Assembly: GCA_034530615.2 (NCBI GenBank)
Contig: JAVRCV020000043.1
Location: forward strand, 1-64,000
DNA length: 64,000 bases
Direction of reading: 5' to 3'
DNA from: Aulosira sp. ZfuVER01
GTDB lineage: Bacteria; Cyanobacteriota; Cyanobacteriia; Cyanobacteriales; Nostocaceae
In this document: piece after piece, positions 1 through 64,000 of the stretch
Position numbering within the stretch: position 1 is the first letter of the stretch
Layout: the number at the start of each line of letters is the position of its first letter
Program-made: the position numbers and the translations under genes
The notes under the pieces: generated by a model
What the model saw: only the letters and a program-made list of their open reading frames with translations
Told to the model about the DNA's origin: nothing
The model's database searches: none

Positions 1-381
1 TCTGACAAAAATACTGTCCAGTCTCTTGAGGCTGTACTGCGATCGTAATAGTTCCAGTAATGTCGGAGTTCATGTCAGTCATATTAACCGCGCTGACAGA
101 TATTAAGAGGATATGCTTACGGTTAAATTCTAAGCGATCGCTACTGCATTTATTGAACGTTTACGATCAGATCAAGTTGTAATCAGAAATCTTGTTTGCC
201 TTTGGTCTAAGGTAGAAAATTCTACCACTAGCTAGATTGAGTTTATCTATCCGATGGTACATAATGCTGGCGGAAGCGTCATGCCCATTTCATCGTTGGT
301 GATGGCTCCAGCTAAAAAGACAGTAGTTCTGACTCAACCAATGGCGATCGCCTGGATTCGGGATATGTCAATGAGAACTTA

Positions 382-3300
382 ATGAAAGCTGATATTTCGG
401 AAAATATTTTTATTGGCGACAGTGAAATGGCAGTACTCATGCGATCGCTCGACTGGTCGCAAACGCCATTGGGGCCGATATCAGGATGGGCACAAAGCTT
501 AAAAACCTCTATCAGCATCCTCATGAGTTCTCGCTACCCCATGTTTGTTTGGTGGGGGCGTGAGTATGCCAACCTTTACAACGATGCTTATCGTCCGATG
601 ATGGGTGCTAAACATCCGCAATTTTTAGGACAATCTGCTAAAGAATGCTGGGCAGGCATTTGGGATGTAGTGGGGCCGCTTGCTGATAACGTTCTGTTGA
701 CAGGTCAACCCACCTGGTCTGAGAATTTGCTGTTGATTATGAATCGCAATGGCTATCCAGAGGAAGCCTACTTCACATTCTCCTATAACCCTGTGCGTGA
801 CGAAAGTGGTGGAGTGGGCGGCATCTTGTGTGGTGTTATTGAGACGACAAAACAGGTAATTGGAGAACGTCGGCTGCGAACTTTGCGAGAATTGAGTGCC
901 AGTACTGGAGCAGCCAAGACAGTGCAAGAAGCTTGCCATCTGGCTATGGCTACGCTGTCTGCCAATACTCACGATCTTCCCTTTGCCTTGTTATATCTAG
1001 TAGAACCAGATGGCAGCCAAGCGCGTTTAGTTAGTTCAACAACCAATATAGAATTAGGTGCGATCGCCAGTCCTCAGTTAGTGGATTTAAATGGTGCAAC
1101 CGACCTCTGGAATTTATCACGAGTGAATCACACCAGAGAAGTTGAGTTAATTGAAGACTTAACAGTGCGCTTTGGGGCGTTACCTGGCGGTGCTTGGCTG
1201 GAACCCTCCCATACGGCCTTGGTCATGCCACTTACCAAATCTGGACAAGTACAACGGTTAGCTGGATTATTAGTACTTGGCATTAGTCCGCGACACGCAT
1301 GGGATGATGAGTATCGAGGATTTTTCGATTTAGTTGCCAGCCTTGTGACTACAGCGATCGCCAATGCCGAGGCATACCAAGCAGAACGCAAACGCGCCGA
1401 AGCGTTAGCAGAATTAGACCGAGCCAAAACTCTGTTTTTCAGTAACGTCAGCCATGAGTTTCGCACTCCATTCAAGCAAACCATCGAAACTTTTTTATCG
1501 AGTATCAGTGATGGGTTTTATACGTTAGATCGCGACTGGCGCTTTACCTACGTCAATGATCGCTTATGTGAAATGGCTGGTAAGCAGCGCGAGGAATTGC
1601 TCGGTTACAACAATTGGGAGTTATTTCCTGATGCGGTGGGAACCAAGGTTTACGTTCAATTTCATCGCGCGCTGGCAGAACAAACACCTCTCCAGTTTGA
1701 GTATCTTTATGCACCCTGGAATCGCTGGTTTGAATACCGAGTTTATCCTTCACTGCATGGGCTGACAATTTTTGCGGTGGAAGTGACCGATCGCAAGCAA
1801 GCAGAAATGGTGCTGATGGAGCAAAAGCAACTGCTGGAGTTGATTGCACTGGGGCAACCCTTGGACGAATGCCTTTCAGCCCTCTGTGCCTCATTATCTC
1901 GGTTGAATCCTCGCATCCGTGCTTGTATTTTGCTGACTGATGCTCAGGGGTTAACGTTTCCCCGTTCCATCACCCCCGATTTTTTGCCATCCTTTGGGCA
2001 GGGACTCAAGGATGCGCCGATTAATGAATTGTGCATTGGCACCTGCGGTGAGGCGGTCTATTCCGGTCAGCCTGTTACTTGTGCAGACATTACCAATGAC
2101 GATCTCTGGTCGCGGGAATGGCGGGAGTTATGCATCGCTCATGGCATCCTAGCGTGTCATTCTGTACCCGTGCTGGGTGTGGATAATCAGCCTTTTGGCT
2201 CGCTGATGCTTTGCTTTGATGAAGCGCGGATGCCGACCGAATGGGAGTACCAACTCGCCAATTTTGGCACCCAGGTTGCCAGCATTGCCCTCGAACGCGA
2301 TCGCTCGAACACAGAAATTCAGACGCTGAACCATACCCTGAGCCACCGCGTTGATGAGTTACAAGCTTTGTTTGATGTGCTACCTGTGGGAGTAGCGATC
2401 GCCAAAGATCCAGAGTGCAGAATGGTTCGCTCCAATCCTTACCTTTCCAGAATCCTGCGGGTTGCGGTCGATGCCAACGCTTCCCAAAGCGCTCTTGCTG
2501 ACGAACGTCCTGCTTATCGCATTTTCAAGCAAGGACAGGAAGTACCCGTTGAAGAGTTGCCGATGCAGTATGCCGCTATCCATAACACTGAGGTAAGGGA
2601 CGAAGTGTTAGATATCGTCCATCCCGATGGCAGCATCATCAAACTACTATCCTATGCCGCCCCCTTACACGATGCTCAGGGCAAAGTTAGAGGCGTAATT
2701 GCCGGATTTGCTGACATTAGCGATCGCATCCGCACCGAAGCCGCCCTGCGCAAATCAGAAGAACAGTTCCGCTTATTCGTCACCGCTAGCTCAGACTTGG
2801 TGTATAAAATGAGCGCGGATTGGAGCGAGATGCATCACCTCGAAGGTAAAGATTTCCTTGCTAGCACAGAAAATTCCAGCCGCACATGGCTGGAAACCTA
2901 TATCCCCCAAGAAGATCGGCCGCAGGTGCTGGCTACGATCCAAGAAGCAATCCGTACTAAGAGTATTTTTGAGTTAGAACACCGAGTCATTAAATTGGAT
3001 GGCACGAGCGGCTGGACGTTCTCACGCGCGATTCCACTGCTGAACGAGCAGGGCGAAATTATTGAATGGTTTGGAACTGCCAGTGATGTGAGCGATCGCA
3101 AACAAGCCGAAGCCGAACGAGAGCAATTGTTACAAACCCTGGCAGAAGAACGTGCACGGTTTGAAGCTGTCTTGCGACAAATGCCTGAGGGAGTGATCGT
3201 TGCTGATGCTGCCTCCGGCAAAATGATTCTGGCAAATGAGCAAACGAACCAAATTCTGCGGTACGCTTTCGAGTTAAATATTGAGCTGGAAGAATATGAC

Positions 3301-5886
3301 CAGATAGTTCCTTTCCATGCTTACCATCCTGACGGCAGAATTTACACACCCGATGATTATCCTCTGGCGCGATCGCTTTCGACGGGTGAGATAGTTAACC
3401 ATGAAGAAATGGAAATTCGTTACCAGGACGGCAGTCAAATTTTGATTGAAGCCAGTTCCCTACCCATTTTTGACGAGCAGGGGCAGATTACCTCAGCTGT
3501 TGTCTTAATGCAGGATATTACTGAGCGCAAGCAGATTGAACAAGCTTTGCGTTCCAGTGAAACGCTGTATCGGACTTTGAGTGAAGTAGTCCCCGATTTT
3601 ATTTGGTCTTGTGATGAAAACGGTCAAGCTGATTTTGTCAACCCCCGATGGATAGAATATACCGGACTCACGCTGGAGGAACTGAATGCTGGAGGACTTG
3701 CTCAAGTTAACCATCCAGAGGACTTTCCCCGCTTAATGGAACAGTGGGAGATTGCTAAACAGAAAGGAGAATTGTTTGAAGCAGAGTTCCGATATCGGCG
3801 TAAAGATGGCGCATACCGTTGGTTTATGGGTCGGGCAGTTCCAATTAAAGATGACAATGGCAAAATTACTAGTTGGATTGGCACCTCTACTGACATCCAC
3901 GATCGCAAACAAGCAGAAATTGCGCTGCGGGAAAGCGAAGAACAGTTCCGTAGGCTTGCCAATGCCATGCCTCAGATTGTTTGGACAACTAACGCCAATG
4001 GAGAAGTCGATTATGTTAGCCAGCAGTGGTTTGACTATGCGGGACTGACATTAGAGCAAACCCAAGACCAAACGCAATATTTACAAGTCATCCATCCTGA
4101 TGATGTATCGCAGCTTTATGCGCAATGGTCAGCAGCGATTGAATCTGCTTCCCTGTATCAAACAGAAGTTCGTATTAAACGCGCAGCTGATGGAAAATAT
4201 CGCTGGTTCTTAACTCGTGCTGTACCTGTGAAAACTGAGGCGGGAGAGATTATTGCTTGGTATGGCACCTCGACTGACATCCACGATCGCAAACAAGCTG
4301 AGGTAGAACGAGAACAATTATTGGCAAGAGAGCAGTCAGCTAATGAAACGCTACGCAGGTTTATTGAACATACTCCCGTGGCAGTAGTCATGCTGGATCG
4401 CGAAATGCGCTATCTGTTTGCCAGTCAGCGTTGGATGCGTGAATATGCTTCAGGTTACACCGATCTCAAAGGTTTATCACATTACGAGGTCATGAGTGAT
4501 ACTCCCGAACGCTGGCGACAGATTCACCAACGATGTCTGGCGGGAGCAACTGAGCGCTGTGAAGAAGATTATTATCTACGTTATGATGGTTCAGCTCAGT
4601 GGTTGTATTGGGAAATACTTCCCTGGTATGCCAGTGCTGGTGAGATTGGTGGCATCATCATCTTTGCTGAGAACATTACTGAGCGCAAGCAAGCCGCGCA
4701 AGAGCGCCAGAATTTGTTAGAGCGCGAACAAGCTGCACGGGAACAAGCCGAAACTGCCAATCGCATTAAGGATGAATTTTTAGCGGTGTTGTCCCACGAA
4801 TTGCGATCGCCCATGAACCCGATTCTCGGTTGGGCAAAGCTTCTGCAAACTGGCAAGCTAGATGAAGCCAGAACCAAGCAAGCGATCGCCACGATTGAAC
4901 GCAACGCCAAGCTGCAATCTGAACTGATTGAAGACTTACTCGATGTCTCTCGAATTCTGCGAGGCAAGCTTAGTCTTACTGTCAGTCCCATTAATCTAGC
5001 ATTAACTATTCAAGCGGCGATCGAAACAGTGCGGCTAGCGGCAGAAGCCAAGTCAATTCAGATAGAAACAAGGCTAGATCCAGGATTAAGGATGGTTTTA
5101 GGCGACTCAACCCGCTTGCAGCAAGTAGTATGGAACCTGCTTTCCAATGCTGTGAAATTTACACCCCCTCAGGGAAGAGTCGAGGTGCAATTAGAACAGG
5201 TTGGCAATCAAGCTCAAATCACAGTCAGTGACACAGGAATTGGCATTACGCCGAAGTTTCTTCCCCATGTATTCGAGTATTTCCGTCAGGAAGATGGTGC
5301 AACCACCCGTAAATTTGGGGGATTGGGGCTGGGGTTAGCGATCGTACGACATTTGGTGGAACTACATGGGGGAACGGTAAAAGCGGAAAGTCGTGGTGAA
5401 GACTTAGGAGCCACTTTCACGGTGAGACTGCCCTTGATACTGACTCAGCCCAAAGTTAACATGGATCTGCAATTATCAGAACCATCCCTGGATTTGCAAG
5501 GCATTCAAGTCTTAGTCGTTGATGATGATACAGATACGCGGGACTTGGTTACTTTTGTCTTGCAACAAGTAGGGGCAAGGGTAATTGCCGTTTCTTCTGC
5601 TAGTGAAGCAATTACAGCTTTAACCCAATCTTGCTGCGATGTTTTACTCAGCGATATTGGTATGCCGGAGATGGATGGCTATATGCTCATGCGGCAGATC
5701 AAAGCATTGCCATCTTTACAAGGCGGGCAGATAAAAGCGATCGCTCTCACCGCCTATGCTGGGGATTTTAACCAACAACAAGCTTTGCAAGCAGGATTTC
5801 AAAGACACATAGCCAAACCTATCGAACCAGAACAATTAATAAAGGCCATTGTCCAGGTTCTAGCGCAATCATACACCAACCCATAA
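382..5886 (+). CDS. Multi-PAS/GAF hybrid sensor histidine kinase with C-terminal receiver domain
   Basis: 1834-aa ORF with several PAS/PAC modules (DI(H/T/S)(D/E)RK ends), GAF segments, H-box LSHELRSP, N-box NLLSNAVKFT, G2 box GGLGLGL and receiver VLVVDDD...SDIGMP...AKP. Confidence 0.95.
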   Translation: MKADISENIFIGDSEMAVLMRSLDWSQTPLGPISGWAQSLKTSISILMSSRYPMFVWWGREYANLYNDAYRPMMGAKHPQFLGQSAKECWAGIWDVVGPLADNVLLTGQPTWSENLLLIMNRNGYPEEAYFTFSYNPVRDESGGVGGILCGVIETTKQVIGERRLRTLRELSASTGAAKTVQEACHLAMATLSANTHDLPFALLYLVEPDGSQARLVSSTTNIELGAIASPQLVDLNGATDLWNLSRVNHTREVELIEDLTVRFGALPGGAWLEPSHTALVMPLTKSGQVQRLAGLLVLGISPRHAWDDEYRGFFDLVASLVTTAIANAEAYQAERKRAEALAELDRAKTLFFSNVSHEFRTPFKQTIETFLSSISDGFYTLDRDWRFTYVNDRLCEMAGKQREELLGYNNWELFPDAVGTKVYVQFHRALAEQTPLQFEYLYAPWNRWFEYRVYPSLHGLTIFAVEVTDRKQAEMVLMEQKQLLELIALGQPLDECLSALCASLSRLNPRIRACILLTDAQGLTFPRSITPDFLPSFGQGLKDAPINELCIGTCGEAVYSGQPVTCADITNDDLWSREWRELCIAHGILACHSVPVLGVDNQPFGSLMLCFDEARMPTEWEYQLANFGTQVASIALERDRSNTEIQTLNHTLSHRVDELQALFDVLPVGVAIAKDPECRMVRSNPYLSRILRVAVDANASQSALADERPAYRIFKQGQEVPVEELPMQYAAIHNTEVRDEVLDIVHPDGSIIKLLSYAAPLHDAQGKVRGVIAGFADISDRIRTEAALRKSEEQFRLFVTASSDLVYKMSADWSEMHHLEGKDFLASTENSSRTWLETYIPQEDRPQVLATIQEAIRTKSIFELEHRVIKLDGTSGWTFSRAIPLLNEQGEIIEWFGTASDVSDRKQAEAEREQLLQTLAEERARFEAVLRQMPEGVIVADAASGKMILANEQTNQILRYAFELNIELEEYDQIVPFHAYHPDGRIYTPDDYPLARSLSTGEIVNHEEMEIRYQDGSQILIEASSLPIFDEQGQITSAVVLMQDITERKQIEQALRSSETLYRTLSEVVPDFIWSCDENGQADFVNPRWIEYTGLTLEELNAGGLAQVNHPEDFPRLMEQWEIAKQKGELFEAEFRYRRKDGAYRWFMGRAVPIKDDNGKITSWIGTSTDIHDRKQAEIALRESEEQFRRLANAMPQIVWTTNANGEVDYVSQQWFDYAGLTLEQTQDQTQYLQVIHPDDVSQLYAQWSAAIESASLYQTEVRIKRAADGKYRWFLTRAVPVKTEAGEIIAWYGTSTDIHDRKQAEVEREQLLAREQSANETLRRFIEHTPVAVVMLDREMRYLFASQRWMREYASGYTDLKGLSHYEVMSDTPERWRQIHQRCLAGATERCEEDYYLRYDGSAQWLYWEILPWYASAGEIGGIIIFAENITERKQAAQERQNLLEREQAAREQAETANRIKDEFLAVLSHELRSPMNPILGWAKLLQTGKLDEARTKQAIATIERNAKLQSELIEDLLDVSRILRGKLSLTVSPINLALTIQAAIETVRLAAEAKSIQIETRLDPGLRMVLGDSTRLQQVVWNLLSNAVKFTPPQGRVEVQLEQVGNQAQITVSDTGIGITPKFLPHVFEYFRQEDGATTRKFGGLGLGLAIVRHLVELHGGTVKAESRGEDLGATFTVRLPLILTQPKVNMDLQLSEPSLDLQGIQVLVVDDDTDTRDLVTFVLQQVGARVIAVSSASEAITALTQSCCDVLLSDIGMPEMDGYMLMRQIKALPSLQGGQIKAIALTAYAGDFNQQQALQAGFQRHIAKPIEPEQLIKAIVQVLAQSYTNP

Positions 5887-5989
5887 GAGTAGCAGCAGAG
5901 GCGTTAGGCAAGATTGGCTATTTCCATAGAACCAGTAACGTCAGCTATTTTTTTACAAATTAAATTACTCACCTGTTAATCAATGATGA

Positions 5990-6139
5990 AAAAGTCCGCC
6001 CACAAGGGGTTGGAGTTTTTAGGCATTGGGAATGGGGCATGGGGAAGAAGCTACCAATGCCCTATGCCCTATGCCCCAAGCGGCGGGGCGGCTGTCCCTC
6101 TCCACCCACAAGAGGATGGAGAGGGACAGCCGCTTTCAA
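5990..6139. mobile_element. Possible non-autonomous IS200/IS605-type remnant (two related hairpins around heptamer repeats)
   Basis: Perfect 17-bp inverted repeat at 6088-6104/6117-6133. Its loop motif CCCACAAG.GG.TGGAG also occurs near 5998-6015. GGGCATT/ATGCCC repeats lie between the two, and the element ends in TTCAA. Confidence 0.35.
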
Positions 6140-6156
6140 TGAATTACTAAATATCA

Positions 6157-6573
6157 TCAATTATGAATGGGGCGATCGCCTACAATTTCATGCCAAACAT
6201 ATTGTTTCCAATTCACAGGGATTAAACCTTTCTTAACAAGGCTATTTCTCATACCATCATGCTTTTTATCAAGCCGAAGCGCATGACATACAGGGCAAAG
6301 AGTTCTTAAATTAGATGCATGATTGCTACCACCTGAAGATAAAGGACGAATATGGTCGATGTGAGCAACCCTAAGCTTTACTTCACCCATGCATAAGCCA
6401 TTGCTTTTTGGCGGTGTATTGGATGGACTTTGACAAAGACCGCGATCGCGCTTGTAAATACGCTGCCGTGTTCTCTCCCATTGCTCTGGTGGTTGTCGCC
6501 GCCACCAATACACTGGAAGGTTTGGATGCTGACGACGTTGCTTAATTTGCAGGTAAAGCTTAATTGATAACAT
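6157..6573 (-). CDS. HNH endonuclease
   Basis: Motifs RIYKRDRGLC and HIDHIRPLSSGGSNHASNLRTLCPVCH. Confidence 0.9.
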   Translation of the reverse strand: MLSIKLYLQIKQRRQHPNLPVYWWRRQPPEQWERTRQRIYKRDRGLCQSPSNTPPKSNGLCMGEVKLRVAHIDHIRPLSSGGSNHASNLRTLCPVCHALRLDKKHDGMRNSLVKKGLIPVNWKQYVWHEIVGDRPIHN

Positions 6574-6651
6574 GACGTGACAAAACCTGACTTAAGATAA
6601 CGTGACTCAACACAACTAGACGCTACTGGACTGAACACAACAGAAGGCGAC
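6567..6651 (-). repeat. 17 x 5-nt periodic array (GTY-NN); candidate guide RNA
   Basis: Minus strand reads GTCGC CTTCT GTTGT GTTCA GTCCA GTAGC GTCTA GTTGT GTTGA GTCAC GTTAT CTTAA GTCAG GTTTT GTCAC GTCAT GTTAT. 14/17 units start with GTY, and all 17 have T at position 2. Confidence 0.85.
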
Positions 6652-6656
6652 ATGTA

Positions 6657-6938
6657 TTAAACAATGGCAAAATTAGCCAGTTCAAAACGCCCATAACCAA
6701 TGCTTTGTCTACCATCACCAATACCGACTAAAGTGCCAGCATTGATAATAGCGGTCTCTAAGGACTTTCTATCAACCACGACTGAATCCCAAAGAATAGT
6801 AAATGAACAGTGCCATCCAGGTTTCACAGCAACGCGGTAACGGATATTCCTAGCTTTAGTTGATGGGTTACGCACGCCAATCACTTCAACGTAGCTATCA
6901 GGCAATTTCTCATTTTTGATAGTTCCTGCCTCGATCAC
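6657..6938 (-). CDS. RAMP/Cas7-like (Vipr-like) protein, C-terminal part, probably truncated
   Basis: Ends in glycine-rich loop AGTLVGIGDGRQSIGYGRF, preceded by RYRVAVKPGWHCSFTILW. Only 93 aa, with an in-frame stop at 6990-6992 upstream. Confidence 0.65.
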   Translation of the reverse strand: MIEAGTIKNEKLPDSYVEVIGVRNPSTKARNIRYRVAVKPGWHCSFTILWDSVVVDRKSLETAIINAGTLVGIGDGRQSIGYGRFELANFAIV

Positions 6939-7032
6939 TTGCGATAAAAATGATTGGGTGTCATACCTAGTTGACAGTGGCTGTAGAGGTCAATTACATT
7001 TTGCTCTCGTGCTTGTAAAGGGCGGGGATTAG

Positions 7033-7551
7033 TCATAGCACCTGCGACCCTTCCATTGGTTCTAAATCTTCTTCCCAAGCAATATCAGCCCTTGTCCAAG
7101 CGGCACTAGGGCTATCTTTGCTCAACCAAATCAAGTAGCACCAATTCCAGCGGCAAAGGTGGGGCGCAAAGCTGTAAAATCTGCCGATCACAGTTCCCCA
7201 ATCACTGTCAGCACCTAGCCAGCGCAGTTGATCGCCGTATAAAAAGCGCGGTGTCTTTGCTGTATCAGGAAAATCAATGGATAAGCCAACAGAATCTGGA
7301 GAAAATTTCTGATGGAGTAATGCTGCTAGCGAATACTGCTGGCTTTGAGCTATCGCACTCACATAATTAGCGAGCAGTTCAGAATTCAGGCTTTGGGCTA
7401 GTTGAGAAATCAGCACCGCCGCTAAGGTTTCTTGTTCTGGCTGCTCACAGTAATCGCTGAGTTTTGCCAATAGTTCAGTTATCGCGAAGTCATCTAAGGC
7501 TTGTAGATAACCTCTGTATTCATCTGTTTTATTGCCAACAGGCTTTAACAT
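7033..7551 (-). CDS. Hypothetical protein of the island
   Basis: 172-aa ORF with an RBS-like CAGGAG upstream and a Trp-rich, SH3-like C-terminus. Confidence 0.7.
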   Translation of the reverse strand: MLKPVGNKTDEYRGYLQALDDFAITELLAKLSDYCEQPEQETLAAVLISQLAQSLNSELLANYVSAIAQSQQYSLAALLHQKFSPDSVGLSIDFPDTAKTPRFLYGDQLRWLGADSDWGTVIGRFYSFAPHLCRWNWCYLIWLSKDSPSAAWTRADIAWEEDLEPMEGSQVL

Positions 7552-7723
7552 GGAATATGTCTCCTGTAGATAGGAGCCGAAAGCCAGCGTGTAACTTTCC
7601 TAGGGTCAACGCTGGCTTTTGACGTTATAAGTAATTATACGCAATTTTTGTGTTTTACAATGTGAATTTATGTGTTATAAGGCTTAAGGCATAAAAGTAC
7701 ATAAGAAAGCTTATGATAGTCAC

Positions 7724-7891
7724 ATGGGAAAAGTAACTGTAACTATTTACATGGAAGAACAAGACAAAGAAGCTCTACAACAGCTAGCGGATGCAGAAGA
7801 GCGCTCTTTGTCGCAAATGGCAGTGTTAATTCTGAAACGGGCAATTAAAAAAGCTCGCGAGGAGGGAACTATTCCCCCAACTCAGGGATAA
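7724..7891 (+). CDS. Ribbon-helix-helix (CopG/Arc-like) DNA-binding protein
   Basis: 55-aa ORF below the ORF-track cutoff: MGKVTVTIYMEEQDKEALQQLADAEERSLSQMAVLILKRAIKKAREEGTIPPTQG (alternating beta strand, helix, RSLS, helix). Confidence 0.85.
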   Translation: MGKVTVTIYMEEQDKEALQQLADAEERSLSQMAVLILKRAIKKAREEGTIPPTQG

Positions 7892-8550
7892 GGAAAATGA
7901 AGCTTAGGTAGATCAGGAGCAGTTTGCCGCTAGCGATCCTGTTGCCAGATGCTCCAGTAGCTAGCATACAAATACTATTGCGATCGCTGAGTTGAGTTGA
8001 CAGCAGTAACCTAATGCGGTGGCATCGCAGAACTGGCATAATTAGTCGATTGAGGGCAACTAATTATGAACCGAAGCCAGGTAGGTGAATTACAGGCTTA
8101 AATCGCTTGTTTATTGCTGCTTCTTAAACTAGTCTCTATCTCTTTGTGAGAGTCCTGCGATCGCTCCAGTAACCATAATTTTGCGGATCACTCGGATCAT
8201 TACATACGGATCATCTTCATCAACCAAAGAAATCCTGCCTTCAGATGGGCTGGCTTTTATCACAACGTGCTTAACCCGAACTTAGGTTCATTGACAAGCT
8301 TTACGAAGACTGATGTCAAGCTTGGCTTTAGCAATTATTTTCAATCCAAGAGTTGAGCAAAAAAACCAGCTTGCTTCAGACTAGGTCGATCACTAATGTA
8401 GCCAAGCAGCCACTAGCAATACATAATATGGCAGCGATCGCATGAAAGACATCCTCAGCAAATTTACAACACATCGCTTCCTCGGATTAGATAGTAGCGC
8501 TTAGAAATAACTATTATTAACTTCTAAAACTCATCCTAATTAGCGAATTA

Positions 8551-8820
8551 TTATGGCGCAATCGAGATTTCTATAAACTGTCCAGGAACTTGGCAACTAG
8601 ACTCAGAGTTACCCCTATCTCCATCTATCAAAATGTAAGCCTTATCTCCTACGATCGCTAATCCTTCAGATGAAGCAGAGAGGGATTGAACAATTTCAGG
8701 ACGAACTTTTGCATTTGGTTTTAAGTTCTTAATGGGTAATTTCCAAAGCACAAAGTTATTTTTTTCAGCTTCCGGCCCACCTGCAATACCCCAAATTAAG
8801 TTCCCGTTTTTAGTTATTTC
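8551..8820 (-). pseudogene. C-terminal fragment of a repeat/beta-propeller-like protein
   Basis: Open frame EITKNGNLIWGIAGGPEAEKNNFVLWKLP...SEGLAIVGDKAYILIDGD; short and lacking an obvious N-terminal part. Confidence 0.5.
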
Positions 8821-9298
8821 TCATGCAGAAGCTCATTGATAATGATGAAGACTAATGCCAAGCTTGGTTTTAGCCTTTTTTTCATACAGTAGTTGAGTAG
8901 CAAGATCGACTTACTTCAAAGTAATTTCACTCATCTGGTGAAACCGTCACTAGCAATATATAGTTTCGCAGCGATCGCCACTACCTAAGTTCAATCCACA
9001 AAAATAGCGTCGCTGACACCCAATTTTTCTAGTCTAGTTAGTAGAAATAGCAGCCATCAGGTAATGATAATTTTTACGGCAATATTTACAAGCGCGATTA
9101 CCGTAGATGTAAAAGGCCAATTGATGATATTCCTAGTAGAGATGAGTTCTGCTTATTTTTTGAACTAGCCTTATTCTTATGATCGAGTTTAATAATTATT
9201 GAAAAGTCAGGAAATTTTAATATTTAGTCAATTGGGTGTAATTTGGGTGTAAAAATTATTCTAACAAGCTGAAATCCTTGTAAATAAAGGATTTTAAT

Positions 9299-9343
9299 TA
9301 GCCTTCCAAGCTATTAATGCGGGTTCGATTCCCGCCGCCCGCT
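9299..9343 (+). mobile_element. Attachment site: 3' part of tRNA-Gly(TCC) marking the island boundary
   Basis: TAGCCTTCCAAGCTATTAATGCGGGTTCGATTCCCGCCGCCCGCT gives the anticodon arm, T arm and acceptor 3' strand. The D arm and 5' acceptor strand are absent upstream. Confidence 0.85.
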
Positions 9344-9351
9344 TACTAATC

Positions 9352-9390
9352 AAAACCTCTGAAAATTTTTAACTTTCTTTCAGGGGTTTT
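9352..9390 (+). terminator. Hairpin terminator following the tRNA 3' fragment
   Basis: AAAACCTCTGAAA...TTTCAGGGGTTTT imperfect inverted repeat. Confidence 0.5.
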
Positions 9391-9565
9391 TAACTTTTAA
9401 AGAGTCTTGATTGCATCAGCAGCCTTGGCTGACTCAAACAAACCGCTCACTGCGATCGCACCGCATCATTCATTACTGCCATGATTTAATCAGGCGATCG
9501 CAAACTTCCGCAAGCAATGCAGTCACAGGCAAAATAGATATAAGAGAATTGGACAAGGAAAAACT

Positions 9566-10120
9566 ATGACTACACTAGTCAAATCCATCACCTTAGAAGA
9601 ATTTCTACAACTCCCCGAAACCAAACCCGCATCCGAGTACATTGACGGAAAAATTAGCCAAAAACCCATGCCTCAAGGAGAACATAGCCTACTACAAATA
9701 GAACTGTGTGAAGCAATTAACCGGACAGCGAAACCTCAAAAAATTGCTCTTGCTTTGCCTGAAATCCGTTGTGTTTTTGCTGGTGCTGCTATAGTTCCTG
9801 ATATTGCGGTATTTCGTTGGGAACGCATTCCCCGTGAAGCATCAGGTACAATCGCCAACCGCTTTGAAACTTATCCCGACTGGGCTATAGAAATCCTCTC
9901 CCCAGACCAAAGCCAAGCCAAATTTCTCCGTAAATTACTGCACTGCTCCCAAAATGGCACAGAATTAGGATGGTTGATTTTTCCCGATGAAGCCAGCATT
10001 TTAACTATATTGCCAAATCAACGTGTTGAAATGCTCACAGGTACAGACTCACTTCCTATTCTCAACAACATTGATTTATCACTAACTGTTGAACAAGTTT
10101 TTAGCTGGCTAACCCTCTAA
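9566..10120 (+). CDS. Uma2 family (DUF820) endonuclease
   Basis: Motifs LEEFLQLPETKPASEY, IVPDIAV, PDWAIEILSP, GWLI. Confidence 0.92.
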   Translation: MTTLVKSITLEEFLQLPETKPASEYIDGKISQKPMPQGEHSLLQIELCEAINRTAKPQKIALALPEIRCVFAGAAIVPDIAVFRWERIPREASGTIANRFETYPDWAIEILSPDQSQAKFLRKLLHCSQNGTELGWLIFPDEASILTILPNQRVEMLTGTDSLPILNNIDLSLTVEQVFSWLTL

Positions 10121-10167
10121 CTCTACAGCTAAGACTAACCTATTAACCACAAAGACACAGAGAAAAA

Positions 10168-11496
10168 TTACAAACTAAACTCTGCTGCATTATTCTCATC
10201 TAAATTTGTATCTTTACCCGCAGCAGTAGGTTTAAATTTAGAGCCATGAATTAATTCAGCAAAAGCTATTTTTGGGTTTTGGTGGAGAATATTTAACACA
10301 CTAATAAAATCTCGCACAATTTCCCCTGGCGTTAGCAATGCTTCTGCACCCAAGCGATTGACAATTTCTTGCACAAATTCATTTAACTGTCGATTTGTCA
10401 AAGTTTTTTCATGACCATAATTTAGAGCATGAATTTCAGTGATACGTTGCAGAAGCGTAAGAATTTCTTCTTGGCTCAAGGGATTTAATCTAATTACCGG
10501 GCCTGAATATTCTTGAACACCAGCTTGGGTAACAAAGCGGCTTTCTTTGGTACGTCTGCGCCAAGCTTGGTCTGCAAATAATCCTCGATTTGGGTCTTCT
10601 AAAAACTTTGTGGTACCACCAATCAAAATACCCAAATGTTCGGCTTTACACTGCATGGTGTCGTTAAACATTGCTAGCAGTCTATTATAATTTTTTTCTC
10701 GTGTAACAGTAGTTGATATTTGATATAAATGTACTGATTCATCAACTAAAATTAACAGCCCTTTATAGCCAATTTCTGCAACAAATTTTGCCCATAGCTT
10801 GATGTAGTCATACCAACTATCATCATCAATAATGACACGCACTCCTAAAGCAGCTTTTGCTTCAATTTTTGTTGTGAATTCTCCTCGCAACCAACGCATA
10901 GCAGCATTTTTTAAGCCATCATCATCCAATCTATAACTACGCCAATAAGCGATAATGATGGTGCCAAAATCAAATCCGTGAACTAAATCTTCAATATACT
11001 GAACAACTTCCCTAATTTTTGCTTCAACTTGGTCATCAAAACCTTCATCGTTAGGTTTTAGTCCAGCTTCTTTTGCTACTTCTTGTTGGATTTTATTAAT
11101 CCATCCTTCCAAAATTGAAACTAAAGCACCGCCATCAGGACGAGTTTTTGTAGCTAGGCGACTCATCAATTCTCGATAGGTTGCTAAACCTTCGTTGTTA
11201 CTTCCTGCTAGGCGGCGTTCTGAGGATAAATCAGCATCAGCTACTACAAAACCTTGTTCCATCGCACGGCTACGAATCAGTTGCAGTATGAAGCTTTTAC
11301 CGGAACCGTAGTTGCCAATTACAAAACGAAATGCCGATACACCTTCTGCAATATCATCGAGATTCTGTAACAGGCTTTTTAGTTCTTGTTCTCGACCTAC
11401 TGCTATATGTTCAACTCCCATCCTTGGTACTACTCCTGCACCAAGGGAATTAATTAAAGCAGTGGTTATTTTTTTCGAGATTTTGGGTTTTGCCAT
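10168..11496 (-). CDS. DUF2791/BrxD-like P-loop ATPase
   Basis: N-terminal GVVP.G...IAVGR, Walker A GNYGSGKS, Walker B LLILVDE. Confidence 0.85.
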   Translation of the reverse strand: MAKPKISKKITTALINSLGAGVVPRMGVEHIAVGREQELKSLLQNLDDIAEGVSAFRFVIGNYGSGKSFILQLIRSRAMEQGFVVADADLSSERRLAGSNNEGLATYRELMSRLATKTRPDGGALVSILEGWINKIQQEVAKEAGLKPNDEGFDDQVEAKIREVVQYIEDLVHGFDFGTIIIAYWRSYRLDDDGLKNAAMRWLRGEFTTKIEAKAALGVRVIIDDDSWYDYIKLWAKFVAEIGYKGLLILVDESVHLYQISTTVTREKNYNRLLAMFNDTMQCKAEHLGILIGGTTKFLEDPNRGLFADQAWRRRTKESRFVTQAGVQEYSGPVIRLNPLSQEEILTLLQRITEIHALNYGHEKTLTNRQLNEFVQEIVNRLGAEALLTPGEIVRDFISVLNILHQNPKIAFAELIHGSKFKPTAAGKDTNLDENNAAEFSL

Positions 11497-11752
11497 GTAG
11501 TTGATCTCACCTGATTTTGAACGCAGAGGCTTATAGCCAGCAAGTTAAGTCAGGTATATGTTATACCTATTAAGTAATTTTACAACGGCATGAATAATTT
11601 AATTAACTATAGCCATCTTATGTGATTTGTGAGAATTAACGTTTTAACAAACCTCCTACTCCTGCGGAGAATCAAGCTACGCACAGCGTCTCGCAGAGAA
11701 GAAAGCAGAGGACGCCAAGGAAAGAGAAAATTAGCTGAATCATTTAGGGTTG

Positions 11753-13072
11753 TTATGAAGAATGTTGATAGATAGCTATGATTTTTTTGACGTTAGTTAT
11801 ATGCTCGTGATATATTTCTGGATTTTCTACTCTCGGATCAATTATTAGTTCACCTAAAGTATCATCTGCCTTATCATTAATTGAATCAATTAGTAGATTA
11901 GGCATAGTAATATTTGCTTCTGCAATCTGTTTAATGGTATCTCGAGAATTTTCTTGCTCTAAGATAGCTTTTAATACTTGAATTTCATAATCTGGTAGCT
12001 GCTGCAAAAAGATGTTCCATTCTTCTGGTAAAATATCAGACGTATCAGGTTCTATATCTATTATTTCTATGGGTTGTATTAATTCTTCAAAAGGGAAAAT
12101 TTCTTGAATATCTTCCTCTGATTTTTCTGATAAAATTTCTGGATTTATTGTTTCTATTTGTTGAAGTAAATCCCGAACTTGGCTTTGTAACAAGTCGCGT
12201 TCTTCTTGCAATAATGAAACTTGCTCTTGTAAATGCTGCAATTCTGCTTGCTGTTCTACTGTTTTGGTTTGTAAATAATTCAGACTAGATTCTATATTTT
12301 CTCTATTACTTGTTGTATTAATCAGTAATTGGTTTTTCTGATTAACCTCAACTTCTAAATCTTGCAGTTGAATTCGCAGTTCGTATAGTTTTTCTTCTAC
12401 TTGAGGTTTAAGTCTACCTAGCAGAGTTAAATTACTTTCTAGCTCTTGCTTTTCTTGCTGAAGTTCGCAGATTTGATTCTGTAGCTGATTAATTTCGGAG
12501 CGAGAGACATTACAATTCAATTCAAGACGGCGTTTTTCTGATGTAAGAACTGAAAAAGAAGTATTCAGTTCGGTTTTATTTTTATCTAGGCTATGAACTT
12601 CTACTTTTAGAACACTAATTTCAGTTTCTAATTGTTTTTTTTGGCTAGCAAAAGTGCTGAGTTCTCTATGCAGACTATCTCTTTGATTGCGACATTCTGC
12701 TACTTTATTTTGGAGTTGTTTAGATTCTGCGTATAATGAACTACGATGTTCTTCAATTTGATTAATTTCTCGAACGATTCGTGACTTCAATTCTTCAAGT
12801 TCTTTAATTCGTTTCCGCAAAGAATTTAAGACAAGCATTTCATGATTTTTACGCCGTTTATCTACACAAAATGCTGCTGCATAGGTAGCGAATAAAGTAA
12901 TGATGCCTGTGACAAAGGCTTTAGTATAATCCCAGTTAGGGACAAGACTAAGACCAAAACTTACACTAAAGGCAACTATTCCTAGAAACAATCGATTACT
13001 TACTGTTGCTGAGTGCATATTACTTATTTTTAGCCTAGTCAACTTGTCAATATCAGTAGTTTTTAAGGACAT
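11753..13072 (-). CDS. Membrane-anchored coiled-coil protein with TerB C-terminal domain (alternative start 13018)
   Basis: Two N-terminal hydrophobic helices, a long heptad coiled coil, and C-terminal MPNLLIDSINDKADDTLGELIID. Confidence 0.75.
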   Translation of the reverse strand: MSLKTTDIDKLTRLKISNMHSATVSNRLFLGIVAFSVSFGLSLVPNWDYTKAFVTGIITLFATYAAAFCVDKRRKNHEMLVLNSLRKRIKELEELKSRIVREINQIEEHRSSLYAESKQLQNKVAECRNQRDSLHRELSTFASQKKQLETEISVLKVEVHSLDKNKTELNTSFSVLTSEKRRLELNCNVSRSEINQLQNQICELQQEKQELESNLTLLGRLKPQVEEKLYELRIQLQDLEVEVNQKNQLLINTTSNRENIESSLNYLQTKTVEQQAELQHLQEQVSLLQEERDLLQSQVRDLLQQIETINPEILSEKSEEDIQEIFPFEELIQPIEIIDIEPDTSDILPEEWNIFLQQLPDYEIQVLKAILEQENSRDTIKQIAEANITMPNLLIDSINDKADDTLGELIIDPRVENPEIYHEHITNVKKIIAIYQHSS

Positions 13073-13185
13073 TAATCCTCACTTTTTTTCGCAGAAATCT
13101 GCGGTGGTAAATATTTGTCAATAGCATTTTTTGTAAATCACCAAAGATTGAAATTCCCAACTAATGAATTGCTCTACTCTTATTA

Positions 13186-14541
13186 TTATGTATTATTTTT
13201 GATACTCAAAAGTGACAAATCGGCTTTCAAGAAATCAACAAACTGACGTGCTGTGCGTCCTGAACGACCATTATGGCGAGTAGCCCATTGTAATGATTGA
13301 TACTCTAGATCTTCTTGGCTAATATTAATTCCTGCCTGTGCTGCTAAATGCCGGACAATTTCTAAATAAGTTTTCTGATCTGCCCCCTCGAAGGTCAAGG
13401 TTAGTCCAAAGCGATCGCTAAAAGAAAGCTTCTCCTGCATCGTATCCCATACATGAATTTCTTCTTGATCCTTGGGAGCAGGCCTGTCTGTATAAAACTC
13501 TCGAATCAAGTGGCGGCGATTGGAAGTTGCATACACAACTACGTTTTTCGGTCGTGCGGTTAAATTACCTTCTAAAACTACTTTCAGTGCTTTAAAAGCA
13601 TCGTCATCTTCTTCAAAGGAAAGGTCATCAACAAAGATAATAAATTTCTGTGGAACTCCTCGCAATTGTTCCACAATTGTTGGTAAGTCTTGTAATTCAG
13701 ATTTTGTCACTTCTACTAAACGGAGGTTACGCTGACTATACTCATTCAACAAAGCTTTGACTAAAGACGATTTTCCAGAACCGCGACTACCATAAAGTAA
13801 TACGTGTAGTGCAGCCTCACCCGCTAACAAAAACTCTGTATTTTGTAACAAAGCGTCCCTTTGTGACTCATAACCTGCTAGTACATCGAGTTTGACAGGA
13901 TCGGGATGCTGAATGCCCACAAACTTGCCAGCTTGCCAGCGCAAAGCGCGATATTCGGCAAATAACCCTGTGCCAAATTGCCGATAATAAGCGGCTAAAT
14001 CTTCTACAGTATCAGCCCAGTTATCTGAATTATGGAGAGAGGTAATTGCCTTAGCCTGTAGGTGCGTTTCTACTTCTGTCTTATCTTGTTCTGTGTACCA
14101 TACAATCGGTGAAACAGGCAGATGGGCTACAGTTTGTACCCATTCGCTCAAAAAAGCGCTGCTACACTCATATAAACTTTGCAACAGGTGTAAATCATGC
14201 TGCGCTGCTGCGACTAATGCAATGGGCAGATTTTCAAATTCTTGCTTTTGAGCCAGTTGGGTAAATGGATTCTCCGCAATCAGAATTTGATTAATTAAGT
14301 AGTCTTCCCAATTTTGATTTTGAGCAGCTAAGGCGTGAAAGTAACTGCCATAAGCTTGGAGACAACCCCGCGCATCGGCATCAGTGTAGCGTATAGCTTG
14401 CAACAGTTCCAGAAATGCTATCCCCACTTCGCTTTGGAGGACGGATTGGTAAAGTAAGAGTGATGCTGCTTGGCGCTGGAGGAACTGGATTTTGGCATAG
14501 GATGAAGTGCTTCCCGTAGACATCGCTTGATTATCCGTCAA
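13186..14541 (-). CDS. DUF815 family AAA+ ATPase
   Basis: Motifs GSRGSGKSS, FVDDLSFE, YATSNRRHL, SDRFGL, RSGRTARQF. Confidence 0.9.
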   Translation of the reverse strand: MTDNQAMSTGSTSSYAKIQFLQRQAASLLLYQSVLQSEVGIAFLELLQAIRYTDADARGCLQAYGSYFHALAAQNQNWEDYLINQILIAENPFTQLAQKQEFENLPIALVAAAQHDLHLLQSLYECSSAFLSEWVQTVAHLPVSPIVWYTEQDKTEVETHLQAKAITSLHNSDNWADTVEDLAAYYRQFGTGLFAEYRALRWQAGKFVGIQHPDPVKLDVLAGYESQRDALLQNTEFLLAGEAALHVLLYGSRGSGKSSLVKALLNEYSQRNLRLVEVTKSELQDLPTIVEQLRGVPQKFIIFVDDLSFEEDDDAFKALKVVLEGNLTARPKNVVVYATSNRRHLIREFYTDRPAPKDQEEIHVWDTMQEKLSFSDRFGLTLTFEGADQKTYLEIVRHLAAQAGINISQEDLEYQSLQWATRHNGRSGRTARQFVDFLKADLSLLSIKNNT

Positions 14542-14625
14542 TCAATTGGGTGATGAATTGCAACAGCTATGGTAAATTGTCTGCCGACCTTTGCGGCAAA
14601 GTCAAAATCTACATAGGTTTTAACA

Positions 14626-14946
14626 ATGGAAATAAGTATAATTGCCGCTCTTGTCTATGGCATTTTGGCGTTGATTGGTGGCATTATGGGCTACATTCAG
14701 GCTAATAGTAAAGTTTCGCTACTAAGTGGTGTTATTAGCGGTTTATTACTAATTTTTGCCTCTTTTCTGCAATTACAAGGTCAAGCCTGGGGTTTGTTGG
14801 TAGCAGCTTTGGTTACTGCTGTTTTAGTGGTTTTCTTTTGCTTGCGGTTAGCAAAAACACGTAAGTTTATGCCTTCAGGATTAATGGCTATTGTGGGTAT
14901 GGTGGCATTAGTGCTGATGTTAAATCAAATTGTTGCTGTCAATTAG
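14626..14946 (+). CDS. TMEM14 family small membrane protein
   Basis: GGIMGY...S.VSL.SG and KFMP.G motifs; hydrophobic throughout. Confidence 0.85.
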   Translation: MEISIIAALVYGILALIGGIMGYIQANSKVSLLSGVISGLLLIFASFLQLQGQAWGLLVAALVTAVLVVFFCLRLAKTRKFMPSGLMAIVGMVALVLMLNQIVAVN

Positions 14947-15565
14947 GGCGAAGTTTGATTGGCTTATACGTGTCTAAGCAACGTCTGCGACAGGTTAAGA
15001 CCGTGATTTGTCATTTGTCCTTTGTCAATACAAATGACAAATGACTTGACGGTGCTGTAATTTTGAGATCAATAATTCCCCCTGTTCTTAGTAATTATAT
15101 ATAGTACATTTATATTACTGTAAAGTTGCACTTGTAAGTTTAAAAGCACTACGTTCTTCGACAAAGTAGTACTAAGTTTGTGGGAATATACAGAATGGGA
15201 GGACTATTTGCCTCTAGACAAAATTTGGTGCTAATCCTATGTAGGCGATCGCCTGGGAATCATAAGCCTAACCGAATCCTGGCATTTTCTGCCGGGAAAT
15301 GGCAGCAATCTCTATTGCATAAGGCTGCTAGTGAAGTCTATCGCCCTGAGGAATTAGTAAAGAATTGATAATTATGAATCACTAATACTAAGGACATAAA
15401 TTATTTATACCTTTAGTATTCCTGAGTTATAAAAAAAACAGGCAAAATGCTTGTTTTTATTAGCTTGCGGTTAAAAAATTCTGAATTGAACTTGGCTTCA
15501 ACGTCGATGCAGAAAATCGTCTCGTTCGATACAATTTATAGGCTAAGAGAGCCGAGGAGAACAAA

Positions 15566-16705
15566 GTGAGCTTATCAAAAGGCTTTGAGATTGAGATGTA
15601 TACGGGCACACCTCAAGGTGAAATCGTTGGTCTCTCGGACAAAATTGTTGAGGCTTTAGATGGATTTGTGCGGGAGCCAGATAGCCGCAACGTAGAATAC
15701 ATAACTAAGCCATTACATAGTTATGAGCAGTTATTGTGTGCCCTGCTGCGTCCTCGCCATGAACTGCGAAAATATCTTAAACAATTGGGCGATTATACCT
15801 TAATTCCAGGCAGTACCTTGTCTTTGGGTGGGAGCGATCGCTTCTTGCGTTCCGATCCAACTAACCCTTACCACGACTACATTGAGCAAACCTATGGCAC
15901 AAAAGTAGTCACAGCTAGCGTACATATCAATATAGGTATTAGCGATCCAGAACTATTGATGCGGGCGTGTCGGGTAATTCGAGCAGAAGCACCTTTATTC
16001 CTTGCTCTGAGCGCTTCATCACCATTTTTAGAAGGTAAAGCCACTGGCTATCACTCTACTCGGTGGGGACTATTTCCTCATACGCCAGCCCATGTACCTT
16101 TATTTGCCAGTCACGCCCACCACATTGAATGGGTGGAACAACAGCTGGCTGCTGGCACAATGCAAAATGTCCGGCATTTGTGGGCATCAGTCCGCCCAAA
16201 TGGCGATCGCCGTCCCTATGACTTAAATCGCTTAGAACTGCGAATTTGCGATTTAGTTACAGATCCGATCGCCTTACTCGCAATTACTGCCTTGCTAGAA
16301 GCCCGTTTGTTGCAGGTAATCGAAAATCCTGAAATCGATCCGTTAACTCAAAGTAGCTTCACTCCAGAAGAACTCATCAGCTTAACTGCTAGCAACGAGG
16401 CTGCTGCTGCAACTGCGAGTCTGGATGCTTCGCTGCAACACTGGCAAGATGGCAGAACCATTGTCGCCAGAGATTGGATAGATCAAATGTACCAAGAAGT
16501 TTGGGCGATCGCTAAACAACAAGGGTTTAGTTGTTTCCTTTCTCCTTTGCACAAAATTCTCCGCGAAGGGAATGAAGCCAAACAGTGGTTACAACTGCAC
16601 GCAGTCGGGTTTGATTCTGGGCGAGTCATCTCCCAAGCAATTGTTGCTAGCCAAGAACGAGAAATCGAATTAGAGGATAAATTGTGTTCCCCCTCAATGG
16701 CGTAA
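15566..16705 (+). CDS. gshA: Glutamate--cysteine ligase (cyanobacterial type)
   Basis: Motifs KGFEIE, EPDSRNVEY, ASVHINIG, NRLELRICD. Confidence 0.9.
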   Translation: MSLSKGFEIEMYTGTPQGEIVGLSDKIVEALDGFVREPDSRNVEYITKPLHSYEQLLCALLRPRHELRKYLKQLGDYTLIPGSTLSLGGSDRFLRSDPTNPYHDYIEQTYGTKVVTASVHINIGISDPELLMRACRVIRAEAPLFLALSASSPFLEGKATGYHSTRWGLFPHTPAHVPLFASHAHHIEWVEQQLAAGTMQNVRHLWASVRPNGDRRPYDLNRLELRICDLVTDPIALLAITALLEARLLQVIENPEIDPLTQSSFTPEELISLTASNEAAAATASLDASLQHWQDGRTIVARDWIDQMYQEVWAIAKQQGFSCFLSPLHKILREGNEAKQWLQLHAVGFDSGRVISQAIVASQEREIELEDKLCSPSMA

Positions 16706-17106
16706 CACTACACCCCCCGTCTTCCTAACAAATGGTAGATTTTTTTGAGAGGCAGAGAAAAATTTGTATGGGGCATGGGGTATGGGGTATGGGTTATTGT
16801 TTCTTCCCCTCTTCCCTTGTCTCATTTCTCCCCAGACTCCCTTGTCCCCTTGCCTTCAATCTTTCCTGCCCCCTAATCCGCTACTTTTGGCTCTAGCGGT
16901 TCAAAGACAAAAATTTAAAAATTTGTGGTCTAAGCCAAAAATACTCTCAGATACTTCCTTGAGGGTTAATTTTCTATGTTTTAAAAATCTAATCTATTAG
17001 GAAGAGCTTGATAATTATTAACAAAACCTATAGATTAGTACCTAACCCTTGGTAGAATGTGCCGAGTCGATACATTGTTTTTTACACTACATTCTTGCCA
17101 GTAACA

Positions 17107-17568
17107 ATGCCGCAGGTAGTTTTAGTTAACCCTCAAATTCCCCCGAATACAGGCAATATTGCACGTACTTGTGCTGCTACGGGTACAGAATTACATTTAG
17201 TCGGGCCTTTAGGGTTTGAAATTAGCGATCGCTACCTTAAAAGAGCTGGTTTAGATTACTGGCCTTATGTCAAGCTCAACTATCATGAATCTGTAGAAGC
17301 CTTTAAAAACATTCATCAGGAACGTGGTGGTAGATTGTTGGGTTTCAGTGTTAGGGGCAGTTGTAACTATGCCCAATTTAATTTTCAAGCAGATGACTGG
17401 CTGCTGTTTGGTAGCGAAACGACTGGCTTACCGCCAACAGTTCTATCAGCTTGTGATGCCACACTATATATTCCTATGGCTCAACCAAAAGTTCGCAGCT
17501 TGAATCTTTCTGTGAGTGTCGCAGTCGGCTTGTTTGAAGCCCGGCGTCAATTAGGTTATTTACTATAA
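17107..17568 (+). CDS. trmL: tRNA (cytidine(34)-2'-O)-methyltransferase
   Basis: SpoU motifs PQIPPNTGNIARTC, KRAGLDYW, FGSETTGL, RSLNLS. Confidence 0.93.
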   Translation: MPQVVLVNPQIPPNTGNIARTCAATGTELHLVGPLGFEISDRYLKRAGLDYWPYVKLNYHESVEAFKNIHQERGGRLLGFSVRGSCNYAQFNFQADDWLLFGSETTGLPPTVLSACDATLYIPMAQPKVRSLNLSVSVAVGLFEARRQLGYLL

Positions 17569-18378
17569 AATTTTTTTCAATATTTATAAGTAAAAATACT
17601 TAAATAATTCTCAGATATCTTGAGCTATGATTTGCCCAAGTAGTTGATTTCAGCAAATATATCCATTGTTACAGCCAAAACGATGTGAATGGTTATACTT
17701 GATTCTGTAAGCTCTTCTAAAGTTGAGTAAATATTACCTACAAAACCTAGGTGAGCTTATATAAGAAATTTATATCTAAAATTTGCGTCGATTCGGAATT
17801 TGAATGATAGATTTTGATGAATTTCAATTATCTGAAACCTTGGGAACAAAAGGGGTAAAACCTAGTCTTATAGGGCATTTAGTCATTTTTGGCTCAAGCA
17901 GTAATTGAAAGAAGCGCAAAAGTAGCTGCGAGATAATACGGTTGTTTTTTAGGGAATAATCAACGTAAAGTCTCGTGTTGGGTAGACGGATTGGATAGAA
18001 ATCTCTTGAAGATATCTACAGCAGGGAGATTTGCTTTTCGAGAAGTCTTAGCTAATCAATTGCAAAGAGCAACAGTGGACTTGGCAAAGGTTATATATTT
18101 GTCCATTCCCAGCTACTTCAGCAAGACAGGCGCAGACAACTGCAAAAGGCAAAACATCCTAAGGTGTGAGGAACGAGCGGACAAGTCAGCACAGCAATTT
18201 TAAGTTTTGCTAAAAGGTGTGAACTTGTCTAAATCAGAGAAGCAGGTTAATCTTGCGTAAGTATCTCTGGTGGGTGTGATCTTGATCAATCATTTGATGT
18301 GATCTAAATCATTGACTAGTATCAGACTGAAAAAAATCGAAGTCAGTTAAGCGCTAGTGATCAATTAGGAGGTCGTCT

Positions 18379-20649
18379 TTGAAACGAGCATTGAAAAAGA
18401 GAGTAAAGGCTGTGCTGAAAAATACCCCCAGCAGTGAAGGTGCCCCGGTAGAACAGTCAAACATGAGTAATTCTGTGAGCAACCACAGAGCGCGGACACA
18501 AGTCGCCATGATTGGCTTGGCTATCTCAATGGGAGCAACCAGCCTCTTGGTAACTCGACAAAGCGATCAAGCCCAAGCAGCGGCTCCTGTGGGCAGCCAA
18601 AAGGCAGCCTCAACGATTCCTGCGGCTCCTGACACCGAGATGAAATTTGCTCCCACAAAGCTGGAAAACCAAACCGTCTCATTAGTGAGCGTGCCGGAAA
18701 ATCCTGTAATAGTGGAACCAACAGCAATTTCACAGGTGCCTGGGCTTGAAGCTAAATTGCAAGTTGCGGCAAGTGGAATGTCTGTGCCAGTTCCGGTTTC
18801 AGAAATAACTGCCAAAACTACAGCAACCTATAAGAGTTCTTTTTATCAGCAACCCCAAGTAGTACAGGGTTTGCAAGCAGCTAACAAGCTAAAAGAAGTA
18901 CAAAAACTTTCTATTGCCAATAGTGTAGTTAATTCGCCAACTACATCCCTGACAGCAGTAGCGACAGAGAATGCAACTGCTAACAGTGAAGTTACTGCTC
19001 AACTGAAAGCGCAGCAAGAATTTGCGCTGAATCGGTTACAAGAAAAATCGAACCGTTTAAAACAAAGTCTGGCGGAGTTGCGGTCTGAGGAGAGTAAGAA
19101 TTTATCACAAGCTAACGTGGAGTTGTCTCAGCCAACAGCTGTAGTTGAGAAAGCGCCACAACTCAACGCAAGCAACATTAGAACAGAGCAGTCACCAACT
19201 ACCACTGATGCCAGCCAAGCCAGTCTGATATCTAAACTAAAACAGGCAAAAGCTGCATCTACTCCCTTAGCAACCCCTGTACCAGCTACACTCAAAGCAG
19301 CTGTACCATCGGCTACTGTTGCTTACGAAGTTAAGTCTGGAGATACCCTAGCAGCGATCGCTAGCCGTTACGGTACTTCTGTCTCAGAATTAGCTAAAGC
19401 AAATCATCTGAGCAATCCAAATCAACTGCAAATCAGTCAAAAACTGATTGTCCCATCTGCTAGCCCATCCAAGTTAGCAATTAACCCCACTGTAGAGCAG
19501 TCTGATGCTACTGCCAAAGTAGCTCCATCCCCAGTCAACACAGCCATTGTTAACCCAACTTTAACCGTGACACCACAGTTACCAGTTGTTGCTAACAACA
19601 GCAGTGTTACCATACCGACACCAGTAGCTACGAGCAACCCGATTCCAGCGAATACTGCGATCGCTTCGGAAACAGTTCCCGTTCCTACTAACAGTTACGG
19701 TATGGGTGGCGATACACCAGTGCCAAAAGTTTTTGCGGAAATGCAGTTAAATCAAAAACCGCAGAAGCTAGCAAGCAACAAAAGTAATGAGCGTCTCCAA
19801 AGCTTACAAGCAGAAATCCAGAGATTGCGTGAGAAATATCGCGCTCAACAAGCAGGTATAGTCACCCCAGCCGTCAGCGAAAATAATAATCCTGCGGTTG
19901 CGGTTCCGGTTGGTAATCCAAATAATTTTGCGGTATCCAGCCCCACGTCACCACGCAGTGCTGTACAGATTGCAGTGCCTTCACCCAATGGAACGGCTAA
20001 CTATAGTCTCCCGCAAATGAAGCCCCTATACCGGGCAACTCAACCCACTAACGAGCCAGTAAATCCAGAGTTCTTCTCTAACCAAGCCCCTGGACGCAGG
20101 ACACCTGCTCCTAGAATTGCCACACCTTCTAGAGGTGTGAATGCTTCTGACTCCCTAGGAAAGATGCGGGGAACTACAGTTTCTCCCGGTTTACCACCTT
20201 TGTCAGCAGTAGATCAATATCTACCCAAACCGATTGACGAAACCATACCTCCTCCATCCTCATCATCTGTCGCTTACATTTGGCCAGCAAAAGGTGTGCT
20301 GACATCTGGCTATGGCTGGCGCTGGGGCAAAATGCACAAAGGAATTGATGTTGCTAACTCAACTGGCACGCCAGTTTACGCATCAGCTGATGGTGTGATT
20401 GAGAAGGCAGGCTGGAATAACGGTGGCTACGGCAATCTTGTTGATATCCGCCATCCGGACGGCAGTATGACTCGCTATGGTCATAACAGCAAGATTTTAG
20501 TGCAGCCTGGTCAGCAAGTCCGACAAGGAGAAACGATTGCTCTTATGGGTAGTACTGGTTTTAGTACTGGTCCACACAGCCATTTTGAAATTCATCCAAC
20601 AGGTAAGGGTGCAGTTAACCCAATTACCTATCTGGCAAATCGTATCTAA
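18379..20649 (+). CDS. LysM/M23 peptidoglycan DD-metalloendopeptidase (NlpD-like)
   Basis: LysM YEVKSGDTLAAIA; M23 motifs HKGID, YGH, STGPHSHFE. Confidence 0.92.
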   Translation: MKRALKKRVKAVLKNTPSSEGAPVEQSNMSNSVSNHRARTQVAMIGLAISMGATSLLVTRQSDQAQAAAPVGSQKAASTIPAAPDTEMKFAPTKLENQTVSLVSVPENPVIVEPTAISQVPGLEAKLQVAASGMSVPVPVSEITAKTTATYKSSFYQQPQVVQGLQAANKLKEVQKLSIANSVVNSPTTSLTAVATENATANSEVTAQLKAQQEFALNRLQEKSNRLKQSLAELRSEESKNLSQANVELSQPTAVVEKAPQLNASNIRTEQSPTTTDASQASLISKLKQAKAASTPLATPVPATLKAAVPSATVAYEVKSGDTLAAIASRYGTSVSELAKANHLSNPNQLQISQKLIVPSASPSKLAINPTVEQSDATAKVAPSPVNTAIVNPTLTVTPQLPVVANNSSVTIPTPVATSNPIPANTAIASETVPVPTNSYGMGGDTPVPKVFAEMQLNQKPQKLASNKSNERLQSLQAEIQRLREKYRAQQAGIVTPAVSENNNPAVAVPVGNPNNFAVSSPTSPRSAVQIAVPSPNGTANYSLPQMKPLYRATQPTNEPVNPEFFSNQAPGRRTPAPRIATPSRGVNASDSLGKMRGTTVSPGLPPLSAVDQYLPKPIDETIPPPSSSSVAYIWPAKGVLTSGYGWRWGKMHKGIDVANSTGTPVYASADGVIEKAGWNNGGYGNLVDIRHPDGSMTRYGHNSKILVQPGQQVRQGETIALMGSTGFSTGPHSHFEIHPTGKGAVNPITYLANRI

Positions 20650-20817
20650 TTCCTGATTTTTCAGAATTCAATTATTACCTGATTTGTCGAGGGAGTTATA
20701 CTCCCTCTTTTGCTTGGCATAGCTATCCTCACCTCAAGCCCAAGCAAAAATTAATTGCCAGTTAGACTAGAAATCAGCAAACTTTTCTGCTATATTTAGA
20801 AATCATGTGAAAAACAT

Positions 20818-20891
20818 GGCTCAGTAGCTCAGTTGGTTAGAGCACGGGACTCATAAGCCTGGGGTCGTTGGTTCAAATCCGACCTGAGCCA
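20818..20891 (+). tRNA. tRNA-Met (CAT)
   Basis: Acceptor stem GGCTCAG/CTGAGCC, D loop AGTTGGTTAGAGC, anticodon loop CTCATAA, T loop GGTTCAAATCC. Confidence 0.93.
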
Positions 20892-20986
20892 TTTAATAAT
20901 ATAATCATCGTTACCTTTGTACTCGATAGCCAAAGCATCAGGTCTATCTGATGCTAGCTATAGAATTCTGACTTTACAGTTTTTTC

Positions 20987-21439
20987 ATGCGCGTTATCAT
21001 CCAGCGAGTTAAATCATCTCAAGTTAGCGTTAATGGTGAAATTGTTGGCAATATTGGTCGGGGGCTAAACTTACTTGTAGGGATTGCCGATACTGATACC
21101 GATGCTGAACTCGATTGGATGGCCCGTAAGTGTTTGGAATTGCGGTTGTTTCCTGATGAAATAGGGGGAGACCGTTGGCAAAAATCTGTGCAAGAAATTG
21201 GTGGTGAGTTGCTGGTAGTCAGCCAGTTTACACTTTATGGTGATTGTCGAAAAGGTCGCCGTCCCTCTTTTGACCGCTCGGCTGTTCCTTCATTAGCCCA
21301 AGATTTGTACGAACGATTTGTTACTAAATTACGTATCAGTGGTTTAAACGTGGAAACTGGTGAGTTTGGTGCAATGATGCAAGTTGCAATTGAAAATGAT
21401 GGGCCTGTAACTTTATTACTGCAAAGGGAAGCTACTTAA
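20987..21439 (+). CDS. dtd: D-aminoacyl-tRNA deacylase
   Basis: Motifs IQRV, SQFTL, GRRPSF, NDGPVT. Confidence 0.95.
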
Positions 21440-21545
21440 GTATTTATTCGTAATTAAAGAATATCAGTAAGAGCTAAGATTGCTTAGTTCTAAAATGATG
21501 AGAGAATAATAAATTAATCATTACAAAACTTTAAGTTCACTCATC

Positions 21546-21881
21546 ATGGCAAAAATCCAGTTTTCTAGAGGTATAGACGAAGATGCAGTACCTGATGTCC
21601 GCCTAACGCGATCGCGTACTGGTGAAAGTGGGACTGCAACATTTATTTTTGTCAATCCTAAAGCTTTGGCACAAACCACTACCGAAGATATCACCGGGAT
21701 GTACATGATTGACCAAGAAGGTGAAATCATCACCCGCGAAGTTAAGGCTAGATTTGTCAACGGCAGACCAGAAGCATTAGAAGCAGTTTACCTGATCAAA
21801 TCTGCCGAGGAATGGGAGCGCTTTATTCGCTTCATGCAACGGTACGCTGAAGAAAACGGTTTGGAATTTAGCAAATCGTAA
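21546..21881 (+). CDS. psb28: Photosystem II assembly factor Psb28
   Basis: [12 protein letters not shown]...PDVRLTRS...[12 protein letters not shown]. Confidence 0.95.
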
Positions 21882-21891
21882 GAAGTCAAGA

Positions 21892-22169
21892 GGAGCCAGT
21901 GCGTTGCAGAGGACAGTTGCGTGGTGAGGCAGTCCGGTCTTGGGGAGCCAGTCCATTGCGGAGGTTCCCTCCGTTGTAGGAACTGGCGTGGTTCCCCCCA
22001 GGAGGAACTGCCGAAAGGGTTTCCCGACTTGAGGAGCCACTGCGTTGGACGGGTTTCCCGGCTTGAAGCAAGTGGCGTCAAACTGTCCGTCGGGTTTCGC
22101 GCGTTGTTCGCTGAAAGCGTTCCCGTTCCCTCGAAGAGGGTTCCCGCAGGGTAGGGTAGCAACTGGCGT
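21892..22169. repeat. Nest of ~46-bp small dispersed repeats
   Basis: Intact units GGAGCCA...(A/G)TGGCGT at 21944-21989 and 22033-22078 sit inside interrupted outer units; a solo copy is at 25253-25298. Confidence 0.8.
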
Positions 22170-22245
22170 TCAAAAGTCAAAAGTTTGGACTCTAGACTTT
22201 GGACTTTGAGATTTTAAACTTTGCGTGGCAGTTTTAGAAATTGAT

Positions 22246-22749
22246 ATGACGCAACAACCTCACCCAGATTCGCTAGGGATAACGCTAAATTGTGCTGTTG
22301 TCACCGTTAGCGATACACGTTCTCTGGAGACAGATAAAAGTGGTCAGCTAATCAAGGAATTACTTCTAGCTGCCAATCATGCTGTATTAGCTCACAAAAT
22401 TATCAAGGACGAACCAGCACAGATTCAAGAACAGATAAAACGGCTGGGTGAGACTACAAATCTGGATGCTGTGATTTTCAATGGTGGTACAGGTATTGCA
22501 CCAAGAGATACTACCTACGATGCAATTGAAAAATTGCTGGAGAAAACCTTGCCAGGATTTGGAGAATTGTTTCGTTTTTTAAGTTATCAAGAAATTGGTT
22601 CGCGGGCGATCGCCTCGCGCGCCGTTGCTGGTATTTATCAAAATCAATTAATCTTCTCTCTTCCTGGTTCTAGTAATGCTGTGCAGTTGGGAATGGAAAA
22701 ACTAATATTGCCAGAACTGGTTCATTTAGTCAGCCAAATGCGTAAATGA
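22246..22749 (+). CDS. moaB: MogA/MoaB molybdenum cofactor biosynthesis protein
   Basis: Motifs TVSDTR, GGTGIAPRD, LPGFGELFR, SLPGS. Confidence 0.88.
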   Translation: MTQQPHPDSLGITLNCAVVTVSDTRSLETDKSGQLIKELLLAANHAVLAHKIIKDEPAQIQEQIKRLGETTNLDAVIFNGGTGIAPRDTTYDAIEKLLEKTLPGFGELFRFLSYQEIGSRAIASRAVAGIYQNQLIFSLPGSSNAVQLGMEKLILPELVHLVSQMRK

Positions 22750-22874
22750 TCTGAAAATTTTCTATTCATCACCGTATTGTTTTATAACCATAAAAAACAA
22801 CCCCCATGAATGTGGGGGTTGGTGATTAAAAATCGACTATTTATTTAAAATGCTTTTTTTCAAATCGTAGAGAA

Positions 22875-23972
22875 TTAACGAATTGCCATACAAATGGTTG
22901 CCAAGAACGCGGCGATTACATAAAAGACGGAAACCACTTGCAATTCAGACCAACCAGTAAGCTCCAAATGATGGTGTAGAGGTGCCATTTTCAACAAGCG
23001 CTTACCTTTACCATCGGGACCTTTAGTGGCTTTGTAGTAACTAACTTGCGCCATCACAGACAGGGTTTCTACGAAGAAGATGCCGCTGAGAATGAACAAT
23101 ATGACCAAACTGTTAGTTAGTAGTGCTACAGCAGCTAGAGCGCCTCCTAGAGCCAAAGAACCAGTGTCTCCCATGAAAACACGAGCCGGGTTCCGATTGT
23201 GGGCTAAGAAGCCTAAACAACCACCGCTTAATGCAGCACAGAAAATCATCAATCCTGTTGAGGTGGGTGCAACTACAGCGCCAAGCGCCAAAAGAGCGAT
23301 CGCTACGGTTCCACCTGCCAATCCGTCAATACCATCAGTCAGATTGGTTGCATTACTCTCTGCTACTAGGGCAAAGCCAGCTAGAGGCCAGAAGAGAAAT
23401 CCTAAGGGAATGGAAGCACCTAACAACGGTAAAGCAATACTTGTGATCCCAGCAGGTTGATTAAACATCAGCCACAGACAAAATACTGCAGCAAAACCGA
23501 CCTGCAAACCTAGTTTCGTGCGGGGGGATATACCTTTATTCGACTTACGACGGAGAATTTGCCAATCGTCTAACCAGCCAATAAATCCGTAGCTGAGTGT
23601 CAATGCGGAAACCGCTAGCACTTCTTTGGCAAAATTAGACAATACGCAGGCAAGTATCACTGCTACTGGTATAAAAAATATACCACCCATAGTTGGTGTA
23701 CCTGCTTTTTTCAGATGGGCTTGGGGGCCATCTTCACGAATTATTTGCCCAGTTTTGAGTGCCTGTAGCAGCGGGATCACCCAGAAGCCTAGGGCCGCTG
23801 AACATAGCGCAGACAACAATAGTGGCAGGGTCAGAGACATACCCTGCCAAGGCAACCTATTACTCATCGAATCCAAAATCCATGCAGCCCCGCCTAGCCC
23901 GATAGCCAAACACGAAGCGATACCGATTCCAGAAAAGTTTAACCCTTGGTCAGGAGATAATTTAGCGTCCAC
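22875..23972 (-). CDS. mraY: Phospho-N-acetylmuramoyl-pentapeptide transferase
   Basis: Motifs KAGTPTMGG, NATNLTDGIDGL, VFMGDTGS, MAPLHHHLE. Confidence 0.97.
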   Translation of the reverse strand: MDAKLSPDQGLNFSGIGIASCLAIGLGGAAWILDSMSNRLPWQGMSLTLPLLLSALCSAALGFWVIPLLQALKTGQIIREDGPQAHLKKAGTPTMGGIFFIPVAVILACVLSNFAKEVLAVSALTLSYGFIGWLDDWQILRRKSNKGISPRTKLGLQVGFAAVFCLWLMFNQPAGITSIALPLLGASIPLGFLFWPLAGFALVAESNATNLTDGIDGLAGGTVAIALLALGAVVAPTSTGLMIFCAALSGGCLGFLAHNRNPARVFMGDTGSLALGGALAAVALLTNSLVILFILSGIFFVETLSVMAQVSYYKATKGPDGKGKRLLKMAPLHHHLELTGWSELQVVSVFYVIAAFLATICMAIR

Positions 23973-24052
23973 GGAAATTTCCCTTCACTCCACACTTACA
24001 AAACTGAACATATAGTGACGATATATGCCACAAAATTAAGAGCTATAACAGG

Positions 24053-24292
24053 CTAATCTTCGGCAATAGCTATATCGTCGTCGTCATCAAGATCATAATC
24101 ACCGATACCATCTTCTCCACCAAGAAACTCTGATATTTCTTCTTCATCTTCCAGAAAATCAGGTTCGTGAACGTTACGCGCAATGATCCGACCGCTGGTT
24201 TGTAACCAGTCTAAAAGATAAGTCTCTTGTTTTAATGGAATAACACCAGCTCTCTGGTTGCGGGGTTCTTCACGTAATGGAGTGTTCAACAT
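24053..24292 (-). CDS. Conserved cyanobacterial protein (DUF3134-like)
   Basis: LREEPRNQ.A.VIP and LLDWL..SGR motifs, acidic tail, upstream of mraY. Confidence 0.8.
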   Translation of the reverse strand: MLNTPLREEPRNQRAGVIPLKQETYLLDWLQTSGRIIARNVHEPDFLEDEEEISEFLGGEDGIGDYDLDDDDDIAIAED

Positions 24293-24536
24293 ACTCGGTC
24301 AAGAAACGAGGAAGTTCAAGTAACTAGACAATAAGAGTCTATCACTGGATATGAGTTAATTTAGTTATTAATTCAACTCAATAGTTGAGCAATCCGCAAT
24401 CTAGCAAAAGTAATTTATTTAATTACCTTATGGCAGATGACAGGATATTATTAATGTTCTAGTTAGACTCTATACATTTGACATTTATATATATTTGATG
24501 CTGATTTCATCCTGATGATTTTGGAGGTGATAAGCG

Positions 24537-25121
24537 ATGATTGGAAAAGCGGCTCTCTTAGATGCGATCGCCGGCACTAATCGCGGTTTACTGGCTGGTG
24601 AGCAACAGAAACAGGCTATATTAGCCGCGATCGCCACTTTAGAAGACTTTAATCCCACACCACGTCCTTTAGAGGTTCCTGATTTGCTTAATGGTAATTG
24701 GCGATTAATATATACCACAAGCAAAGCTCTATTAAATCTGGATCGATTACCTTTTTGCAAACTGGGACAAATTTATCAGTATATTCGCGTAGAAAATACT
24801 AGCGTTTACAATATAGCCGAGATATATGGCTTACCTTATTTAGAAGGATTGGTCAGTGTTGCTGCCAAATTTGAGCCAGTCTCAGGTCGTCGTGTCCTAG
24901 TCAAATTTAATCGAAGTATCATCGGTTGGCAACGGTTATTAGGTTACAATTCTCCAGAAAATTTGATCCAACAAATTGAAGCTGGTGACAAATTGACGGC
25001 AATTGATACTGCGATTAACAGTGATAGACAACCAGGATGGTTAGATATCACTTATTTAGATAGCAATCTACGGATCGGTAGAGGGAACGAGGGTAGTGTG
25101 TTTGTACTTAATAAAGTATGA
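24537..25121 (+). CDS. PAP/fibrillin family protein
   Basis: Motifs NRGLLA, NPTPRP, GNWRLIYTT, ITYLD..LRIGRG. Confidence 0.92.
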   Translation: MIGKAALLDAIAGTNRGLLAGEQQKQAILAAIATLEDFNPTPRPLEVPDLLNGNWRLIYTTSKALLNLDRLPFCKLGQIYQYIRVENTSVYNIAEIYGLPYLEGLVSVAAKFEPVSGRRVLVKFNRSIIGWQRLLGYNSPENLIQQIEAGDKLTAIDTAINSDRQPGWLDITYLDSNLRIGRGNEGSVFVLNKV

Positions 25122-25252
25122 GGTTTTTCTGAAGTGTTATCTGCGAACGACACGAAATTAAACGATCGCCAGATTTTTGTCAAGAAGGTTTACACACTAT
25201 TTTAAGTTGTGAACATTTAGCTCTTACGGGGATCGCTGGATCGGGGCATTGG

Positions 25253-25298
25253 GGAGCCAGTGCTTTGGGCGGCTTTGCCGACTTGAAGCAACTGGCGT
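25253..25298 (+). repeat. Solo 46-bp small dispersed repeat inserted in a heptamer repeat
   Basis: GGAGCCAGTGCTTTGGGCGGCTTTGCCGACTTGAAGCAACTGGCGT, same family as the 21.9-kb nest. Confidence 0.75.
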
Positions 25299-25480
25299 CA
25301 TGGGTGGCAAGGAGACGGAGACAAGGGGAAACGGGGACACGGACAAATGACTCTTGACTCTTGACTCTTGACAACCTAGAAAAATAACTTAACAAAGCTT
25401 CTGGCTGCGTCCTTCAGGTTGTAGAGTGAAATCAATTAGCCGTATTTATTGGCAATTGATAACTAAAAGGGAAAAAAATC

Positions 25481-25693
25481 ATGGTTCAACGTGGTTCTAA
25501 AGTACGTATTAACCGCCCAGAATCCTACTGGTACCAAGATGTAGGAACCGTGGCGTCTATTGACCAAAGCGGTATCAAGTATTCAGTGATTGTCCGGTTT
25601 GATAAGGTAAATTACTCAGGCATTAACACCAATAACTTTGCCCCCGAAGAATTAACAGAGATTTCAGCTCCAGCAGCGAAAGCGAAAAAGTAA
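25481..25693 (+). CDS. psaE: Photosystem I subunit IV
   Basis: RGSKVRI.RPESYW...VRFDKVNY...TNNFA. Confidence 0.97.
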
Positions 25694-25843
25694 CCAACTG
25701 AGCTACAAGGGGATTTTTTAATGGGATGATAGAGAGAAGTTCCCAGGTCACAAGCCAACCATCGGAACTTTGGGGGTTTAATTACCTCCTACTCTCTAAT
25801 CCTCTATCCTCAAAACAGCAAATTGCTTGCTTAATCAGCTTGA

Positions 25844-26692
25844 ATGCCTGAACTGCCTGAAGTTGAAACAGTCCGCAGGGGTCTCAATCAGTTGACCCTC
25901 AATCAAGAAATTACGGGTGGAGATGTGTTGCTCGATCGCACCATCGCCTACCCGTTTTCTGTTGGTGAATTTATTCATGGAATTAAAGGGAGCGCTATTA
26001 CCACTTGGTATCGTCGTGGTAAGTATCTCCTGGCTGAATTATCTTCGTCTCTCTCCCCTAGTGTTGCCTACTTGGGAGTACATCTGCGCATGACTGGTCA
26101 ACTACTGTGGCTACATCGAGATGAACCACTACACAAGCACACTCGGGTAAGATTATTCTTTGGGGATCAACAGGAATTACGCTTCGTTGACCAGCGTACC
26201 TTTGGTCAAATGTGGTGGGTTCCCCCAAATGTTGCTGTTGAAACGGTGATTACTGGTTTAGCAAAACTCGCAGTAGATCCGTTTTCACCAGAATTTACAG
26301 TTGAGTATTTGGCGCAAAAGCTGCAAAATCGTCGCCGTCCAATTAAGACTGCCTTACTAGATCAGTCAGTCGTGGCAGGATTGGGTAACATCTATGCTGA
26401 TGAAGCACTTTTTAAGAGTGGAGTTTTACCAGAAACTCTCTGTACAGATTTGCAGCGAGAGCAAATCAAGCGTTTACGGTCTGCCATTATTCAAGTATTA
26501 GAAACCAGTATTGAGGCTGGTGGTACAACTTTTAGTAATTTCCTCAATGTCAAGGGCATCAATGGTAACTATGGCGGTGTAGCACTAGTATACAATCGTG
26601 CTGGTGAACCTTGTCGAGTTTGTGGTAATTTGATACAACGCATTAGGTTAGCTGGGCGTTCGAGTCACTTTTGCCCTGAATGCCAACATTAG
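25844..26692 (+). CDS. mutM: Formamidopyrimidine-DNA glycosylase
   Basis: MPELPEVET, HLRMTG, GLGNIYADE, C-terminal zinc finger. Confidence 0.97.
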   Translation: MPELPEVETVRRGLNQLTLNQEITGGDVLLDRTIAYPFSVGEFIHGIKGSAITTWYRRGKYLLAELSSSLSPSVAYLGVHLRMTGQLLWLHRDEPLHKHTRVRLFFGDQQELRFVDQRTFGQMWWVPPNVAVETVITGLAKLAVDPFSPEFTVEYLAQKLQNRRRPIKTALLDQSVVAGLGNIYADEALFKSGVLPETLCTDLQREQIKRLRSAIIQVLETSIEAGGTTFSNFLNVKGINGNYGGVALVYNRAGEPCRVCGNLIQRIRLAGRSSHFCPECQH

Positions 26693-26803
26693 TTGAGTTA
26701 AGTTTTAACTCAAAAATATACCAATGTTAGCTTTAGTCTCTTTATGTATTGGCGCGAGCTAAGATCCTGTATAAAAGGATCTACAAACTAGAGAGGGAAA
26801 CTC

Positions 26804-27019
26804 ATGCCAGTCAAAAGAGGTGATATGGTTCGCGCTGTCCGCGAGAAGTTGGAAAACAGCCTAGAAGCAAAAGCCAGTGATTCTCGCTTTCCTGGGTACT
26901 TGTTTGACAGCAAAGGCGAAATTGTTGATGTCAAAGGTGATTACGCCTTGGTTAAGTTTGGCAAAGTACCAACGCCTAACATTTGGTTACGTCTAGATCA
27001 ACTAGAAGAATTTAAATAA
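26804..27019 (+). CDS. ndhO: NAD(P)H-quinone oxidoreductase subunit O
   Basis: [13 protein letters not shown]...[13 protein letters not shown]. Confidence 0.93.
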
Positions 27020-27124
27020 TTCAACGCCCTCAGACTAAAGTTTAGTCTGGGGCCAGATAAACCTAGCCTACCAGGTCAGGTAGGCAGTTAAATATTATCT
27101 CCGACTATTTAGTCGCACCTATAT

Positions 27125-28105
27125 ATGTCTTCTTATCCTGAATCTCCGGCTCTGTGTCATTTACCCCGTGTCACTGTTATTGGTGCAGGTAGAGTTGGTA
27201 GTACCCTAGCTCAACGAATTGCTGAGAAAAACCTAGCAGATGTAGTGTTATTAGATATTGTCCAGGGAATGCCTCAAGGATTGGCACTAGATTTGATGGA
27301 GGCTAGGGGAATTGAAATTCATAATCGTCGAATTACTGGCACTAACAACTATGTTGATACCTCTGGTTCGGAAATCGTGGTGATTACCGCAGGGATTCCC
27401 CGCAAACCAGGTATGAGTAGAGATGATTTACTTAAAACCAATGCCAAGATTGTAGTGGAAGCAGCTAAAAATGCGATCGCCCAATCTCCTAATGCGATTT
27501 TGATTGTCGTTACCAATCCTTTGGATGTGATGACTTATTTAGCTTGGCAAGCAACTGGTTTACCACGCGATCGCGTTATGGGTATGGCGGGTGTTTTAGA
27601 TTCAGCTCGCTTTGAAACCTTCATTGCTTTAGAATTGGGGGTTTTACCCGCCGATGTTAAGGCGATGGTACTAGGTAGTCACGGCGATTTAATGGTTCCC
27701 TTGCCTCGTTATGCCAATGTCAACGGCATTCCGATTACAGAATTGTTAGATGCAGCTACCATTGAACGCTTAGTAGAGAGAACCCGTAACGGTGGTGCAG
27801 AAATTGTGGAATTGATGCAGACAGGTAGTGCTTTTTTTGCTCCCGCCTCTGCTGTCAGTGTGATGGTGGAATCGATTTTGCTGAATCAGTCGCGTTTGTT
27901 ACCTATAGCGGCTTATCTTCAAGGTGAATACGGTTTAAAAGATCTGGTCATTGGCGTTCCCTGTCGGTTGAGTTGTGGTGGAATTGAGAGTGTATTGGAA
28001 TTAAACCTCACTGATGAAGAAAAAGCTGCTTTGCGTAATTCTGCACAATCAATACGTCAAAATATTGACCGAGCGCAGGAAATGTTAGCTGCTGTCAATG
28101 TTTAA
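27125..28105 (+). CDS. mdh: Malate dehydrogenase
   Basis: Motifs IGAGRVG, TAGIPRKPGMSRDDL, VTNPLD, GSHGD. Confidence 0.95.
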   Translation: MSSYPESPALCHLPRVTVIGAGRVGSTLAQRIAEKNLADVVLLDIVQGMPQGLALDLMEARGIEIHNRRITGTNNYVDTSGSEIVVITAGIPRKPGMSRDDLLKTNAKIVVEAAKNAIAQSPNAILIVVTNPLDVMTYLAWQATGLPRDRVMGMAGVLDSARFETFIALELGVLPADVKAMVLGSHGDLMVPLPRYANVNGIPITELLDAATIERLVERTRNGGAEIVELMQTGSAFFAPASAVSVMVESILLNQSRLLPIAAYLQGEYGLKDLVIGVPCRLSCGGIESVLELNLTDEEKAALRNSAQSIRQNIDRAQEMLAAVNV

Positions 28106-28387
28106 TTTTGTCTGACGCAGAGGAAGACACTTGCGTGGTGAGGCAATGACGGGTACGTAGGGCTTTTCCTCCAAGAGCAATTGCCTACAGGAGTTCCCTG
28201 CTTGTTAGCTGCAAGCGTTCCTGCAGGGTAGCAACTAGCGTCTGTCCCTTGTGCAAAGAAAAATGCAAGATTAGAGCAGCACAAGTAAAAGGCAGTAGGA
28301 TTTCATCCCACTGCCTTGATGCTATTTACCAAGTTATTCTTTTGTTCAAAATTAACAACGCATCAAAAGCAACAATCTTAGTTTGCT

Positions 28388-28759
28388 TTAGCGGCGGTAT
28401 TCCTCATCAGCGGGATCGCCGTAGGGATCTTCACTTGCTGGGCGGATATCGCCAAATTGTTGGTCTGCTGGGTCGCCATAAGGGTCTTGGCTGGCGGGGA
28501 TGGCGTTGCCGTAAACATCAGCTGGGTCGCCATAGGGGTCTTGGCTGGCAGGGATGGCGTTGCCGTAAACATCAGCCGGGTCGCCATAAGGGTCTTGGCT
28601 AGCGGGGGTGACGTTACCGTAAACATCCTGGTCGGCGGGATCGCCGTAGGGGTCTTCGCTAGCTGGACGTACATCGCGATCGCGGTATTCTTCGTTAGCT
28701 TGATCGTCGTTCCTTCCTAAGAACAAATCCTTCGCCCTGCGGAAAAAATCATCTACCAT
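28388..28759 (-). CDS. Small acidic protein with PAS(Q/E)DPYGDPAD repeats
   Basis: RBS GGAG upstream; five copies of the motif, central copies with a 54-bp period. Confidence 0.8.
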   Translation of the reverse strand: MVDDFFRRAKDLFLGRNDDQANEEYRDRDVRPASEDPYGDPADQDVYGNVTPASQDPYGDPADVYGNAIPASQDPYGDPADVYGNAIPASQDPYGDPADQQFGDIRPASEDPYGDPADEEYRR

Positions 28760-28851
28760 GATCTATCTCCTTTGTGAATATTGTGGTTCCACGTGCGCGA
28801 TAGGCGTTATCTTCGGGAAGTCGCTTTGATTTACACACACGTTTCACTTAT

Positions 28852-29343
28852 TTAAAGTGCTGGAGCTTCAGTTGCAGTTATGCCACTTAGATCCCTACCT
28901 GTAGAGCGCCCGTTATAGCCTTGGTAGTCGCGGTATCTTTGCGCTTCGGATTCAGGTACTCGAATTCCTTCTGATGGTGGAGTTACCCAATGAGCGCGGT
29001 GTTGAGCATCGCGGTAGTATACACGCCCGTTTTTAGAAAGGTAGTACTTGCCTTGGGCCCCTTCTTGTTGAGCATTCTTATGCTGGTTGTAGAGGTAGTA
29101 AAGTGCTGCGGCTCCTGCCAAGATTGCTACTTTCTGCCCAGTACCCAATCCTTTCTTAGCTTGGGATTGGTTTGTGATGTTGCGATCGCTCACTGTTCTA
29201 CCAGCAGTATCATCAACTGGTGGTGGTACATTAGCTGTTCGGGAACCTCCGCAGCTAGTCAGCACGGGTACTATTAGCAATGCTGACAGACAAATTGCCA
29301 GCAGACGCGAAACAAATTTACGCTCTCCGTATGTTGTGTTCAT
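28852..29343 (-). CDS. Hypothetical lipoprotein
   Basis: Signal peptide with lipobox-like LTSC; conserved-looking YYLSKNGRVYYRD. Confidence 0.75.
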   Translation of the reverse strand: MNTTYGERKFVSRLLAICLSALLIVPVLTSCGGSRTANVPPPVDDTAGRTVSDRNITNQSQAKKGLGTGQKVAILAGAAALYYLYNQHKNAQQEGAQGKYYLSKNGRVYYRDAQHRAHWVTPPSEGIRVPESEAQRYRDYQGYNGRSTGRDLSGITATEAPAL

Positions 29344-29820
29344 CGTTTTTCTGGATTAACTGCATTTGCTAAAGCCGTGCTGTTGCAAAAACAGAATTGG
29401 AATTCCGAGTATTTTTCCTGACATAGAAAAAATATTGGGCGCTCATTCACAACAGCACAAATAAAGCGTTTCACTGTTATGGTGATGCAGTTTCCCAATT
29501 ATTCCATCCTGCCTTTGAAAGAAACTGTATTCATCCTTAGGAAATATGTTGTGAATTAAGCAAGTAGTTTTCTTATGTTTTTGGCAGGGGGTAGCGATCG
29601 CTATTCTTCAGCGCACAGAATTTCTCATAAATCCACAAATCTAGATTTTTGTCTATTTTAAAACTCAGTATTATTACTCTATTAAAGTTTTGTGCTTATT
29701 TTTAGTTAATAAATGCAGAGATTGTTCATAATTTTTAAGCTATTTTTCGATGCTTTCTCAGTAGGCAATGTAAAAAACATAAAACTATCATAGTGATAGC
29801 AAGTTAAATAGGCTACACGA

Positions 29821-30501
29821 ATGAGTTTAAAACAGAATAACTTACAGGCGGCAAATCAAAGTAAAACTCGTCTGCTTTTAGCTTTGTGGGATTTGGGAGG
29901 AACGCAGCAAGAAGTAACAAAAGGTTTACTAGCCAAGAGAATTGTACCCAAAGGCAAGAAGGTAGCAGATTATCAAGGCATCTTTGAAGAATTGCAGAAA
30001 CAAGGAGCGATCGCAATCTCCAAAAAAGGATACTCTTTGGCATCTCCCAAGGGTTTAGAGGTATTGGGTAAGGGTTTGAAAGATAGCGATTTTAAGTTTG
30101 AAGGGACGATTGTTGGTACTTGGGCGGCTAATGCGCTGGTGCGGTGGATTAGCCAAATAGATGTGGCAGTAGCTAGTACATCTGCATTAGTTAATGGGAA
30201 AAGTGCGAGAGATGCGATCGCATCTTACGAACAGTTCAAGCCAGTGGCGTTGGAAGTGTACGACAAGCTAAATAGAGACTACAACCTCAATCACCTAGTT
30301 CCAATTTATCGAATTAGAAGGGAAGTAGGTGAGTATGTCAGCCGTTCTGATTTCAATGATTGGCTATTGGAAATGCAAGCTGACGATATTTTACAACTAC
30401 AAGGCGGCACTGTAGAAGACAGCGCACCCGACAAAATAGAAGATTCAATCACTACGGAACTTGATGGATTACGCTGCTATGCCAAGCTGCTGAAACCGTA
30501 A
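29821..30501 (+). CDS. Hypothetical protein (predicted winged-helix domains), first gene of the operon
   Basis: 226-aa ORF; C-terminal LVPIYRIRRE...R..F..WL. Confidence 0.75.
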   Translation: MSLKQNNLQAANQSKTRLLLALWDLGGTQQEVTKGLLAKRIVPKGKKVADYQGIFEELQKQGAIAISKKGYSLASPKGLEVLGKGLKDSDFKFEGTIVGTWAANALVRWISQIDVAVASTSALVNGKSARDAIASYEQFKPVALEVYDKLNRDYNLNHLVPIYRIRREVGEYVSRSDFNDWLLEMQADDILQLQGGTVEDSAPDKIEDSITTELDGLRCYAKLLKP

Positions 30502-30538
30502 ACTTTTCTAGCTCCTCATTAATTAATTTCAGAATAAT

Positions 30539-32437
30539 ATGATTGCTACCTCATCTAATATTGACGAACTGATCAGAACTCAAAACCCATTTGCTGGGCA
30601 TATTGTTGTTAGACCACAACAGATATGGGGAAAGAGTTTTCCTGATGTGCCTTCAATAAATGCTCATGCCTCTAATGCAGTTTTTGAGGCTGTTGAAAAT
30701 ATCCGTAAAGGAAAGCGTGACACTGTAGGTATCACGATTACAGCTGAAAAAGGACTAGGCAAAAGTCATATTATTAGCCGGATTCGCCACCGAATACAGG
30801 TAGAAGACGGTACATTATTTGTCTATATGAGTAAGTATGACAACTTAAATCAAATAAAATACCAATTTCTGCAAACAATTGCCTCTAGCCTGAGAGCTTT
30901 TGGCAGTAGAAAGGTGATGCAATGGCAAGAAATTGCAGCAGCTTTAATGAACGAAGTCAAGAATTGGAGCTATACACCAGAGCAATATATTAGTTTATAT
31001 CCAAGTTGGTTAACTAAATACTCAACTAAAGCAATTGATCACTTAACCGAACTAGTTTTACAAATCAAGCCTGAAATCACCAATCCTTACATCATTAAAG
31101 CAATTTTATGGACATTATCTACAGTTCATGCTAACTATGCAACTTATTGGCTATCTGGTTTGGAATTAACCCAAGCGCAAGCTGAAGCGATGGGTTTACC
31201 TAATCATAAAAATGAAGATAGAGAGGCTGAGTCATTAAGCATGGTTCGCCAGATTTTAGATATAACTAGCAATTATAGAATTCCAGTAATTTGCTTTGAT
31301 GAAGTAGATATTGCTGATATATCTGATACAGGTTTTACAACAGCACAACTTATTGCAAATTTAGTGAAGGATTTATATAACAGTCTCAAACGAGGAGTTT
31401 TACTACTGGCTATTTATCCTGAAACTTGGAATGAGCAAATTAGGGTATTACCACAATCTGAAGCAGTTATTGATAGATTAGTGAGTGAACAGTCTGATCG
31501 GCAACCTATAGCATTGAAATATCTAAATGCTGATGATATTGTTGCAGTTGTTTATCAATGGCTAAAAGAATTTTATCAAGAAAATCAAATAACTGCGCCA
31601 CATAATCTTTATCCATTTGATGAAGCAAAACTTAGAGATATAGGTAGAAGTAAACCAACTATTAGATCACTTTTAAAGTGGTGTGCAGAAAATTTTGTGG
31701 CTAAACTCCCTAATCCTCTGGATCAAGGGAACCCAGATATTATTGACAACTCAACACAAAATAACCATCCGGTTAAAGCATACTTCAATAATGAATTAGC
31801 AAATGTTGAAGCTTCCATAGATTCTTTAATGGAAGAAGAAGCAACAATTGCTGATGCTCTTTGGCTAGCTTTCAACAGCCTAATAGGAAAAACTTTAGAG
31901 GGAGTAACAATTGAATCTCTTGAAGAAGTAGAGCCTAGTGCAGCAAATAATGGTTTTATGGATTTTAAAATTATTGGTAATAAAAGAAAAGTAAGAATAG
32001 GAGTAGATGTAGTTCAACAAGACCGTAATGTTATAAGTGCTGCCTTGGCACGACTAATTGATTATAAAACATTTGATCTAACTCGCGGTTGTTTGGTGCG
32101 TTCAAAAACAATTAGTTCAAAGGCAACATTAGCTAGAAATCATTTGAGAAAACTTTTGCAAGAACAAGGTGGAGAGTGGGTAGGCTTGCAAAGCCAACAT
32201 ATTAAACCTCTGTTAGCTATCTATTGTGTTTGGTATAACAGTGAGAGCTATGAACTGACGGAAGAACAGATATTTGACTTTATTGAGCAGAAACAGCTAG
32301 CAATAAATAATCCTTTAATTCGAGAAATTATCAGCGATCCTTCTGGGCAAGAACCTGACAATTTAACTGATGATGACTTACCTATGAGAATTCCTCAGAG
32401 TGTTGCTACTACCGATAATGTCGAACTAACACTATAG
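30539..32437 (+). CDS. P-loop NTPase (AAA-like)
   Basis: N-terminal NPF, Walker A AEKGLGKS, Walker B VICFDEVD. Confidence 0.85.
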   Translation: MIATSSNIDELIRTQNPFAGHIVVRPQQIWGKSFPDVPSINAHASNAVFEAVENIRKGKRDTVGITITAEKGLGKSHIISRIRHRIQVEDGTLFVYMSKYDNLNQIKYQFLQTIASSLRAFGSRKVMQWQEIAAALMNEVKNWSYTPEQYISLYPSWLTKYSTKAIDHLTELVLQIKPEITNPYIIKAILWTLSTVHANYATYWLSGLELTQAQAEAMGLPNHKNEDREAESLSMVRQILDITSNYRIPVICFDEVDIADISDTGFTTAQLIANLVKDLYNSLKRGVLLLAIYPETWNEQIRVLPQSEAVIDRLVSEQSDRQPIALKYLNADDIVAVVYQWLKEFYQENQITAPHNLYPFDEAKLRDIGRSKPTIRSLLKWCAENFVAKLPNPLDQGNPDIIDNSTQNNHPVKAYFNNELANVEASIDSLMEEEATIADALWLAFNSLIGKTLEGVTIESLEEVEPSAANNGFMDFKIIGNKRKVRIGVDVVQQDRNVISAALARLIDYKTFDLTRGCLVRSKTISSKATLARNHLRKLLQEQGGEWVGLQSQHIKPLLAIYCVWYNSESYELTEEQIFDFIEQKQLAINNPLIREIISDPSGQEPDNLTDDDLPMRIPQSVATTDNVELTL

Positions 32438-32447
32438 CTAAATAGAA

Positions 32448-33917
32448 ATGAATCAGCTGTTTTCACTACCAACAGCGCTGTGTTTACCCGTCCCTGATAT
32501 TGAAGCATTAATACAGGGGCGAACAATTGCAGCTTTACCTAGAATGTTTCTTCGTCCTGGGCAAAAATTTGCACTTTATCCCCTGGATACTTCAGCAAAT
32601 TCGCTTTCAATTGAGCAATACTACCGCACAAATTTTTTATCTATTGCTCAAACTGCTAACAAACAAGTTAATTCTGAGACAGTTTCAATTAAAGCTTGGG
32701 CTAAATGCGAACTTTGCCAAATTCTAGACAAAACTAAACCTTTAGATGTTTTATCTCAATTAACAATATGGAGTCCAGAAGCTTTTGAGGCAATAATACA
32801 GAAACAACAGAATATTTTTCTAGCTTACTTGCGAGTTTATAATTTACCTCAGGTATACCAAGTTTCAGCTAATCCCAATATTCAAGACAAAATAGGTAAG
32901 TTTGTTAGTTTATCTAATATTTCTGGGTCTGAAGCTAAACCTATATTAAGCGATCGCATCTTCGCCCAACGCAAACGTAAGTTAGAAAAATTAGAACCAT
33001 CACTACATAGTGAATTGGAAGAATTACAGAGTCAAATAACGCAACTATGTAACATCAACCCATCTGCACAACAACTAAATTATGACATCAACAACTTTCT
33101 TGGCTGGAGTAGCGAACATTCAGCAAATCTCATTGATTCAGACTTAGTTTGGATTGAGAAAATTGCGGAGATTGGAAATTCTAGCGAGGGTCATCAATTT
33201 GAAAAATTAGTACGTCGGGGATTACTAAAATTGGGCTTTACAGGTTCAGGTCTTGAGCCAAACTCAACAGGCGGAGCCGGAGGTATGGATTTTTATGCTG
33301 AAGCACCTTACCCGATAGTGGGAGAGTGTAAAGCAACTAAAACTGAGAGAGTATCTGATGGTACACCTGCACAGTTACTAAAAATAGGTATGAACCATCT
33401 AGGTAAAACTCAGTATGATAATTCTCTTAAATTAATTGTAGCGGCTGGAGAACTTAATTTTTACGCTTTGAGAACAGCTACGGAAAATCACATGAATGTA
33501 ATTAGCCCTGAAACTCTACAGAATCTAGTTGAACTACAAGCACAATATAAAAACTCTATTGACTTGTTAGAACTGAAAAAGTGTTTACAACAAGCTCCTT
33601 TCGGTTTAGCTGACGATAAAGTTACCAACTATATAGAGAAAATTAAAAATAATATTAATTTGCGATCGCAGATCATCAAAACAGTGAAAGAACTTTCTGA
33701 ACAGGATAACGAAAGTTCACCAGCTACACATCAGTGTTTTACAGTGACAGAAATTCGCGTGCATTACAATGCAAAGCACAACCCTAAGCACACTGATGAG
33801 ACAGTTCGAGAGTTAGTTATTGAACTATCATCACCCTTAACAGGCTATTTAGGACGAGAAAGGGGAAGTGATTGGAAAAGCGATCGCTTTTACTACCTAC
33901 GCGATTTACCCCTTTAG
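32448..33917 (+). CDS. DUF1802-like domain fused to a restriction-endonuclease-like (PD-(D/E)xK, Mrr-like) domain
   Basis: N-terminal IEALIQGR...YLRVY; central FEKLV...LGF...GGMDF...VGECK. Confidence 0.75.
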   Translation: MNQLFSLPTALCLPVPDIEALIQGRTIAALPRMFLRPGQKFALYPLDTSANSLSIEQYYRTNFLSIAQTANKQVNSETVSIKAWAKCELCQILDKTKPLDVLSQLTIWSPEAFEAIIQKQQNIFLAYLRVYNLPQVYQVSANPNIQDKIGKFVSLSNISGSEAKPILSDRIFAQRKRKLEKLEPSLHSELEELQSQITQLCNINPSAQQLNYDINNFLGWSSEHSANLIDSDLVWIEKIAEIGNSSEGHQFEKLVRRGLLKLGFTGSGLEPNSTGGAGGMDFYAEAPYPIVGECKATKTERVSDGTPAQLLKIGMNHLGKTQYDNSLKLIVAAGELNFYALRTATENHMNVISPETLQNLVELQAQYKNSIDLLELKKCLQQAPFGLADDKVTNYIEKIKNNINLRSQIIKTVKELSEQDNESSPATHQCFTVTEIRVHYNAKHNPKHTDETVRELVIELSSPLTGYLGRERGSDWKSDRFYYLRDLPL

Positions 33918-33959
33918 TTCTCTTACCTTCGCGTACTTTCGTGTAAAAAGTACGCTCGT

Positions 33960-34322
33960 TTATCCTAGCGTCAATATTCCAACCTGATAATTAACCACCA
34001 ACGGTAAAATCTTTAACCACTCTGAACCTAACAATACCTCTGTAATTTCATCCCCTGCATAAACAGGAATTTGATACTCCTGTCCATCCAAGAGGATCGT
34101 ACCCGAATAAATTAAAAATTTTGTTTCTCCCTGTGCAGTTCGCAAACGTTCTTTACCAACGTAAAGCCAATTTAGATCGTTTATGTCTTGTTTATTCATA
34201 GCTACAAAGCCTGTAAAACCAGTATCTAACATGACATCTACAGGCAGATTTAGCCGATCATTAGTAATCAAATCTATTTCAAAAAATAGCTGCCCCTCAC
34301 TACCAAAAATACCCTGAATCAT
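33960..34322 (-). CDS. Clan AA (retropepsin-like) aspartic protease
   Basis: Motifs MLDTGFTG and LLGSEWL. Confidence 0.85.
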   Translation of the reverse strand: MIQGIFGSEGQLFFEIDLITNDRLNLPVDVMLDTGFTGFVAMNKQDINDLNWLYVGKERLRTAQGETKFLIYSGTILLDGQEYQIPVYAGDEITEVLLGSEWLKILPLVVNYQVGILTLG

Positions 34323-34636
34323 ATTCTGCCAGTAGTACCTGTTTCATTCAGACAATATACAAAATGGTCTTTATTAGGGTATTTCTCAAGAACTTTTTTG
34401 TGAGCTTGCATTCTATCTGCATCAATAAAGTAATCACCACTATCAGGCTCTACGCCAACATACCAACCATAGTGTTCTTGAATCAAATCGGGACGTACAC
34501 GCTCAAAAATTGCCCAACAACGCCGATCAAATGCTTCATCTTCAGCTTTACATCTAGCAAGTTCTTCTGGCGATAAAGTTCGTTCTGGAAAAATGCGCCC
34601 TCTACGTGCAGGTTGTTTTGGTGTTGATTGCATCAC
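34319..34636 (-). CDS. Hypothetical protein coupled to the aspartic protease
   Basis: Stop overlaps the protease start (ATGA); L...H.GWY..VEPDSGDYF motif. Confidence 0.75.
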   Translation of the reverse strand: MMQSTPKQPARRGRIFPERTLSPEELARCKAEDEAFDRRCWAIFERVRPDLIQEHYGWYVGVEPDSGDYFIDADRMQAHKKVLEKYPNKDHFVYCLNETGTTGRI

Positions 34637-34747
34637 ACTCTTAACCTCAATTCTGACTACTGCTTTTAATTCATTTTACAACTATCAAATTCTTTAACAT
34701 ATTTCCAGACATACAGACATGAACACAAGTTTTCACACAAATGAGGT

Positions 34748-34846
34748 GCGTAGACGTAGCCAGTCTTAGACATCGCTTTTACTACCTACGTAGCTTCCCT
34801 CTATGTGTTTTAAAAATGCGTAGGCGTAGCCCGTCGTAGACATCGC
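34748..34846. repeat. Two 21-nt SDR5-type elements, each inserted into a HIP1 site
   Basis: GCG[TAGACGTAGCCAGTCTTAGAC]ATCGC with insert at 34751-34771, and GCG[TAGGCGTAGCCCGTCGTAGAC]ATCGC with insert at 34821-34841. Confidence 0.85.
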
Positions 34847-34962
34847 ACTTTGCTTAAATTAAGTTAACAGAGACATAAATGCGATCGCCCCATCACCCCG
34901 CATCCTCTATTAGCTGAACTCCTGGTAAACTAACCAGACTCACACGCTTCAGCAATTCATTT

Positions 34963-35778
34963 ATGACTAAAAAATTAGCATTTCTCACCATACATGGTAT
35001 GGGAGAAACAGATAAGGAGTATTACCAAATTCTCAAACAATCTCTAGAAAAACCTTTAGGTAAAGATATTTGGGCTAAAGTTCACTTTGAGCCAATTCAC
35101 TATCAATCAGATCTGCAAGATTACCAATATAGCGTTTGGGAAAAGATGCGCCAAAGTGCCCCTTTATCTTGGCAAGATTTGCGAAAATTTATGCTGTTTG
35201 GGTTTAGCGATGTATCTGCATTAGAACATCGTGCAACAGATGACGGTAGTGTTTACAAAAAAATTCAAAAATCTATTATTTATTCTTTAAAAATTGCTAG
35301 AGCAGAATTTTCTAATAATGATGTACCTATCATCATTTTGGCTCATTCCTTAGGTTGCCAAGTTATCTCGAATTATCTTTGGGATACTCAAAAAGATAAA
35401 GGCATTTGGCAGGTAGGTAGCCCAGATTATCCAGAATTTCAGCCAGAACAAGAAGATTTTTTAAAATTAAAATCGTTAAGATATCTCTTTACTACTGGCT
35501 GTAATATTCCGCTATTTATAGCAGGATTTGCAGAAATTGTAGCAATTCCTAAGCCTAATCCTAATTTTAAATGGTTTAACTATTACGACAAAGATGATAT
35601 TTTAGGCTGGCCATTAAAACCGCTATCGCCTTCGTATGATTTAGCAGTAGAGAAGGATATAGAAATTGATTCAGGAAATCTTTGGCAATCATGGAATCCC
35701 CAAAGCCATGATGGTTATTGGGCTGATGAAGACTTTATCGCACATTTAACTCAAATAATTAAGAGTTTTAATGTGTAG
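34963..35778 (+). CDS. Alpha/beta-hydrolase-like hypothetical protein
   Basis: IHGMG, nucleophile elbow AHSLG, D.DDILG, C-terminal SH..YW. Confidence 0.75.
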   Translation: MTKKLAFLTIHGMGETDKEYYQILKQSLEKPLGKDIWAKVHFEPIHYQSDLQDYQYSVWEKMRQSAPLSWQDLRKFMLFGFSDVSALEHRATDDGSVYKKIQKSIIYSLKIARAEFSNNDVPIIILAHSLGCQVISNYLWDTQKDKGIWQVGSPDYPEFQPEQEDFLKLKSLRYLFTTGCNIPLFIAGFAEIVAIPKPNPNFKWFNYYDKDDILGWPLKPLSPSYDLAVEKDIEIDSGNLWQSWNPQSHDGYWADEDFIAHLTQIIKSFNV

Positions 35779-35999
35779 TCAACACTGTTGGGTAAATGCA
35801 AACTTTAGATCACGCAGAGCCGCAGAGTCGCAGAGGAGAATGCAAGAGTGTGTTTAAAAATATGAAAACTGCTGTTAAACAGTTAAACATCCGAAAAATA
35901 GAAGTTTGAGCTTCTATTCTTAGGATGCTTAACCATAAAAAATTGTCGCATTGGCAACAATACGGGAAGAGAATCCGATTGATGTTTTAGATGTATCCG

Positions 36000-37586
36000 T
36001 CAGCCGACAGAAACTTTTAAACTGCTAGGTTGTCCCAGATTACCATGCAACACCACACCTCGCTGATTGGCGTGCAAGTGACGCAGAATTATGTAAATTG
36101 CCTCAATTTGTTCTGCTGCGCCTGCTTTTTCGGCAATTTCTTCTAAAGTAAGAGCAGATTTTGCGTTTTGCAGTACTTCAATGACGCTTTTTTGTAAGTC
36201 AAGAATAGCTGCGGCGGCTTTTTTACCAGCTTCTACCCCTGGTTGATGGTAAGCGTTGATGTTGACCAAGCTAGCATACAAGCCAACAGCACGCTCATAC
36301 AAAGCAATTAACGCCCCGACAGTTCGAGCATTAACTTGGGGAATGGTAACTGTGATGGAATCGCGGTGATTTTCGTAAAGTGCTTGGCGAGTTCCTTGCA
36401 GAAAGCCTGAAAGATAATCGCCTGCTGTCACACCAGGATCGATTTCTGGAGATGGACTTTTACGATCTTCTAAAACTTCGATTAAGGTAGCGAAGAAATT
36501 TGGTACACCTTCGCGCAACTGTTGCACATAGGCGTGTTGATCCGTTGAGCCTTTGTTACCGTAAACAGCGATACCTTGATAGACAGTGTTACCATCTAAG
36601 TCTTTTTCTTTCCCCAAGGATTCCATTACCAGCTGTTGCAGATAACGGCTGAACAAAAGCAAGCTGTCCTTGTAGGGAAGTACAACCATGTCTTTTTCAC
36701 CCTTGCCATTACCAGAAAAATACCAAGATAAGGCAAGTAGAGCCGCTGGGTTATTTTTCACGTCAGCTACACGGGTGGCGTCATCCATTTCTTTAGCACC
36801 CTCTAGCATGGCGCGAATATCTATGCCTTGCAATGCGGCGGGTACTAAGCCAACTGTAGACATTTCTGAGGTGCGTCCTCCCACCCAGTCATACATGGGG
36901 AATCTAGCCAGCCAGCCTTCAGCCTTTGCGACTTTATCTAGATTACTATCTACGCTAGTAATCGCTACAGCATATTGGGCAAATTCTAAATTTTGCCCAG
37001 CATAGGCTTTTTTGACTTCAATCATGCCATTGCGCGGTTCAGGTGTTCCCCCAGATTTCGAGATCACCAAAACTAAAGTGCTAGCAAGGCTATTACGCAA
37101 GTGAGTGAGAATGCGATCGATCCCCGCCGGATCGGTATTGTCGATAAAGTGAATTTTTAGCGGTGGGAAATCAGGGGAAAGGGCTTCAGCGACAAATTCT
37201 GGGCCGAGTGCAGAGCCGCCAATACCAATAGAGATAATATCGGTGAAGCGTTGAGCTCGAGGAGGATGAATAGCACCTGTTTGGATTTTTTCCGCAAAGG
37301 CTTCGATTTGTTCTAAGGTTTGGACAATTTCTTGCGTCAGTTCTGGAGTAGGTGCTAAATCAGGATTTCGCAGCCAGTAATGTCCAACCATGCGATTTTC
37401 GTCCGGATTCGCGATCGCACCTTTCTCCAGTGCAGCCATATCCGCAAACGCCTTATCAAACTTCGGCCGCAACGATTCCACAAAGGTATCATCAAACCGC
37501 ATCCGACTTACATCTAAGTACAGTCCTAATCCCTCGTGGAAATATAACCAGTTCTGGTATCGTTGCCAAAGTGCCCTAGCATCCAT
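36000..37586 (-). CDS. pgi: Glucose-6-phosphate isomerase
   Basis: Motifs [34 protein letters not shown]. Confidence 0.97.
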
Positions 37587-37691
37587 AGGGAAATCTCAAG
37601 TAAAGTGTTTTTCAAAAACCAGTTTAATGTAAGGTTATAGCGATCCCTGCTTTGCCTTATACAGTTTTAAGTGTTGACTTAACTTATGCCC

Positions 37692-37949
37692 TTAAGCATC
37701 TGGCATAGGTATGACACGCAAAAACTTAACAATTTCACCTCTGACTTCTATCCCAATTAAATAATTATCTATCGTAAAGCGATGAAATATACCCTCATCA
37801 TCCAGTTGCCGCAGTTCTGGAACAGAACGCATTTGCCAGTGGTGAGGGAACTCAGTAAAGACAAAATCATACACCTGCTCATAGGCAGATGGTTCTAAAT
37901 TCTTCAGATCTAATAAAAAAGACCTGGCATAGCGCACTTCTACAATCAC
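37692..37949 (-). CDS. RelE/ParE-like toxin homolog
   Basis: 85 aa, V.Y.RSF..DLK.L and RF.I..Y.IG pattern; 10 nt downstream of a small gene. Confidence 0.65.
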   Translation of the reverse strand: MIVEVRYARSFLLDLKNLEPSAYEQVYDFVFTEFPHHWQMRSVPELRQLDDEGIFHRFTIDNYLIGIEVRGEIVKFLRVIPMPDA

Positions 37950-37959
37950 TAGGAGTCAC

Positions 37960-38157
37960 TCAGAAAAACATTAACAGTCGAATTGCTTCTTCTTGGGTTA
38001 AGATGTCCCACGGTTGCTGCGATCGCTTGACTTGTTCTATCGCTTTTAGCATATAAAAGTCACAATGCAGGTTGTGGACTACATCCCATGTGCTTTGCAG
38101 ATCTTCATCGTCTAACTGCTCGATTAAGTGATGGATTCTCGTTCGTAGTAAATTCAT
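37960..38157 (-). CDS. Small putative antitoxin-like protein
   Basis: 65 aa, RBS GGAG, LT.EEA C-terminus, directly upstream of the RelE-like gene. Confidence 0.6.
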   Translation of the reverse strand: MNLLRTRIHHLIEQLDDEDLQSTWDVVHNLHCDFYMLKAIEQVKRSQQPWDILTQEEAIRLLMFF

Positions 38158-38409
38158 ATAGCACTCCTATTTGATTGTGAACTTACTCGTAGAGGCAGGG
38201 AATAGGGAACAGGGAACAAGAAATAAGGCAGGTAGAGGTTTACAGAATTTTGTTACAAATCAAACCAGATTCTCATCTATTCAGTTATTACCCCTAACCC
38301 AACCATAGTATGCCCATAAATTTGGCAATGGTTAACCCTAATACAACACGATCCTTTACACTACAATCTATTCACTCAGCATGGAGGATGAAGAGAACAA
38401 GGAGGAGAA

Positions 38410-38445
38410 ATGCCCCATGCCCCATGCCCCATGCCCCATGCCCAT
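38410..38445. repeat. STRR heptamer repeat (ATGCCCC)n
   Basis: Tandem ATGCCCC; similar GGGCATG/GGGAATG tract at about 40363-40414. Confidence 0.85.
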
Positions 38446-38457
38446 GACTAAATCTAT

Positions 38458-39591
38458 ATGTTTGAATATTTAATCTTCTTAGCAATTTCTACAGCCACTT
38501 TTGCCCTGTTCGGTTTGGGACTGAACTTGCAGTGGGGCTTTACGGGTTTAATTAACTTTGGTCATATTGCTTTTATGACCTTGGGAGCATACACAACAGT
38601 ATTATTAAGCTTTAAAGGCGTTCCTTTACTTGTTTCGGCAATTATTGGAGCAATTGTCGCCGCTTTGTTGGGTTTGGTAATTGGTTTCGCAACTCTGCGC
38701 TTGCGAGAAGATTATCTCGGAATTGTCACCATCGGCGTGGGAGAACTAATTCGGTTGGTGGTGAATAATCAGGATTTACCTGTGGGTGATACTTGGACAT
38801 CTGGGGCGTTTGGCGTTCAAAGTTACTCGATACCTCTATCCACAACGCCCAATTTATTTTTTAGATTTTTAATGATGGGGCTGCTGACGCTGCTGTTGGC
38901 TGTGACTGTGTTTTCGTTGTGGCGATGGATTAGCAGTACTAGAGTATCTGGCGTTACAGAAACATTGACGAGAAAAACCAGCAAACAAGAATTCGCATCT
39001 CGTTTGGGAGTAGGGATTGTCTTAGGGCTGTTGGCAATCACAGTTTACATTTCTGGGATTATCACCCTGTATAACTACATACCCAAGGCAGGTTTAATGC
39101 TGGTATCGCTGTTAGTATTAGCATTAGTATTCTGGCGCTTGGAAATGTTAGTGCGATCGCCTTGGGGTCGAGTTCTTAAAGCTATCCGCGAAGATGAGGA
39201 AATTCCCAAAGCGCTGGGAAAAAATGTCTTTTGGTATAAATTACAATCCCTGATGTTAGGTGGTGCGATCGCGGGGATTGCTGGTGCTTTCTTTGCTTGG
39301 CAACTCAGTGCGATTTATCCTGATAATTTCCAACCACAGCTAACTTTTGACGCTTGGATTATGGTAATTCTCGGCGGTTCTGGGAATAATATCGGCACGA
39401 TTTTGGGGGCGATAATTTACTTTGCTTATGATGCTTTAACTCGTGAATTCTTGCCGAGAATCATTCCCCTTGATGAAGCACGTCTGGGTGCATTTCGCAT
39501 CATGGTTATCGGTTTAATTTTGATGGTACTGATGATTTGGCGTCCGCAAGGTATCTTAGGGAAAAAGGAGGAACTTACCCTTGGTAAATAA
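38458..39591 (+). CDS. natC: Neutral/branched-chain amino acid ABC transporter permease (LivM-type)
   Basis: Motifs G.TGLINFGH, LRLREDY, AIREDE, LGGSG; overlaps the ATPase gene. Confidence 0.85.
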   Translation: MFEYLIFLAISTATFALFGLGLNLQWGFTGLINFGHIAFMTLGAYTTVLLSFKGVPLLVSAIIGAIVAALLGLVIGFATLRLREDYLGIVTIGVGELIRLVVNNQDLPVGDTWTSGAFGVQSYSIPLSTTPNLFFRFLMMGLLTLLLAVTVFSLWRWISSTRVSGVTETLTRKTSKQEFASRLGVGIVLGLLAITVYISGIITLYNYIPKAGLMLVSLLVLALVFWRLEMLVRSPWGRVLKAIREDEEIPKALGKNVFWYKLQSLMLGGAIAGIAGAFFAWQLSAIYPDNFQPQLTFDAWIMVILGGSGNNIGTILGAIIYFAYDALTREFLPRIIPLDEARLGAFRIMVIGLILMVLMIWRPQGILGKKEELTLGK

Positions 39592-40363
39592 CCAGTCACC
39601 CCAACTTCCCCTACTGGCGGCCACTGGGCTTTCTAAAAGCTTTGGTGGCATCAAAGCCGTCAATGACGCCAATATAGAAGTAGCTAAAGGCAGCATTACA
39701 GGCTTGATTGGCCCTAATGGTGCTGGCAAAACTACCTTTTTTAACTTACTTTCTAATTTCATCCGCCCAGATAAAGGGCGAGTGATTTTTGACGGCGAAC
39801 CCATTCACCACCTGCAACCATACCAAATCGCCCAGCAAGGAATAGTTCGCACTTTTCAAGTAGCCCGGACTCTCTCGCGGTTGTCGGTGTTAGAAAATAT
39901 GCTATTGGCAGCGCAAAAACAAACTGGTGAGAATTTTTGGCAGGTGCAGTTACAACCGCACGTTGTGGCGAAAGAAGAAAAGCAACTAACAGAACAAGCA
40001 ATGTTTTTGTTAGAGTCGGTGGGGTTAGCAAAAAAAGCCCATGATTATGCTGGGGGTTTGTCTGGTGGACAACGCAAGCTGCTAGAAATGGGACGGGCGT
40101 TGATGACTAATCCCAAGCTGATTTTGTTAGATGAACCAGCCGCCGGGGTGAATCCCAGATTAATTGATGATATTTGCGATCGCATTCTCAACTGGAATCG
40201 CCAAGATGGCATGACTTTTCTGATTATCGAACACAATATGGATGTGATTATGTCTTTGTGCGATCGGGTTTGGGTACTTGCTGAAGGAAAAAATCTCGCC
40301 GACGGTACACCCGCAGAAATTCAAACTAATCCCAAAGTTTTGGAAGCTTATTTAGGAACATAA
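39581..40363 (+). CDS. natA: Neutral/branched-chain amino acid ABC transporter ATPase (LivG-type)
   Basis: Motifs GPNGAGKT, RTFQ, LSGGQ, LLDEPAAG, IEHNM, EAYLG. Confidence 0.88.
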   Translation: MVNNQSPQLPLLAATGLSKSFGGIKAVNDANIEVAKGSITGLIGPNGAGKTTFFNLLSNFIRPDKGRVIFDGEPIHHLQPYQIAQQGIVRTFQVARTLSRLSVLENMLLAAQKQTGENFWQVQLQPHVVAKEEKQLTEQAMFLLESVGLAKKAHDYAGGLSGGQRKLLEMGRALMTNPKLILLDEPAAGVNPRLIDDICDRILNWNRQDGMTFLIIEHNMDVIMSLCDRVWVLAEGKNLADGTPAEIQTNPKVLEAYLGT

Positions 40364-40677
40364 TGGGGCATGGGGAATGGGGCATGGGGAATGGGGCATA
40401 GGGCATTGGGCATTGCTATTTTAGTTTTGCTACGCCGCAGGCTAACGCACCATCAGAGATTTTCGGTGCCTTAGGACTGATGTCCATAACGCACCCTACT
40501 AGATTCAAGCTAATTTGGATCATGTTTTCCGAGGAGTGTGTACACCGTAGACCTCATACCAATTCTTTATGAAAATGTTCGACAATCCAATAATCGTCTT
40601 CGTAAATCACTCCACCAGGAGCTTTAATTTTTCCAGCTAGGACATTACAAGCAAGACACCCATCTACTAACACGCTC

Positions 40678-41247
40678 TCATCTCCTCCAATAAAGCCCAT
40701 TTTCTCGCTGCATTAATTGAGAAGCAATTAACTCCCGTCGCAAAGTAGCGCAATCAGGATGATAACGCTTGAGAATTTCATTTACTGAGCGTTCGTGGTA
40801 CTGAACTTGCTCCTCAAATTTGCTTGCTAGCCACTTGAGAATCACTAGGCGTTTTTTGCGGCTAGCGGGAATTTCCTTGAGGCGTTGGACAGGTTCTTCT
40901 CCCTCTATATAGTTTTGCAATACTCTGTTCGCCCACACATCACTGTCAAAATCCTCCATTAAAGATGCGATTTTCTCAGGTGTGAAAACTTTCTTACTCA
41001 GGTTTTGCAAATTTTCGCTTTCTAACCGATAGAAGTGGGTGTTACCCTCAGGGCGCATACTCACCAAATCTAATTCTTTGAGTTTCATTAGATGATGGGA
41101 TATCGTCGGTTCTTTGAGTTGTAGTAGCACCGCCAATTCCTCAACGCTGCAATCTTGATTAGCCAAAACCCCTACGATTTTTAATCGACTCTCGTCTGCC
41201 AAAGCTTTAAAAAAGTGCAGCAAGAGTTGAAACTGTTCGTTATGCAT
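40678..41247 (-). CDS. ArsR/SmtB regulator with DUF2087 domain (paralog 2)
   Basis: FKALADESRL, TISHHL..L, LRRELI. Confidence 0.88.
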   Translation of the reverse strand: MHNEQFQLLLHFFKALADESRLKIVGVLANQDCSVEELAVLLQLKEPTISHHLMKLKELDLVSMRPEGNTHFYRLESENLQNLSKKVFTPEKIASLMEDFDSDVWANRVLQNYIEGEEPVQRLKEIPASRKKRLVILKWLASKFEEQVQYHERSVNEILKRYHPDCATLRRELIASQLMQRENGLYWRR

Positions 41248-41332
41248 AACTTCTAATTAGACATACATCTAATTAGAAGTATATCTAATAATATATGTAT
41301 CTGCGCTGACAGCACTATCTGATGAGACGAGA

Positions 41333-41938
41333 TTAGAGACTGGTTCTCAGATCTGTGTTACACCGCCAGTAAACCCCATTTTCGCGCTGCATTAACTGGT
41401 AGCCAATTAACTCACGTCGCAAGGTAGCGTAGTCGGGATGATACCGCTTGAGTGTTTCATTCACTGTTCGTTCTGGGTACTGAACCCCTTCGTCAAATTT
41501 ACTCGCCAGCCACTTGAGAACGACTAGACGCTTTTTGCGACTAGCAGGAATTTCCTTGAGGCGTTGTACTTCCTCTATATTGTTGGTATCAAGCTCTAAA
41601 TAGTTGCTCAAGACTTTGCTTTCCCACGCTTCAGTATCTACATCCTCAATTAAGGATGCTATTTTCTCAGGGGTAAAGATTTCCTTGCTAATATTTTGCA
41701 AAGCTTCGCTATCTAACTGGTAGAAGCGGCTATTGCCTTCAGGGCGCATAGTGACTAAATTCAGTTCCTTGAGTTTTGACAAATGATGAGATACTGTCGG
41801 TTCCTTGAGTTGCAATAGTACTGCTAATTCTTCAACACTGCACTCGTGGTTCGCGAGAATACCCACAATTTTTAATCGGCTCTCATCCGCTAAGGCTTTA
41901 AAAAATCGCAGTAGAGTTTGAAACTGTTCTTTCCTCAT
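41333..41938 (-). CDS. ArsR/SmtB regulator with DUF2087 domain (paralog 1)
   Basis: FKALADESRL, TVSHHL..L, DYATLRRELI. Confidence 0.88.
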   Translation of the reverse strand: MRKEQFQTLLRFFKALADESRLKIVGILANHECSVEELAVLLQLKEPTVSHHLSKLKELNLVTMRPEGNSRFYQLDSEALQNISKEIFTPEKIASLIEDVDTEAWESKVLSNYLELDTNNIEEVQRLKEIPASRKKRLVVLKWLASKFDEGVQYPERTVNETLKRYHPDYATLRRELIGYQLMQRENGVYWRCNTDLRTSL

Positions 41939-42111
41939 AATTTGTTATAATCGAATTCGATTTCGATCTAATTAGAAAGAAATCGAATTAGCTATGTTGT
42001 TCGCCTCTGAACAGGCAGAGGTATGATTTTACTTAGTTGTGAATTATTGTTAATTTTGCGATTTGTTCTGTCAGAAGTTGAGATTTCTTAAGTTGTTCTT
42101 TACATTTCGCT

Positions 42112-42330
42112 ATGTGGAAACCATTCACAAGTAGGAAAAGAGGGAAAGGAAATATACCCAAGCGGGGTACATCCTTAGTACAAGCAGCTAGATTTTTAGG
42201 TGTAGACCAAAGTACTTTGTATATGGCTCTGCAAAAGGGGCAAATTCCCACTAGCAGAAGAAATGGGCGAACTGTCATCAGCCAAGGCGCTTTAATGGAC
42301 TATAAAGCTAGAACTCGACCTGTCCTATAA
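42112..42330 (+). CDS. Excisionase-type helix-turn-helix protein
   Basis: SLVQAARFLGV..STLY.....GQIP..R.G...I. Confidence 0.75.
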   Translation: MWKPFTSRKRGKGNIPKRGTSLVQAARFLGVDQSTLYMALQKGQIPTSRRNGRTVISQGALMDYKARTRPVL

Positions 42331-42595
42331 GCAATTCCCTCATTCAAGTGTCAGCAATTCTGTTAAAAATCTAATCTACCCAATTCCTCAATTGTTTTTT
42401 GATGGTAATAGGGTAATAGGAAAACTTAATCGGAGAATTCCTTTTACCTTATGCCATTAATTTTGATTTTTGCTAGGAACTTAAAATATAGCTAGCAAGT
42501 TTATTTTGCCAAAAAGGCTTAAACATATTAACACAGGTTTTTTTGGTGTTTCTGGTTGAAGATATTTATTTTGCTATTTTCAAAATTTATCAAAA

Positions 42596-42770
42596 ATTTG
42601 GGTCTAAAACCTTGCCCTTCTATAGCGACTTTTTGTAGACTACGCCTAGTCGCCACGGAGCATTCAAGAAACTTCAAACGAACGTGAAGGAATGATAAGA
42701 CTACTAACCAAGTAGCACAACCTAGTGAAGCGTCAAGAAATCCTCAACCCTTTAGGATGAGGAGGTATGC
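42596..42770 (+). mobile_element. Internally deleted IS200/IS605-family (tnpB-type) remnant
   Basis: Left hairpin-like AAAACCTTGCCCTTCTATAGCGACTTT; right end GTGAAGCGTCAAGAAATCCTCAACCCTTTAGGATGAGGAGGTATG resembles tnpB right ends; no ORF. Confidence 0.55.
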
Positions 42771-42938
42771 TAGGTGAGTTAGTATGCGATCGCTTAACTA
42801 TGAAACTACAAGAACAAAGCCAACAATTAGGCAGCCTGAAAGCTCTAATCACAAGCAAAAATCTCTGATGCTGTGCATTATTAGCGCGTTAGAAGTCACC
42901 CCAACGCACCAATAATGCTAAGTCTAGATTTAACTGAT

Positions 42939-44225
42939 TTAGCTAAACTGCTCTTCTGCGTCTAGGTTAAATAACATTTGCAAAGTCTGCATACATCGCC
43001 GTCTGGCTTCCACATCCTGTTGCGCTCGCAATTGCACCATCGGATCGTGTAAAATTTTGTTAACTATTCCTCTTGTTAAAGCTTCGATCACCTCTTGATG
43101 CTTGTCTGCAAATTCCGAACCCAAGCGAGACAATGCTTTTTCCAATTCTTGTTCGCGGATGGTTTCGACTTTATTACGCAAACAGCTAATAGTGGAGACA
43201 GTTTCTAGACTGCGCCACCACACATCAAAGGCTTCTACTTCCTCATCTAATATTTTCTCAGCTTCCTGAGCCATTTTCCGACGGCTTTCATAGTTCTGCG
43301 CCACTACTGCCTTCAAATCATCCACGTTAAACGCTTGCACGTTGGCTAGCTCATTTACATCTGCATGGACGTTACGCGGTACGGAAATATCAAATAGCAT
43401 TAGAGACTGCTGAGGCTCTAAGACCATTTCTAATTTCGCACGATCCAGTATTGGGTCTGTGGCTGAAGTACTGGTAAATACTAAATCACTCCGAGAAATT
43501 ACTGTCATCATTTCCGATAACGGTTGAATTTCCAGAGGTTGATCGGGGAACTGCTTGGCTAATTCTAGGGCGCGATCGCGGGAGCGATTTAAAATACTAA
43601 TTTGCCCAGCGCCTTTAGAAATTAGATGCTGTACCAACAAGCGCGACATTTTACCAGCGCCGAGAATTGCTACACGGCAAGCAGCTAAATTTGCCACCTT
43701 CATTTGCGCTAACTCCACCGCTGCCGAACTGATGGAGACTGCGCCAGTACCAATGCTAGTTTCTGTACGAACTCGCTTGCCTGCTGTTAAAGCTTGTTTA
43801 AATAATCGATTCAAAATTGTTTTTATACCGTTATATTGCTGCCCTAGTTTGTGGGTATTCTTGACCTGAGCCAGAATTTGACCTTCGCCAAGTACCAAAC
43901 TATCTAAACCAGCAGCCACGCGCATCATATGCATCACAGCGTCATCATGCAGCAACATAAACAGGTGTTGCCGCAAAGATGTTACAGGTAATTTACTGTA
44001 TTCAGCCAGAAACTGAGTTACTTCCCGGATACCGTGTTCGGTTTCACCAGTCACGATGTAAATTTCCAGGCGGTTACAAGTACTCAGAATGGCAACTTCG
44101 TCAATATGGGGATAGCTGGTAAGTTGAGCGATCGCACTTTCTGCTTGAGGTTCTGGAATACTCAACTTTTCCCGGATTTCTACTGGGGCTGTTTTATGGC
44201 TTAACCCCACCACTGCTATATTCAT
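42939..44225 (-). CDS. hemA: Glutamyl-tRNA reductase
   Basis: Motifs [32 protein letters not shown]. Confidence 0.97.
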
Positions 44226-44327
44226 CTGCTAATTGGTAATTGCTAAATGGTAAATGGTAAGTGGTGAATGGTCAGTAAAGGAGTTAGGAAGAGAATTCAT
44301 AACTCCTAACTCCTCACTGTTTATCGC

Positions 44328-45365
44328 TTATCGCAATTGTACGGTCTTAGGCGAATCAAACATGTGAATGGTATCTACAAACCGTGCAGTGTTTGACTGG
44401 TTGGAAATAACTAGGCTTTGAGTTCTAGCCCCACCTTTGAAGAAGCGTACACCTTGCATCAGATTTCCAGAGGTGATACCACTAGCAGCAAACAACACGG
44501 TTTCACCAGATGCGAGTTCATGAGCATCGTAGACTTTATCAGGGTCATTGATGTTCATAGATCTCAGACGCTCTAGGTTGGCTTCTTTGCTTTCGCCAAT
44601 TAAACCTGTTTTCACGACTGCTGGATCGTAGATTAGCTGACCTTGGAAGTGTCCACCTAAAGCACGCATTGCGGCTGCGGAAATAACACCTTCAGGGGCA
44701 GCACCGATACCCATCAGCGCATGAATATTAGTACCAGCAAAACCGCAAGAGATGGCTGCACCCACATCACCATCGGAAATCAACTGCACTCTCGCCCCAG
44801 CGTCGCGGATTTCTTTAATCAAATCGTTGTGGCGTTCACGCTTCATAACAACTACCACAAGTTCTTCAATAGAGCGATTTAGACACTCGGAGAGAATTTT
44901 GAGGTTTTCTGTTGCTGACTTGTTAATGTCCACCTTGCCCTTAGCTGCTGGGGGTGCTGCTAACTTCTTCATGTAGAAATCAGGAGCCGCAAATAATCCA
45001 CCTTTTTCGGAAATTGCTAATACAGCCATCGAACCAGGTTGTCCGTATGCTACCAAGTTCGTACCTTCACAAGGGTCAACGGCTATGTCAATTTCGATTA
45101 ATTCATCTGGGTTACAGAAGTCCTTAGCATCTGGACGGGAGCAGATACCCACCTCTTCCCCAATATATAACATAGGGGCGTCATCGCGTTCGCCTTCGCC
45201 AATCACAATGCGACCGCGCATATAAATTTTGTTCATCCGTTCCCGCATTGCTTCCACCGCTACTTGGTCAGCAGTGTTCTTTTCGCCTTTACCCATCCAT
45301 TTGGCGGATGCGATCGCGGCTTGCTCTACTACCTCAATAATCTCTAGTCCAAGTGTATTTTCCAC
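44328..45365 (-). CDS. glpX: Class II fructose-1,6-/sedoheptulose-1,7-bisphosphatase
   Basis: Motifs [25 protein letters not shown]. Confidence 0.97.
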
Positions 45366-45765
45366 AGAGTCGCCCTCTCAACTGCTTGACTTAGCGTCGT
45401 TTTATCTAGCTGTTCCAGTCTTCAAGTCTACCAAAGGGCGGATACCCGTGGAAAATAGTCTTGCTAGGCCTGTTGTTAAGTTTTGCTGCTATAAATTTTG
45501 TCATGTGTCGATTGTGACATTATTAGGATTTTTGCTTAGTCGCATTAAATAGGAATTTATATCAATTACTTAATAGTATATTCTGGAAAAGAAACATTTT
45601 ATTTACTATTAGATGCTAAATCATCGAGTATCCAGATTCTTGTTAAACCTGACAATAATCCCCAAAATCCGCAGCATCAGCAAATGAAGTACAAATTAAT
45701 ATTCATGTTGAACTGTGAGTTTTGACATAGCCTTTTTAAACCAAATAGCCATCTGGAGGTAAATC

Positions 45766-46338
45766 ATGTTTATTGACTACATCACACTCATGTTGATCAA
45801 TATGGTAGCCGGATTATTTTTACTAGCAGATTACGTATATCGAGGAATAGATAGCGATAATCAAAAACGCTGGGTTCCTGGCTTTGGAGTTACAGGTGCG
45901 ATCGCATTTACCACCGGCTTACACATGACCTTTACCTGGCCGATTAGAGGTAGTTTTAACATTGCTTTCGGTGAAACCACTATCCTATTCGGAATCTTGT
46001 TTATTGCAGCTGCGATCGCACTTTCCTTAGGTTGGGATTTACTAACACTGGCAATTTACGCTTTCTTTGCAGGTTTAGCGGCAATTGTTATCGGTTTGCG
46101 CATCATCAATTTGGGTATTACACAGCAACCATTAATGTCTGGTATAGGCTTTATTCTCACTGGCTTAAGTGGCGTTTGTGCTGCACCAACTCTCTATTGG
46201 AAAACAAACCGAACTTGGCGGTTAATCGGGGTAGCGGTATTAATTGTAGCAGCGTTGATTTGGGCATTAACTGGTTATTTAGCTTACTGGAATCATTTAG
46301 AAGGTTTCCAGAAATGGGTTCCAACCCCAATGCGATGA
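45766..46338 (+). CDS. DUF981 family membrane protein
   Basis: MFIDY start, TWP..GS.NI.FGE, several hydrophobic helices. Confidence 0.8.
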   Translation: MFIDYITLMLINMVAGLFLLADYVYRGIDSDNQKRWVPGFGVTGAIAFTTGLHMTFTWPIRGSFNIAFGETTILFGILFIAAAIALSLGWDLLTLAIYAFFAGLAAIVIGLRIINLGITQQPLMSGIGFILTGLSGVCAAPTLYWKTNRTWRLIGVAVLIVAALIWALTGYLAYWNHLEGFQKWVPTPMR

Positions 46339-46416
46339 CTATACAAAAGACGTATTTATCTTGGCAGGGTAAGAAACAGAAATCATCATTAACACCAACG
46401 GATATTGGAGGTATTT

Positions 46417-46629
46417 ATGAGCAAGCCTGATTTCATGACAATGACCCGTCCAGAATTTCGTCAATATATTCTTGAGCATAGGGAAGATGAAGAAGCACTT
46501 CAAATCTACATTGACAGGTTCCAAAACCCCAATGCCAAAGTTTACCCAGCACCCAAGTCATTAGAAGATTTAGAGAATTTCCCCGAAATTCACCGCCAAC
46601 ATCTAGAGCAGCAGCGCAAACAAGGATAA
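46417..46629 (+). CDS. Small hypothetical protein (DUF6887-like)
   Basis: RBS GGAGGT; M.KPDF..M...E.RQY.L.HR.D.EA. Confidence 0.75.
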   Translation: MSKPDFMTMTRPEFRQYILEHREDEEALQIYIDRFQNPNAKVYPAPKSLEDLENFPEIHRQHLEQQRKQG

Positions 46630-46820
46630 AACCAGTCTCAGAATGTAAGGAAGAAAGGAGCAATGGCGTGATCGCATTCTTGCATTTCAGTGTTTATTTT
46701 AAGTGCGATCGCTGCTGAGGAAGGCTAAGATTAATAAATTTCTCTGGCAAAACAAACCGAACTTGGCGGTTAATTGGTACATTACTTAACACCTACTCGG
46801 TTGTTAAACTCCCGAATTTG

Positions 46821-48992
46821 TTATTTATTTGTTGTTATGACTTGTGATAAGCTCTGCAACAAATTCATTGCTGTGTAAGGTTTAGATAAAAAAGCTTTGG
46901 CACCAGCATCCAGAAAATTTTGACGATGAGTAGATAAACCACTGGTAGCAATAATTTTTACATCTGGGTTAATATTGCATAGAATCTGGGTAGTTATTAA
47001 TCCATCCATATTCGGCATCATCATATCCATAAACACTACACTAATTTCTGTCTTATAGTGAGTATAAATATCGATAGCCTCAACTCCATTATTAGCAATT
47101 AGAGTTTTGTAATTATTGTTTTCTAAAGTTAACTTAGTAGTTTGTTGGAGAGATTTTTCATCATCGACAATCAAAATTAACTCACCGTTTCCCTGAGGTA
47201 GTTCTTTTTCGATGATTGACTCAGTAATTGCTTGTGGGACTATCGGTAAGTACACCTGAAACTTTGAACCCTTACCTAATTCGCTCTGCACCTTCACAAA
47301 ACCGCCGAGGTTCTTGACGATACCTAAAACTGTTGATAATCCTAACCCTGTACCTTTACCAACCTCTTTAGTGGTAAAAAATGGCTCAAATATGCGCTCT
47401 AAAAATTCTGGCGGGATTCCCGTTCCTGTATCCGAGATGGTAACAACGTTATAGAATCCTGGTTTCGCCTCAATATCCGTTTGCGCATAGATTTCGTCAA
47501 TCATCCGATTTTCGGCAGTGATGGTAAGCGTACCACCATCAGACATAGCATCACGGGCATTAACACACAGGTTCATCAACACTTGGTGGATTTGGGTAGG
47601 ATCTGCTGAGATCGTTCCCAGATTTGACGTTGGTAGATTGATGCAGATTTCAAGTGATTTAGGAAATGTAGTTTTGACAACTCTCTCAATTTCCTCGATC
47701 GAGTGTTTTAGTTTTAGAGGAATGCGTTTACCTTCTCCTCCGCCTGCAAACGACAGAATTTGCTTGACTAGTTCTTTAGCTCGTTGAGAATTTTCTGCGA
47801 TTATTCTCAATAATTCCCGATTTTGATTGTTAATATCGGGTAATTTCAGCGGTAACAGTTGGGCAACCGTGAGAATAGGCGTCAGTATGTTGTTGAAATC
47901 ATGAGCAATACCGCTAGCCAGAGTACCAAGGCTTTCTAAGCGTTGTAACTGATAAAACTGTCGCTCTAGTAGTTTTTTCTCGGTGAGATCGCTTTCAACA
48001 CAAAGGATAGATTTTGCCTGTCCTGCATCATTACACACTAGAGTCCAGCGACTAGAAACGATGATTGCTTGACCAGATTTAGTAATCTTATTTAGTTCTC
48101 CATGCCATTCGCCTTGTTCTAAAACAGTTTTGCAAGCATCTTCTGCTTGTGATGAAATTTGCTGGTACAACAATTGACGAGAATCTTTACCAACAATTTC
48201 TGCTACCTGCCAGCCGTACAGACTTTCAGCAGCAGAATTCCAATATAAAATTCGATATTCTAAATCGCAGACAAAAATGGCATCGGTAGCAATATCAAGC
48301 AGCGCAGCCTGTTCGCGGATTTTTTCTTCTACTTGCTTGCGATCGCTCAGATCGCGAAACGACCAATATAGACGAACTAATCCCGGACTAGAGCATTCCG
48401 CAGACAAAGAAACAGCAGTAGGCAATAATTCTTTTTGTCTTGGCGTTAAAGACACTTCTCTGTCTTGGAGTAAGTACTTTGCTGTCGAGTAAATGTTTTG
48501 TTGCTGACCTATTGACGGTAAATTATTTCTCATCTGAAGATTTTGCCCATCCTCAGCCAGCAATGTTTTCAGCTTTTCCAGCTGCTCATAAATAATTGCA
48601 CGATCTCCAGAGAACACAAACACACTTAGTGGTTTACCCACTAAGTAATCTTGCCAGACATTGAGTAGGGTATGCGCTGCGTAGTTTGCTTCTAGGATAA
48701 TTCCCCGCTTGTCAGTTACTAAGTAAGCATCTGGAGCAAATTGGAATAAATCTCGGTAGCGCTGACGTTCTAAGTCCAACATTTGGCGAGTATTCTGCAA
48801 TTCCTCGTTTTGTTGGTGTAATTCTTCCGCTGTAACCCTTAACTCTTCTAAGGCTACAGAGAGTTCGGTAATCGCTACTGAAAACAAGTCATTACTAATG
48901 TTAGATGGTGAATTTGTTGGCTGTTGGAGCTGTTCTAAACGCTCTTGAGCAGCAACAATTTGTTGGTCTAATTGCCGATCTTCAGGTGTCAT
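46821..48992 (-). CDS. PAS-domain hybrid sensor histidine kinase/response regulator
   Basis: AHDFNN H-box, NLCVNARDAM, FEPFFTTK..GKGTGLGL, receiver IVDDE...MDMMMP. Confidence 0.93.
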   Translation of the reverse strand: MTPEDRQLDQQIVAAQERLEQLQQPTNSPSNISNDLFSVAITELSVALEELRVTAEELHQQNEELQNTRQMLDLERQRYRDLFQFAPDAYLVTDKRGIILEANYAAHTLLNVWQDYLVGKPLSVFVFSGDRAIIYEQLEKLKTLLAEDGQNLQMRNNLPSIGQQQNIYSTAKYLLQDREVSLTPRQKELLPTAVSLSAECSSPGLVRLYWSFRDLSDRKQVEEKIREQAALLDIATDAIFVCDLEYRILYWNSAAESLYGWQVAEIVGKDSRQLLYQQISSQAEDACKTVLEQGEWHGELNKITKSGQAIIVSSRWTLVCNDAGQAKSILCVESDLTEKKLLERQFYQLQRLESLGTLASGIAHDFNNILTPILTVAQLLPLKLPDINNQNRELLRIIAENSQRAKELVKQILSFAGGGEGKRIPLKLKHSIEEIERVVKTTFPKSLEICINLPTSNLGTISADPTQIHQVLMNLCVNARDAMSDGGTLTITAENRMIDEIYAQTDIEAKPGFYNVVTISDTGTGIPPEFLERIFEPFFTTKEVGKGTGLGLSTVLGIVKNLGGFVKVQSELGKGSKFQVYLPIVPQAITESIIEKELPQGNGELILIVDDEKSLQQTTKLTLENNNYKTLIANNGVEAIDIYTHYKTEISVVFMDMMMPNMDGLITTQILCNINPDVKIIATSGLSTHRQNFLDAGAKAFLSKPYTAMNLLQSLSQVITTNK

Positions 48993-49465
48993 AGGATTGC
49001 CTCGGCTCTTTACTGGTTAGAGTAATATGAAATAGAGGCGCAAATTCGTCTAGATGAACTTGCAACTAATGTAGGTATTCATTGAACGTTTCAATTTGCA
49101 AAGAAAACATTGGCTTGCGTATCCGCAGCATAAGGCTGGAGCAAGTGTAGGCTGTAAAGTCAAAGCCCCGCGATCGCCTGATAAATTCCAAAAATTATTC
49201 AAATACTTGCTCTTCGTTGTTGATCGTCATGAATGGCGCTTTGCTTTGACATTTTATAGCGCTCAAATAAGAGTATATTAAACTTCGGGATTAATCTGTG
49301 CATCTGTGTCGATCGTAGCAGCGCTGATTTGGGCATTAACTGGTTATTTGGCTTACTGAAATCATTGAGAAAGCTTGCAAATATGAGTTCTTGCTGCAAT
49401 GCGATCGCTGATGCCAGTAACGATCTAGGCTAGAGACAATTCACACAAATTGATAAGATGCAAAT

Positions 49466-49780
49466 ATGTTGGATTTTCTCAATCCCCTATTAAATCGCCA
49501 TCCAGAAAGAATTAAGGCTAACGTCGAGATTTACACTTGGCAAACTTGCCCTTACTGCATCCGCGCTAAGATGCTGCTGTGGTGGAAAGGCGTTCAATTT
49601 CAGGAATACAAAATCGACGGCGACGAAGTAGCCAGAGCAAAAATGGCAGAACGAGCTAATGGCCGCCGCACAGTACCGCAGATTTTTATTAATAATCAGC
49701 ATGTTGGTGGCTGTGATGACCTTTATCAGTTAGATACACAAGGTCAACTCGATCCTTTATTAGCCCAAACTGTTGCTTAA
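49466..49780 (+). CDS. grxC: Glutaredoxin 3
   Basis: Motifs CPYC, TVPQIF, GGCDD. Confidence 0.93.
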   Translation: MLDFLNPLLNRHPERIKANVEIYTWQTCPYCIRAKMLLWWKGVQFQEYKIDGDEVARAKMAERANGRRTVPQIFINNQHVGGCDDLYQLDTQGQLDPLLAQTVA

Positions 49781-49874
49781 TTTTAGGCTACTTACAACAG
49801 ACTAAATTAAAAATCTAATTTGCCCGCCAAGGCGGGCTTTATATTGTTTATTGACAAGTATTCTCAATCATTAT

Positions 49875-50360
49875 ATGTTAATTGAATACCCAGGATATCT
49901 TGCCCACCGACAATGGATGACTCGCGCCTTAGAATTAGCACAGGCAGCAGGTGAAGCCGGAGAAGTACCTGTAGGAGCTGTAATTGTTGATGCCTCAGGC
50001 AATATACTGGCAGAGGGTGAAAACAGAAAAGAACGCGACAAAGACCCTACAGATCACGCAGAAATTATTGCCCTTAGGGCAGCTGCTCAAAATTTACAAA
50101 GTTGGCGTCTCAATGAATGCACTCTCTATGTAACTTTAGAACCTTGCCCAATGTGCGCCGGTGCTATTATACACGCCCGTATAGGACTGTTGGTGTATGG
50201 AGTAGACGATACAAAAACTGGTGCAATACGTACTGTTACCAACATCCCTGATAGTGCTGCCTCTAATCACCGTCTACAAGTCCTTGGAGGCATTTTAGAG
50301 TCTGCTTGTCGTCAGCAATTGCAAGCTTGGTTTGCTACCCGACGCCATAAGCAAAATTAG
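49875..50360 (+). CDS. tadA: tRNA adenosine(34) deaminase
   Basis: Motifs EVPVGAV, HAE, TLEPCPMC. Confidence 0.92.
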   Translation: MLIEYPGYLAHRQWMTRALELAQAAGEAGEVPVGAVIVDASGNILAEGENRKERDKDPTDHAEIIALRAAAQNLQSWRLNECTLYVTLEPCPMCAGAIIHARIGLLVYGVDDTKTGAIRTVTNIPDSAASNHRLQVLGGILESACRQQLQAWFATRRHKQN

Positions 50361-50471
50361 CAGACAGAGACGAAACTGTCCAATAGGTAGGACACAAGTC
50401 ATGAAAGAAAATCTACGGTGTAACTAATCAAGGTTTCGTCACATTTTATTTGACAATCAGCAGCCACCATC

Positions 50472-51251
50472 ATGATGGAAATTTACTCTGCTAACCCTAC
50501 CTCTCAGCAAAAACTAGCAAATACCCGTGCAACTACCAAGGTGGCTCATACTACCTCTACTACCTCGTGGGTTTCTGCTTGGTTAGCGCCTCTAGCGTAT
50601 CTATTAGGAAGACACTTCCTCATCCCCTCGTTTTTTGGGAGGATTACAATCATTGGGCAAGAAAATCTTCCCACAACTGGCCCTGTGATTCTCGCACCTA
50701 CCCACCGTGCACGTTGGGATGCATTGCTTGTACCCTATGCGGCGATCGCTTGTAACGCAAAACAAGACTTACGATTTATGGTGACTAGTAGCGAATGCAA
50801 AGGGTTACAAGGCTGGTTTGTCCGACGCTTAGGGGGATTTCCTGTCAATCCTAAACATCCGTCAATTACTACCTTACGACATGGGGTTGATCTGCTTCAG
50901 CAGAAAAAAACCTTAGTAATCTTTCCAGAAGGCGGTATTTACCGTGATGGTGAAGTTCACCCATTAAAGCCAGGAATTGCGCGTCTAGCTTTGAGTGCTG
51001 AATCTAGTCAGCCAGATTTGGGAATTAAAATTATACCTATTAGTATCAATTACAGCCAAACATATCCAAACTGGGGTACAGATGTGATGATTCACATTGG
51101 CCCAGCAATAAAAGTTGCAGATTATAGTCAAGGTTGTGTAAAACAAAATGCCAAATGCCTAACTAGCGATTTAGCTAAAGTTTTGCAACAACTCAGCCAC
51201 CAAGAATCAGAAATTACTAGTCACACATTTGTAGAAATTCCTAATTCTTAA
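50472..51251 (+). CDS. plsC: 1-acyl-sn-glycerol-3-phosphate acyltransferase family protein
   Basis: HRARWD (HX4D) and IFPEG motifs. Confidence 0.8.
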   Translation: MMEIYSANPTSQQKLANTRATTKVAHTTSTTSWVSAWLAPLAYLLGRHFLIPSFFGRITIIGQENLPTTGPVILAPTHRARWDALLVPYAAIACNAKQDLRFMVTSSECKGLQGWFVRRLGGFPVNPKHPSITTLRHGVDLLQQKKTLVIFPEGGIYRDGEVHPLKPGIARLALSAESSQPDLGIKIIPISINYSQTYPNWGTDVMIHIGPAIKVADYSQGCVKQNAKCLTSDLAKVLQQLSHQESEITSHTFVEIPNS

Positions 51252-51304
51252 TATGGTCAAGACTCCAGAGTGATTAACCTTTACCAAGGAACAATGACCA
51301 TTGA

Positions 51305-53407
51305 CTAAATACTCAAATTTAATTCCCAGCTATTCAATTGACCGACATCTTGTGGTGCATAATCGACGAGCCATAATTGCCAGCGTCCTTTAGCTGAAGA
51401 GGATAGCAATTGTTTGAGAGATGGGTGCGATCGCACTGTATAAGTTGTTTGTAAATTAGTGCGGCGGCCTAAGGTGCGATTTTGCAATAACACTTGTTGA
51501 TTATTGGGTGCTATTAAATAAATTTCTAGATCGCCTAAAAAATCATGAGTAATATTAACTGTTACTTGAATATCTTGGACTAAGTTCGTCTCTGAAATGG
51601 CGATCGCACTTTTTATTCCCTGTTTATTATTATCTGGAATTCCTAGCGGGCTATCATTTTTGCCCTTAATTTGCTTGGTAGCAGTTGATGTTCCTGTACG
51701 CAGTTGCTGTGCGGCTTGCACTGCTTTAGCTGCATTCACCTTGCCATAACCAAACCATTGCGAATGGCCGTTACTGTCGTAAGTCCCTTCGCGTAAACCT
51801 AGTTGTGGGTCAGGGTTAGTGTCTAAAATTTTATCCGTGGTCTCTTGTAATATGCGTCTGACTTGTTGGGCGGTTAAGTCAGGATTTGCTGACAACATCA
51901 GTGCTGCCACACCTGCGACTACAGGTGTGGCGCCAGAAGTCCCGCCAAAGTTGCGGGTAAAGTCCCCAGGATCGTAACCTGCGGCTCCTAATTGATCGGT
52001 GGTGAGCATTCCTAATCCTGAAAGCGAAGTTGCGATCGCAGGTTGTGTTTCCATAAATCCAGCCTCCTGAAACCACATCCCAGGAGGAGCATTGTTACTA
52101 GGCGCACACACTGCAATATTATTACCCCAATTGCTGTAGGCTGATTTCTTGCCCAAACTCGTAGAAGCAGCGATCGCTATCACATCTGTATGTACCGCAA
52201 AACCACTTAACCAGTCTGTATTACCTGATAACAGATTTTTAGGCCAATTGCGTTCGTAAACAGTACCATCAATTGGACGGTTGGCATTGCCTGCGGCAAA
52301 TAAAATCACACAACCTTTACCATTACGCCCTTTGGTAGCAGCGCGGGTAATCGCAGCACTTTGACGTAAAGACAGGGGAAAATAAACAGCAGATGCTCCC
52401 CAACTGCAAGAAATCACACTAGCGCCTTTGTCGATTGCCCAATTGAATATATCCTCAATTGATTCATCATCCAAAAACCCGGTGGTGCGAATTGGCATTA
52501 AAGCACAACCAGGGGCAACTCCAACAATACCTTTACCATTTTCTTCGGCTACAGCTATACCTGCACAAGCTGTACCGTGACTAGTTTCCTGTTCATCCGG
52601 CAAAGGTAAAAAATCATTTTCTTTTAAATCTCTAGGGGCAACAATCTTACCACTGCCTTGAAAATCTGGATGGTTCAAATCAAAAGAATCATCAACTACC
52701 GCCACAACCACAGAACGGACACCGCGAGTCATATCCCAAGCTTTCTCGATAGAAATATGAGAACCGGCTGCTAATTGATTACCGCCATTGTGGTTGAGAT
52801 ACCATTGCTGGGGATAGAGAGGATCGCGGGGTTTGTAATGAGTTTCCTGGCGTACAAGGATGTTAGGTTCAGCAGCTAATACTTCTTTTATTCCTTGCAG
52901 TTGATTAGCAATTTTGATGGGATTTTCTGTTGCTTGTTTACTGACACGAAACACAAAAGTATTAGGCAGACCAAGAACTGGTTTTTCTTGAACTAGGTTG
53001 AATGCAGTTGTGAGAGCATTTATCCTAGCTTCATCAACGTCAGCAGCAAATTGAATTGTAATTTGGTCATTGAGATATACAAAAGTTCCAGGATTATCTT
53101 TGAGTTTGTAAATATGGCTGGCAAAAGCAACATTTTGGTCAGCACGTGCTTGCGACATTGCTGTTTCTAACTGGTTGGGCGCTACCGTAAACAGTTCGAG
53201 CCTGGCTTGGGGAATGCTACGTTGCCAAGCTCCCCAACTAACTTGAGATAATTCCTGGTGAGGAATATCTTTAACAAAACGGATAGTGAAACGATCCAAA
53301 GCCTTTTCTAAAATTAATTCTTCACCACCGCGTTGTAATACCATTCCTAGATTACTAGCTGGTATACCTGTATTGGTAGAATTAGAGTAGTTAACGGGAT
53401 CATTCAT
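51305..53407 (-). CDS. S8 subtilisin-like serine protease with C-terminal P-domain
   Basis: Catalytic triad VAVVDD, HGTACAG, GTSGATP; proprotein-convertase P domain at the C-terminus. Confidence 0.93.
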   Translation of the reverse strand: MNDPVNYSNSTNTGIPASNLGMVLQRGGEELILEKALDRFTIRFVKDIPHQELSQVSWGAWQRSIPQARLELFTVAPNQLETAMSQARADQNVAFASHIYKLKDNPGTFVYLNDQITIQFAADVDEARINALTTAFNLVQEKPVLGLPNTFVFRVSKQATENPIKIANQLQGIKEVLAAEPNILVRQETHYKPRDPLYPQQWYLNHNGGNQLAAGSHISIEKAWDMTRGVRSVVVAVVDDSFDLNHPDFQGSGKIVAPRDLKENDFLPLPDEQETSHGTACAGIAVAEENGKGIVGVAPGCALMPIRTTGFLDDESIEDIFNWAIDKGASVISCSWGASAVYFPLSLRQSAAITRAATKGRNGKGCVILFAAGNANRPIDGTVYERNWPKNLLSGNTDWLSGFAVHTDVIAIAASTSLGKKSAYSNWGNNIAVCAPSNNAPPGMWFQEAGFMETQPAIATSLSGLGMLTTDQLGAAGYDPGDFTRNFGGTSGATPVVAGVAALMLSANPDLTAQQVRRILQETTDKILDTNPDPQLGLREGTYDSNGHSQWFGYGKVNAAKAVQAAQQLRTGTSTATKQIKGKNDSPLGIPDNNKQGIKSAIAISETNLVQDIQVTVNITHDFLGDLEIYLIAPNNQQVLLQNRTLGRRTNLQTTYTVRSHPSLKQLLSSSAKGRWQLWLVDYAPQDVGQLNSWELNLSI

Positions 53408-53578
53408 AGGTACACTTTTAGATACTATGATTAAGGGCTAAGGGAACTCAATTAGGCTGATTTTCAGTCTAAAACAGAGAAACCTAGTGTGTTGCTTTGC
53501 TTGGTCAAAGACGAAAACAGAGTTAAGATACCCGAAGTTTCCATTGCTTTTTATATATTTGTCGCACGAATTGATCCC

Positions 53579-54178
53579 ATGAACCTAGCAGCAGCTGTGC
53601 CCTGGATTCGCTTCACTTCTTTATCACTCATAGCAACCCTTAGTTTGCTATCACCTGTTAATGCTCAGGTAATCAAGTTACCGAGCAATAACCAAGCACA
53701 ACCTATTGACCCCAACAATCCAAATACTCTGCGTCCTGTAGCGCAAAACACTACCCTATTGAGCATTGACAGCGGCCAGCGTCTTCTCAAAGAAGCAGAA
53801 GGTGCAGTTTCTAGTCAACAATATGATGTAGCTGCCAAGAAACTCCAAGAAGCACGTCAGGTTTTCAATCAGCTATCTAATTTTTATCAGGATCTCAATT
53901 CTAGTTTTTCTGGAATTGACCTCAGAGTTTCTGATTCTCAGCGAGACAAAGCTAGACAGACCGCGCAATTGCGAGATGAAGCTACCTATAGGCTGGCATT
54001 GGTACATCGAGCACAAAATCAATCAGAATTAGCCGTACCTTTGCTCATACAAATTATCAAGAGTCAAAGCCCCACAAGGGATTTAGGCAAGAAAGCCTAC
54101 CAGCAGTTATATGAGTTAGGTTTTGTTGATGCACCCTATCCGCGGCAAGGTGGTAGTTCTTCTTCATCCCAAAAATAA
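53579..54178 (+). CDS. Conserved exported cyanobacterial hypothetical protein (TPR-like helices)
   Basis: Signal peptide; NQLSNFY...F.GID and AVPLL...SQ.PT...G..AY..L.ELGF. Confidence 0.8.
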   Translation: MNLAAAVPWIRFTSLSLIATLSLLSPVNAQVIKLPSNNQAQPIDPNNPNTLRPVAQNTTLLSIDSGQRLLKEAEGAVSSQQYDVAAKKLQEARQVFNQLSNFYQDLNSSFSGIDLRVSDSQRDKARQTAQLRDEATYRLALVHRAQNQSELAVPLLIQIIKSQSPTRDLGKKAYQQLYELGFVDAPYPRQGGSSSSSQK

Positions 54179-54381
54179 GCAAATATAGCAATCTTCTCGT
54201 TTGTTAAAGTCATGGCGGCTGAATGTCCGGTAGGATAGAGTTATCTACCGTCCGTAGAGGCATTCTGACCAACATTTGCCTAGAGCGCCTCGTTCCTTAG
54301 TCTTGCCAAAAAGTGCAAGTAGTAAAGGCGATCGCTCTATATCTGTTTAATAATAGAAAAGAAGTTTTTTCAGGAATTGCG

Positions 54382-54639
54382 ATGATTAGTCCGCAGCAGG
54401 TTGAGGAAATGATCAAAGCGGAACTGCCAGATGCCCTGGTTCAGGTGCAAGATTTGACTGGTGGTGGGGACCACTATCAAGTGACAGTAGTTTCATCGCA
54501 GTTTGCAGACAAAAGACTGGTGCAACAACACCAGCTAGTGTACGGTGCGTTGCGGCAAGCTATGTCAACTGAAGCGATTCATGCTTTGGCAGTAAAAACT
54601 TATACTCCCGAAGCGTGGCAGACAACAGCCGCCTCTTAG
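54382..54639 (+). CDS. bolA: BolA family protein
   Basis: GGDHY, VVS..F, HQLVY, IHAL; adjacent to the monothiol glutaredoxin. Confidence 0.92.
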
Positions 54640-54742
54640 CAGTTTCAATAATGACTGTTGAACGCCAGTAGCACGCCAGTCGCGGTCACTACGGGCACTG
54701 GCTCCTCTCGACTTATAAGCAAAAGCAGGAAACAGAAAAACC

Positions 54743-55066
54743 ATGACGCCAGAACTCAAAGAGAAAATTGATAACTTGGTACAACAAAACAAGATTTTGG
54801 TTTTTATGAAAGGAACCAAGTTGATGCCCCAATGTGGTTTCTCAAACAACGTTGTGCAAATTCTTAACACTTTGGGTGTTCCCTTCGAGACTGTTGACGT
54901 TCTCTCAGACTCCGAAATTCGTCAAGGAATCAAAGAATATTCCAATTGGCCAACAATTCCCCAAGTGTTTATTGATGGTGAATTCGTTGGCGGTTCAGAC
55001 ATCTTAATTGAACTGTACCAAAAAGGCGAATTGCAACAATTAGTAGAAGTAGCACTTGCTTCGTAA
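54743..55066 (+). CDS. grxD: Monothiol glutaredoxin Grx4
   Basis: Motifs PQCGFS, WPTIPQ, GGSDI. Confidence 0.95.
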
Positions 55067-55132
55067 AAACATCAGTATCCTTGAGTGCTAAACCAAAGGA
55101 TATATTACGTTATCAAATTTTAAGTAATCCAG

Positions 55133-55168
55133 AAAAATGTGAGGGAATTTAAATTCCCTCACATTTTT
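55133..55168. terminator. Perfect 36-bp palindrome; likely bidirectional terminator
   Basis: AAAAATGTGAGGGAATTT|AAATTCCCTCACATTTTT. Confidence 0.7.
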
Positions 55169-55974
55169 TATGACAGGGCGAGAGAACACCGCAAAAATAA
55201 GGTTTCCAAGCTGAGGGGTTCAACCCATCAATTTATTGACCCACAACATAATTAATTCCAAGACGAGATAACTACAAAGATTGAATAAATTACTTTTTGG
55301 TATTCCCTAATCAGTTGTCAGCGAACATTGACAACTGATGTTTGTATTGTGGAGGATGTTGAAATTTTGCGGCGAGTGCAAATTTAGGGTTGTTTTCCAT
55401 TACTCAATCCCCAGTACCCAATCCCCAATTCCTTTGAAAATGCAGAATTCCGTACCACTCTTGGAAATACTGAGGCGGCAATGACTTGGTATTAGCACTT
55501 CAGCGTTACTACTAACGCACTGATTATGACAATCACTTACTCTACTTACCAAATATTCCCTAGAGAAAAATTAGCAATTTGTCAGGATAGTACTTCTATC
55601 CCCGTGTAGATATAGGTATGCCGATTATGAACATGATTTTTACTGAAATATGTTTATACCACGTTACTTTTGTAACAGTCAAGTCCCATCAAAATTGAAA
55701 TGTTGAAAATGTATTTCAAAGCTTAAAGGCTAGCTGTAGATGTGAATAGCTATTGGTTCAATCAGAGTGCTACAGCCGCCGACTATTTCGGTAGTCATGT
55801 TTCAAAAACCATCAGTACAGTTTTTTTTAGATTTTTTTTAAAAAAACCGTAATGTTACCCTCAACCGTGTTAGTTCATCTTGAATCACGGGAACAATAGC
55901 AACAGTTAATTAGCTGACCTTAATTTTTAGCTGACCGTAATCTATTGTTACCTGGAGCCATTGAGACGATCTTT

Positions 55975-57222
55975 ATGCCAGCAACATCTTTTTACGCAGA
56001 TGCCCCCTACAATGCCCCAAAATCCCAGCATATCCTAGACCGAGATCTAACGGTTGATGATGAGTTACCTGTAGACGATTTACAGGATTTGGAGTTGGCT
56101 TCTGTTGATCCTGCTCATTTTGCTGCTAACACCAACCGTAGGAGTACAGACTTAGTACGCCTATATCTTCAGGAAATTGGTCGGGTTCGGTTGTTAGGCC
56201 GAGATGAGGAAGTTTCAGAAGCGCAAAAAGTCCAACGTTACTTACGTATGCGGATAGTACTTGCTAATGCCGCCAAACAAGGAGATGCAGTAATTGAGCC
56301 TTATCTGCGCTTAATTGAAGTTCAGGAGCGTCTAGCATCTGAATTGGGACATCGCCCGTCTTTGGAAAGGTGGGCTAGCACTGCTGGTGTGAACGTGTCG
56401 GATTTGAAGCCAATTTTGTCAGAAGGCAAGCGTCGTTGGGCGGAAATTGCCAAGATCACAGTGGAAGAACTGGAGCAAATTCAATCTCAAGGACTCCAGT
56501 CTAAAGAACACATGATTAAGGCTAACCTTCGCCTGGTGGTGTCTGTTGCCAAGAAGTATCAAAATCGCGGTTTGGAATTGTTGGATCTAGTCCAAGAAGG
56601 CACACTGGGCTTGGAGCGAGCTGTCGAGAAATTTGACCCAACTAAGGGTTATCGCTTTAGCACCTACGCCTACTGGTGGATTCGTCAGGGAATTACAAGG
56701 GCGATCGCAACTTCTAGCCGCACCATTCGCCTACCTGTTCATATTACTGAAAAGCTGAACAAAATCAAAAAAGCCCAACGCAAAATTGCTCAAGAAAAAG
56801 GTCGTACTCCCACACTGGAAGATTTGGCTGTTGAGTTAGAAATGACTCCTACCCAAGTACGAGAAGTTTTGTTGCGGGTACCTCGCTCCGTTTCTCTAGA
56901 AACCAAAGTGGGTAAGGATAAAGACACAGAGTTAGGAGAATTACTCGAAACTGATAGTGTCACCCCAGAAGAATTATTAATGCGAGAATCTTTACAAAGA
57001 GACTTGCAGCATTTGTTGGCTGATTTAACTAGCCGCGAACGTGATGTCATTCTCATGCGGTTTGGTTTGGCAGATGGTCATCCTTACTCTTTAGCTGAAA
57101 TTGGACGCGCACTTGATTTATCGCGGGAACGAGTACGGCAAATCGAATCCAAGGCTTTACAAAAGCTACGCCAACCAAAGCGACGTAACCTGATCCGCGA
57201 CTATTTAGAATCTCTCAGCTAG
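55975..57222 (+). CDS. sigC: Group 2 RNA polymerase sigma factor SigC
   Basis: DLVRLYLQEIGR, ANLRLVVSVAKKY, FSTYAYWWIRQ; position upstream of furA as in Anabaena. Confidence 0.9.
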   Translation: MPATSFYADAPYNAPKSQHILDRDLTVDDELPVDDLQDLELASVDPAHFAANTNRRSTDLVRLYLQEIGRVRLLGRDEEVSEAQKVQRYLRMRIVLANAAKQGDAVIEPYLRLIEVQERLASELGHRPSLERWASTAGVNVSDLKPILSEGKRRWAEIAKITVEELEQIQSQGLQSKEHMIKANLRLVVSVAKKYQNRGLELLDLVQEGTLGLERAVEKFDPTKGYRFSTYAYWWIRQGITRAIATSSRTIRLPVHITEKLNKIKKAQRKIAQEKGRTPTLEDLAVELEMTPTQVREVLLRVPRSVSLETKVGKDKDTELGELLETDSVTPEELLMRESLQRDLQHLLADLTSRERDVILMRFGLADGHPYSLAEIGRALDLSRERVRQIESKALQKLRQPKRRNLIRDYLESLS

Positions 57223-57254
57223 TGGTCTATGTCATTAGTTCGCCAGGTGAAATA

Positions 57255-57313
57255 AGTTCGTAGTCAGCACTTTAGTGCTTAAAATCTAAGATTGAAGTCT
57301 TAACTACGAACTT
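57255..57313. repeat. Inverted repeat downstream of sigC
   Basis: AAGTTCGTAGT...ACTACGAACTT arms. Confidence 0.6.
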
Positions 57314-57587
57314 CACTAACTCATCAGTAACCGAGTTGCTTGATCCCCGTTGCCAAAATCTCTCTTTAGTTTATGGCAAATAATTTTCATTTAAGTAGAC
57401 TAGAGTTTTGCGGACTCTACTTTCAAGATGCTTTGATCGCGGGGATCATCTATTACTTTTGGTTTATGAATATTTCATGATTATTATTCAGTCTTTAGTA
57501 AAAATTCTCAATAAGCTATGGTTGTTGCAAATTGCTCTAAATATTTGCTATATTCTCAACTATTAGGCTTTGTTGAGAAAAATTAGT

Positions 57588-58043
57588 ATGACTGTTTACA
57601 CATCTAGTTCACTCAAAGCAGAGTTAAACGATCGCGGCTGGCGTTTAACTCCCCAACGAGAAACAATTCTACACATTTTCCAAGAACTTCCGCAAGGTGA
57701 ACACCTCAGTGCTGAGGATCTTTATCATCGGCTAGAAACTGACGGTGAAGGAATAAGTCTGTCAACTATTTATCGGACTTTAAAGTTGATGGCCCGGATG
57801 GGTATTTTACGGGAATTAGAACTGGGGGAAGGACATAAGCATTACGAACTTAATCAGCCTTACCCCCATCACCACCATCACCTCATCTGTGTCAGATGTA
57901 ACAATACAATTGAGTTTAAAAACGATTCAATTTTGAAAATAGGAGCGAAAACTGCTCAAAAAGAAGGTTTCCATCTTCTTGATTGTCAGCTAACTATCCA
58001 TGCAGTCTGTCCCAAATGCCAAAGGGCGCTAATGCCGTTATAG
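57588..58043 (+). CDS. furA: Ferric uptake regulator FurA
   Basis: RLTPQR, STIYRTL, HHHHHLIC..C, C..C. Confidence 0.95.
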   Translation: MTVYTSSSLKAELNDRGWRLTPQRETILHIFQELPQGEHLSAEDLYHRLETDGEGISLSTIYRTLKLMARMGILRELELGEGHKHYELNQPYPHHHHHLICVRCNNTIEFKNDSILKIGAKTAQKEGFHLLDCQLTIHAVCPKCQRALMPL

Positions 58044-58172
58044 TACCTGGGTGGGATAACAAGGTAGAGCCTCAATCTAACCACAATATGGAATTTTGAG
58101 CAGTTTCTTATTCGCTGTTATCGGAGGTAGCAACTAGTTGGGGACATCTTACTGCCAGTACCTAAGCGGATG

Positions 58173-59354
58173 CTAAAAGCGTCCGCTTCTTATATCACTA
58201 AGGCTGATACCGTAAAATTCTTGAGCTTGTTTGATTGCTTTTTTGGTATCTTCTGCCATTACACCGTTAAGTTGACCTTTGTAAAAGCCCTTTTCGTGTA
58301 ATCGCCGTTGAATTTCCAACACACTAAACTCACTCTTGGGAGTATTACTCACTAAGCTATATAACTTAGCTCTGGTAGTTGGGCCAGCGATACCACTGGG
58401 TGCTAAGTAATTAGCAGCTTGAAATCGGCGGACAGCATCTGCCGTATAGGGGCCAAAATAGCCATTTGGTTCTCCCTGTAAATATCCGGCTTTAATCAAT
58501 TGTTCTTGGAGAACGCGAACTGGTTCACCGCGATCGCCCATACGGAGTTTATCGCGATCGACCAATGCTTTAGGAGCATCTTCGCCACCACCAATATCAG
58601 TTGGCGGTAGTTTTGCTAGTGTTGCAGGTCCGACAACGCCATCAGCATCTAACTTGTAAGCCGTTTGGAATCGCTTGACTGCTTCTTCAGTAATCGGCCC
58701 AAATATGCCTGTGGCGTTACCGTAGTAGAATCCAGCAACTCGCAACCGTTCTTGCAAAACTCTAACATTTTCACCTTCATCACCTCGAGAAAGGTAATTA
58801 GGATTGCTGCGCTTGGTAGCTGGCGTAGTTGATGCAGTAGCAACAACTGTTTTTTTAGCTGTTGTATTTGTGGTAATTGGTTTTTTGGTTTGTGTAGTAC
58901 TTACAACTGTTGGTTTAGTACTGGGTTGTCTCACCCCTGTATTTGTACTTACAGCTTTAGGCCGCCAGCTTTGTAATTTTTGCAGTGTAGTTGTGTTGAC
59001 GATACCATCTACTGGTAAACCTGCTGCTTTTTGGAAGCGACGGACAGCATCTTCTGTGGGGAAGTCGTAGATTTGAGTAATGGGAGCTTGATAAAAACCT
59101 ACTGTACGCAACCGTTGTTGTAGATTCCTGACAGAAGGGCCTTGATCGCCTCGTTCTAATGCCATGACACTACTAACGGCGCTGAGAATAGACAAAGTGA
59201 GGGCAAGAGGTAACATATACCTCCAAGCCCTACCAGAAAGCCTTTTCCAGTCTGGTGTTGCTGCTTTGTTAAACAAAGCACTCAGGGAAACCAATTCACT
59301 GGGTTGGCTGTCTTCGTAAGCAAAAGCTAGGTGGAAATACGCGAGGTTGTCCAT
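58173..59354 (-). CDS. Peptidoglycan-binding domain protein (Alr1690-like)
   Basis: Four PG_binding_1-like repeats (GD.G..VR.LQ...G.FG..T..AV.RFQ....L..DG..G); convergent with furA. Confidence 0.9.
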   Translation of the reverse strand: MDNLAYFHLAFAYEDSQPSELVSLSALFNKAATPDWKRLSGRAWRYMLPLALTLSILSAVSSVMALERGDQGPSVRNLQQRLRTVGFYQAPITQIYDFPTEDAVRRFQKAAGLPVDGIVNTTTLQKLQSWRPKAVSTNTGVRQPSTKPTVVSTTQTKKPITTNTTAKKTVVATASTTPATKRSNPNYLSRGDEGENVRVLQERLRVAGFYYGNATGIFGPITEEAVKRFQTAYKLDADGVVGPATLAKLPPTDIGGGEDAPKALVDRDKLRMGDRGEPVRVLQEQLIKAGYLQGEPNGYFGPYTADAVRRFQAANYLAPSGIAGPTTRAKLYSLVSNTPKSEFSVLEIQRRLHEKGFYKGQLNGVMAEDTKKAIKQAQEFYGISLSDIRSGRF

Positions 59355-59363
59355 ATCCGGTTC

Positions 59364-62300
59364 TTACACCACTGTTTGTTCTTCTATCGTTGCTTCAGCT
59401 TGATGTACAAGACTTCGTAACATTTCTAATGTTTGTGTATTTACATCCTGCCATAAACCGCGTTGGTATGATTCTAATAGTCTCTCAGCAATATCACGCA
59501 ATGCCCAAGGATTTTTTTTGTAAATAAAATCTGACACAATCGGATCGAGTAAATAAGCTTGTAATATGCCGTGATACATATAGTCTCCCACACATTGAGC
59601 CGTTGCATCATAGGCAAATAGAAAATCCATTGTGGCTGCCATTTCAAATGCTCCTTTATAACCGTGGCGCATCATTCCTGCAATCCACTTAGGATTAACT
59701 ACACGAGAACGATACACCCTGGCAATTTCCTCTTTGAGTTGGCGGACTCGTGGTTGAGCAGTAATAGAATTATCACCAAAATAAGTTTGGGGGTTTTTTC
59801 CTTGAAGCGATCGCACTGCGGCGGTTAAACCACCCTGAAATTGGTAGTAATCATCAGAATCAAGCAAGTCGTGTTCGTGGTTATCTTGGTTATGTAAGAC
59901 AGCTTGTGTTTGCATCAAACGCTGCTTTAAGGCTTCAGGTGCGGCAATTGGGGATGAGGAAGAATAAGCATAAGAACTCCAGTTGATGTAAGCACGAGCT
60001 AAATCCTCGTCATCTGTCCAATTTTGCGATTCAATTAAGCCTTGTAATCCTGCACCGTAAGCACCTGGTTTAGAACCAAATATACGGTAGCGCGATCGCA
60101 CAATTGCTTCTTCTGAAGTTAAACCTTGTTCTGTCCAAAAATCAGTATCTTGGCGAACTTGTGCTGCTAGCGGGTTTTCTTCTGGTGATTCGTCTAATGC
60201 TGCTACTGCTTGTACAGCTGAGTCAAATAAATCAATCAAGTTGGGAAAAGCATCTCGGAAAAACCCAGAAATTCTTAAAGTAACATCAACACGCGGTCTT
60301 CCTAAAACTGACAGCGGTAAAATCTCAAAATCTACTACGCGCCGTGCTGCACCATCCCATACAGGTTGCACACCCAACAACGCTAACGCCTCAGCAATGT
60401 CATCACCTCCAGTCCGCATAGTAGCTGTTCCCCATACAGATAAAGCTAGTGTTTTGGGATACTCACCATTATCTTGGGTATAACGTTCAATTAAGGTTTC
60501 TGCTGCTCTTCTTCCGATATCCCAGGCTGTCTCTGTAGGTAAGGCGCGAATATCAACAGAGTAAAAGTTTTTACCTGTGGGTAAGACTTCTGGGCGTCCG
60601 CGTGTGGGTGCACCAGATGCAGCACTTTGAATATATCTACCATCAAGTCCGCGTAACAAGTTGGTAATTTCTTGGCTGGTTTTTTGCAATGCGGGGAGGA
60701 GTTTTGCAGCGATCCAGTTAATAACAGTGCTGAGTGCTGAGTTGTGAGTTGTGAGTTGTGAGTTATTAGCAATTAGTTGTTCGACGAGGAAGGCGGCGTG
60801 GTCTTCTAAGATTTCAATAGCATCACCGATAGTGTGACAGGATTGGAGTTTTGCTAAAGGTGCAGAAGAAGATTTTGGTAAGGTGAATTGATCGCGGAAG
60901 TCGGCTGTTAAGGGATCGAAATCTAAACCCCAATCTTGAGTTAAGGCGCGGGTAATACCGATGGAATGGCGATTGGGGATGCGGGCAATCGCTACTATTA
61001 AATCGCGTAATTGTCGTCCTTGAGGACATTGCCCAAAAATGTGCAATCCGTCACGAATTTGGGCTTCTTTTAATTCGCAAAGATAGCCATTTATGGAATT
61101 TAAAATTAAAATTTCAAAATTTAAAATATCTTGTTCATTCTTAATGCCTAAATCTTGATGTAAATTTTCTTGAACAATTAGTTCGCGGATGCGATCGCGA
61201 ATCATTGGCAGTCTTACCGGATCTAAACTTTCAGCTTCGTAATACTCATCAATTAAATTCTCCAGTTGTTGCAGTGAACCATATAGTTCTGCACGAGTCA
61301 TTGGAGGTGTTAAATGGTCAATAATTACGGCTTGAGTACGGCGTTTAGCTTGTGAACCCTCACCAGGATCGTTGACAATAAATGGGTATAAATGAGGCAT
61401 CGGCCCTAAAGCAACTTCTGGATAACAATTACTTGATAACGCCAGACTTTTACCCGGAAGCCATTCGAGATTTCCATGTTTTCCTACATGAACCACAGCA
61501 TCCGCAGCAAAACATTCCCTCACCCAATAATAAAAAGCTAAATAAGCGTGGGTTGGTTCCAAATCCGGTGCATGATAACTCAAACTGGGGTCAAGATCGT
61601 AGCCTCGTGCCGGCTGAATTCCCACGAAGACGTTACCGAGTTGAATTCCGGGGATGGGAAAGGAGGACAAGGGGACGCGGGGACGCGGGGACGCGGCGAA
61701 ATTTTGATTCTCCACGTCTCCCTGTCTCACCATCTCCGCGTCCTCTTCTAATCCCCAGCGTTGAGAAATACCTTGCTGTACTGGCTCTGGTAAAGTAGCG
61801 AAATAATTTTGATATTCGTCCACAGAAAGACTTTGCTGTACTGTACGCCAATCTTTACCTTCTGGATCGTTTGTTACGCCAGCAGTAAGACGTTGAATTA
61901 ATTCATCGCTATCAGCAGGTAAATTTTCTACTTGATAGCCAGCTAACTCCAAAGCTTGGAGAATTTCGATACAACTAGCTGGGGTATCCAGTCCTACACC
62001 ATTAGCGAGGCGGCCATCACGGTTAGGGTAATTTGCCACAATCAAAGCAATACGCCGTTCTTGGGGTGGCTTGGAACGTAGGCGTACCCAATTAGCTGCC
62101 AGTTGGGTGACGAACTCAATGCGATCGCTTACTGGCTCATAAACTACCACATCTGTTTCTAAATTCTGATTGCGAGCTTGCACTGTTTTAAAAGACACAG
62201 CACGACTAATAATTCGCCCATCCACCTCTGGTAGTGCCACATTCATAGCAATATCGCGGGGAGAAAGTCCTGACAACTGTAACTCCCACTGCTCAACAGC

Positions 62301-63284
62301 ACCACCACTGAGGATTACCTGCAACACTGGCACATCCAATTGTTCCCACATTTCAACCTGGGGTGTTTCTGTTTCTAGCCGAGCCAGAGAGAAACTAGTG
62401 GTATTTAGCAGCAGTGCAATTTGTTCTGTATCTTTCGGCTGGAAAAACTCGCTCAACTCAGCTTGGATATCCGGTTCGCGCAATGAAGAAACAAACACTG
62501 GCACAGGTTGTAAATTTTTCTGTACCAAAGATTGACATAAAGCATCAATTACCTTGGTATTTCCTGACAAATAGTGAGCGCGGTAGAAGAGAATGCCGAC
62601 TTTGGGAATGGGAAAAGGGGCATTGGGCATTGGGCATTGGGCATTGATTATTTCTGTGCGTCCCCGTGTCCCCGTGTCTCCTTGTCCCTCTTCTCCTCCC
62701 TGTCCCCCTTGTCCCCTTGTCCCCTTATCCCCTGACTGCCACTCATACAACCCAATACGCGGAACCAACTGCGGCGGTGGGGGATTAAATGAAGTTAACA
62801 GGCAGGTATCAGCAATAAATTCGAGTGCGTTAACAAAATTATCTACACCACCTTGGTTAAAGTATTGCCAGACTTGGTTCACAATATCTAAAGGCACGTT
62901 AGACTGAGAAATTAACAGGGGATCAAAAGCATCGTCCCCTGGCATTACAATGAGGTTTGTACTATTACGTTGAACAATTTCTTGTACTACTTCTAAGCCG
63001 TAGGCCCAGTAAGAACGTCCTCCTAAGAGGCGCAAAATTATGACTTGGGCATGTTCTAAAACTTGCTCTCCATAAGTGTCTATACTAATTTGTTGCTGTA
63101 ACTGTAATAAGTTTGCAACTCTTAAATCAGGGAATGTTGCAGGTAATTTGGGAACAGCAGCTGCCAGAGTTTGAATATCGGTATCAGCAGCCGTAATAAA
63201 TACAAAGGGAGCTGGAGTTTGTTCTAGAAAAATCAGGTCTTCTGACTGATTCCAACCCCCGGATGTGGCACTTACACGATGCAT
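59364..63284 (-). CDS. cobN: Cobaltochelatase subunit CobN
   Basis: Motifs PEVDGR, HVGKHGNLEWLPGK, LPTGKNFY, RISGFFRDAF, NPKWIAG. Confidence 0.96.
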   Translation of the reverse strand: MHRVSATSGGWNQSEDLIFLEQTPAPFVFITAADTDIQTLAAAVPKLPATFPDLRVANLLQLQQQISIDTYGEQVLEHAQVIILRLLGGRSYWAYGLEVVQEIVQRNSTNLIVMPGDDAFDPLLISQSNVPLDIVNQVWQYFNQGGVDNFVNALEFIADTCLLTSFNPPPPQLVPRIGLYEWQSGDKGTRGQGGQGGEEGQGDTGTRGRTEIINAQCPMPNAPFPIPKVGILFYRAHYLSGNTKVIDALCQSLVQKNLQPVPVFVSSLREPDIQAELSEFFQPKDTEQIALLLNTTSFSLARLETETPQVEMWEQLDVPVLQVILSGGAVEQWELQLSGLSPRDIAMNVALPEVDGRIISRAVSFKTVQARNQNLETDVVVYEPVSDRIEFVTQLAANWVRLRSKPPQERRIALIVANYPNRDGRLANGVGLDTPASCIEILQALELAGYQVENLPADSDELIQRLTAGVTNDPEGKDWRTVQQSLSVDEYQNYFATLPEPVQQGISQRWGLEEDAEMVRQGDVENQNFAASPRPRVPLSSFPIPGIQLGNVFVGIQPARGYDLDPSLSYHAPDLEPTHAYLAFYYWVRECFAADAVVHVGKHGNLEWLPGKSLALSSNCYPEVALGPMPHLYPFIVNDPGEGSQAKRRTQAVIIDHLTPPMTRAELYGSLQQLENLIDEYYEAESLDPVRLPMIRDRIRELIVQENLHQDLGIKNEQDILNFEILILNSINGYLCELKEAQIRDGLHIFGQCPQGRQLRDLIVAIARIPNRHSIGITRALTQDWGLDFDPLTADFRDQFTLPKSSSAPLAKLQSCHTIGDAIEILEDHAAFLVEQLIANNSQLTTHNSALSTVINWIAAKLLPALQKTSQEITNLLRGLDGRYIQSAASGAPTRGRPEVLPTGKNFYSVDIRALPTETAWDIGRRAAETLIERYTQDNGEYPKTLALSVWGTATMRTGGDDIAEALALLGVQPVWDGAARRVVDFEILPLSVLGRPRVDVTLRISGFFRDAFPNLIDLFDSAVQAVAALDESPEENPLAAQVRQDTDFWTEQGLTSEEAIVRSRYRIFGSKPGAYGAGLQGLIESQNWTDDEDLARAYINWSSYAYSSSSPIAAPEALKQRLMQTQAVLHNQDNHEHDLLDSDDYYQFQGGLTAAVRSLQGKNPQTYFGDNSITAQPRVRQLKEEIARVYRSRVVNPKWIAGMMRHGYKGAFEMAATMDFLFAYDATAQCVGDYMYHGILQAYLLDPIVSDFIYKKNPWALRDIAERLLESYQRGLWQDVNTQTLEMLRSLVHQAEATIEEQTVV

Positions 63285-63372
63285 AATTCTGTATTACCGC
63301 CTTAAACTGTTGATTACAATACAAGAAAAAACCTTTTAGCCCAGCAGCCAGCCCCTCACTAAATTCTTGAAC

Positions 63373-64000
63373 ATGGTTAGTTCTCCTGATTTGAGCTTCT
63401 CCCGAACCTTACCCTTAGATACATTTAATCAGCTTGGGGAATTGTTACAGCAGATGGCTCAAGCAGTGGAAAATGGGGCTTTGGTGGTAACTGAGGCTGT
63501 GTTGTCAAGACTTCGCGTACCTGCTGAGTGGCAAGAGCAACGTTTTACATTACTAGTTTCTGAGCAGTTTAGTGCGCTTTTGCTGGGGTATTGCGTTCAG
63601 GAGCAACTGCTGTTTGGTACAGGAGCAACATCAGTTTCGACAACAGAGGTAAGCCCTAGTGAAAATTTGCTCAACTCTCTTACCCAGTCTCAGCAACTTC
63701 CTTCTACATGGCACCGTAGAGAAGTCTACAGCGATCGGGATTCAGCAGAACTCACTACTAGCTTGACATTTAATTCCGAGGCGATCGCTTCCTTCCTCTT
63801 GAAATTGCGAGATTTGTTTGAGTCTGATTCCTATACTTATCAGAATCTTGAACGCTATCGTCAAATTCTTGGTACTAATGATGCTACGCTCCAAAGTCAA
63901 TTTAGCCTCTTGTTACTAGAGTATCTCCTGCCGCAGATCAATCAGGAGGTGAACTTAGTATCAGATCCAGACTATTCCATTGCTTATTGCTGTCAACCTG
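63373..64000 (+). CDS. N-terminus of a probable GAF sensor histidine kinase (CikA-like by synteny), running off the window
   Basis: Open frame MVSSPDLSFSRTLPLDTFNQLGELL... continues to the window end; divergent from cobN. Confidence 0.6.
   Translation, partial: MVSSPDLSFSRTLPLDTFNQLGELLQQMAQAVENGALVVTEAVLSRLRVPAEWQEQRFTLLVSEQFSALLLGYCVQEQLLFGTGATSVSTTEVSPSENLLNSLTQSQQLPSTWHRREVYSDRDSAELTTSLTFNSEAIASFLLKLRDLFESDSYTYQNLERYRQILGTNDATLQSQFSLLLLEYLLPQINQEVNLVSDPDYSIAYCCQP

Follow-up and report, generated by a model that had tools for sequence, protein, structure and literature searches.

A decayed HNH-carrying locus in Aulosira most likely represents a VIPR variant with GTY guides and putative targets in CL131-like cyanophages

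In the window, by which we mean the whole 64,000-nucleotide stretch of Aulosira sp. ZfuVER01 DNA analyzed here, we have in all probability identified the pseudogenised relic of an HNH-carrying (probably type III) VIPR system that belongs to a cyanobacterial clade with GTY guides and whose anti-phage guide is directed against virion genes of CL131-like phages. VIPR is a CRISPR-related RNA-guided defence that was first described in 2026 (10.64898/2026.04.26.720920). The relevant features of the window are the following.

6157..6573, minus strand: HNH accessory gene (vap), intact, 138 aa; PF01844 with E 1.8e-9; DH...N...H residues present
6567..6651, minus strand: vrRNA-type guide of 17 GTY/NN pentamers, assigned by sequence and target decoding
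6657..6938, minus strand: vipr remnant (RAMP/Cas7-like), corresponding to residues 114-206 of the 206-aa full-length Vipr; thumb and G-loop kept, N-terminal half gone
6936..6942, minus strand: deletion junction, 7-nt microhomology GCAAGTG
6935..7036, minus strand: 5' stub of an island gene of 102 aa, out of frame with the vipr remnant to which it is now fused
7033..7551, minus strand: 172-aa island gene, found upstream of vipr in several relatives too
7724..7891, plus strand: CopG-like ribbon-helix-helix island regulator (PF07878 with E 4.3e-8)
9299..9345, plus strand: att site, 47 nt that repeat the 3' part of tRNA-Gly(UCC), 100% identical to C58:11850-11896

Architecture of the locus

A first-pass annotation of this DNA had described an ORF, an array of 17 pentamers and an HNH gene as three minus-strand elements that follow each other without gaps, and all three co-oriented elements are indeed packed together at the positions given above. 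The 93-aa ORF ends in a glycine-rich loop (AGTLVGIGDGRQSIGYGRF) and is separated by 5 nt from the array, which is 85 nt in length. Its pentamers follow GTY-NN exactly in 14 of 17 cases and have T at position 2 in all 17, and the ATG of the HNH gene spans the last two of them. Searched for as at least 8 of 12 GTY units with a period of 5, the array is the sole such site on both strands of the 8.03-Mb genome, and the binomial genome-wide expectation for an array of this kind is 1.4e-12.

About 13 to 14 units of the window guide would specify the target, with the last three or so forming what appears to be a constant cap. These last units are conserved as GTCAT followed by GTTT, GTTA, GTCT or GTCA in 27 of 31 GTY arrays. 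In type II VIPR, such as that of SUSP1, the 3' tail is structured and invariant; window 6660-6520 gave no fold signal for such a tail (z -0.55). Note that in the Nostocales loci (window 6573-6567; L002-L014) the HNH start codon is located inside the conserved last guide units, so that excision of the guide would take the HNH start with it. In three further loci, L015, L074 and L078, the HNH start is separate from the guide.

The absence of a CRISPR repeat-spacer array, also noted at first pass, holds for the ranges covered: no direct repeats of CRISPR type were found in window 1-20000, and Rfam families matched only one tRNA over the 64 kb, with no real match in the region 5800-9600. The module itself contains no Cas5 or further cas partner gene and no repeat-spacer array. 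Promoter and terminator scans of the locus gave scores at or below shuffle level, and the 172-aa island gene at 7033..7551 showed no Pfam match above cut-off and no PHROG match.

The Vipr protein family

The ORF of the window is identical in 91 of 93 residues to positions 114-206 of the full-length relative P0002, and its nearest relatives are 206 aa long. Named proteins with 97-98% identity point to a heterocyst-forming cyanobacterium as the host. A Pfam search with the 93-aa fragment alone gave no match. Relatives were sought among proteins of 164-2000 residues, and 146 of 189 candidates passed an E of 0.001. From an alignment of 103 of 120 proteins among the matches listed we built a profile, A1, whose sole match to PDB sequences at E<=10 is SUSP1 Vipr (E 1.2e-9); 26 of the 103 A1 members matched Pfam RAMPs at E<=0.1. 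In an AF2 model of full-length P0002 (pLDDT 90.7) the best fold matches are Cmr/Csm3 subunits, both with VIA (Z 9.8, rmsd 4.1, 159 aligned residues) and with Foldseek (E 1e-8), and Vipr itself is absent from the match lists of both searches. PADLOC yielded no match for P0002 at 1e-10. As judged from the profile match to SUSP1 Vipr, the Pfam RAMPs and the predicted fold taken together, the full-length family therefore is Vipr, with a Cas7/RAMP fold in the model. The RAMP/Cas7-like nature of the ORF, as first proposed, is thereby borne out, and the fold comparison that the first-pass annotation had suggested, carried out on P0002, points to a RAMP fold of the Cmr/Csm3 type.

Conservation of the module and the GTY clade

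Related loci were assembled from collection scans of 66, 44 and 80 (of 258) loci with the addition of L001-L005, and the profile matched in 194 of these 195. We considered 146 of the 194 as testable, as their C-terminus is intact and 1000 nt or more of downstream sequence are available, with duplicates between collections counted. An HNH gene is present within 1.2 kb downstream in 142 of the 146, an array in 135, and array and HNH together in 132, so that full-length relatives, whose collection had been recommended, do carry the periodic array with the nuclease gene, and the predicted co-conservation of the HNH is confirmed by its linkage. The DH...N...H residues are invariant or at least 90% conserved among 93 aligned HNH proteins of these loci. 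In its intact form in relatives the module consists of a 206-aa vipr, one array of 15-19 units and the HNH gene.

Counted by distinct full-length protein with a called array (n=145), the scaffold is GGY in 119 cases, GTY in 18 and mixed in 8. The 18 GTY proteins make up one side of a branch with an SH-aLRT of 96 among cyanobacterial GGY loci, as obtained from a quick tree with a midpoint root. By this sequence comparison the guide scaffold of one cyanobacterial clade has changed from GGY/NN to GTY/NN (GUY in RNA). The variant GTY scaffold of the initial description is thus upheld, with T at position 2 in every unit of the window array and GTY limited to a single clade. Across 31 GTY arrays positions 1-3 are fixed and positions 4-5 variable, a composition that is descriptive, as the labels were set by position 2.

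In all 18 GTY proteins the G-loop is longer by one residue (P0002 position 191), and in none of the 127 others is this residue found. Among 24 further loci the insertion is present in 4, all of them GTY and mostly repeats of loci already counted, and absent in 18, of which 14 are GGY and 4 have no called array, with the loop not readable in the remaining 2. In the profile alignment it is located two residues past the equivalent of SUSP1 W178, adjoining R179. Because about 30 other alignment columns vary together with the insertion, which arose only once, it is considered a candidate scaffold-switch residue and not an established cause. Locus L109 shows 72% T at position 2 without the insertion.

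L109 is one of several divergent Vipr loci (L109, L110, L097/L113, L161) with relaxed GNY arrays, where position 2 is T, A or G, and without the G-loop insertion; these possibly represent an independent drift towards GTY. The viral loci L109-L111 carry arrays but no HNH. Multi-guide GTY arrays occur in the phage contigs L073, L074 and L078, and phage-borne GTY systems (L074 5630-6265, L078 5634-6005, L120 1249-1690, L073) have 3-6 guides each, ending in GTCAT GTTT and, with the exception of L073, joined by linkers that end in GGCTRTAC, a possible processing or promoter signal. In L072 a T-rich GTY array (4898-4978) is found about 100 nt upstream of vipr, with an HNH gene directly downstream, on a contig with a Mu-type portal. 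L097/L113 have a second array cluster at +2906..+3500 from the vipr stop, and L097 a second HNH about 3 kb downstream. Five vipr matches were obtained in genome G639.

Guide targets in CL131-like phages

According to the decoding rule for VIPR, the NN pairs are joined with one wildcard base between them (10.64898/2026.04.26.720920). A search with an 11-unit 1-skip pattern of the window guide, allowing for at most 2 mismatches, yielded a match in 2 of 389 family genomes and none with the reversed control. With about 0.7 chance matches expected by hand estimate, the 389-genome search is weak on its own, and the case rests on guides that are out of sample. Both genome matches fall into the same major capsid gene (phrog_264 with E 6e-58, PF09950), as do 2 of 7 exact matches of the pattern in IMG/VR; one IMG/VR phage, whose capsid protein is identical to that of G252, was counted as the same phage. 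The matches in the capsid gene are located on identical codons (LVQQAYTETMNK), and the open unit of the pattern is AC in 3 of the 4 phage sequences, as in most intact relatives. The target capsid protein shares 64% identity with its counterpart in Aphanizomenon phage CL131, and the target contig also carries terminase, portal and head protease genes.

We further scored all distinct GTY or mixed guides, 43 in number, against phage regions totalling 164,202 nt, dropping the last three units as constant. At skip 1, 13 of the 14 guides of the Nostocales clade beat all 20 shuffles (9-13 units); skips of 0, 2 and 3 remained at background (6-9 units), and of the other 29 GTY or mixed guides none matched the 164,202 nt. 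The window guide reached 11 of 14 units at best, with the skipped base at the wobble position. A guide family comprising L004, L007, L009, L010 and L011 addresses the antisense strand of the same capsid gene some 65 codons upstream, and the L010 guide matches 13 consecutive units there in G280. The L118 guide was lengthened from 9 units to 13 once a first match had been obtained, and 13 of its 13 units find a match within the G252:C29 terminase gene. Neither family was used in finding the phages, and the chance probability of the L010 and L118 matches is about 7e-11 each. At all three target sites the skipped base is codon position 3.

As evidenced by the perfect L010 and L118 matches and by the failure of other skips and of shuffles, the GTY arrays are, in silico and for the Nostocales branch, real guides that use the standard 1-skip code; the first description of a guide-like array with variable NN positions is thereby substantiated through its decoded natural targets. 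The restriction to this branch follows from the 29 other guides and from four phage-borne GTY guides in IMG/VR that gave no convincing target (1, 30, 5 and 8 matches, at best 11/18, 12/19, 9/17 and 10/14 units, all at chance level). A 7.5-unit scan with the second guide family returned 72 matches, mostly by chance, one of them the known capsid site.

Guide alleles have a phage counterpart in 3 of 5 cases at unit 1, 2 of 2 at unit 2, 2 of 3 at unit 8, 2 of 2 at unit 11, 1 of 3 at unit 12, 1 of 2 at unit 13 and 2 of 5 at unit 14. Several guide alleles thus often appear to track phage alleles (units 1, 2, 8, 11 and 14), an observation that bears on guide acquisition without Cas1. For units 8 and 13 of the window guide no matching phage allele was seen, and isolated CL131 is diverged at the target site of the window guide. 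The host genome contains neither a self target (9 of 14 units; shuffles 8-10) nor a close capsid homolog. Such a homolog is present in 3 of the 389 genomes, and the target phages sit in genomes of genera other than that of the window. No vipr was found in three phage-bearing genomes, a number too small to carry weight. A comparison of CRISPR spacers of the host with the phage regions was dominated by short tandem repeats. CL131-like phages of about 100-120 kb were seen in Nostocaceae assemblies (L205-L212 (G252:C29), L206, L217), and they carry DarB-like antirestriction, methyltransferase and sigma-factor genes.

Relation to known VIPR systems

We assign the window locus to VIPR, most likely to type III; its scaffold is a new variant, and its natural targets are well supported. 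In the family a stand-alone RAMP is combined with one accessory gene, without a CRISPR array or other cas genes. The guide consists of pentamers with three fixed and two variable bases, where VIPR guides have about 9-16 units and the window array has 17, and for the Nostocales branch the targets, in silico, show one skipped base at the wobble position, on either strand, and no self target. The legend of fig. S21 in the discovery preprint lists HNH among types II, III and VII, and its text has types III-V as enzyme types (10.64898/2026.04.26.720920); legend and main text together suggest that the HNH most likely marks type III. Features of type III that are present in the family are the HNH accessory, the location in defence islands and, in silico, viral targets. 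Like the nuclease-bearing types III and V of that preprint, the loci described here have a stand-alone RAMP of about 200 aa, a pentamer guide with an HNH accessory, a defence-island setting, viral targets read with a 1-nt skip, and a single guide per locus.

Unlike types III and V as printed, the scaffold is GTY/NN and the GTY clade has the one-residue G-loop insertion. The scaffolds listed in the preprint text are YNNGG and, as alternatives, NNNGG, YNNNG and NNNNG, and in no case is the second fixed position a T (10.64898/2026.04.26.720920). The canonical GGY core is thus absent from the window array, whose core is GTY, but as the same preprint allows for 'a related consensus' and 119 of 145 family members are GGY, this marks a variant and does not exclude the locus from VIPR. 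The searched text of the VIPR preprints contains neither GTY nor cyanobacterial targets nor a G-loop correlate. The figures, tables S1-S3 and data S1-S4 of the discovery preprint may list the clade or show a GTY logo; its main and supplement text, figures, tables and data files aside, names no cyanobacterial locus or target. The searched text of a further preprint does not mention HNH, GTY, GUY or cyanobacteria (10.64898/2026.10.15.759431).

SUSP1 type II VIPR (PDB 36pp; 10.64898/2026.04.26.720927) has a homologous protein and the same skip code. In the alignment its D177 and R179 correspond to D188 and R190 of P0002, and its thumb residue R138 to R148. In the SUSP1 protein W178 stacks on G2, and W178 and R179 hold G2 and Y3 (10.64898/2026.04.26.720927). 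Throughout the family of the window, however, the W178 equivalent is a glycine, and the GTY clade alone has its extra residue two positions further on. In addition, SUSP1 VIPR stems from an Escherichia phage and acts in silencing, whereas here the accessory is a nuclease and the system is host-encoded. A change of GGY to GAY abolished silencing by SUSP1, and GGY to GUY is not among the mutants listed in the preprint text (10.64898/2026.04.26.720920).

In the COMPASS study 21 clusters next to Vipr-like folds are described whose cores differ from GGY (10.64898/2026.10.21.760802), and scaffold variation as such is therefore already in print. Its named cores are GAC/NN, CAC/NN, WGT/NN and TGH/NN; GTY is not named there, and as GAC is the reverse complement of GTC, the GTY family may be included in its fig. 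S10. The searched text of that study gives neither targets nor protein correlates for the non-GGY arrays (10.64898/2026.10.21.760802). HNH-carrying VIPR types and non-canonical repeat cores are thus already known from the 2026 preprints, as far as their text goes. HRAMP (PMC8730458) likewise combines a RAMP with a nuclease, but it is haloarchaeal and array-less, has two RAMPs (Cas5 and Cas7), and is described there without a pentamer guide.

Proposed mechanism and alternative explanations

In the intact form the guide array would be transcribed and each pentamer bound by one Vipr subunit, with the fixed trinucleotide buried as in the SUSP1 structures. The NN pairs would then read double-stranded DNA with one base skipped per unit, in line with the natural targets, and by analogy to SUSP1 an R-loop triplex may form at the target. 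In silico, the guides are directed at conserved virion genes of the CL131-like phages of filamentous cyanobacteria, namely those for the major capsid protein and the terminase. Residing on mobile or defence islands, the system would protect the host against phages, and the sequence data thus put a name to a putative defence of filamentous cyanobacteria against CL131-like phages.

The co-encoded HNH protein probably cuts the Vipr-bound DNA, as its conserved residues and a suggestion in the discovery preprint would indicate. A competing but clearly less probable explanation retains the same guide and targets and has transcription silenced only, with the HNH acting in guide processing or abortive infection and not as the target cutter. 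Repression is, in the texts at hand, the only activity demonstrated for VIPR, the three viral loci L109-L111 do without the HNH, and as its start is located within the 3' end of the guide in Nostocales, guide maturation and HNH translation may compete. Silencing alone, however, sits poorly with catalytic residues that are invariant or nearly so in the 93 aligned proteins, with the linkage of the HNH in 142 of 146 loci and with targets located mid-gene on either strand, and the preprint text infers target destruction for the nuclease-bearing types III and V (10.64898/2026.04.26.720920). For the question of DNA cutting by nuclease VIPR, complete sets of intact vipr, guide, HNH and natural phage target are now at hand, and cutting of the bound DNA remains our preferred reading.

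The gapped code of VIPR survives the change of an invariant scaffold base, and the single candidate residue for the scaffold switch offers a direct route to orthogonal pairs of Vipr and guide. A more far-reaching, speculative proposal sees in the GTY clade an orthogonal VIPR that was re-coded in nature, in which the one-residue G-loop insertion would switch the base read from G to U and GUY guides would load on their own protein only. With the 128-aa HNH this would constitute a two-gene, PAM-free RNA-guided DNA nuclease, and the single chromosomal guide, point-rewritten to track cyanophage capsid alleles, would amount to a Cas1-free adaptive immunity in Nostocales. We consider this extended proposal doubtful as a whole.

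In the genome of the window a microhomology-bounded deletion would have removed half of vipr. Compared to L002 and G003, some 890-900 bp between two copies of GCAAGTG are missing, among them vipr codons 1-~112 and the region upstream of the gene. With the 5' half of the gene taken by this deletion of about 0.9 kb, the window copy is very probably dead and a relic, and since no second vipr was found in the genome, guide and HNH are, by this comparison, left as orphans. The decayed state suspected at first pass is therefore explained, the short RAMP being a deletion remnant (residues 114-206 of 206). Truncated vipr copies arose independently elsewhere in Nostocales genomes (L005, L017 and L237), decay of vipr is thus recurrent, and L005 retains array and HNH beside the truncated gene as the window does.

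That the window copy is still active, either through a 93-aa fragment started at an internal GTG that binds the guide, or through Vipr supplied in trans from a plasmid or phage, seems improbable to us. The reading frame of the fragment is open and shares 98% identity with intact relatives, array and HNH are both intact, and a GTY VIPR does occur on a Nostoc plasmid. Nevertheless, the lost half contains, by motif and not by full alignment, the equivalents of the G1-binding histidine, helix-1 and the alpha-bundle that are needed in SUSP1 Vipr (10.64898/2026.04.26.720927), the upstream region of vipr is gone, and both the missing second vipr and the independently truncated copies speak against residual function. 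Three DNA runs of one root-metagenome study, which may include the source of the window, gave contigs that cover the region and break at 6932, beside the junction, and among the matches listed from these three runs no piece bridges the deletion junction. The three runs show two island alleles at similar depth in window 5900-9500, and in two of them all differences between the window and a 415-nt piece that covers the array lie outside the array.

Filamentous cyanobacterial genomes are rich in short tandem repeats and the first target search was expected to give about 0.7 hits by chance (a hand estimate), but that the array is such a repeat with coincidental phage matches is hardly credible, as it is unique in the genome, keeps positions 1-3 fixed and 4-5 variable over 31 GTY arrays, and belongs to a set of three guides that match two virion genes of one phage group at skip 1 and in wobble phase only, two of them out of sample with 13 of 13 units. 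Just as remote is a CRISPR Cas7/Csm3 protein or an array-less module such as HRAMP, which unites Cas5, Cas7 and nucleases (PMC8730458), unrelated to the pentamers: the fold matches are indeed Csm3/Cmr subunits, but the RAMP is single with no Cas5 partner seen beside it, Vipr is the closest solved sequence, P0002 has no PADLOC match at 1e-10, and pentamer arrays accompany it in 135 of 146 loci.

Island and defence context

The first-pass annotation had placed the module on a tRNA-Gly island. The island holds, in that the att site bounds it here and in G003, but the window contains no intact tRNA-Gly, only the 47-nt 3' copy; the intact tRNA-Gly(UCC) is located near the end of contig C58. At the same att-bounded site G003 carries an intact VIPR module, with a DruE-like helicase and a type III-B Cmr module as neighbours, the latter about 12 kb away and outside the module. 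Intact copies elsewhere adjoin restriction-modification systems, integrases, replication genes and a DruE-like helicase. On the island side of the att site, window 382-5886 encodes an 1834-aa PAS/GAF hybrid histidine kinase, at a place that defence genes occupy in G003, and a 150-nt imperfect inverted repeat (72%) at window 8288-8441 and 8833-8978 flanks short gene remnants in the island.

Follow-up and report, generated by a model that had tools for sequence, protein, structure and literature searches.

A GUY/NN five-nucleotide array in Aulosira sp. ZfuVER01 as the probable, orphaned guide of an HNH-linked VIPR system directed at a phage capsid gene

The window analyzed here, a 64,000-nucleotide stretch of contig JAVRCV020000043.1 from Aulosira sp. 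ZfuVER01, carries on its minus strand an array of 17 five-nucleotide units (6567..6651) of the form GTY-NN, or GUY/NN as RNA. Six bases upstream of the array, a 93-codon frame with a glycine-rich loop ends on the same strand. This frame is the 3' half of vipr (6657..6941, minus strand; residues 113–206 of 206-aa relatives, with the thumb and the G-loop), a gene of VIPR, the CRISPR-related system described in 2026 (10.64898/2026.04.26.720920). On its other side, the array continues into the reading frame of a 138-aa HNH nuclease (6157..6573, minus strand; Pfam HNH, E 1.8e-9; motif residues intact), which is a candidate Vap. The initial annotation had the array right, and its 17 minus-strand units were reproduced exactly; it left the system unnamed and overlooked both the flanking genes and the HNH start codon (6573), which falls inside unit 16. 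Just downstream of the HNH gene (5985-6150) lies a short palindromic repeat with many copies genome-wide, and at the Scytonema locus L013 a similar-looking insertion parts vipr from the array.

Upstream of the array, about 888 bp are missing when compared with Mojavia pulchra locus L008, and two BLAST segments overlap at the deletion junction (6936..6943, minus strand). The deletion removes vipr codons 1–112, so that vipr codon 113 now follows codon 33 of a 102-aa gene in a different reading frame. The first 33 codons of this gene remain (6935..7036, minus strand; HTH-like by eye), and its full-length Mojavia copy has no Pfam match at E 1e-5. Further along are a 172-aa ORF without a convincing family (7033..7551, minus strand), which belongs to a cassette preceding vipr in several Nostocales loci, and the ribbon-helix-helix regulator of that same cassette (7724..7891, plus strand; Pfam RHH_5, E 4e-8). 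These are followed by the 3' remnant of a DUF3616-like gene (8554..8820, minus strand; residues 257–345 of the Mojavia protein), the second truncation in the island, and by the 3' part of a tRNA-Gly(TCC) (9299..9343, plus strand). The latter is an att-like repeat that matches the tRNA-Gly at G000:C58:11824-11894, and no whole tRNA is present at 9299..9343. This repeat suggests that the VIPR cassette sat in an integrated element. Since the DUF3616-like gene is also cut and the tRNA-Gly part looks like an att site, the region appears to be a decaying integrated island beside Shango-like genes. These defence genes (10168-13072) are divergent and comprise SngB (PADLOC, E 2e-178) and SngA/TerB-C; a Uma2-like gene (named by eye; PADLOC PDC-S03) occupies 9566-10120.

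The deletion of about 888 bp is likely real rather than an assembly error. Three near-identical root-metagenome runs from one study have contigs that cover the region at continuous depth, and among 18 of the 48 loose ends neither a joint nor a loose end falls at the junction. The deletion is likely and not proven because no listed metagenome piece spans the junction. A 415-base contig in two of the root-metagenome runs spans the array, and its three differences all fall outside it. Runs X1–X3 contain two alleles at approximately equal depth across the cassette (6280-8110), between which a 200-bp part of the HNH gene shows 20 differences, and runs X1 and X2 have a single collapsed contig over the array despite the two cassette alleles. 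Full-length Vipr finds only the remnant at E <= 1 in the genome (completeness 99.99%), meaning that no second copy was detected, and the remnant lacks H20 and the N-terminal helix. With the 5' half of vipr deleted and no second copy found, the locus in this genome is probably a relic.

The triplet GTY starts 14 of the 17 array units, the exceptions being units 2 and 12 (CTT) and unit 6 (GTA). The invariance of T at position 2 that was first described was borne out in all 17 units, and the canonical GGY triplet of VIPR is thus absent. This absence defines a variant rather than an exclusion, since the discovery paper allows "a related consensus" (10.64898/2026.04.26.720920). The tract resembles the GGY/NN arrays found near more distant Vipr relatives in strand, position, and register. 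VIPR guides are tandem five-nucleotide units with a fixed triplet and a variable NN pair, approximately 9–16 in number; 17 are found here, 14 of which (units 1–14; 6582..6651, minus strand) are target-specifying, their NN series matching a phage major capsid gene under a one-base-skip rule. The terminal units 15–17 (6567..6581, minus strand) are alike in all GTY arrays seen, have no target match, and contain the HNH start codon. When 17-unit windows were scored over all 83 contigs on both strands, the array was the strongest GTY run of the 8.0-Mb genome and no other window exceeded 8/17; the runner-up, on contig C4 (8/17), resembles pentapeptide-repeat coding sequence by eye. At the genome GTY frequency of 0.027, approximately 1e-12 windows of 14/17 are expected by chance per genome. 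The tract RNA folds no better than its shuffles and lacks a stable fold (z 0.66). VIPR tracts are followed by a conserved, structured 3' tail; here, folding of 6520-6660 is likewise not significant (z -0.55). A promoter and terminator scan found no promoter-like or terminator-like site on the minus strand.

Searching for longer proteins with the vipr remnant gave 146 relatives at E <= 0.001 among 189 candidates, the closest of which have 206 aa and share 97–98% identity with the remnant along its length; compared with the C-terminal part of intact 206-aa proteins, the remnant is 98–99% identical. A profile of 97 relatives had the SUSP1 Vipr (36pp_D, E 5.1e-10) as its sole PDB match at E <= 1, 25 of these 97 members matched Pfam RAMPs at E <= 0.1, and the AlphaFold model (pLDDT 91) has a RAMP fold that matches Csm3/Cas7 subunits. 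These three results identify the gene product as Vipr, and the sole PDB match also identifies the array as a VIPR guide (vrRNA). The RRM core, thumb, G-loop, and size of about 20 kDa that define the family are found in intact relatives; the window retains only the C-terminal residues given above. Within the window's family, vipr is present in 7 of 201 genomes, the window's own included. The order vipr-array-HNH holds in all six others, in which vipr extends further at its 5' end and encodes 206 aa where the start is intact. The minimal locus of vipr plus one vap gene is therefore found in the window and in six family genomes. No cas family genes were detected among the neighbours scanned, and no repeat-spacer array was seen beside the tract by inspection.

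We gathered 64 Vipr loci from genomes and 44 from viral records; removing the window, five duplicates, and genes that were partial or interrupted left a labelled set of 102 full-length Vipr proteins. An HNH match is present in 98 of these 102 loci, and the residues D73, H74, N84, C93, C96, and H97 are invariant in 55 aligned HNH relatives and present in the window copy. In each of the 11 Nostocales loci examined, the HNH ATG is part of a GTCAT unit close to where the tract ends on its 3' side, and the tract, as judged by this overlap, doubles as the 5' leader of the HNH gene. Prediction of a Vipr-HNH complex gave a median of 0.06 and no verdict. The HNH-linked loci probably belong to VIPR type III, as the legend of fig. 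S21 in the discovery paper indicates (10.64898/2026.04.26.720920).

The arrays of the 102 loci were labelled GG in 78 cases, GT in 18, mixed in 3, and none in 3, although two of the last three do contain G-rich period-5 tracts. Pooling the 451 units of GT-labelled arrays gave G in 433, T in 422, and Y in 440. In a quick tree, one branch nested among GG members holds 15 of the 18 GT loci (SH-aLRT 99) and comprises 10 Nostocales, 1 Chroococcidiopsis, and 4 viral contigs. The GUY scaffold is, on this tree, a derived spelling of the canonical GGY/NN. The remaining three GT rows lie elsewhere in the tree and are less pure. Mixed or impure GT/GG arrays without the G-loop insertion described below (L097/L113, L109, L110, L094, and L059) fall outside the main GT branch, which suggests that the second scaffold base has drifted repeatedly.

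One extra G-loop residue (position 191) follows directly after D-G-R in 15/15 GT-branch proteins and in 0/78 GG proteins. The insertion represents a single evolutionary event, it is one of approximately 40 columns that differ, and it is missing from the three outlying GT rows; it is therefore a candidate rather than an established cause of GUY reading. In the SUSP1 structures, D177-W178-R179 contacts G1, G2, and Y3 (10.64898/2026.04.26.720927). Profile alignment to 36pp_D maps SUSP1 (P. fulva type II VIPR, PDB 36pp) D177, R179, and R138 onto D188, R190, and R148 of the GUY family, while H17, outside the aligned stretch, probably corresponds to H20. All four family residues are kept in 15/15 GTY-branch proteins. 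The tryptophan W178, which stacks on G2 in SUSP1 (10.64898/2026.04.26.720927), is replaced by glycine in the family, GGY members included (74/78).

Guide variation was compared over units 3–12 of five close arrays (the window, L008, L014, L015, and L016), which form the first guide group. Pairwise differences at unit positions 1–5 numbered 6, 8, 28, 4, and 4 of 100, and all NN differences stem from unit 8 of the window. Within a guide lineage, NN is kept and the scaffold Y drifts. The second guide group (L003 and L009-L013) has an NN series unrelated to the first, next to Vipr proteins that are 88–93% identical to the Mojavia protein. An identical NN series across homologous loci had been held to speak against stored information; such conservation does exist within one guide lineage, and it breaks down between lineages, where NN is wholly different.

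The suggestion that the NN series stores information is supported by its match to a phage capsid gene when one base is skipped between pairs. An exact IMG/VR scan with nine units and one skipped base, which is the gap-1 pattern originally suggested, gave four matches; two of these continue beyond the nine units and fall, in frame, within a gene of 308 aa. The patterns with gap 0 or 2 proposed alongside it did not fare as well: the contiguous reading gave 0 matches and finds no target, and the skip-2 reading gave one match that does not extend. The 308-aa gene encodes a major head protein (PHROG 264, E 6e-58; PF09950), and one of its carriers is a 119-kb contig with terminal repeats. An identical capsid protein is encoded by the 119-kb phage contig G616:C29, where a scan covering 28 of 81 ORFs revealed genes for terminase, portal, and head protease; this contig (L127-L132) lies inside a Nostocaceae assembly, is CL131-like by its capsid, and also carries several DNA methyltransferases and a DarB-like gene that is split. 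Among 389 genomes of the window's family, three have the capsid gene (100, 82, and 79% identity), with one further match at 24%; the window's genome lacks it, and PLSDB plasmids yielded no copy. The nearest relative from a cultured phage is that of Aphanizomenon phage vB_AphaS-CL131 (64%). No Vipr match occurs in the three capsid-bearing family genomes or in the two viral records.

For scoring, 25 GTY guides were taken without their last three units and compared with 100 unit shuffles each, the shuffled comparison having been proposed in the initial annotation. At skip 1, 11/11 Nostocales guides exceeded 100/100 shuffles, with best scores of 28/28 for L012 and 27/28 for L016, as against 17–22 for Nostocales guides at skips 0, 2, and 3. 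When the G762 contig was scored in full, one of the 11 guides exceeded 49 of its 50 shuffles and the other 10 exceeded all 50. The guide of the window scored 24/28 against G643:C265, 23/28 against G616:C29 and L122, and 22/28 against G647:C54 at skip 1; its best score of 24/28 compares with 19/28 at skips 0, 2, and 3. The guide on a plasmid (pNsp_f) of Nostoc sp. ATCC 53789 scored 26/28 against the capsid gene. The skipped base is codon position 3 for all 12 guides (11 Nostocales and the ATCC 53789 plasmid copy), which represent two independent lineages and not 12 separate tests. The second guide group addresses the same capsid gene on the opposite strand, approximately 190 bp upstream, with up to 28/28. 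For this second NN series the test was blind, as contigs had been picked with the first series only. Of four exact IMG/VR matches to the second series, one is the same capsid contig and three are non-capsid, one of them at 24/28. There is no self-target in the window's genome, where the best skip-1 score is 21/28 against 20–22 for shuffles. A one-base skip, a skip in wobble phase, and the lack of a self-target thus all appear in the sequence comparison. Private changes of the window guide also fit residues of natural capsid variants: P0125 has Val at unit 8, and P0128 has Ala at unit 1 and Arg at unit 13.

The window guide alone matches the target at only 82–86%. Five of six metagenome matches at 22/28 are non-capsid, so chance matches of this size do occur in very large collections. 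Because 22–24/28 arises by chance in the largest collections, the case for the target rests on the convergence of guides and not on the score of the window alone. Metagenomes contained no exact match to a 10-unit pattern specific to the window, which included its own unit 8. On the contigs examined, the 14 more distant GTY guides neither found a target nor beat shuffles, and two viral scans with distant GTY guides gave 0 matches and one non-extending match. An order-wide skip-1 scan (401 genomes, only 27 of the window's family) with up to two mismatches gave a single match, antisense in a transporter-like gene and non-extending; one control match was also obtained, and we attribute the hit to chance. 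The mismatches of the window guide against G616 are of the G-T wobble type in 4/5 cases, and across guides (7/16) an enrichment is unconvincing. Conservation of the capsid around target site A is not exceptional.

Taken as a whole, the array is a real and well-explained feature, the guide of a GUY-scaffold, HNH-linked cyanobacterial VIPR branch. We assign a probability of about 0.9 to the reading that it is the single vrRNA of a host-borne, HNH-armed VIPR system directed against a phage capsid gene and orphaned in the window's genome. The hosts of the system would be heterocystous cyanobacteria, with the guide in the derived GUY/NN spelling. By analogy with the SUSP1 work, in which one Vipr sits on each unit, the fixed triplet is flipped into the protein, NN pairs with DNA, and repression results (10.64898/2026.04.26.720920 and 10.64898/2026.04.26.720927), each GUY triplet in intact relatives would be held by one 206-aa Vipr subunit, which would display the NN pair. 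Double-stranded DNA would then be read by approximately 13–14 of these pairs, each covering two bases and passing over the third. The predicted target is the major capsid gene of a Nostocaceae phage of about 100–120 kb, and the skipped base is the codon wobble base, so that synonymous escape would be of no use to the phage. The bound filament would silence the capsid gene, and the HNH protein probably adds cutting. Expression of the RNA, binding of GUY, cutting by HNH, and control of HNH translation by the tract are all things we infer. The guide in the window is most likely an orphan, a record of past defence.

Alternatively, the VIPR guide may act by silencing transcription only, with the HNH protein not recruited to cut or having another job; repression alone has been demonstrated experimentally for VIPR, and nuclease activity of types III/V is a prediction (10.64898/2026.04.26.720920). 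We consider this restricted version possible but unlikely, given that HNH accompanies nearly all of the labelled loci, its motif residues are invariant, and its start codon overlaps the guide in Nostocales. In addition, a target midway through a late gene should suit cutting better than repression. The same start-codon overlap, together with the lack of a separate promoter-like or terminator-like site on the minus strand, is what could be expected if the tract were mainly a cis-acting leader, a row of Vipr sites controlling HNH translation in which the NN letters are unimportant. NN is nevertheless kept within lineages, two unrelated NN series match the one phage gene, and phage-borne members have 3–6 tracts away from the HNH start; we therefore judge a mainly cis-acting tract to be very improbable, although the tract could serve as a leader as well as a guide.

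The orphaned state is also open to challenge, as vipr could be whole and miscalled through an assembly error, a copy could lie elsewhere, or the 93-aa remnant could serve. The assembly comprises 83 contigs, neither the guide nor the HNH gene is damaged, the truncated upstream gene has a stop that is overlapped by a GTG start at 6938, and the junction is spanned by no listed metagenome piece. Against a functional locus are the recovery of the remnant only from a nearly complete genome, its loss of H20 and the N-terminal helix, the truncation of a neighbouring gene, and the unbroken metagenome depth without a joint or loose end among the 18 of 48 mentioned above; continued function seems improbable, if somewhat less so than a mainly cis-acting tract. 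A decayed microsatellite or protein-coding repeat without an RNA function would agree with the 91-codon ORF that covers the tract (6378-6653) and with the unstable RNA fold. The ORF, however, shrinks to 55 aa in L002 and 77 aa in L006 and is not listed in L003 or L004, and an unstructured repeat tract is what the VIPR model expects. Furthermore, the variation is position-specific, tracks Vipr phylogeny, and predicts a target that two lineages match, which leaves this explanation with almost no weight.

Compared with the VIPR types III/V with nuclease Vap (10.64898/2026.04.26.720920), the system shares a Vipr RAMP of about 200 aa with one accessory gene, a single tract of five-nucleotide units, a cellular and island-like setting, targeting of either strand, and a viral target read by a one-base, wobble-base skip with an NN match of at least 80%. 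It differs in its fixed triplet GUY (YNNGT in the register of that paper), in the one-residue G-loop insertion of the GUY branch, in the broken copy of the window, and in a tract that reaches into the HNH start codon and for which no separate 3' tail was observed. The alternatives named in that paper (NNNGG, YNNNG, and NNNNG) all have the second G, and YNNNG fits the GUY unit only if read one base off. Unlike the present locus, SUSP1 VIPR is phage-borne, with several vrRNAs that have a pseudoknot tail, and with a DNA-binding Vap (10.64898/2026.04.26.720927). Class 1 CRISPR-Cas (Csm3/Cas7) has the RAMP fold and RNA-guided defence in common with it, whereas the pairing here is gapped rather than contiguous and neither a cas operon nor a repeat-spacer array was seen alongside.

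Non-canonical VIPR-like arrays have been grouped into 21 clusters, with GAC/NN, CAC/NN, WGT/NN, and TGH/NN named in the accessible passages (10.64898/2026.10.21.760802). They likewise have a 5-nt period and a non-GGY triplet beside a Vipr-like fold; GTY is unnamed in that text (fig. S10 may include it), and targets are not reported in those passages. A term search of the accessible part of 10.64898/2026.10.15.759431 found no mention of a GTY/GUY array. The text of the discovery paper mentions none of GTY, GUY, cyanobacteria, and Nostoc, though its tables or data may list such loci (10.64898/2026.04.26.720920). No literature on a cyanobacterial GUY VIPR or its capsid target was found in a search that most subscription journals fall outside. 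Because published work already covers nuclease-linked types as well as non-canonical triplets, the novelty is at the level of a variant.

The VIPR experiments reported in 10.64898/2026.04.26.720920 and 10.64898/2026.04.26.720927 concern GGY guides and repression. The present comparison indicates that the one-base-skip code holds with another fixed triplet, accompanied by a candidate protein change, and a GUY/GGY pair could yield two orthogonal programmable binders. It also provides a concrete host-phage pair for an HNH-armed VIPR. As an intact copy exists on a plasmid of the culture-collection strain Nostoc sp. ATCC 53789, whether nuclease VIPRs cut becomes directly testable. The window's own copy, being probably non-functional, is worth less as a reagent, though not as a pointer. 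Two guide lineages against one gene offer a handle on the origin and change of VIPR guides. More tentatively, and with the odds somewhat against it, we propose that the GUY branch constitutes a VIPR code made orthogonal by nature, the G-loop insertion having shifted Vipr reading from GGY to GUY, that in Nostocales it provides hosts with nuclease-armed immunity in which the single guide doubles as a nuclease mRNA leader, and that guide variants track phage alleles. If this is true, two unrelated guides beside Viprs of approximately 90% identity, directed at one capsid gene on opposite strands, would point to a guide-writing route as yet undescribed for VIPR.

Phage-borne GTY VIPR loci with 3–6 tandem guides each were observed at L073:2197-3523, L074:4001-5668, and L078:4001-5405; targets of these guides were not found. 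The guide spacers of L074 and L078 are short and share the word TGGCT(G/A)TAC, a candidate tail or processing site. At L105 and L106, GGY guides lie directly downstream of vipr, parted by a conserved spacer of about 40 nt common to both, which may correspond to the ribozyme-type spacer described when VIPR was discovered (10.64898/2026.04.26.720920). Finally, at L072, on a contig with a Mu-like portal gene, a GTY tract lies approximately 700 bp upstream of vipr with NN mostly CT and TT, and it is possibly a naive or homogenised guide.
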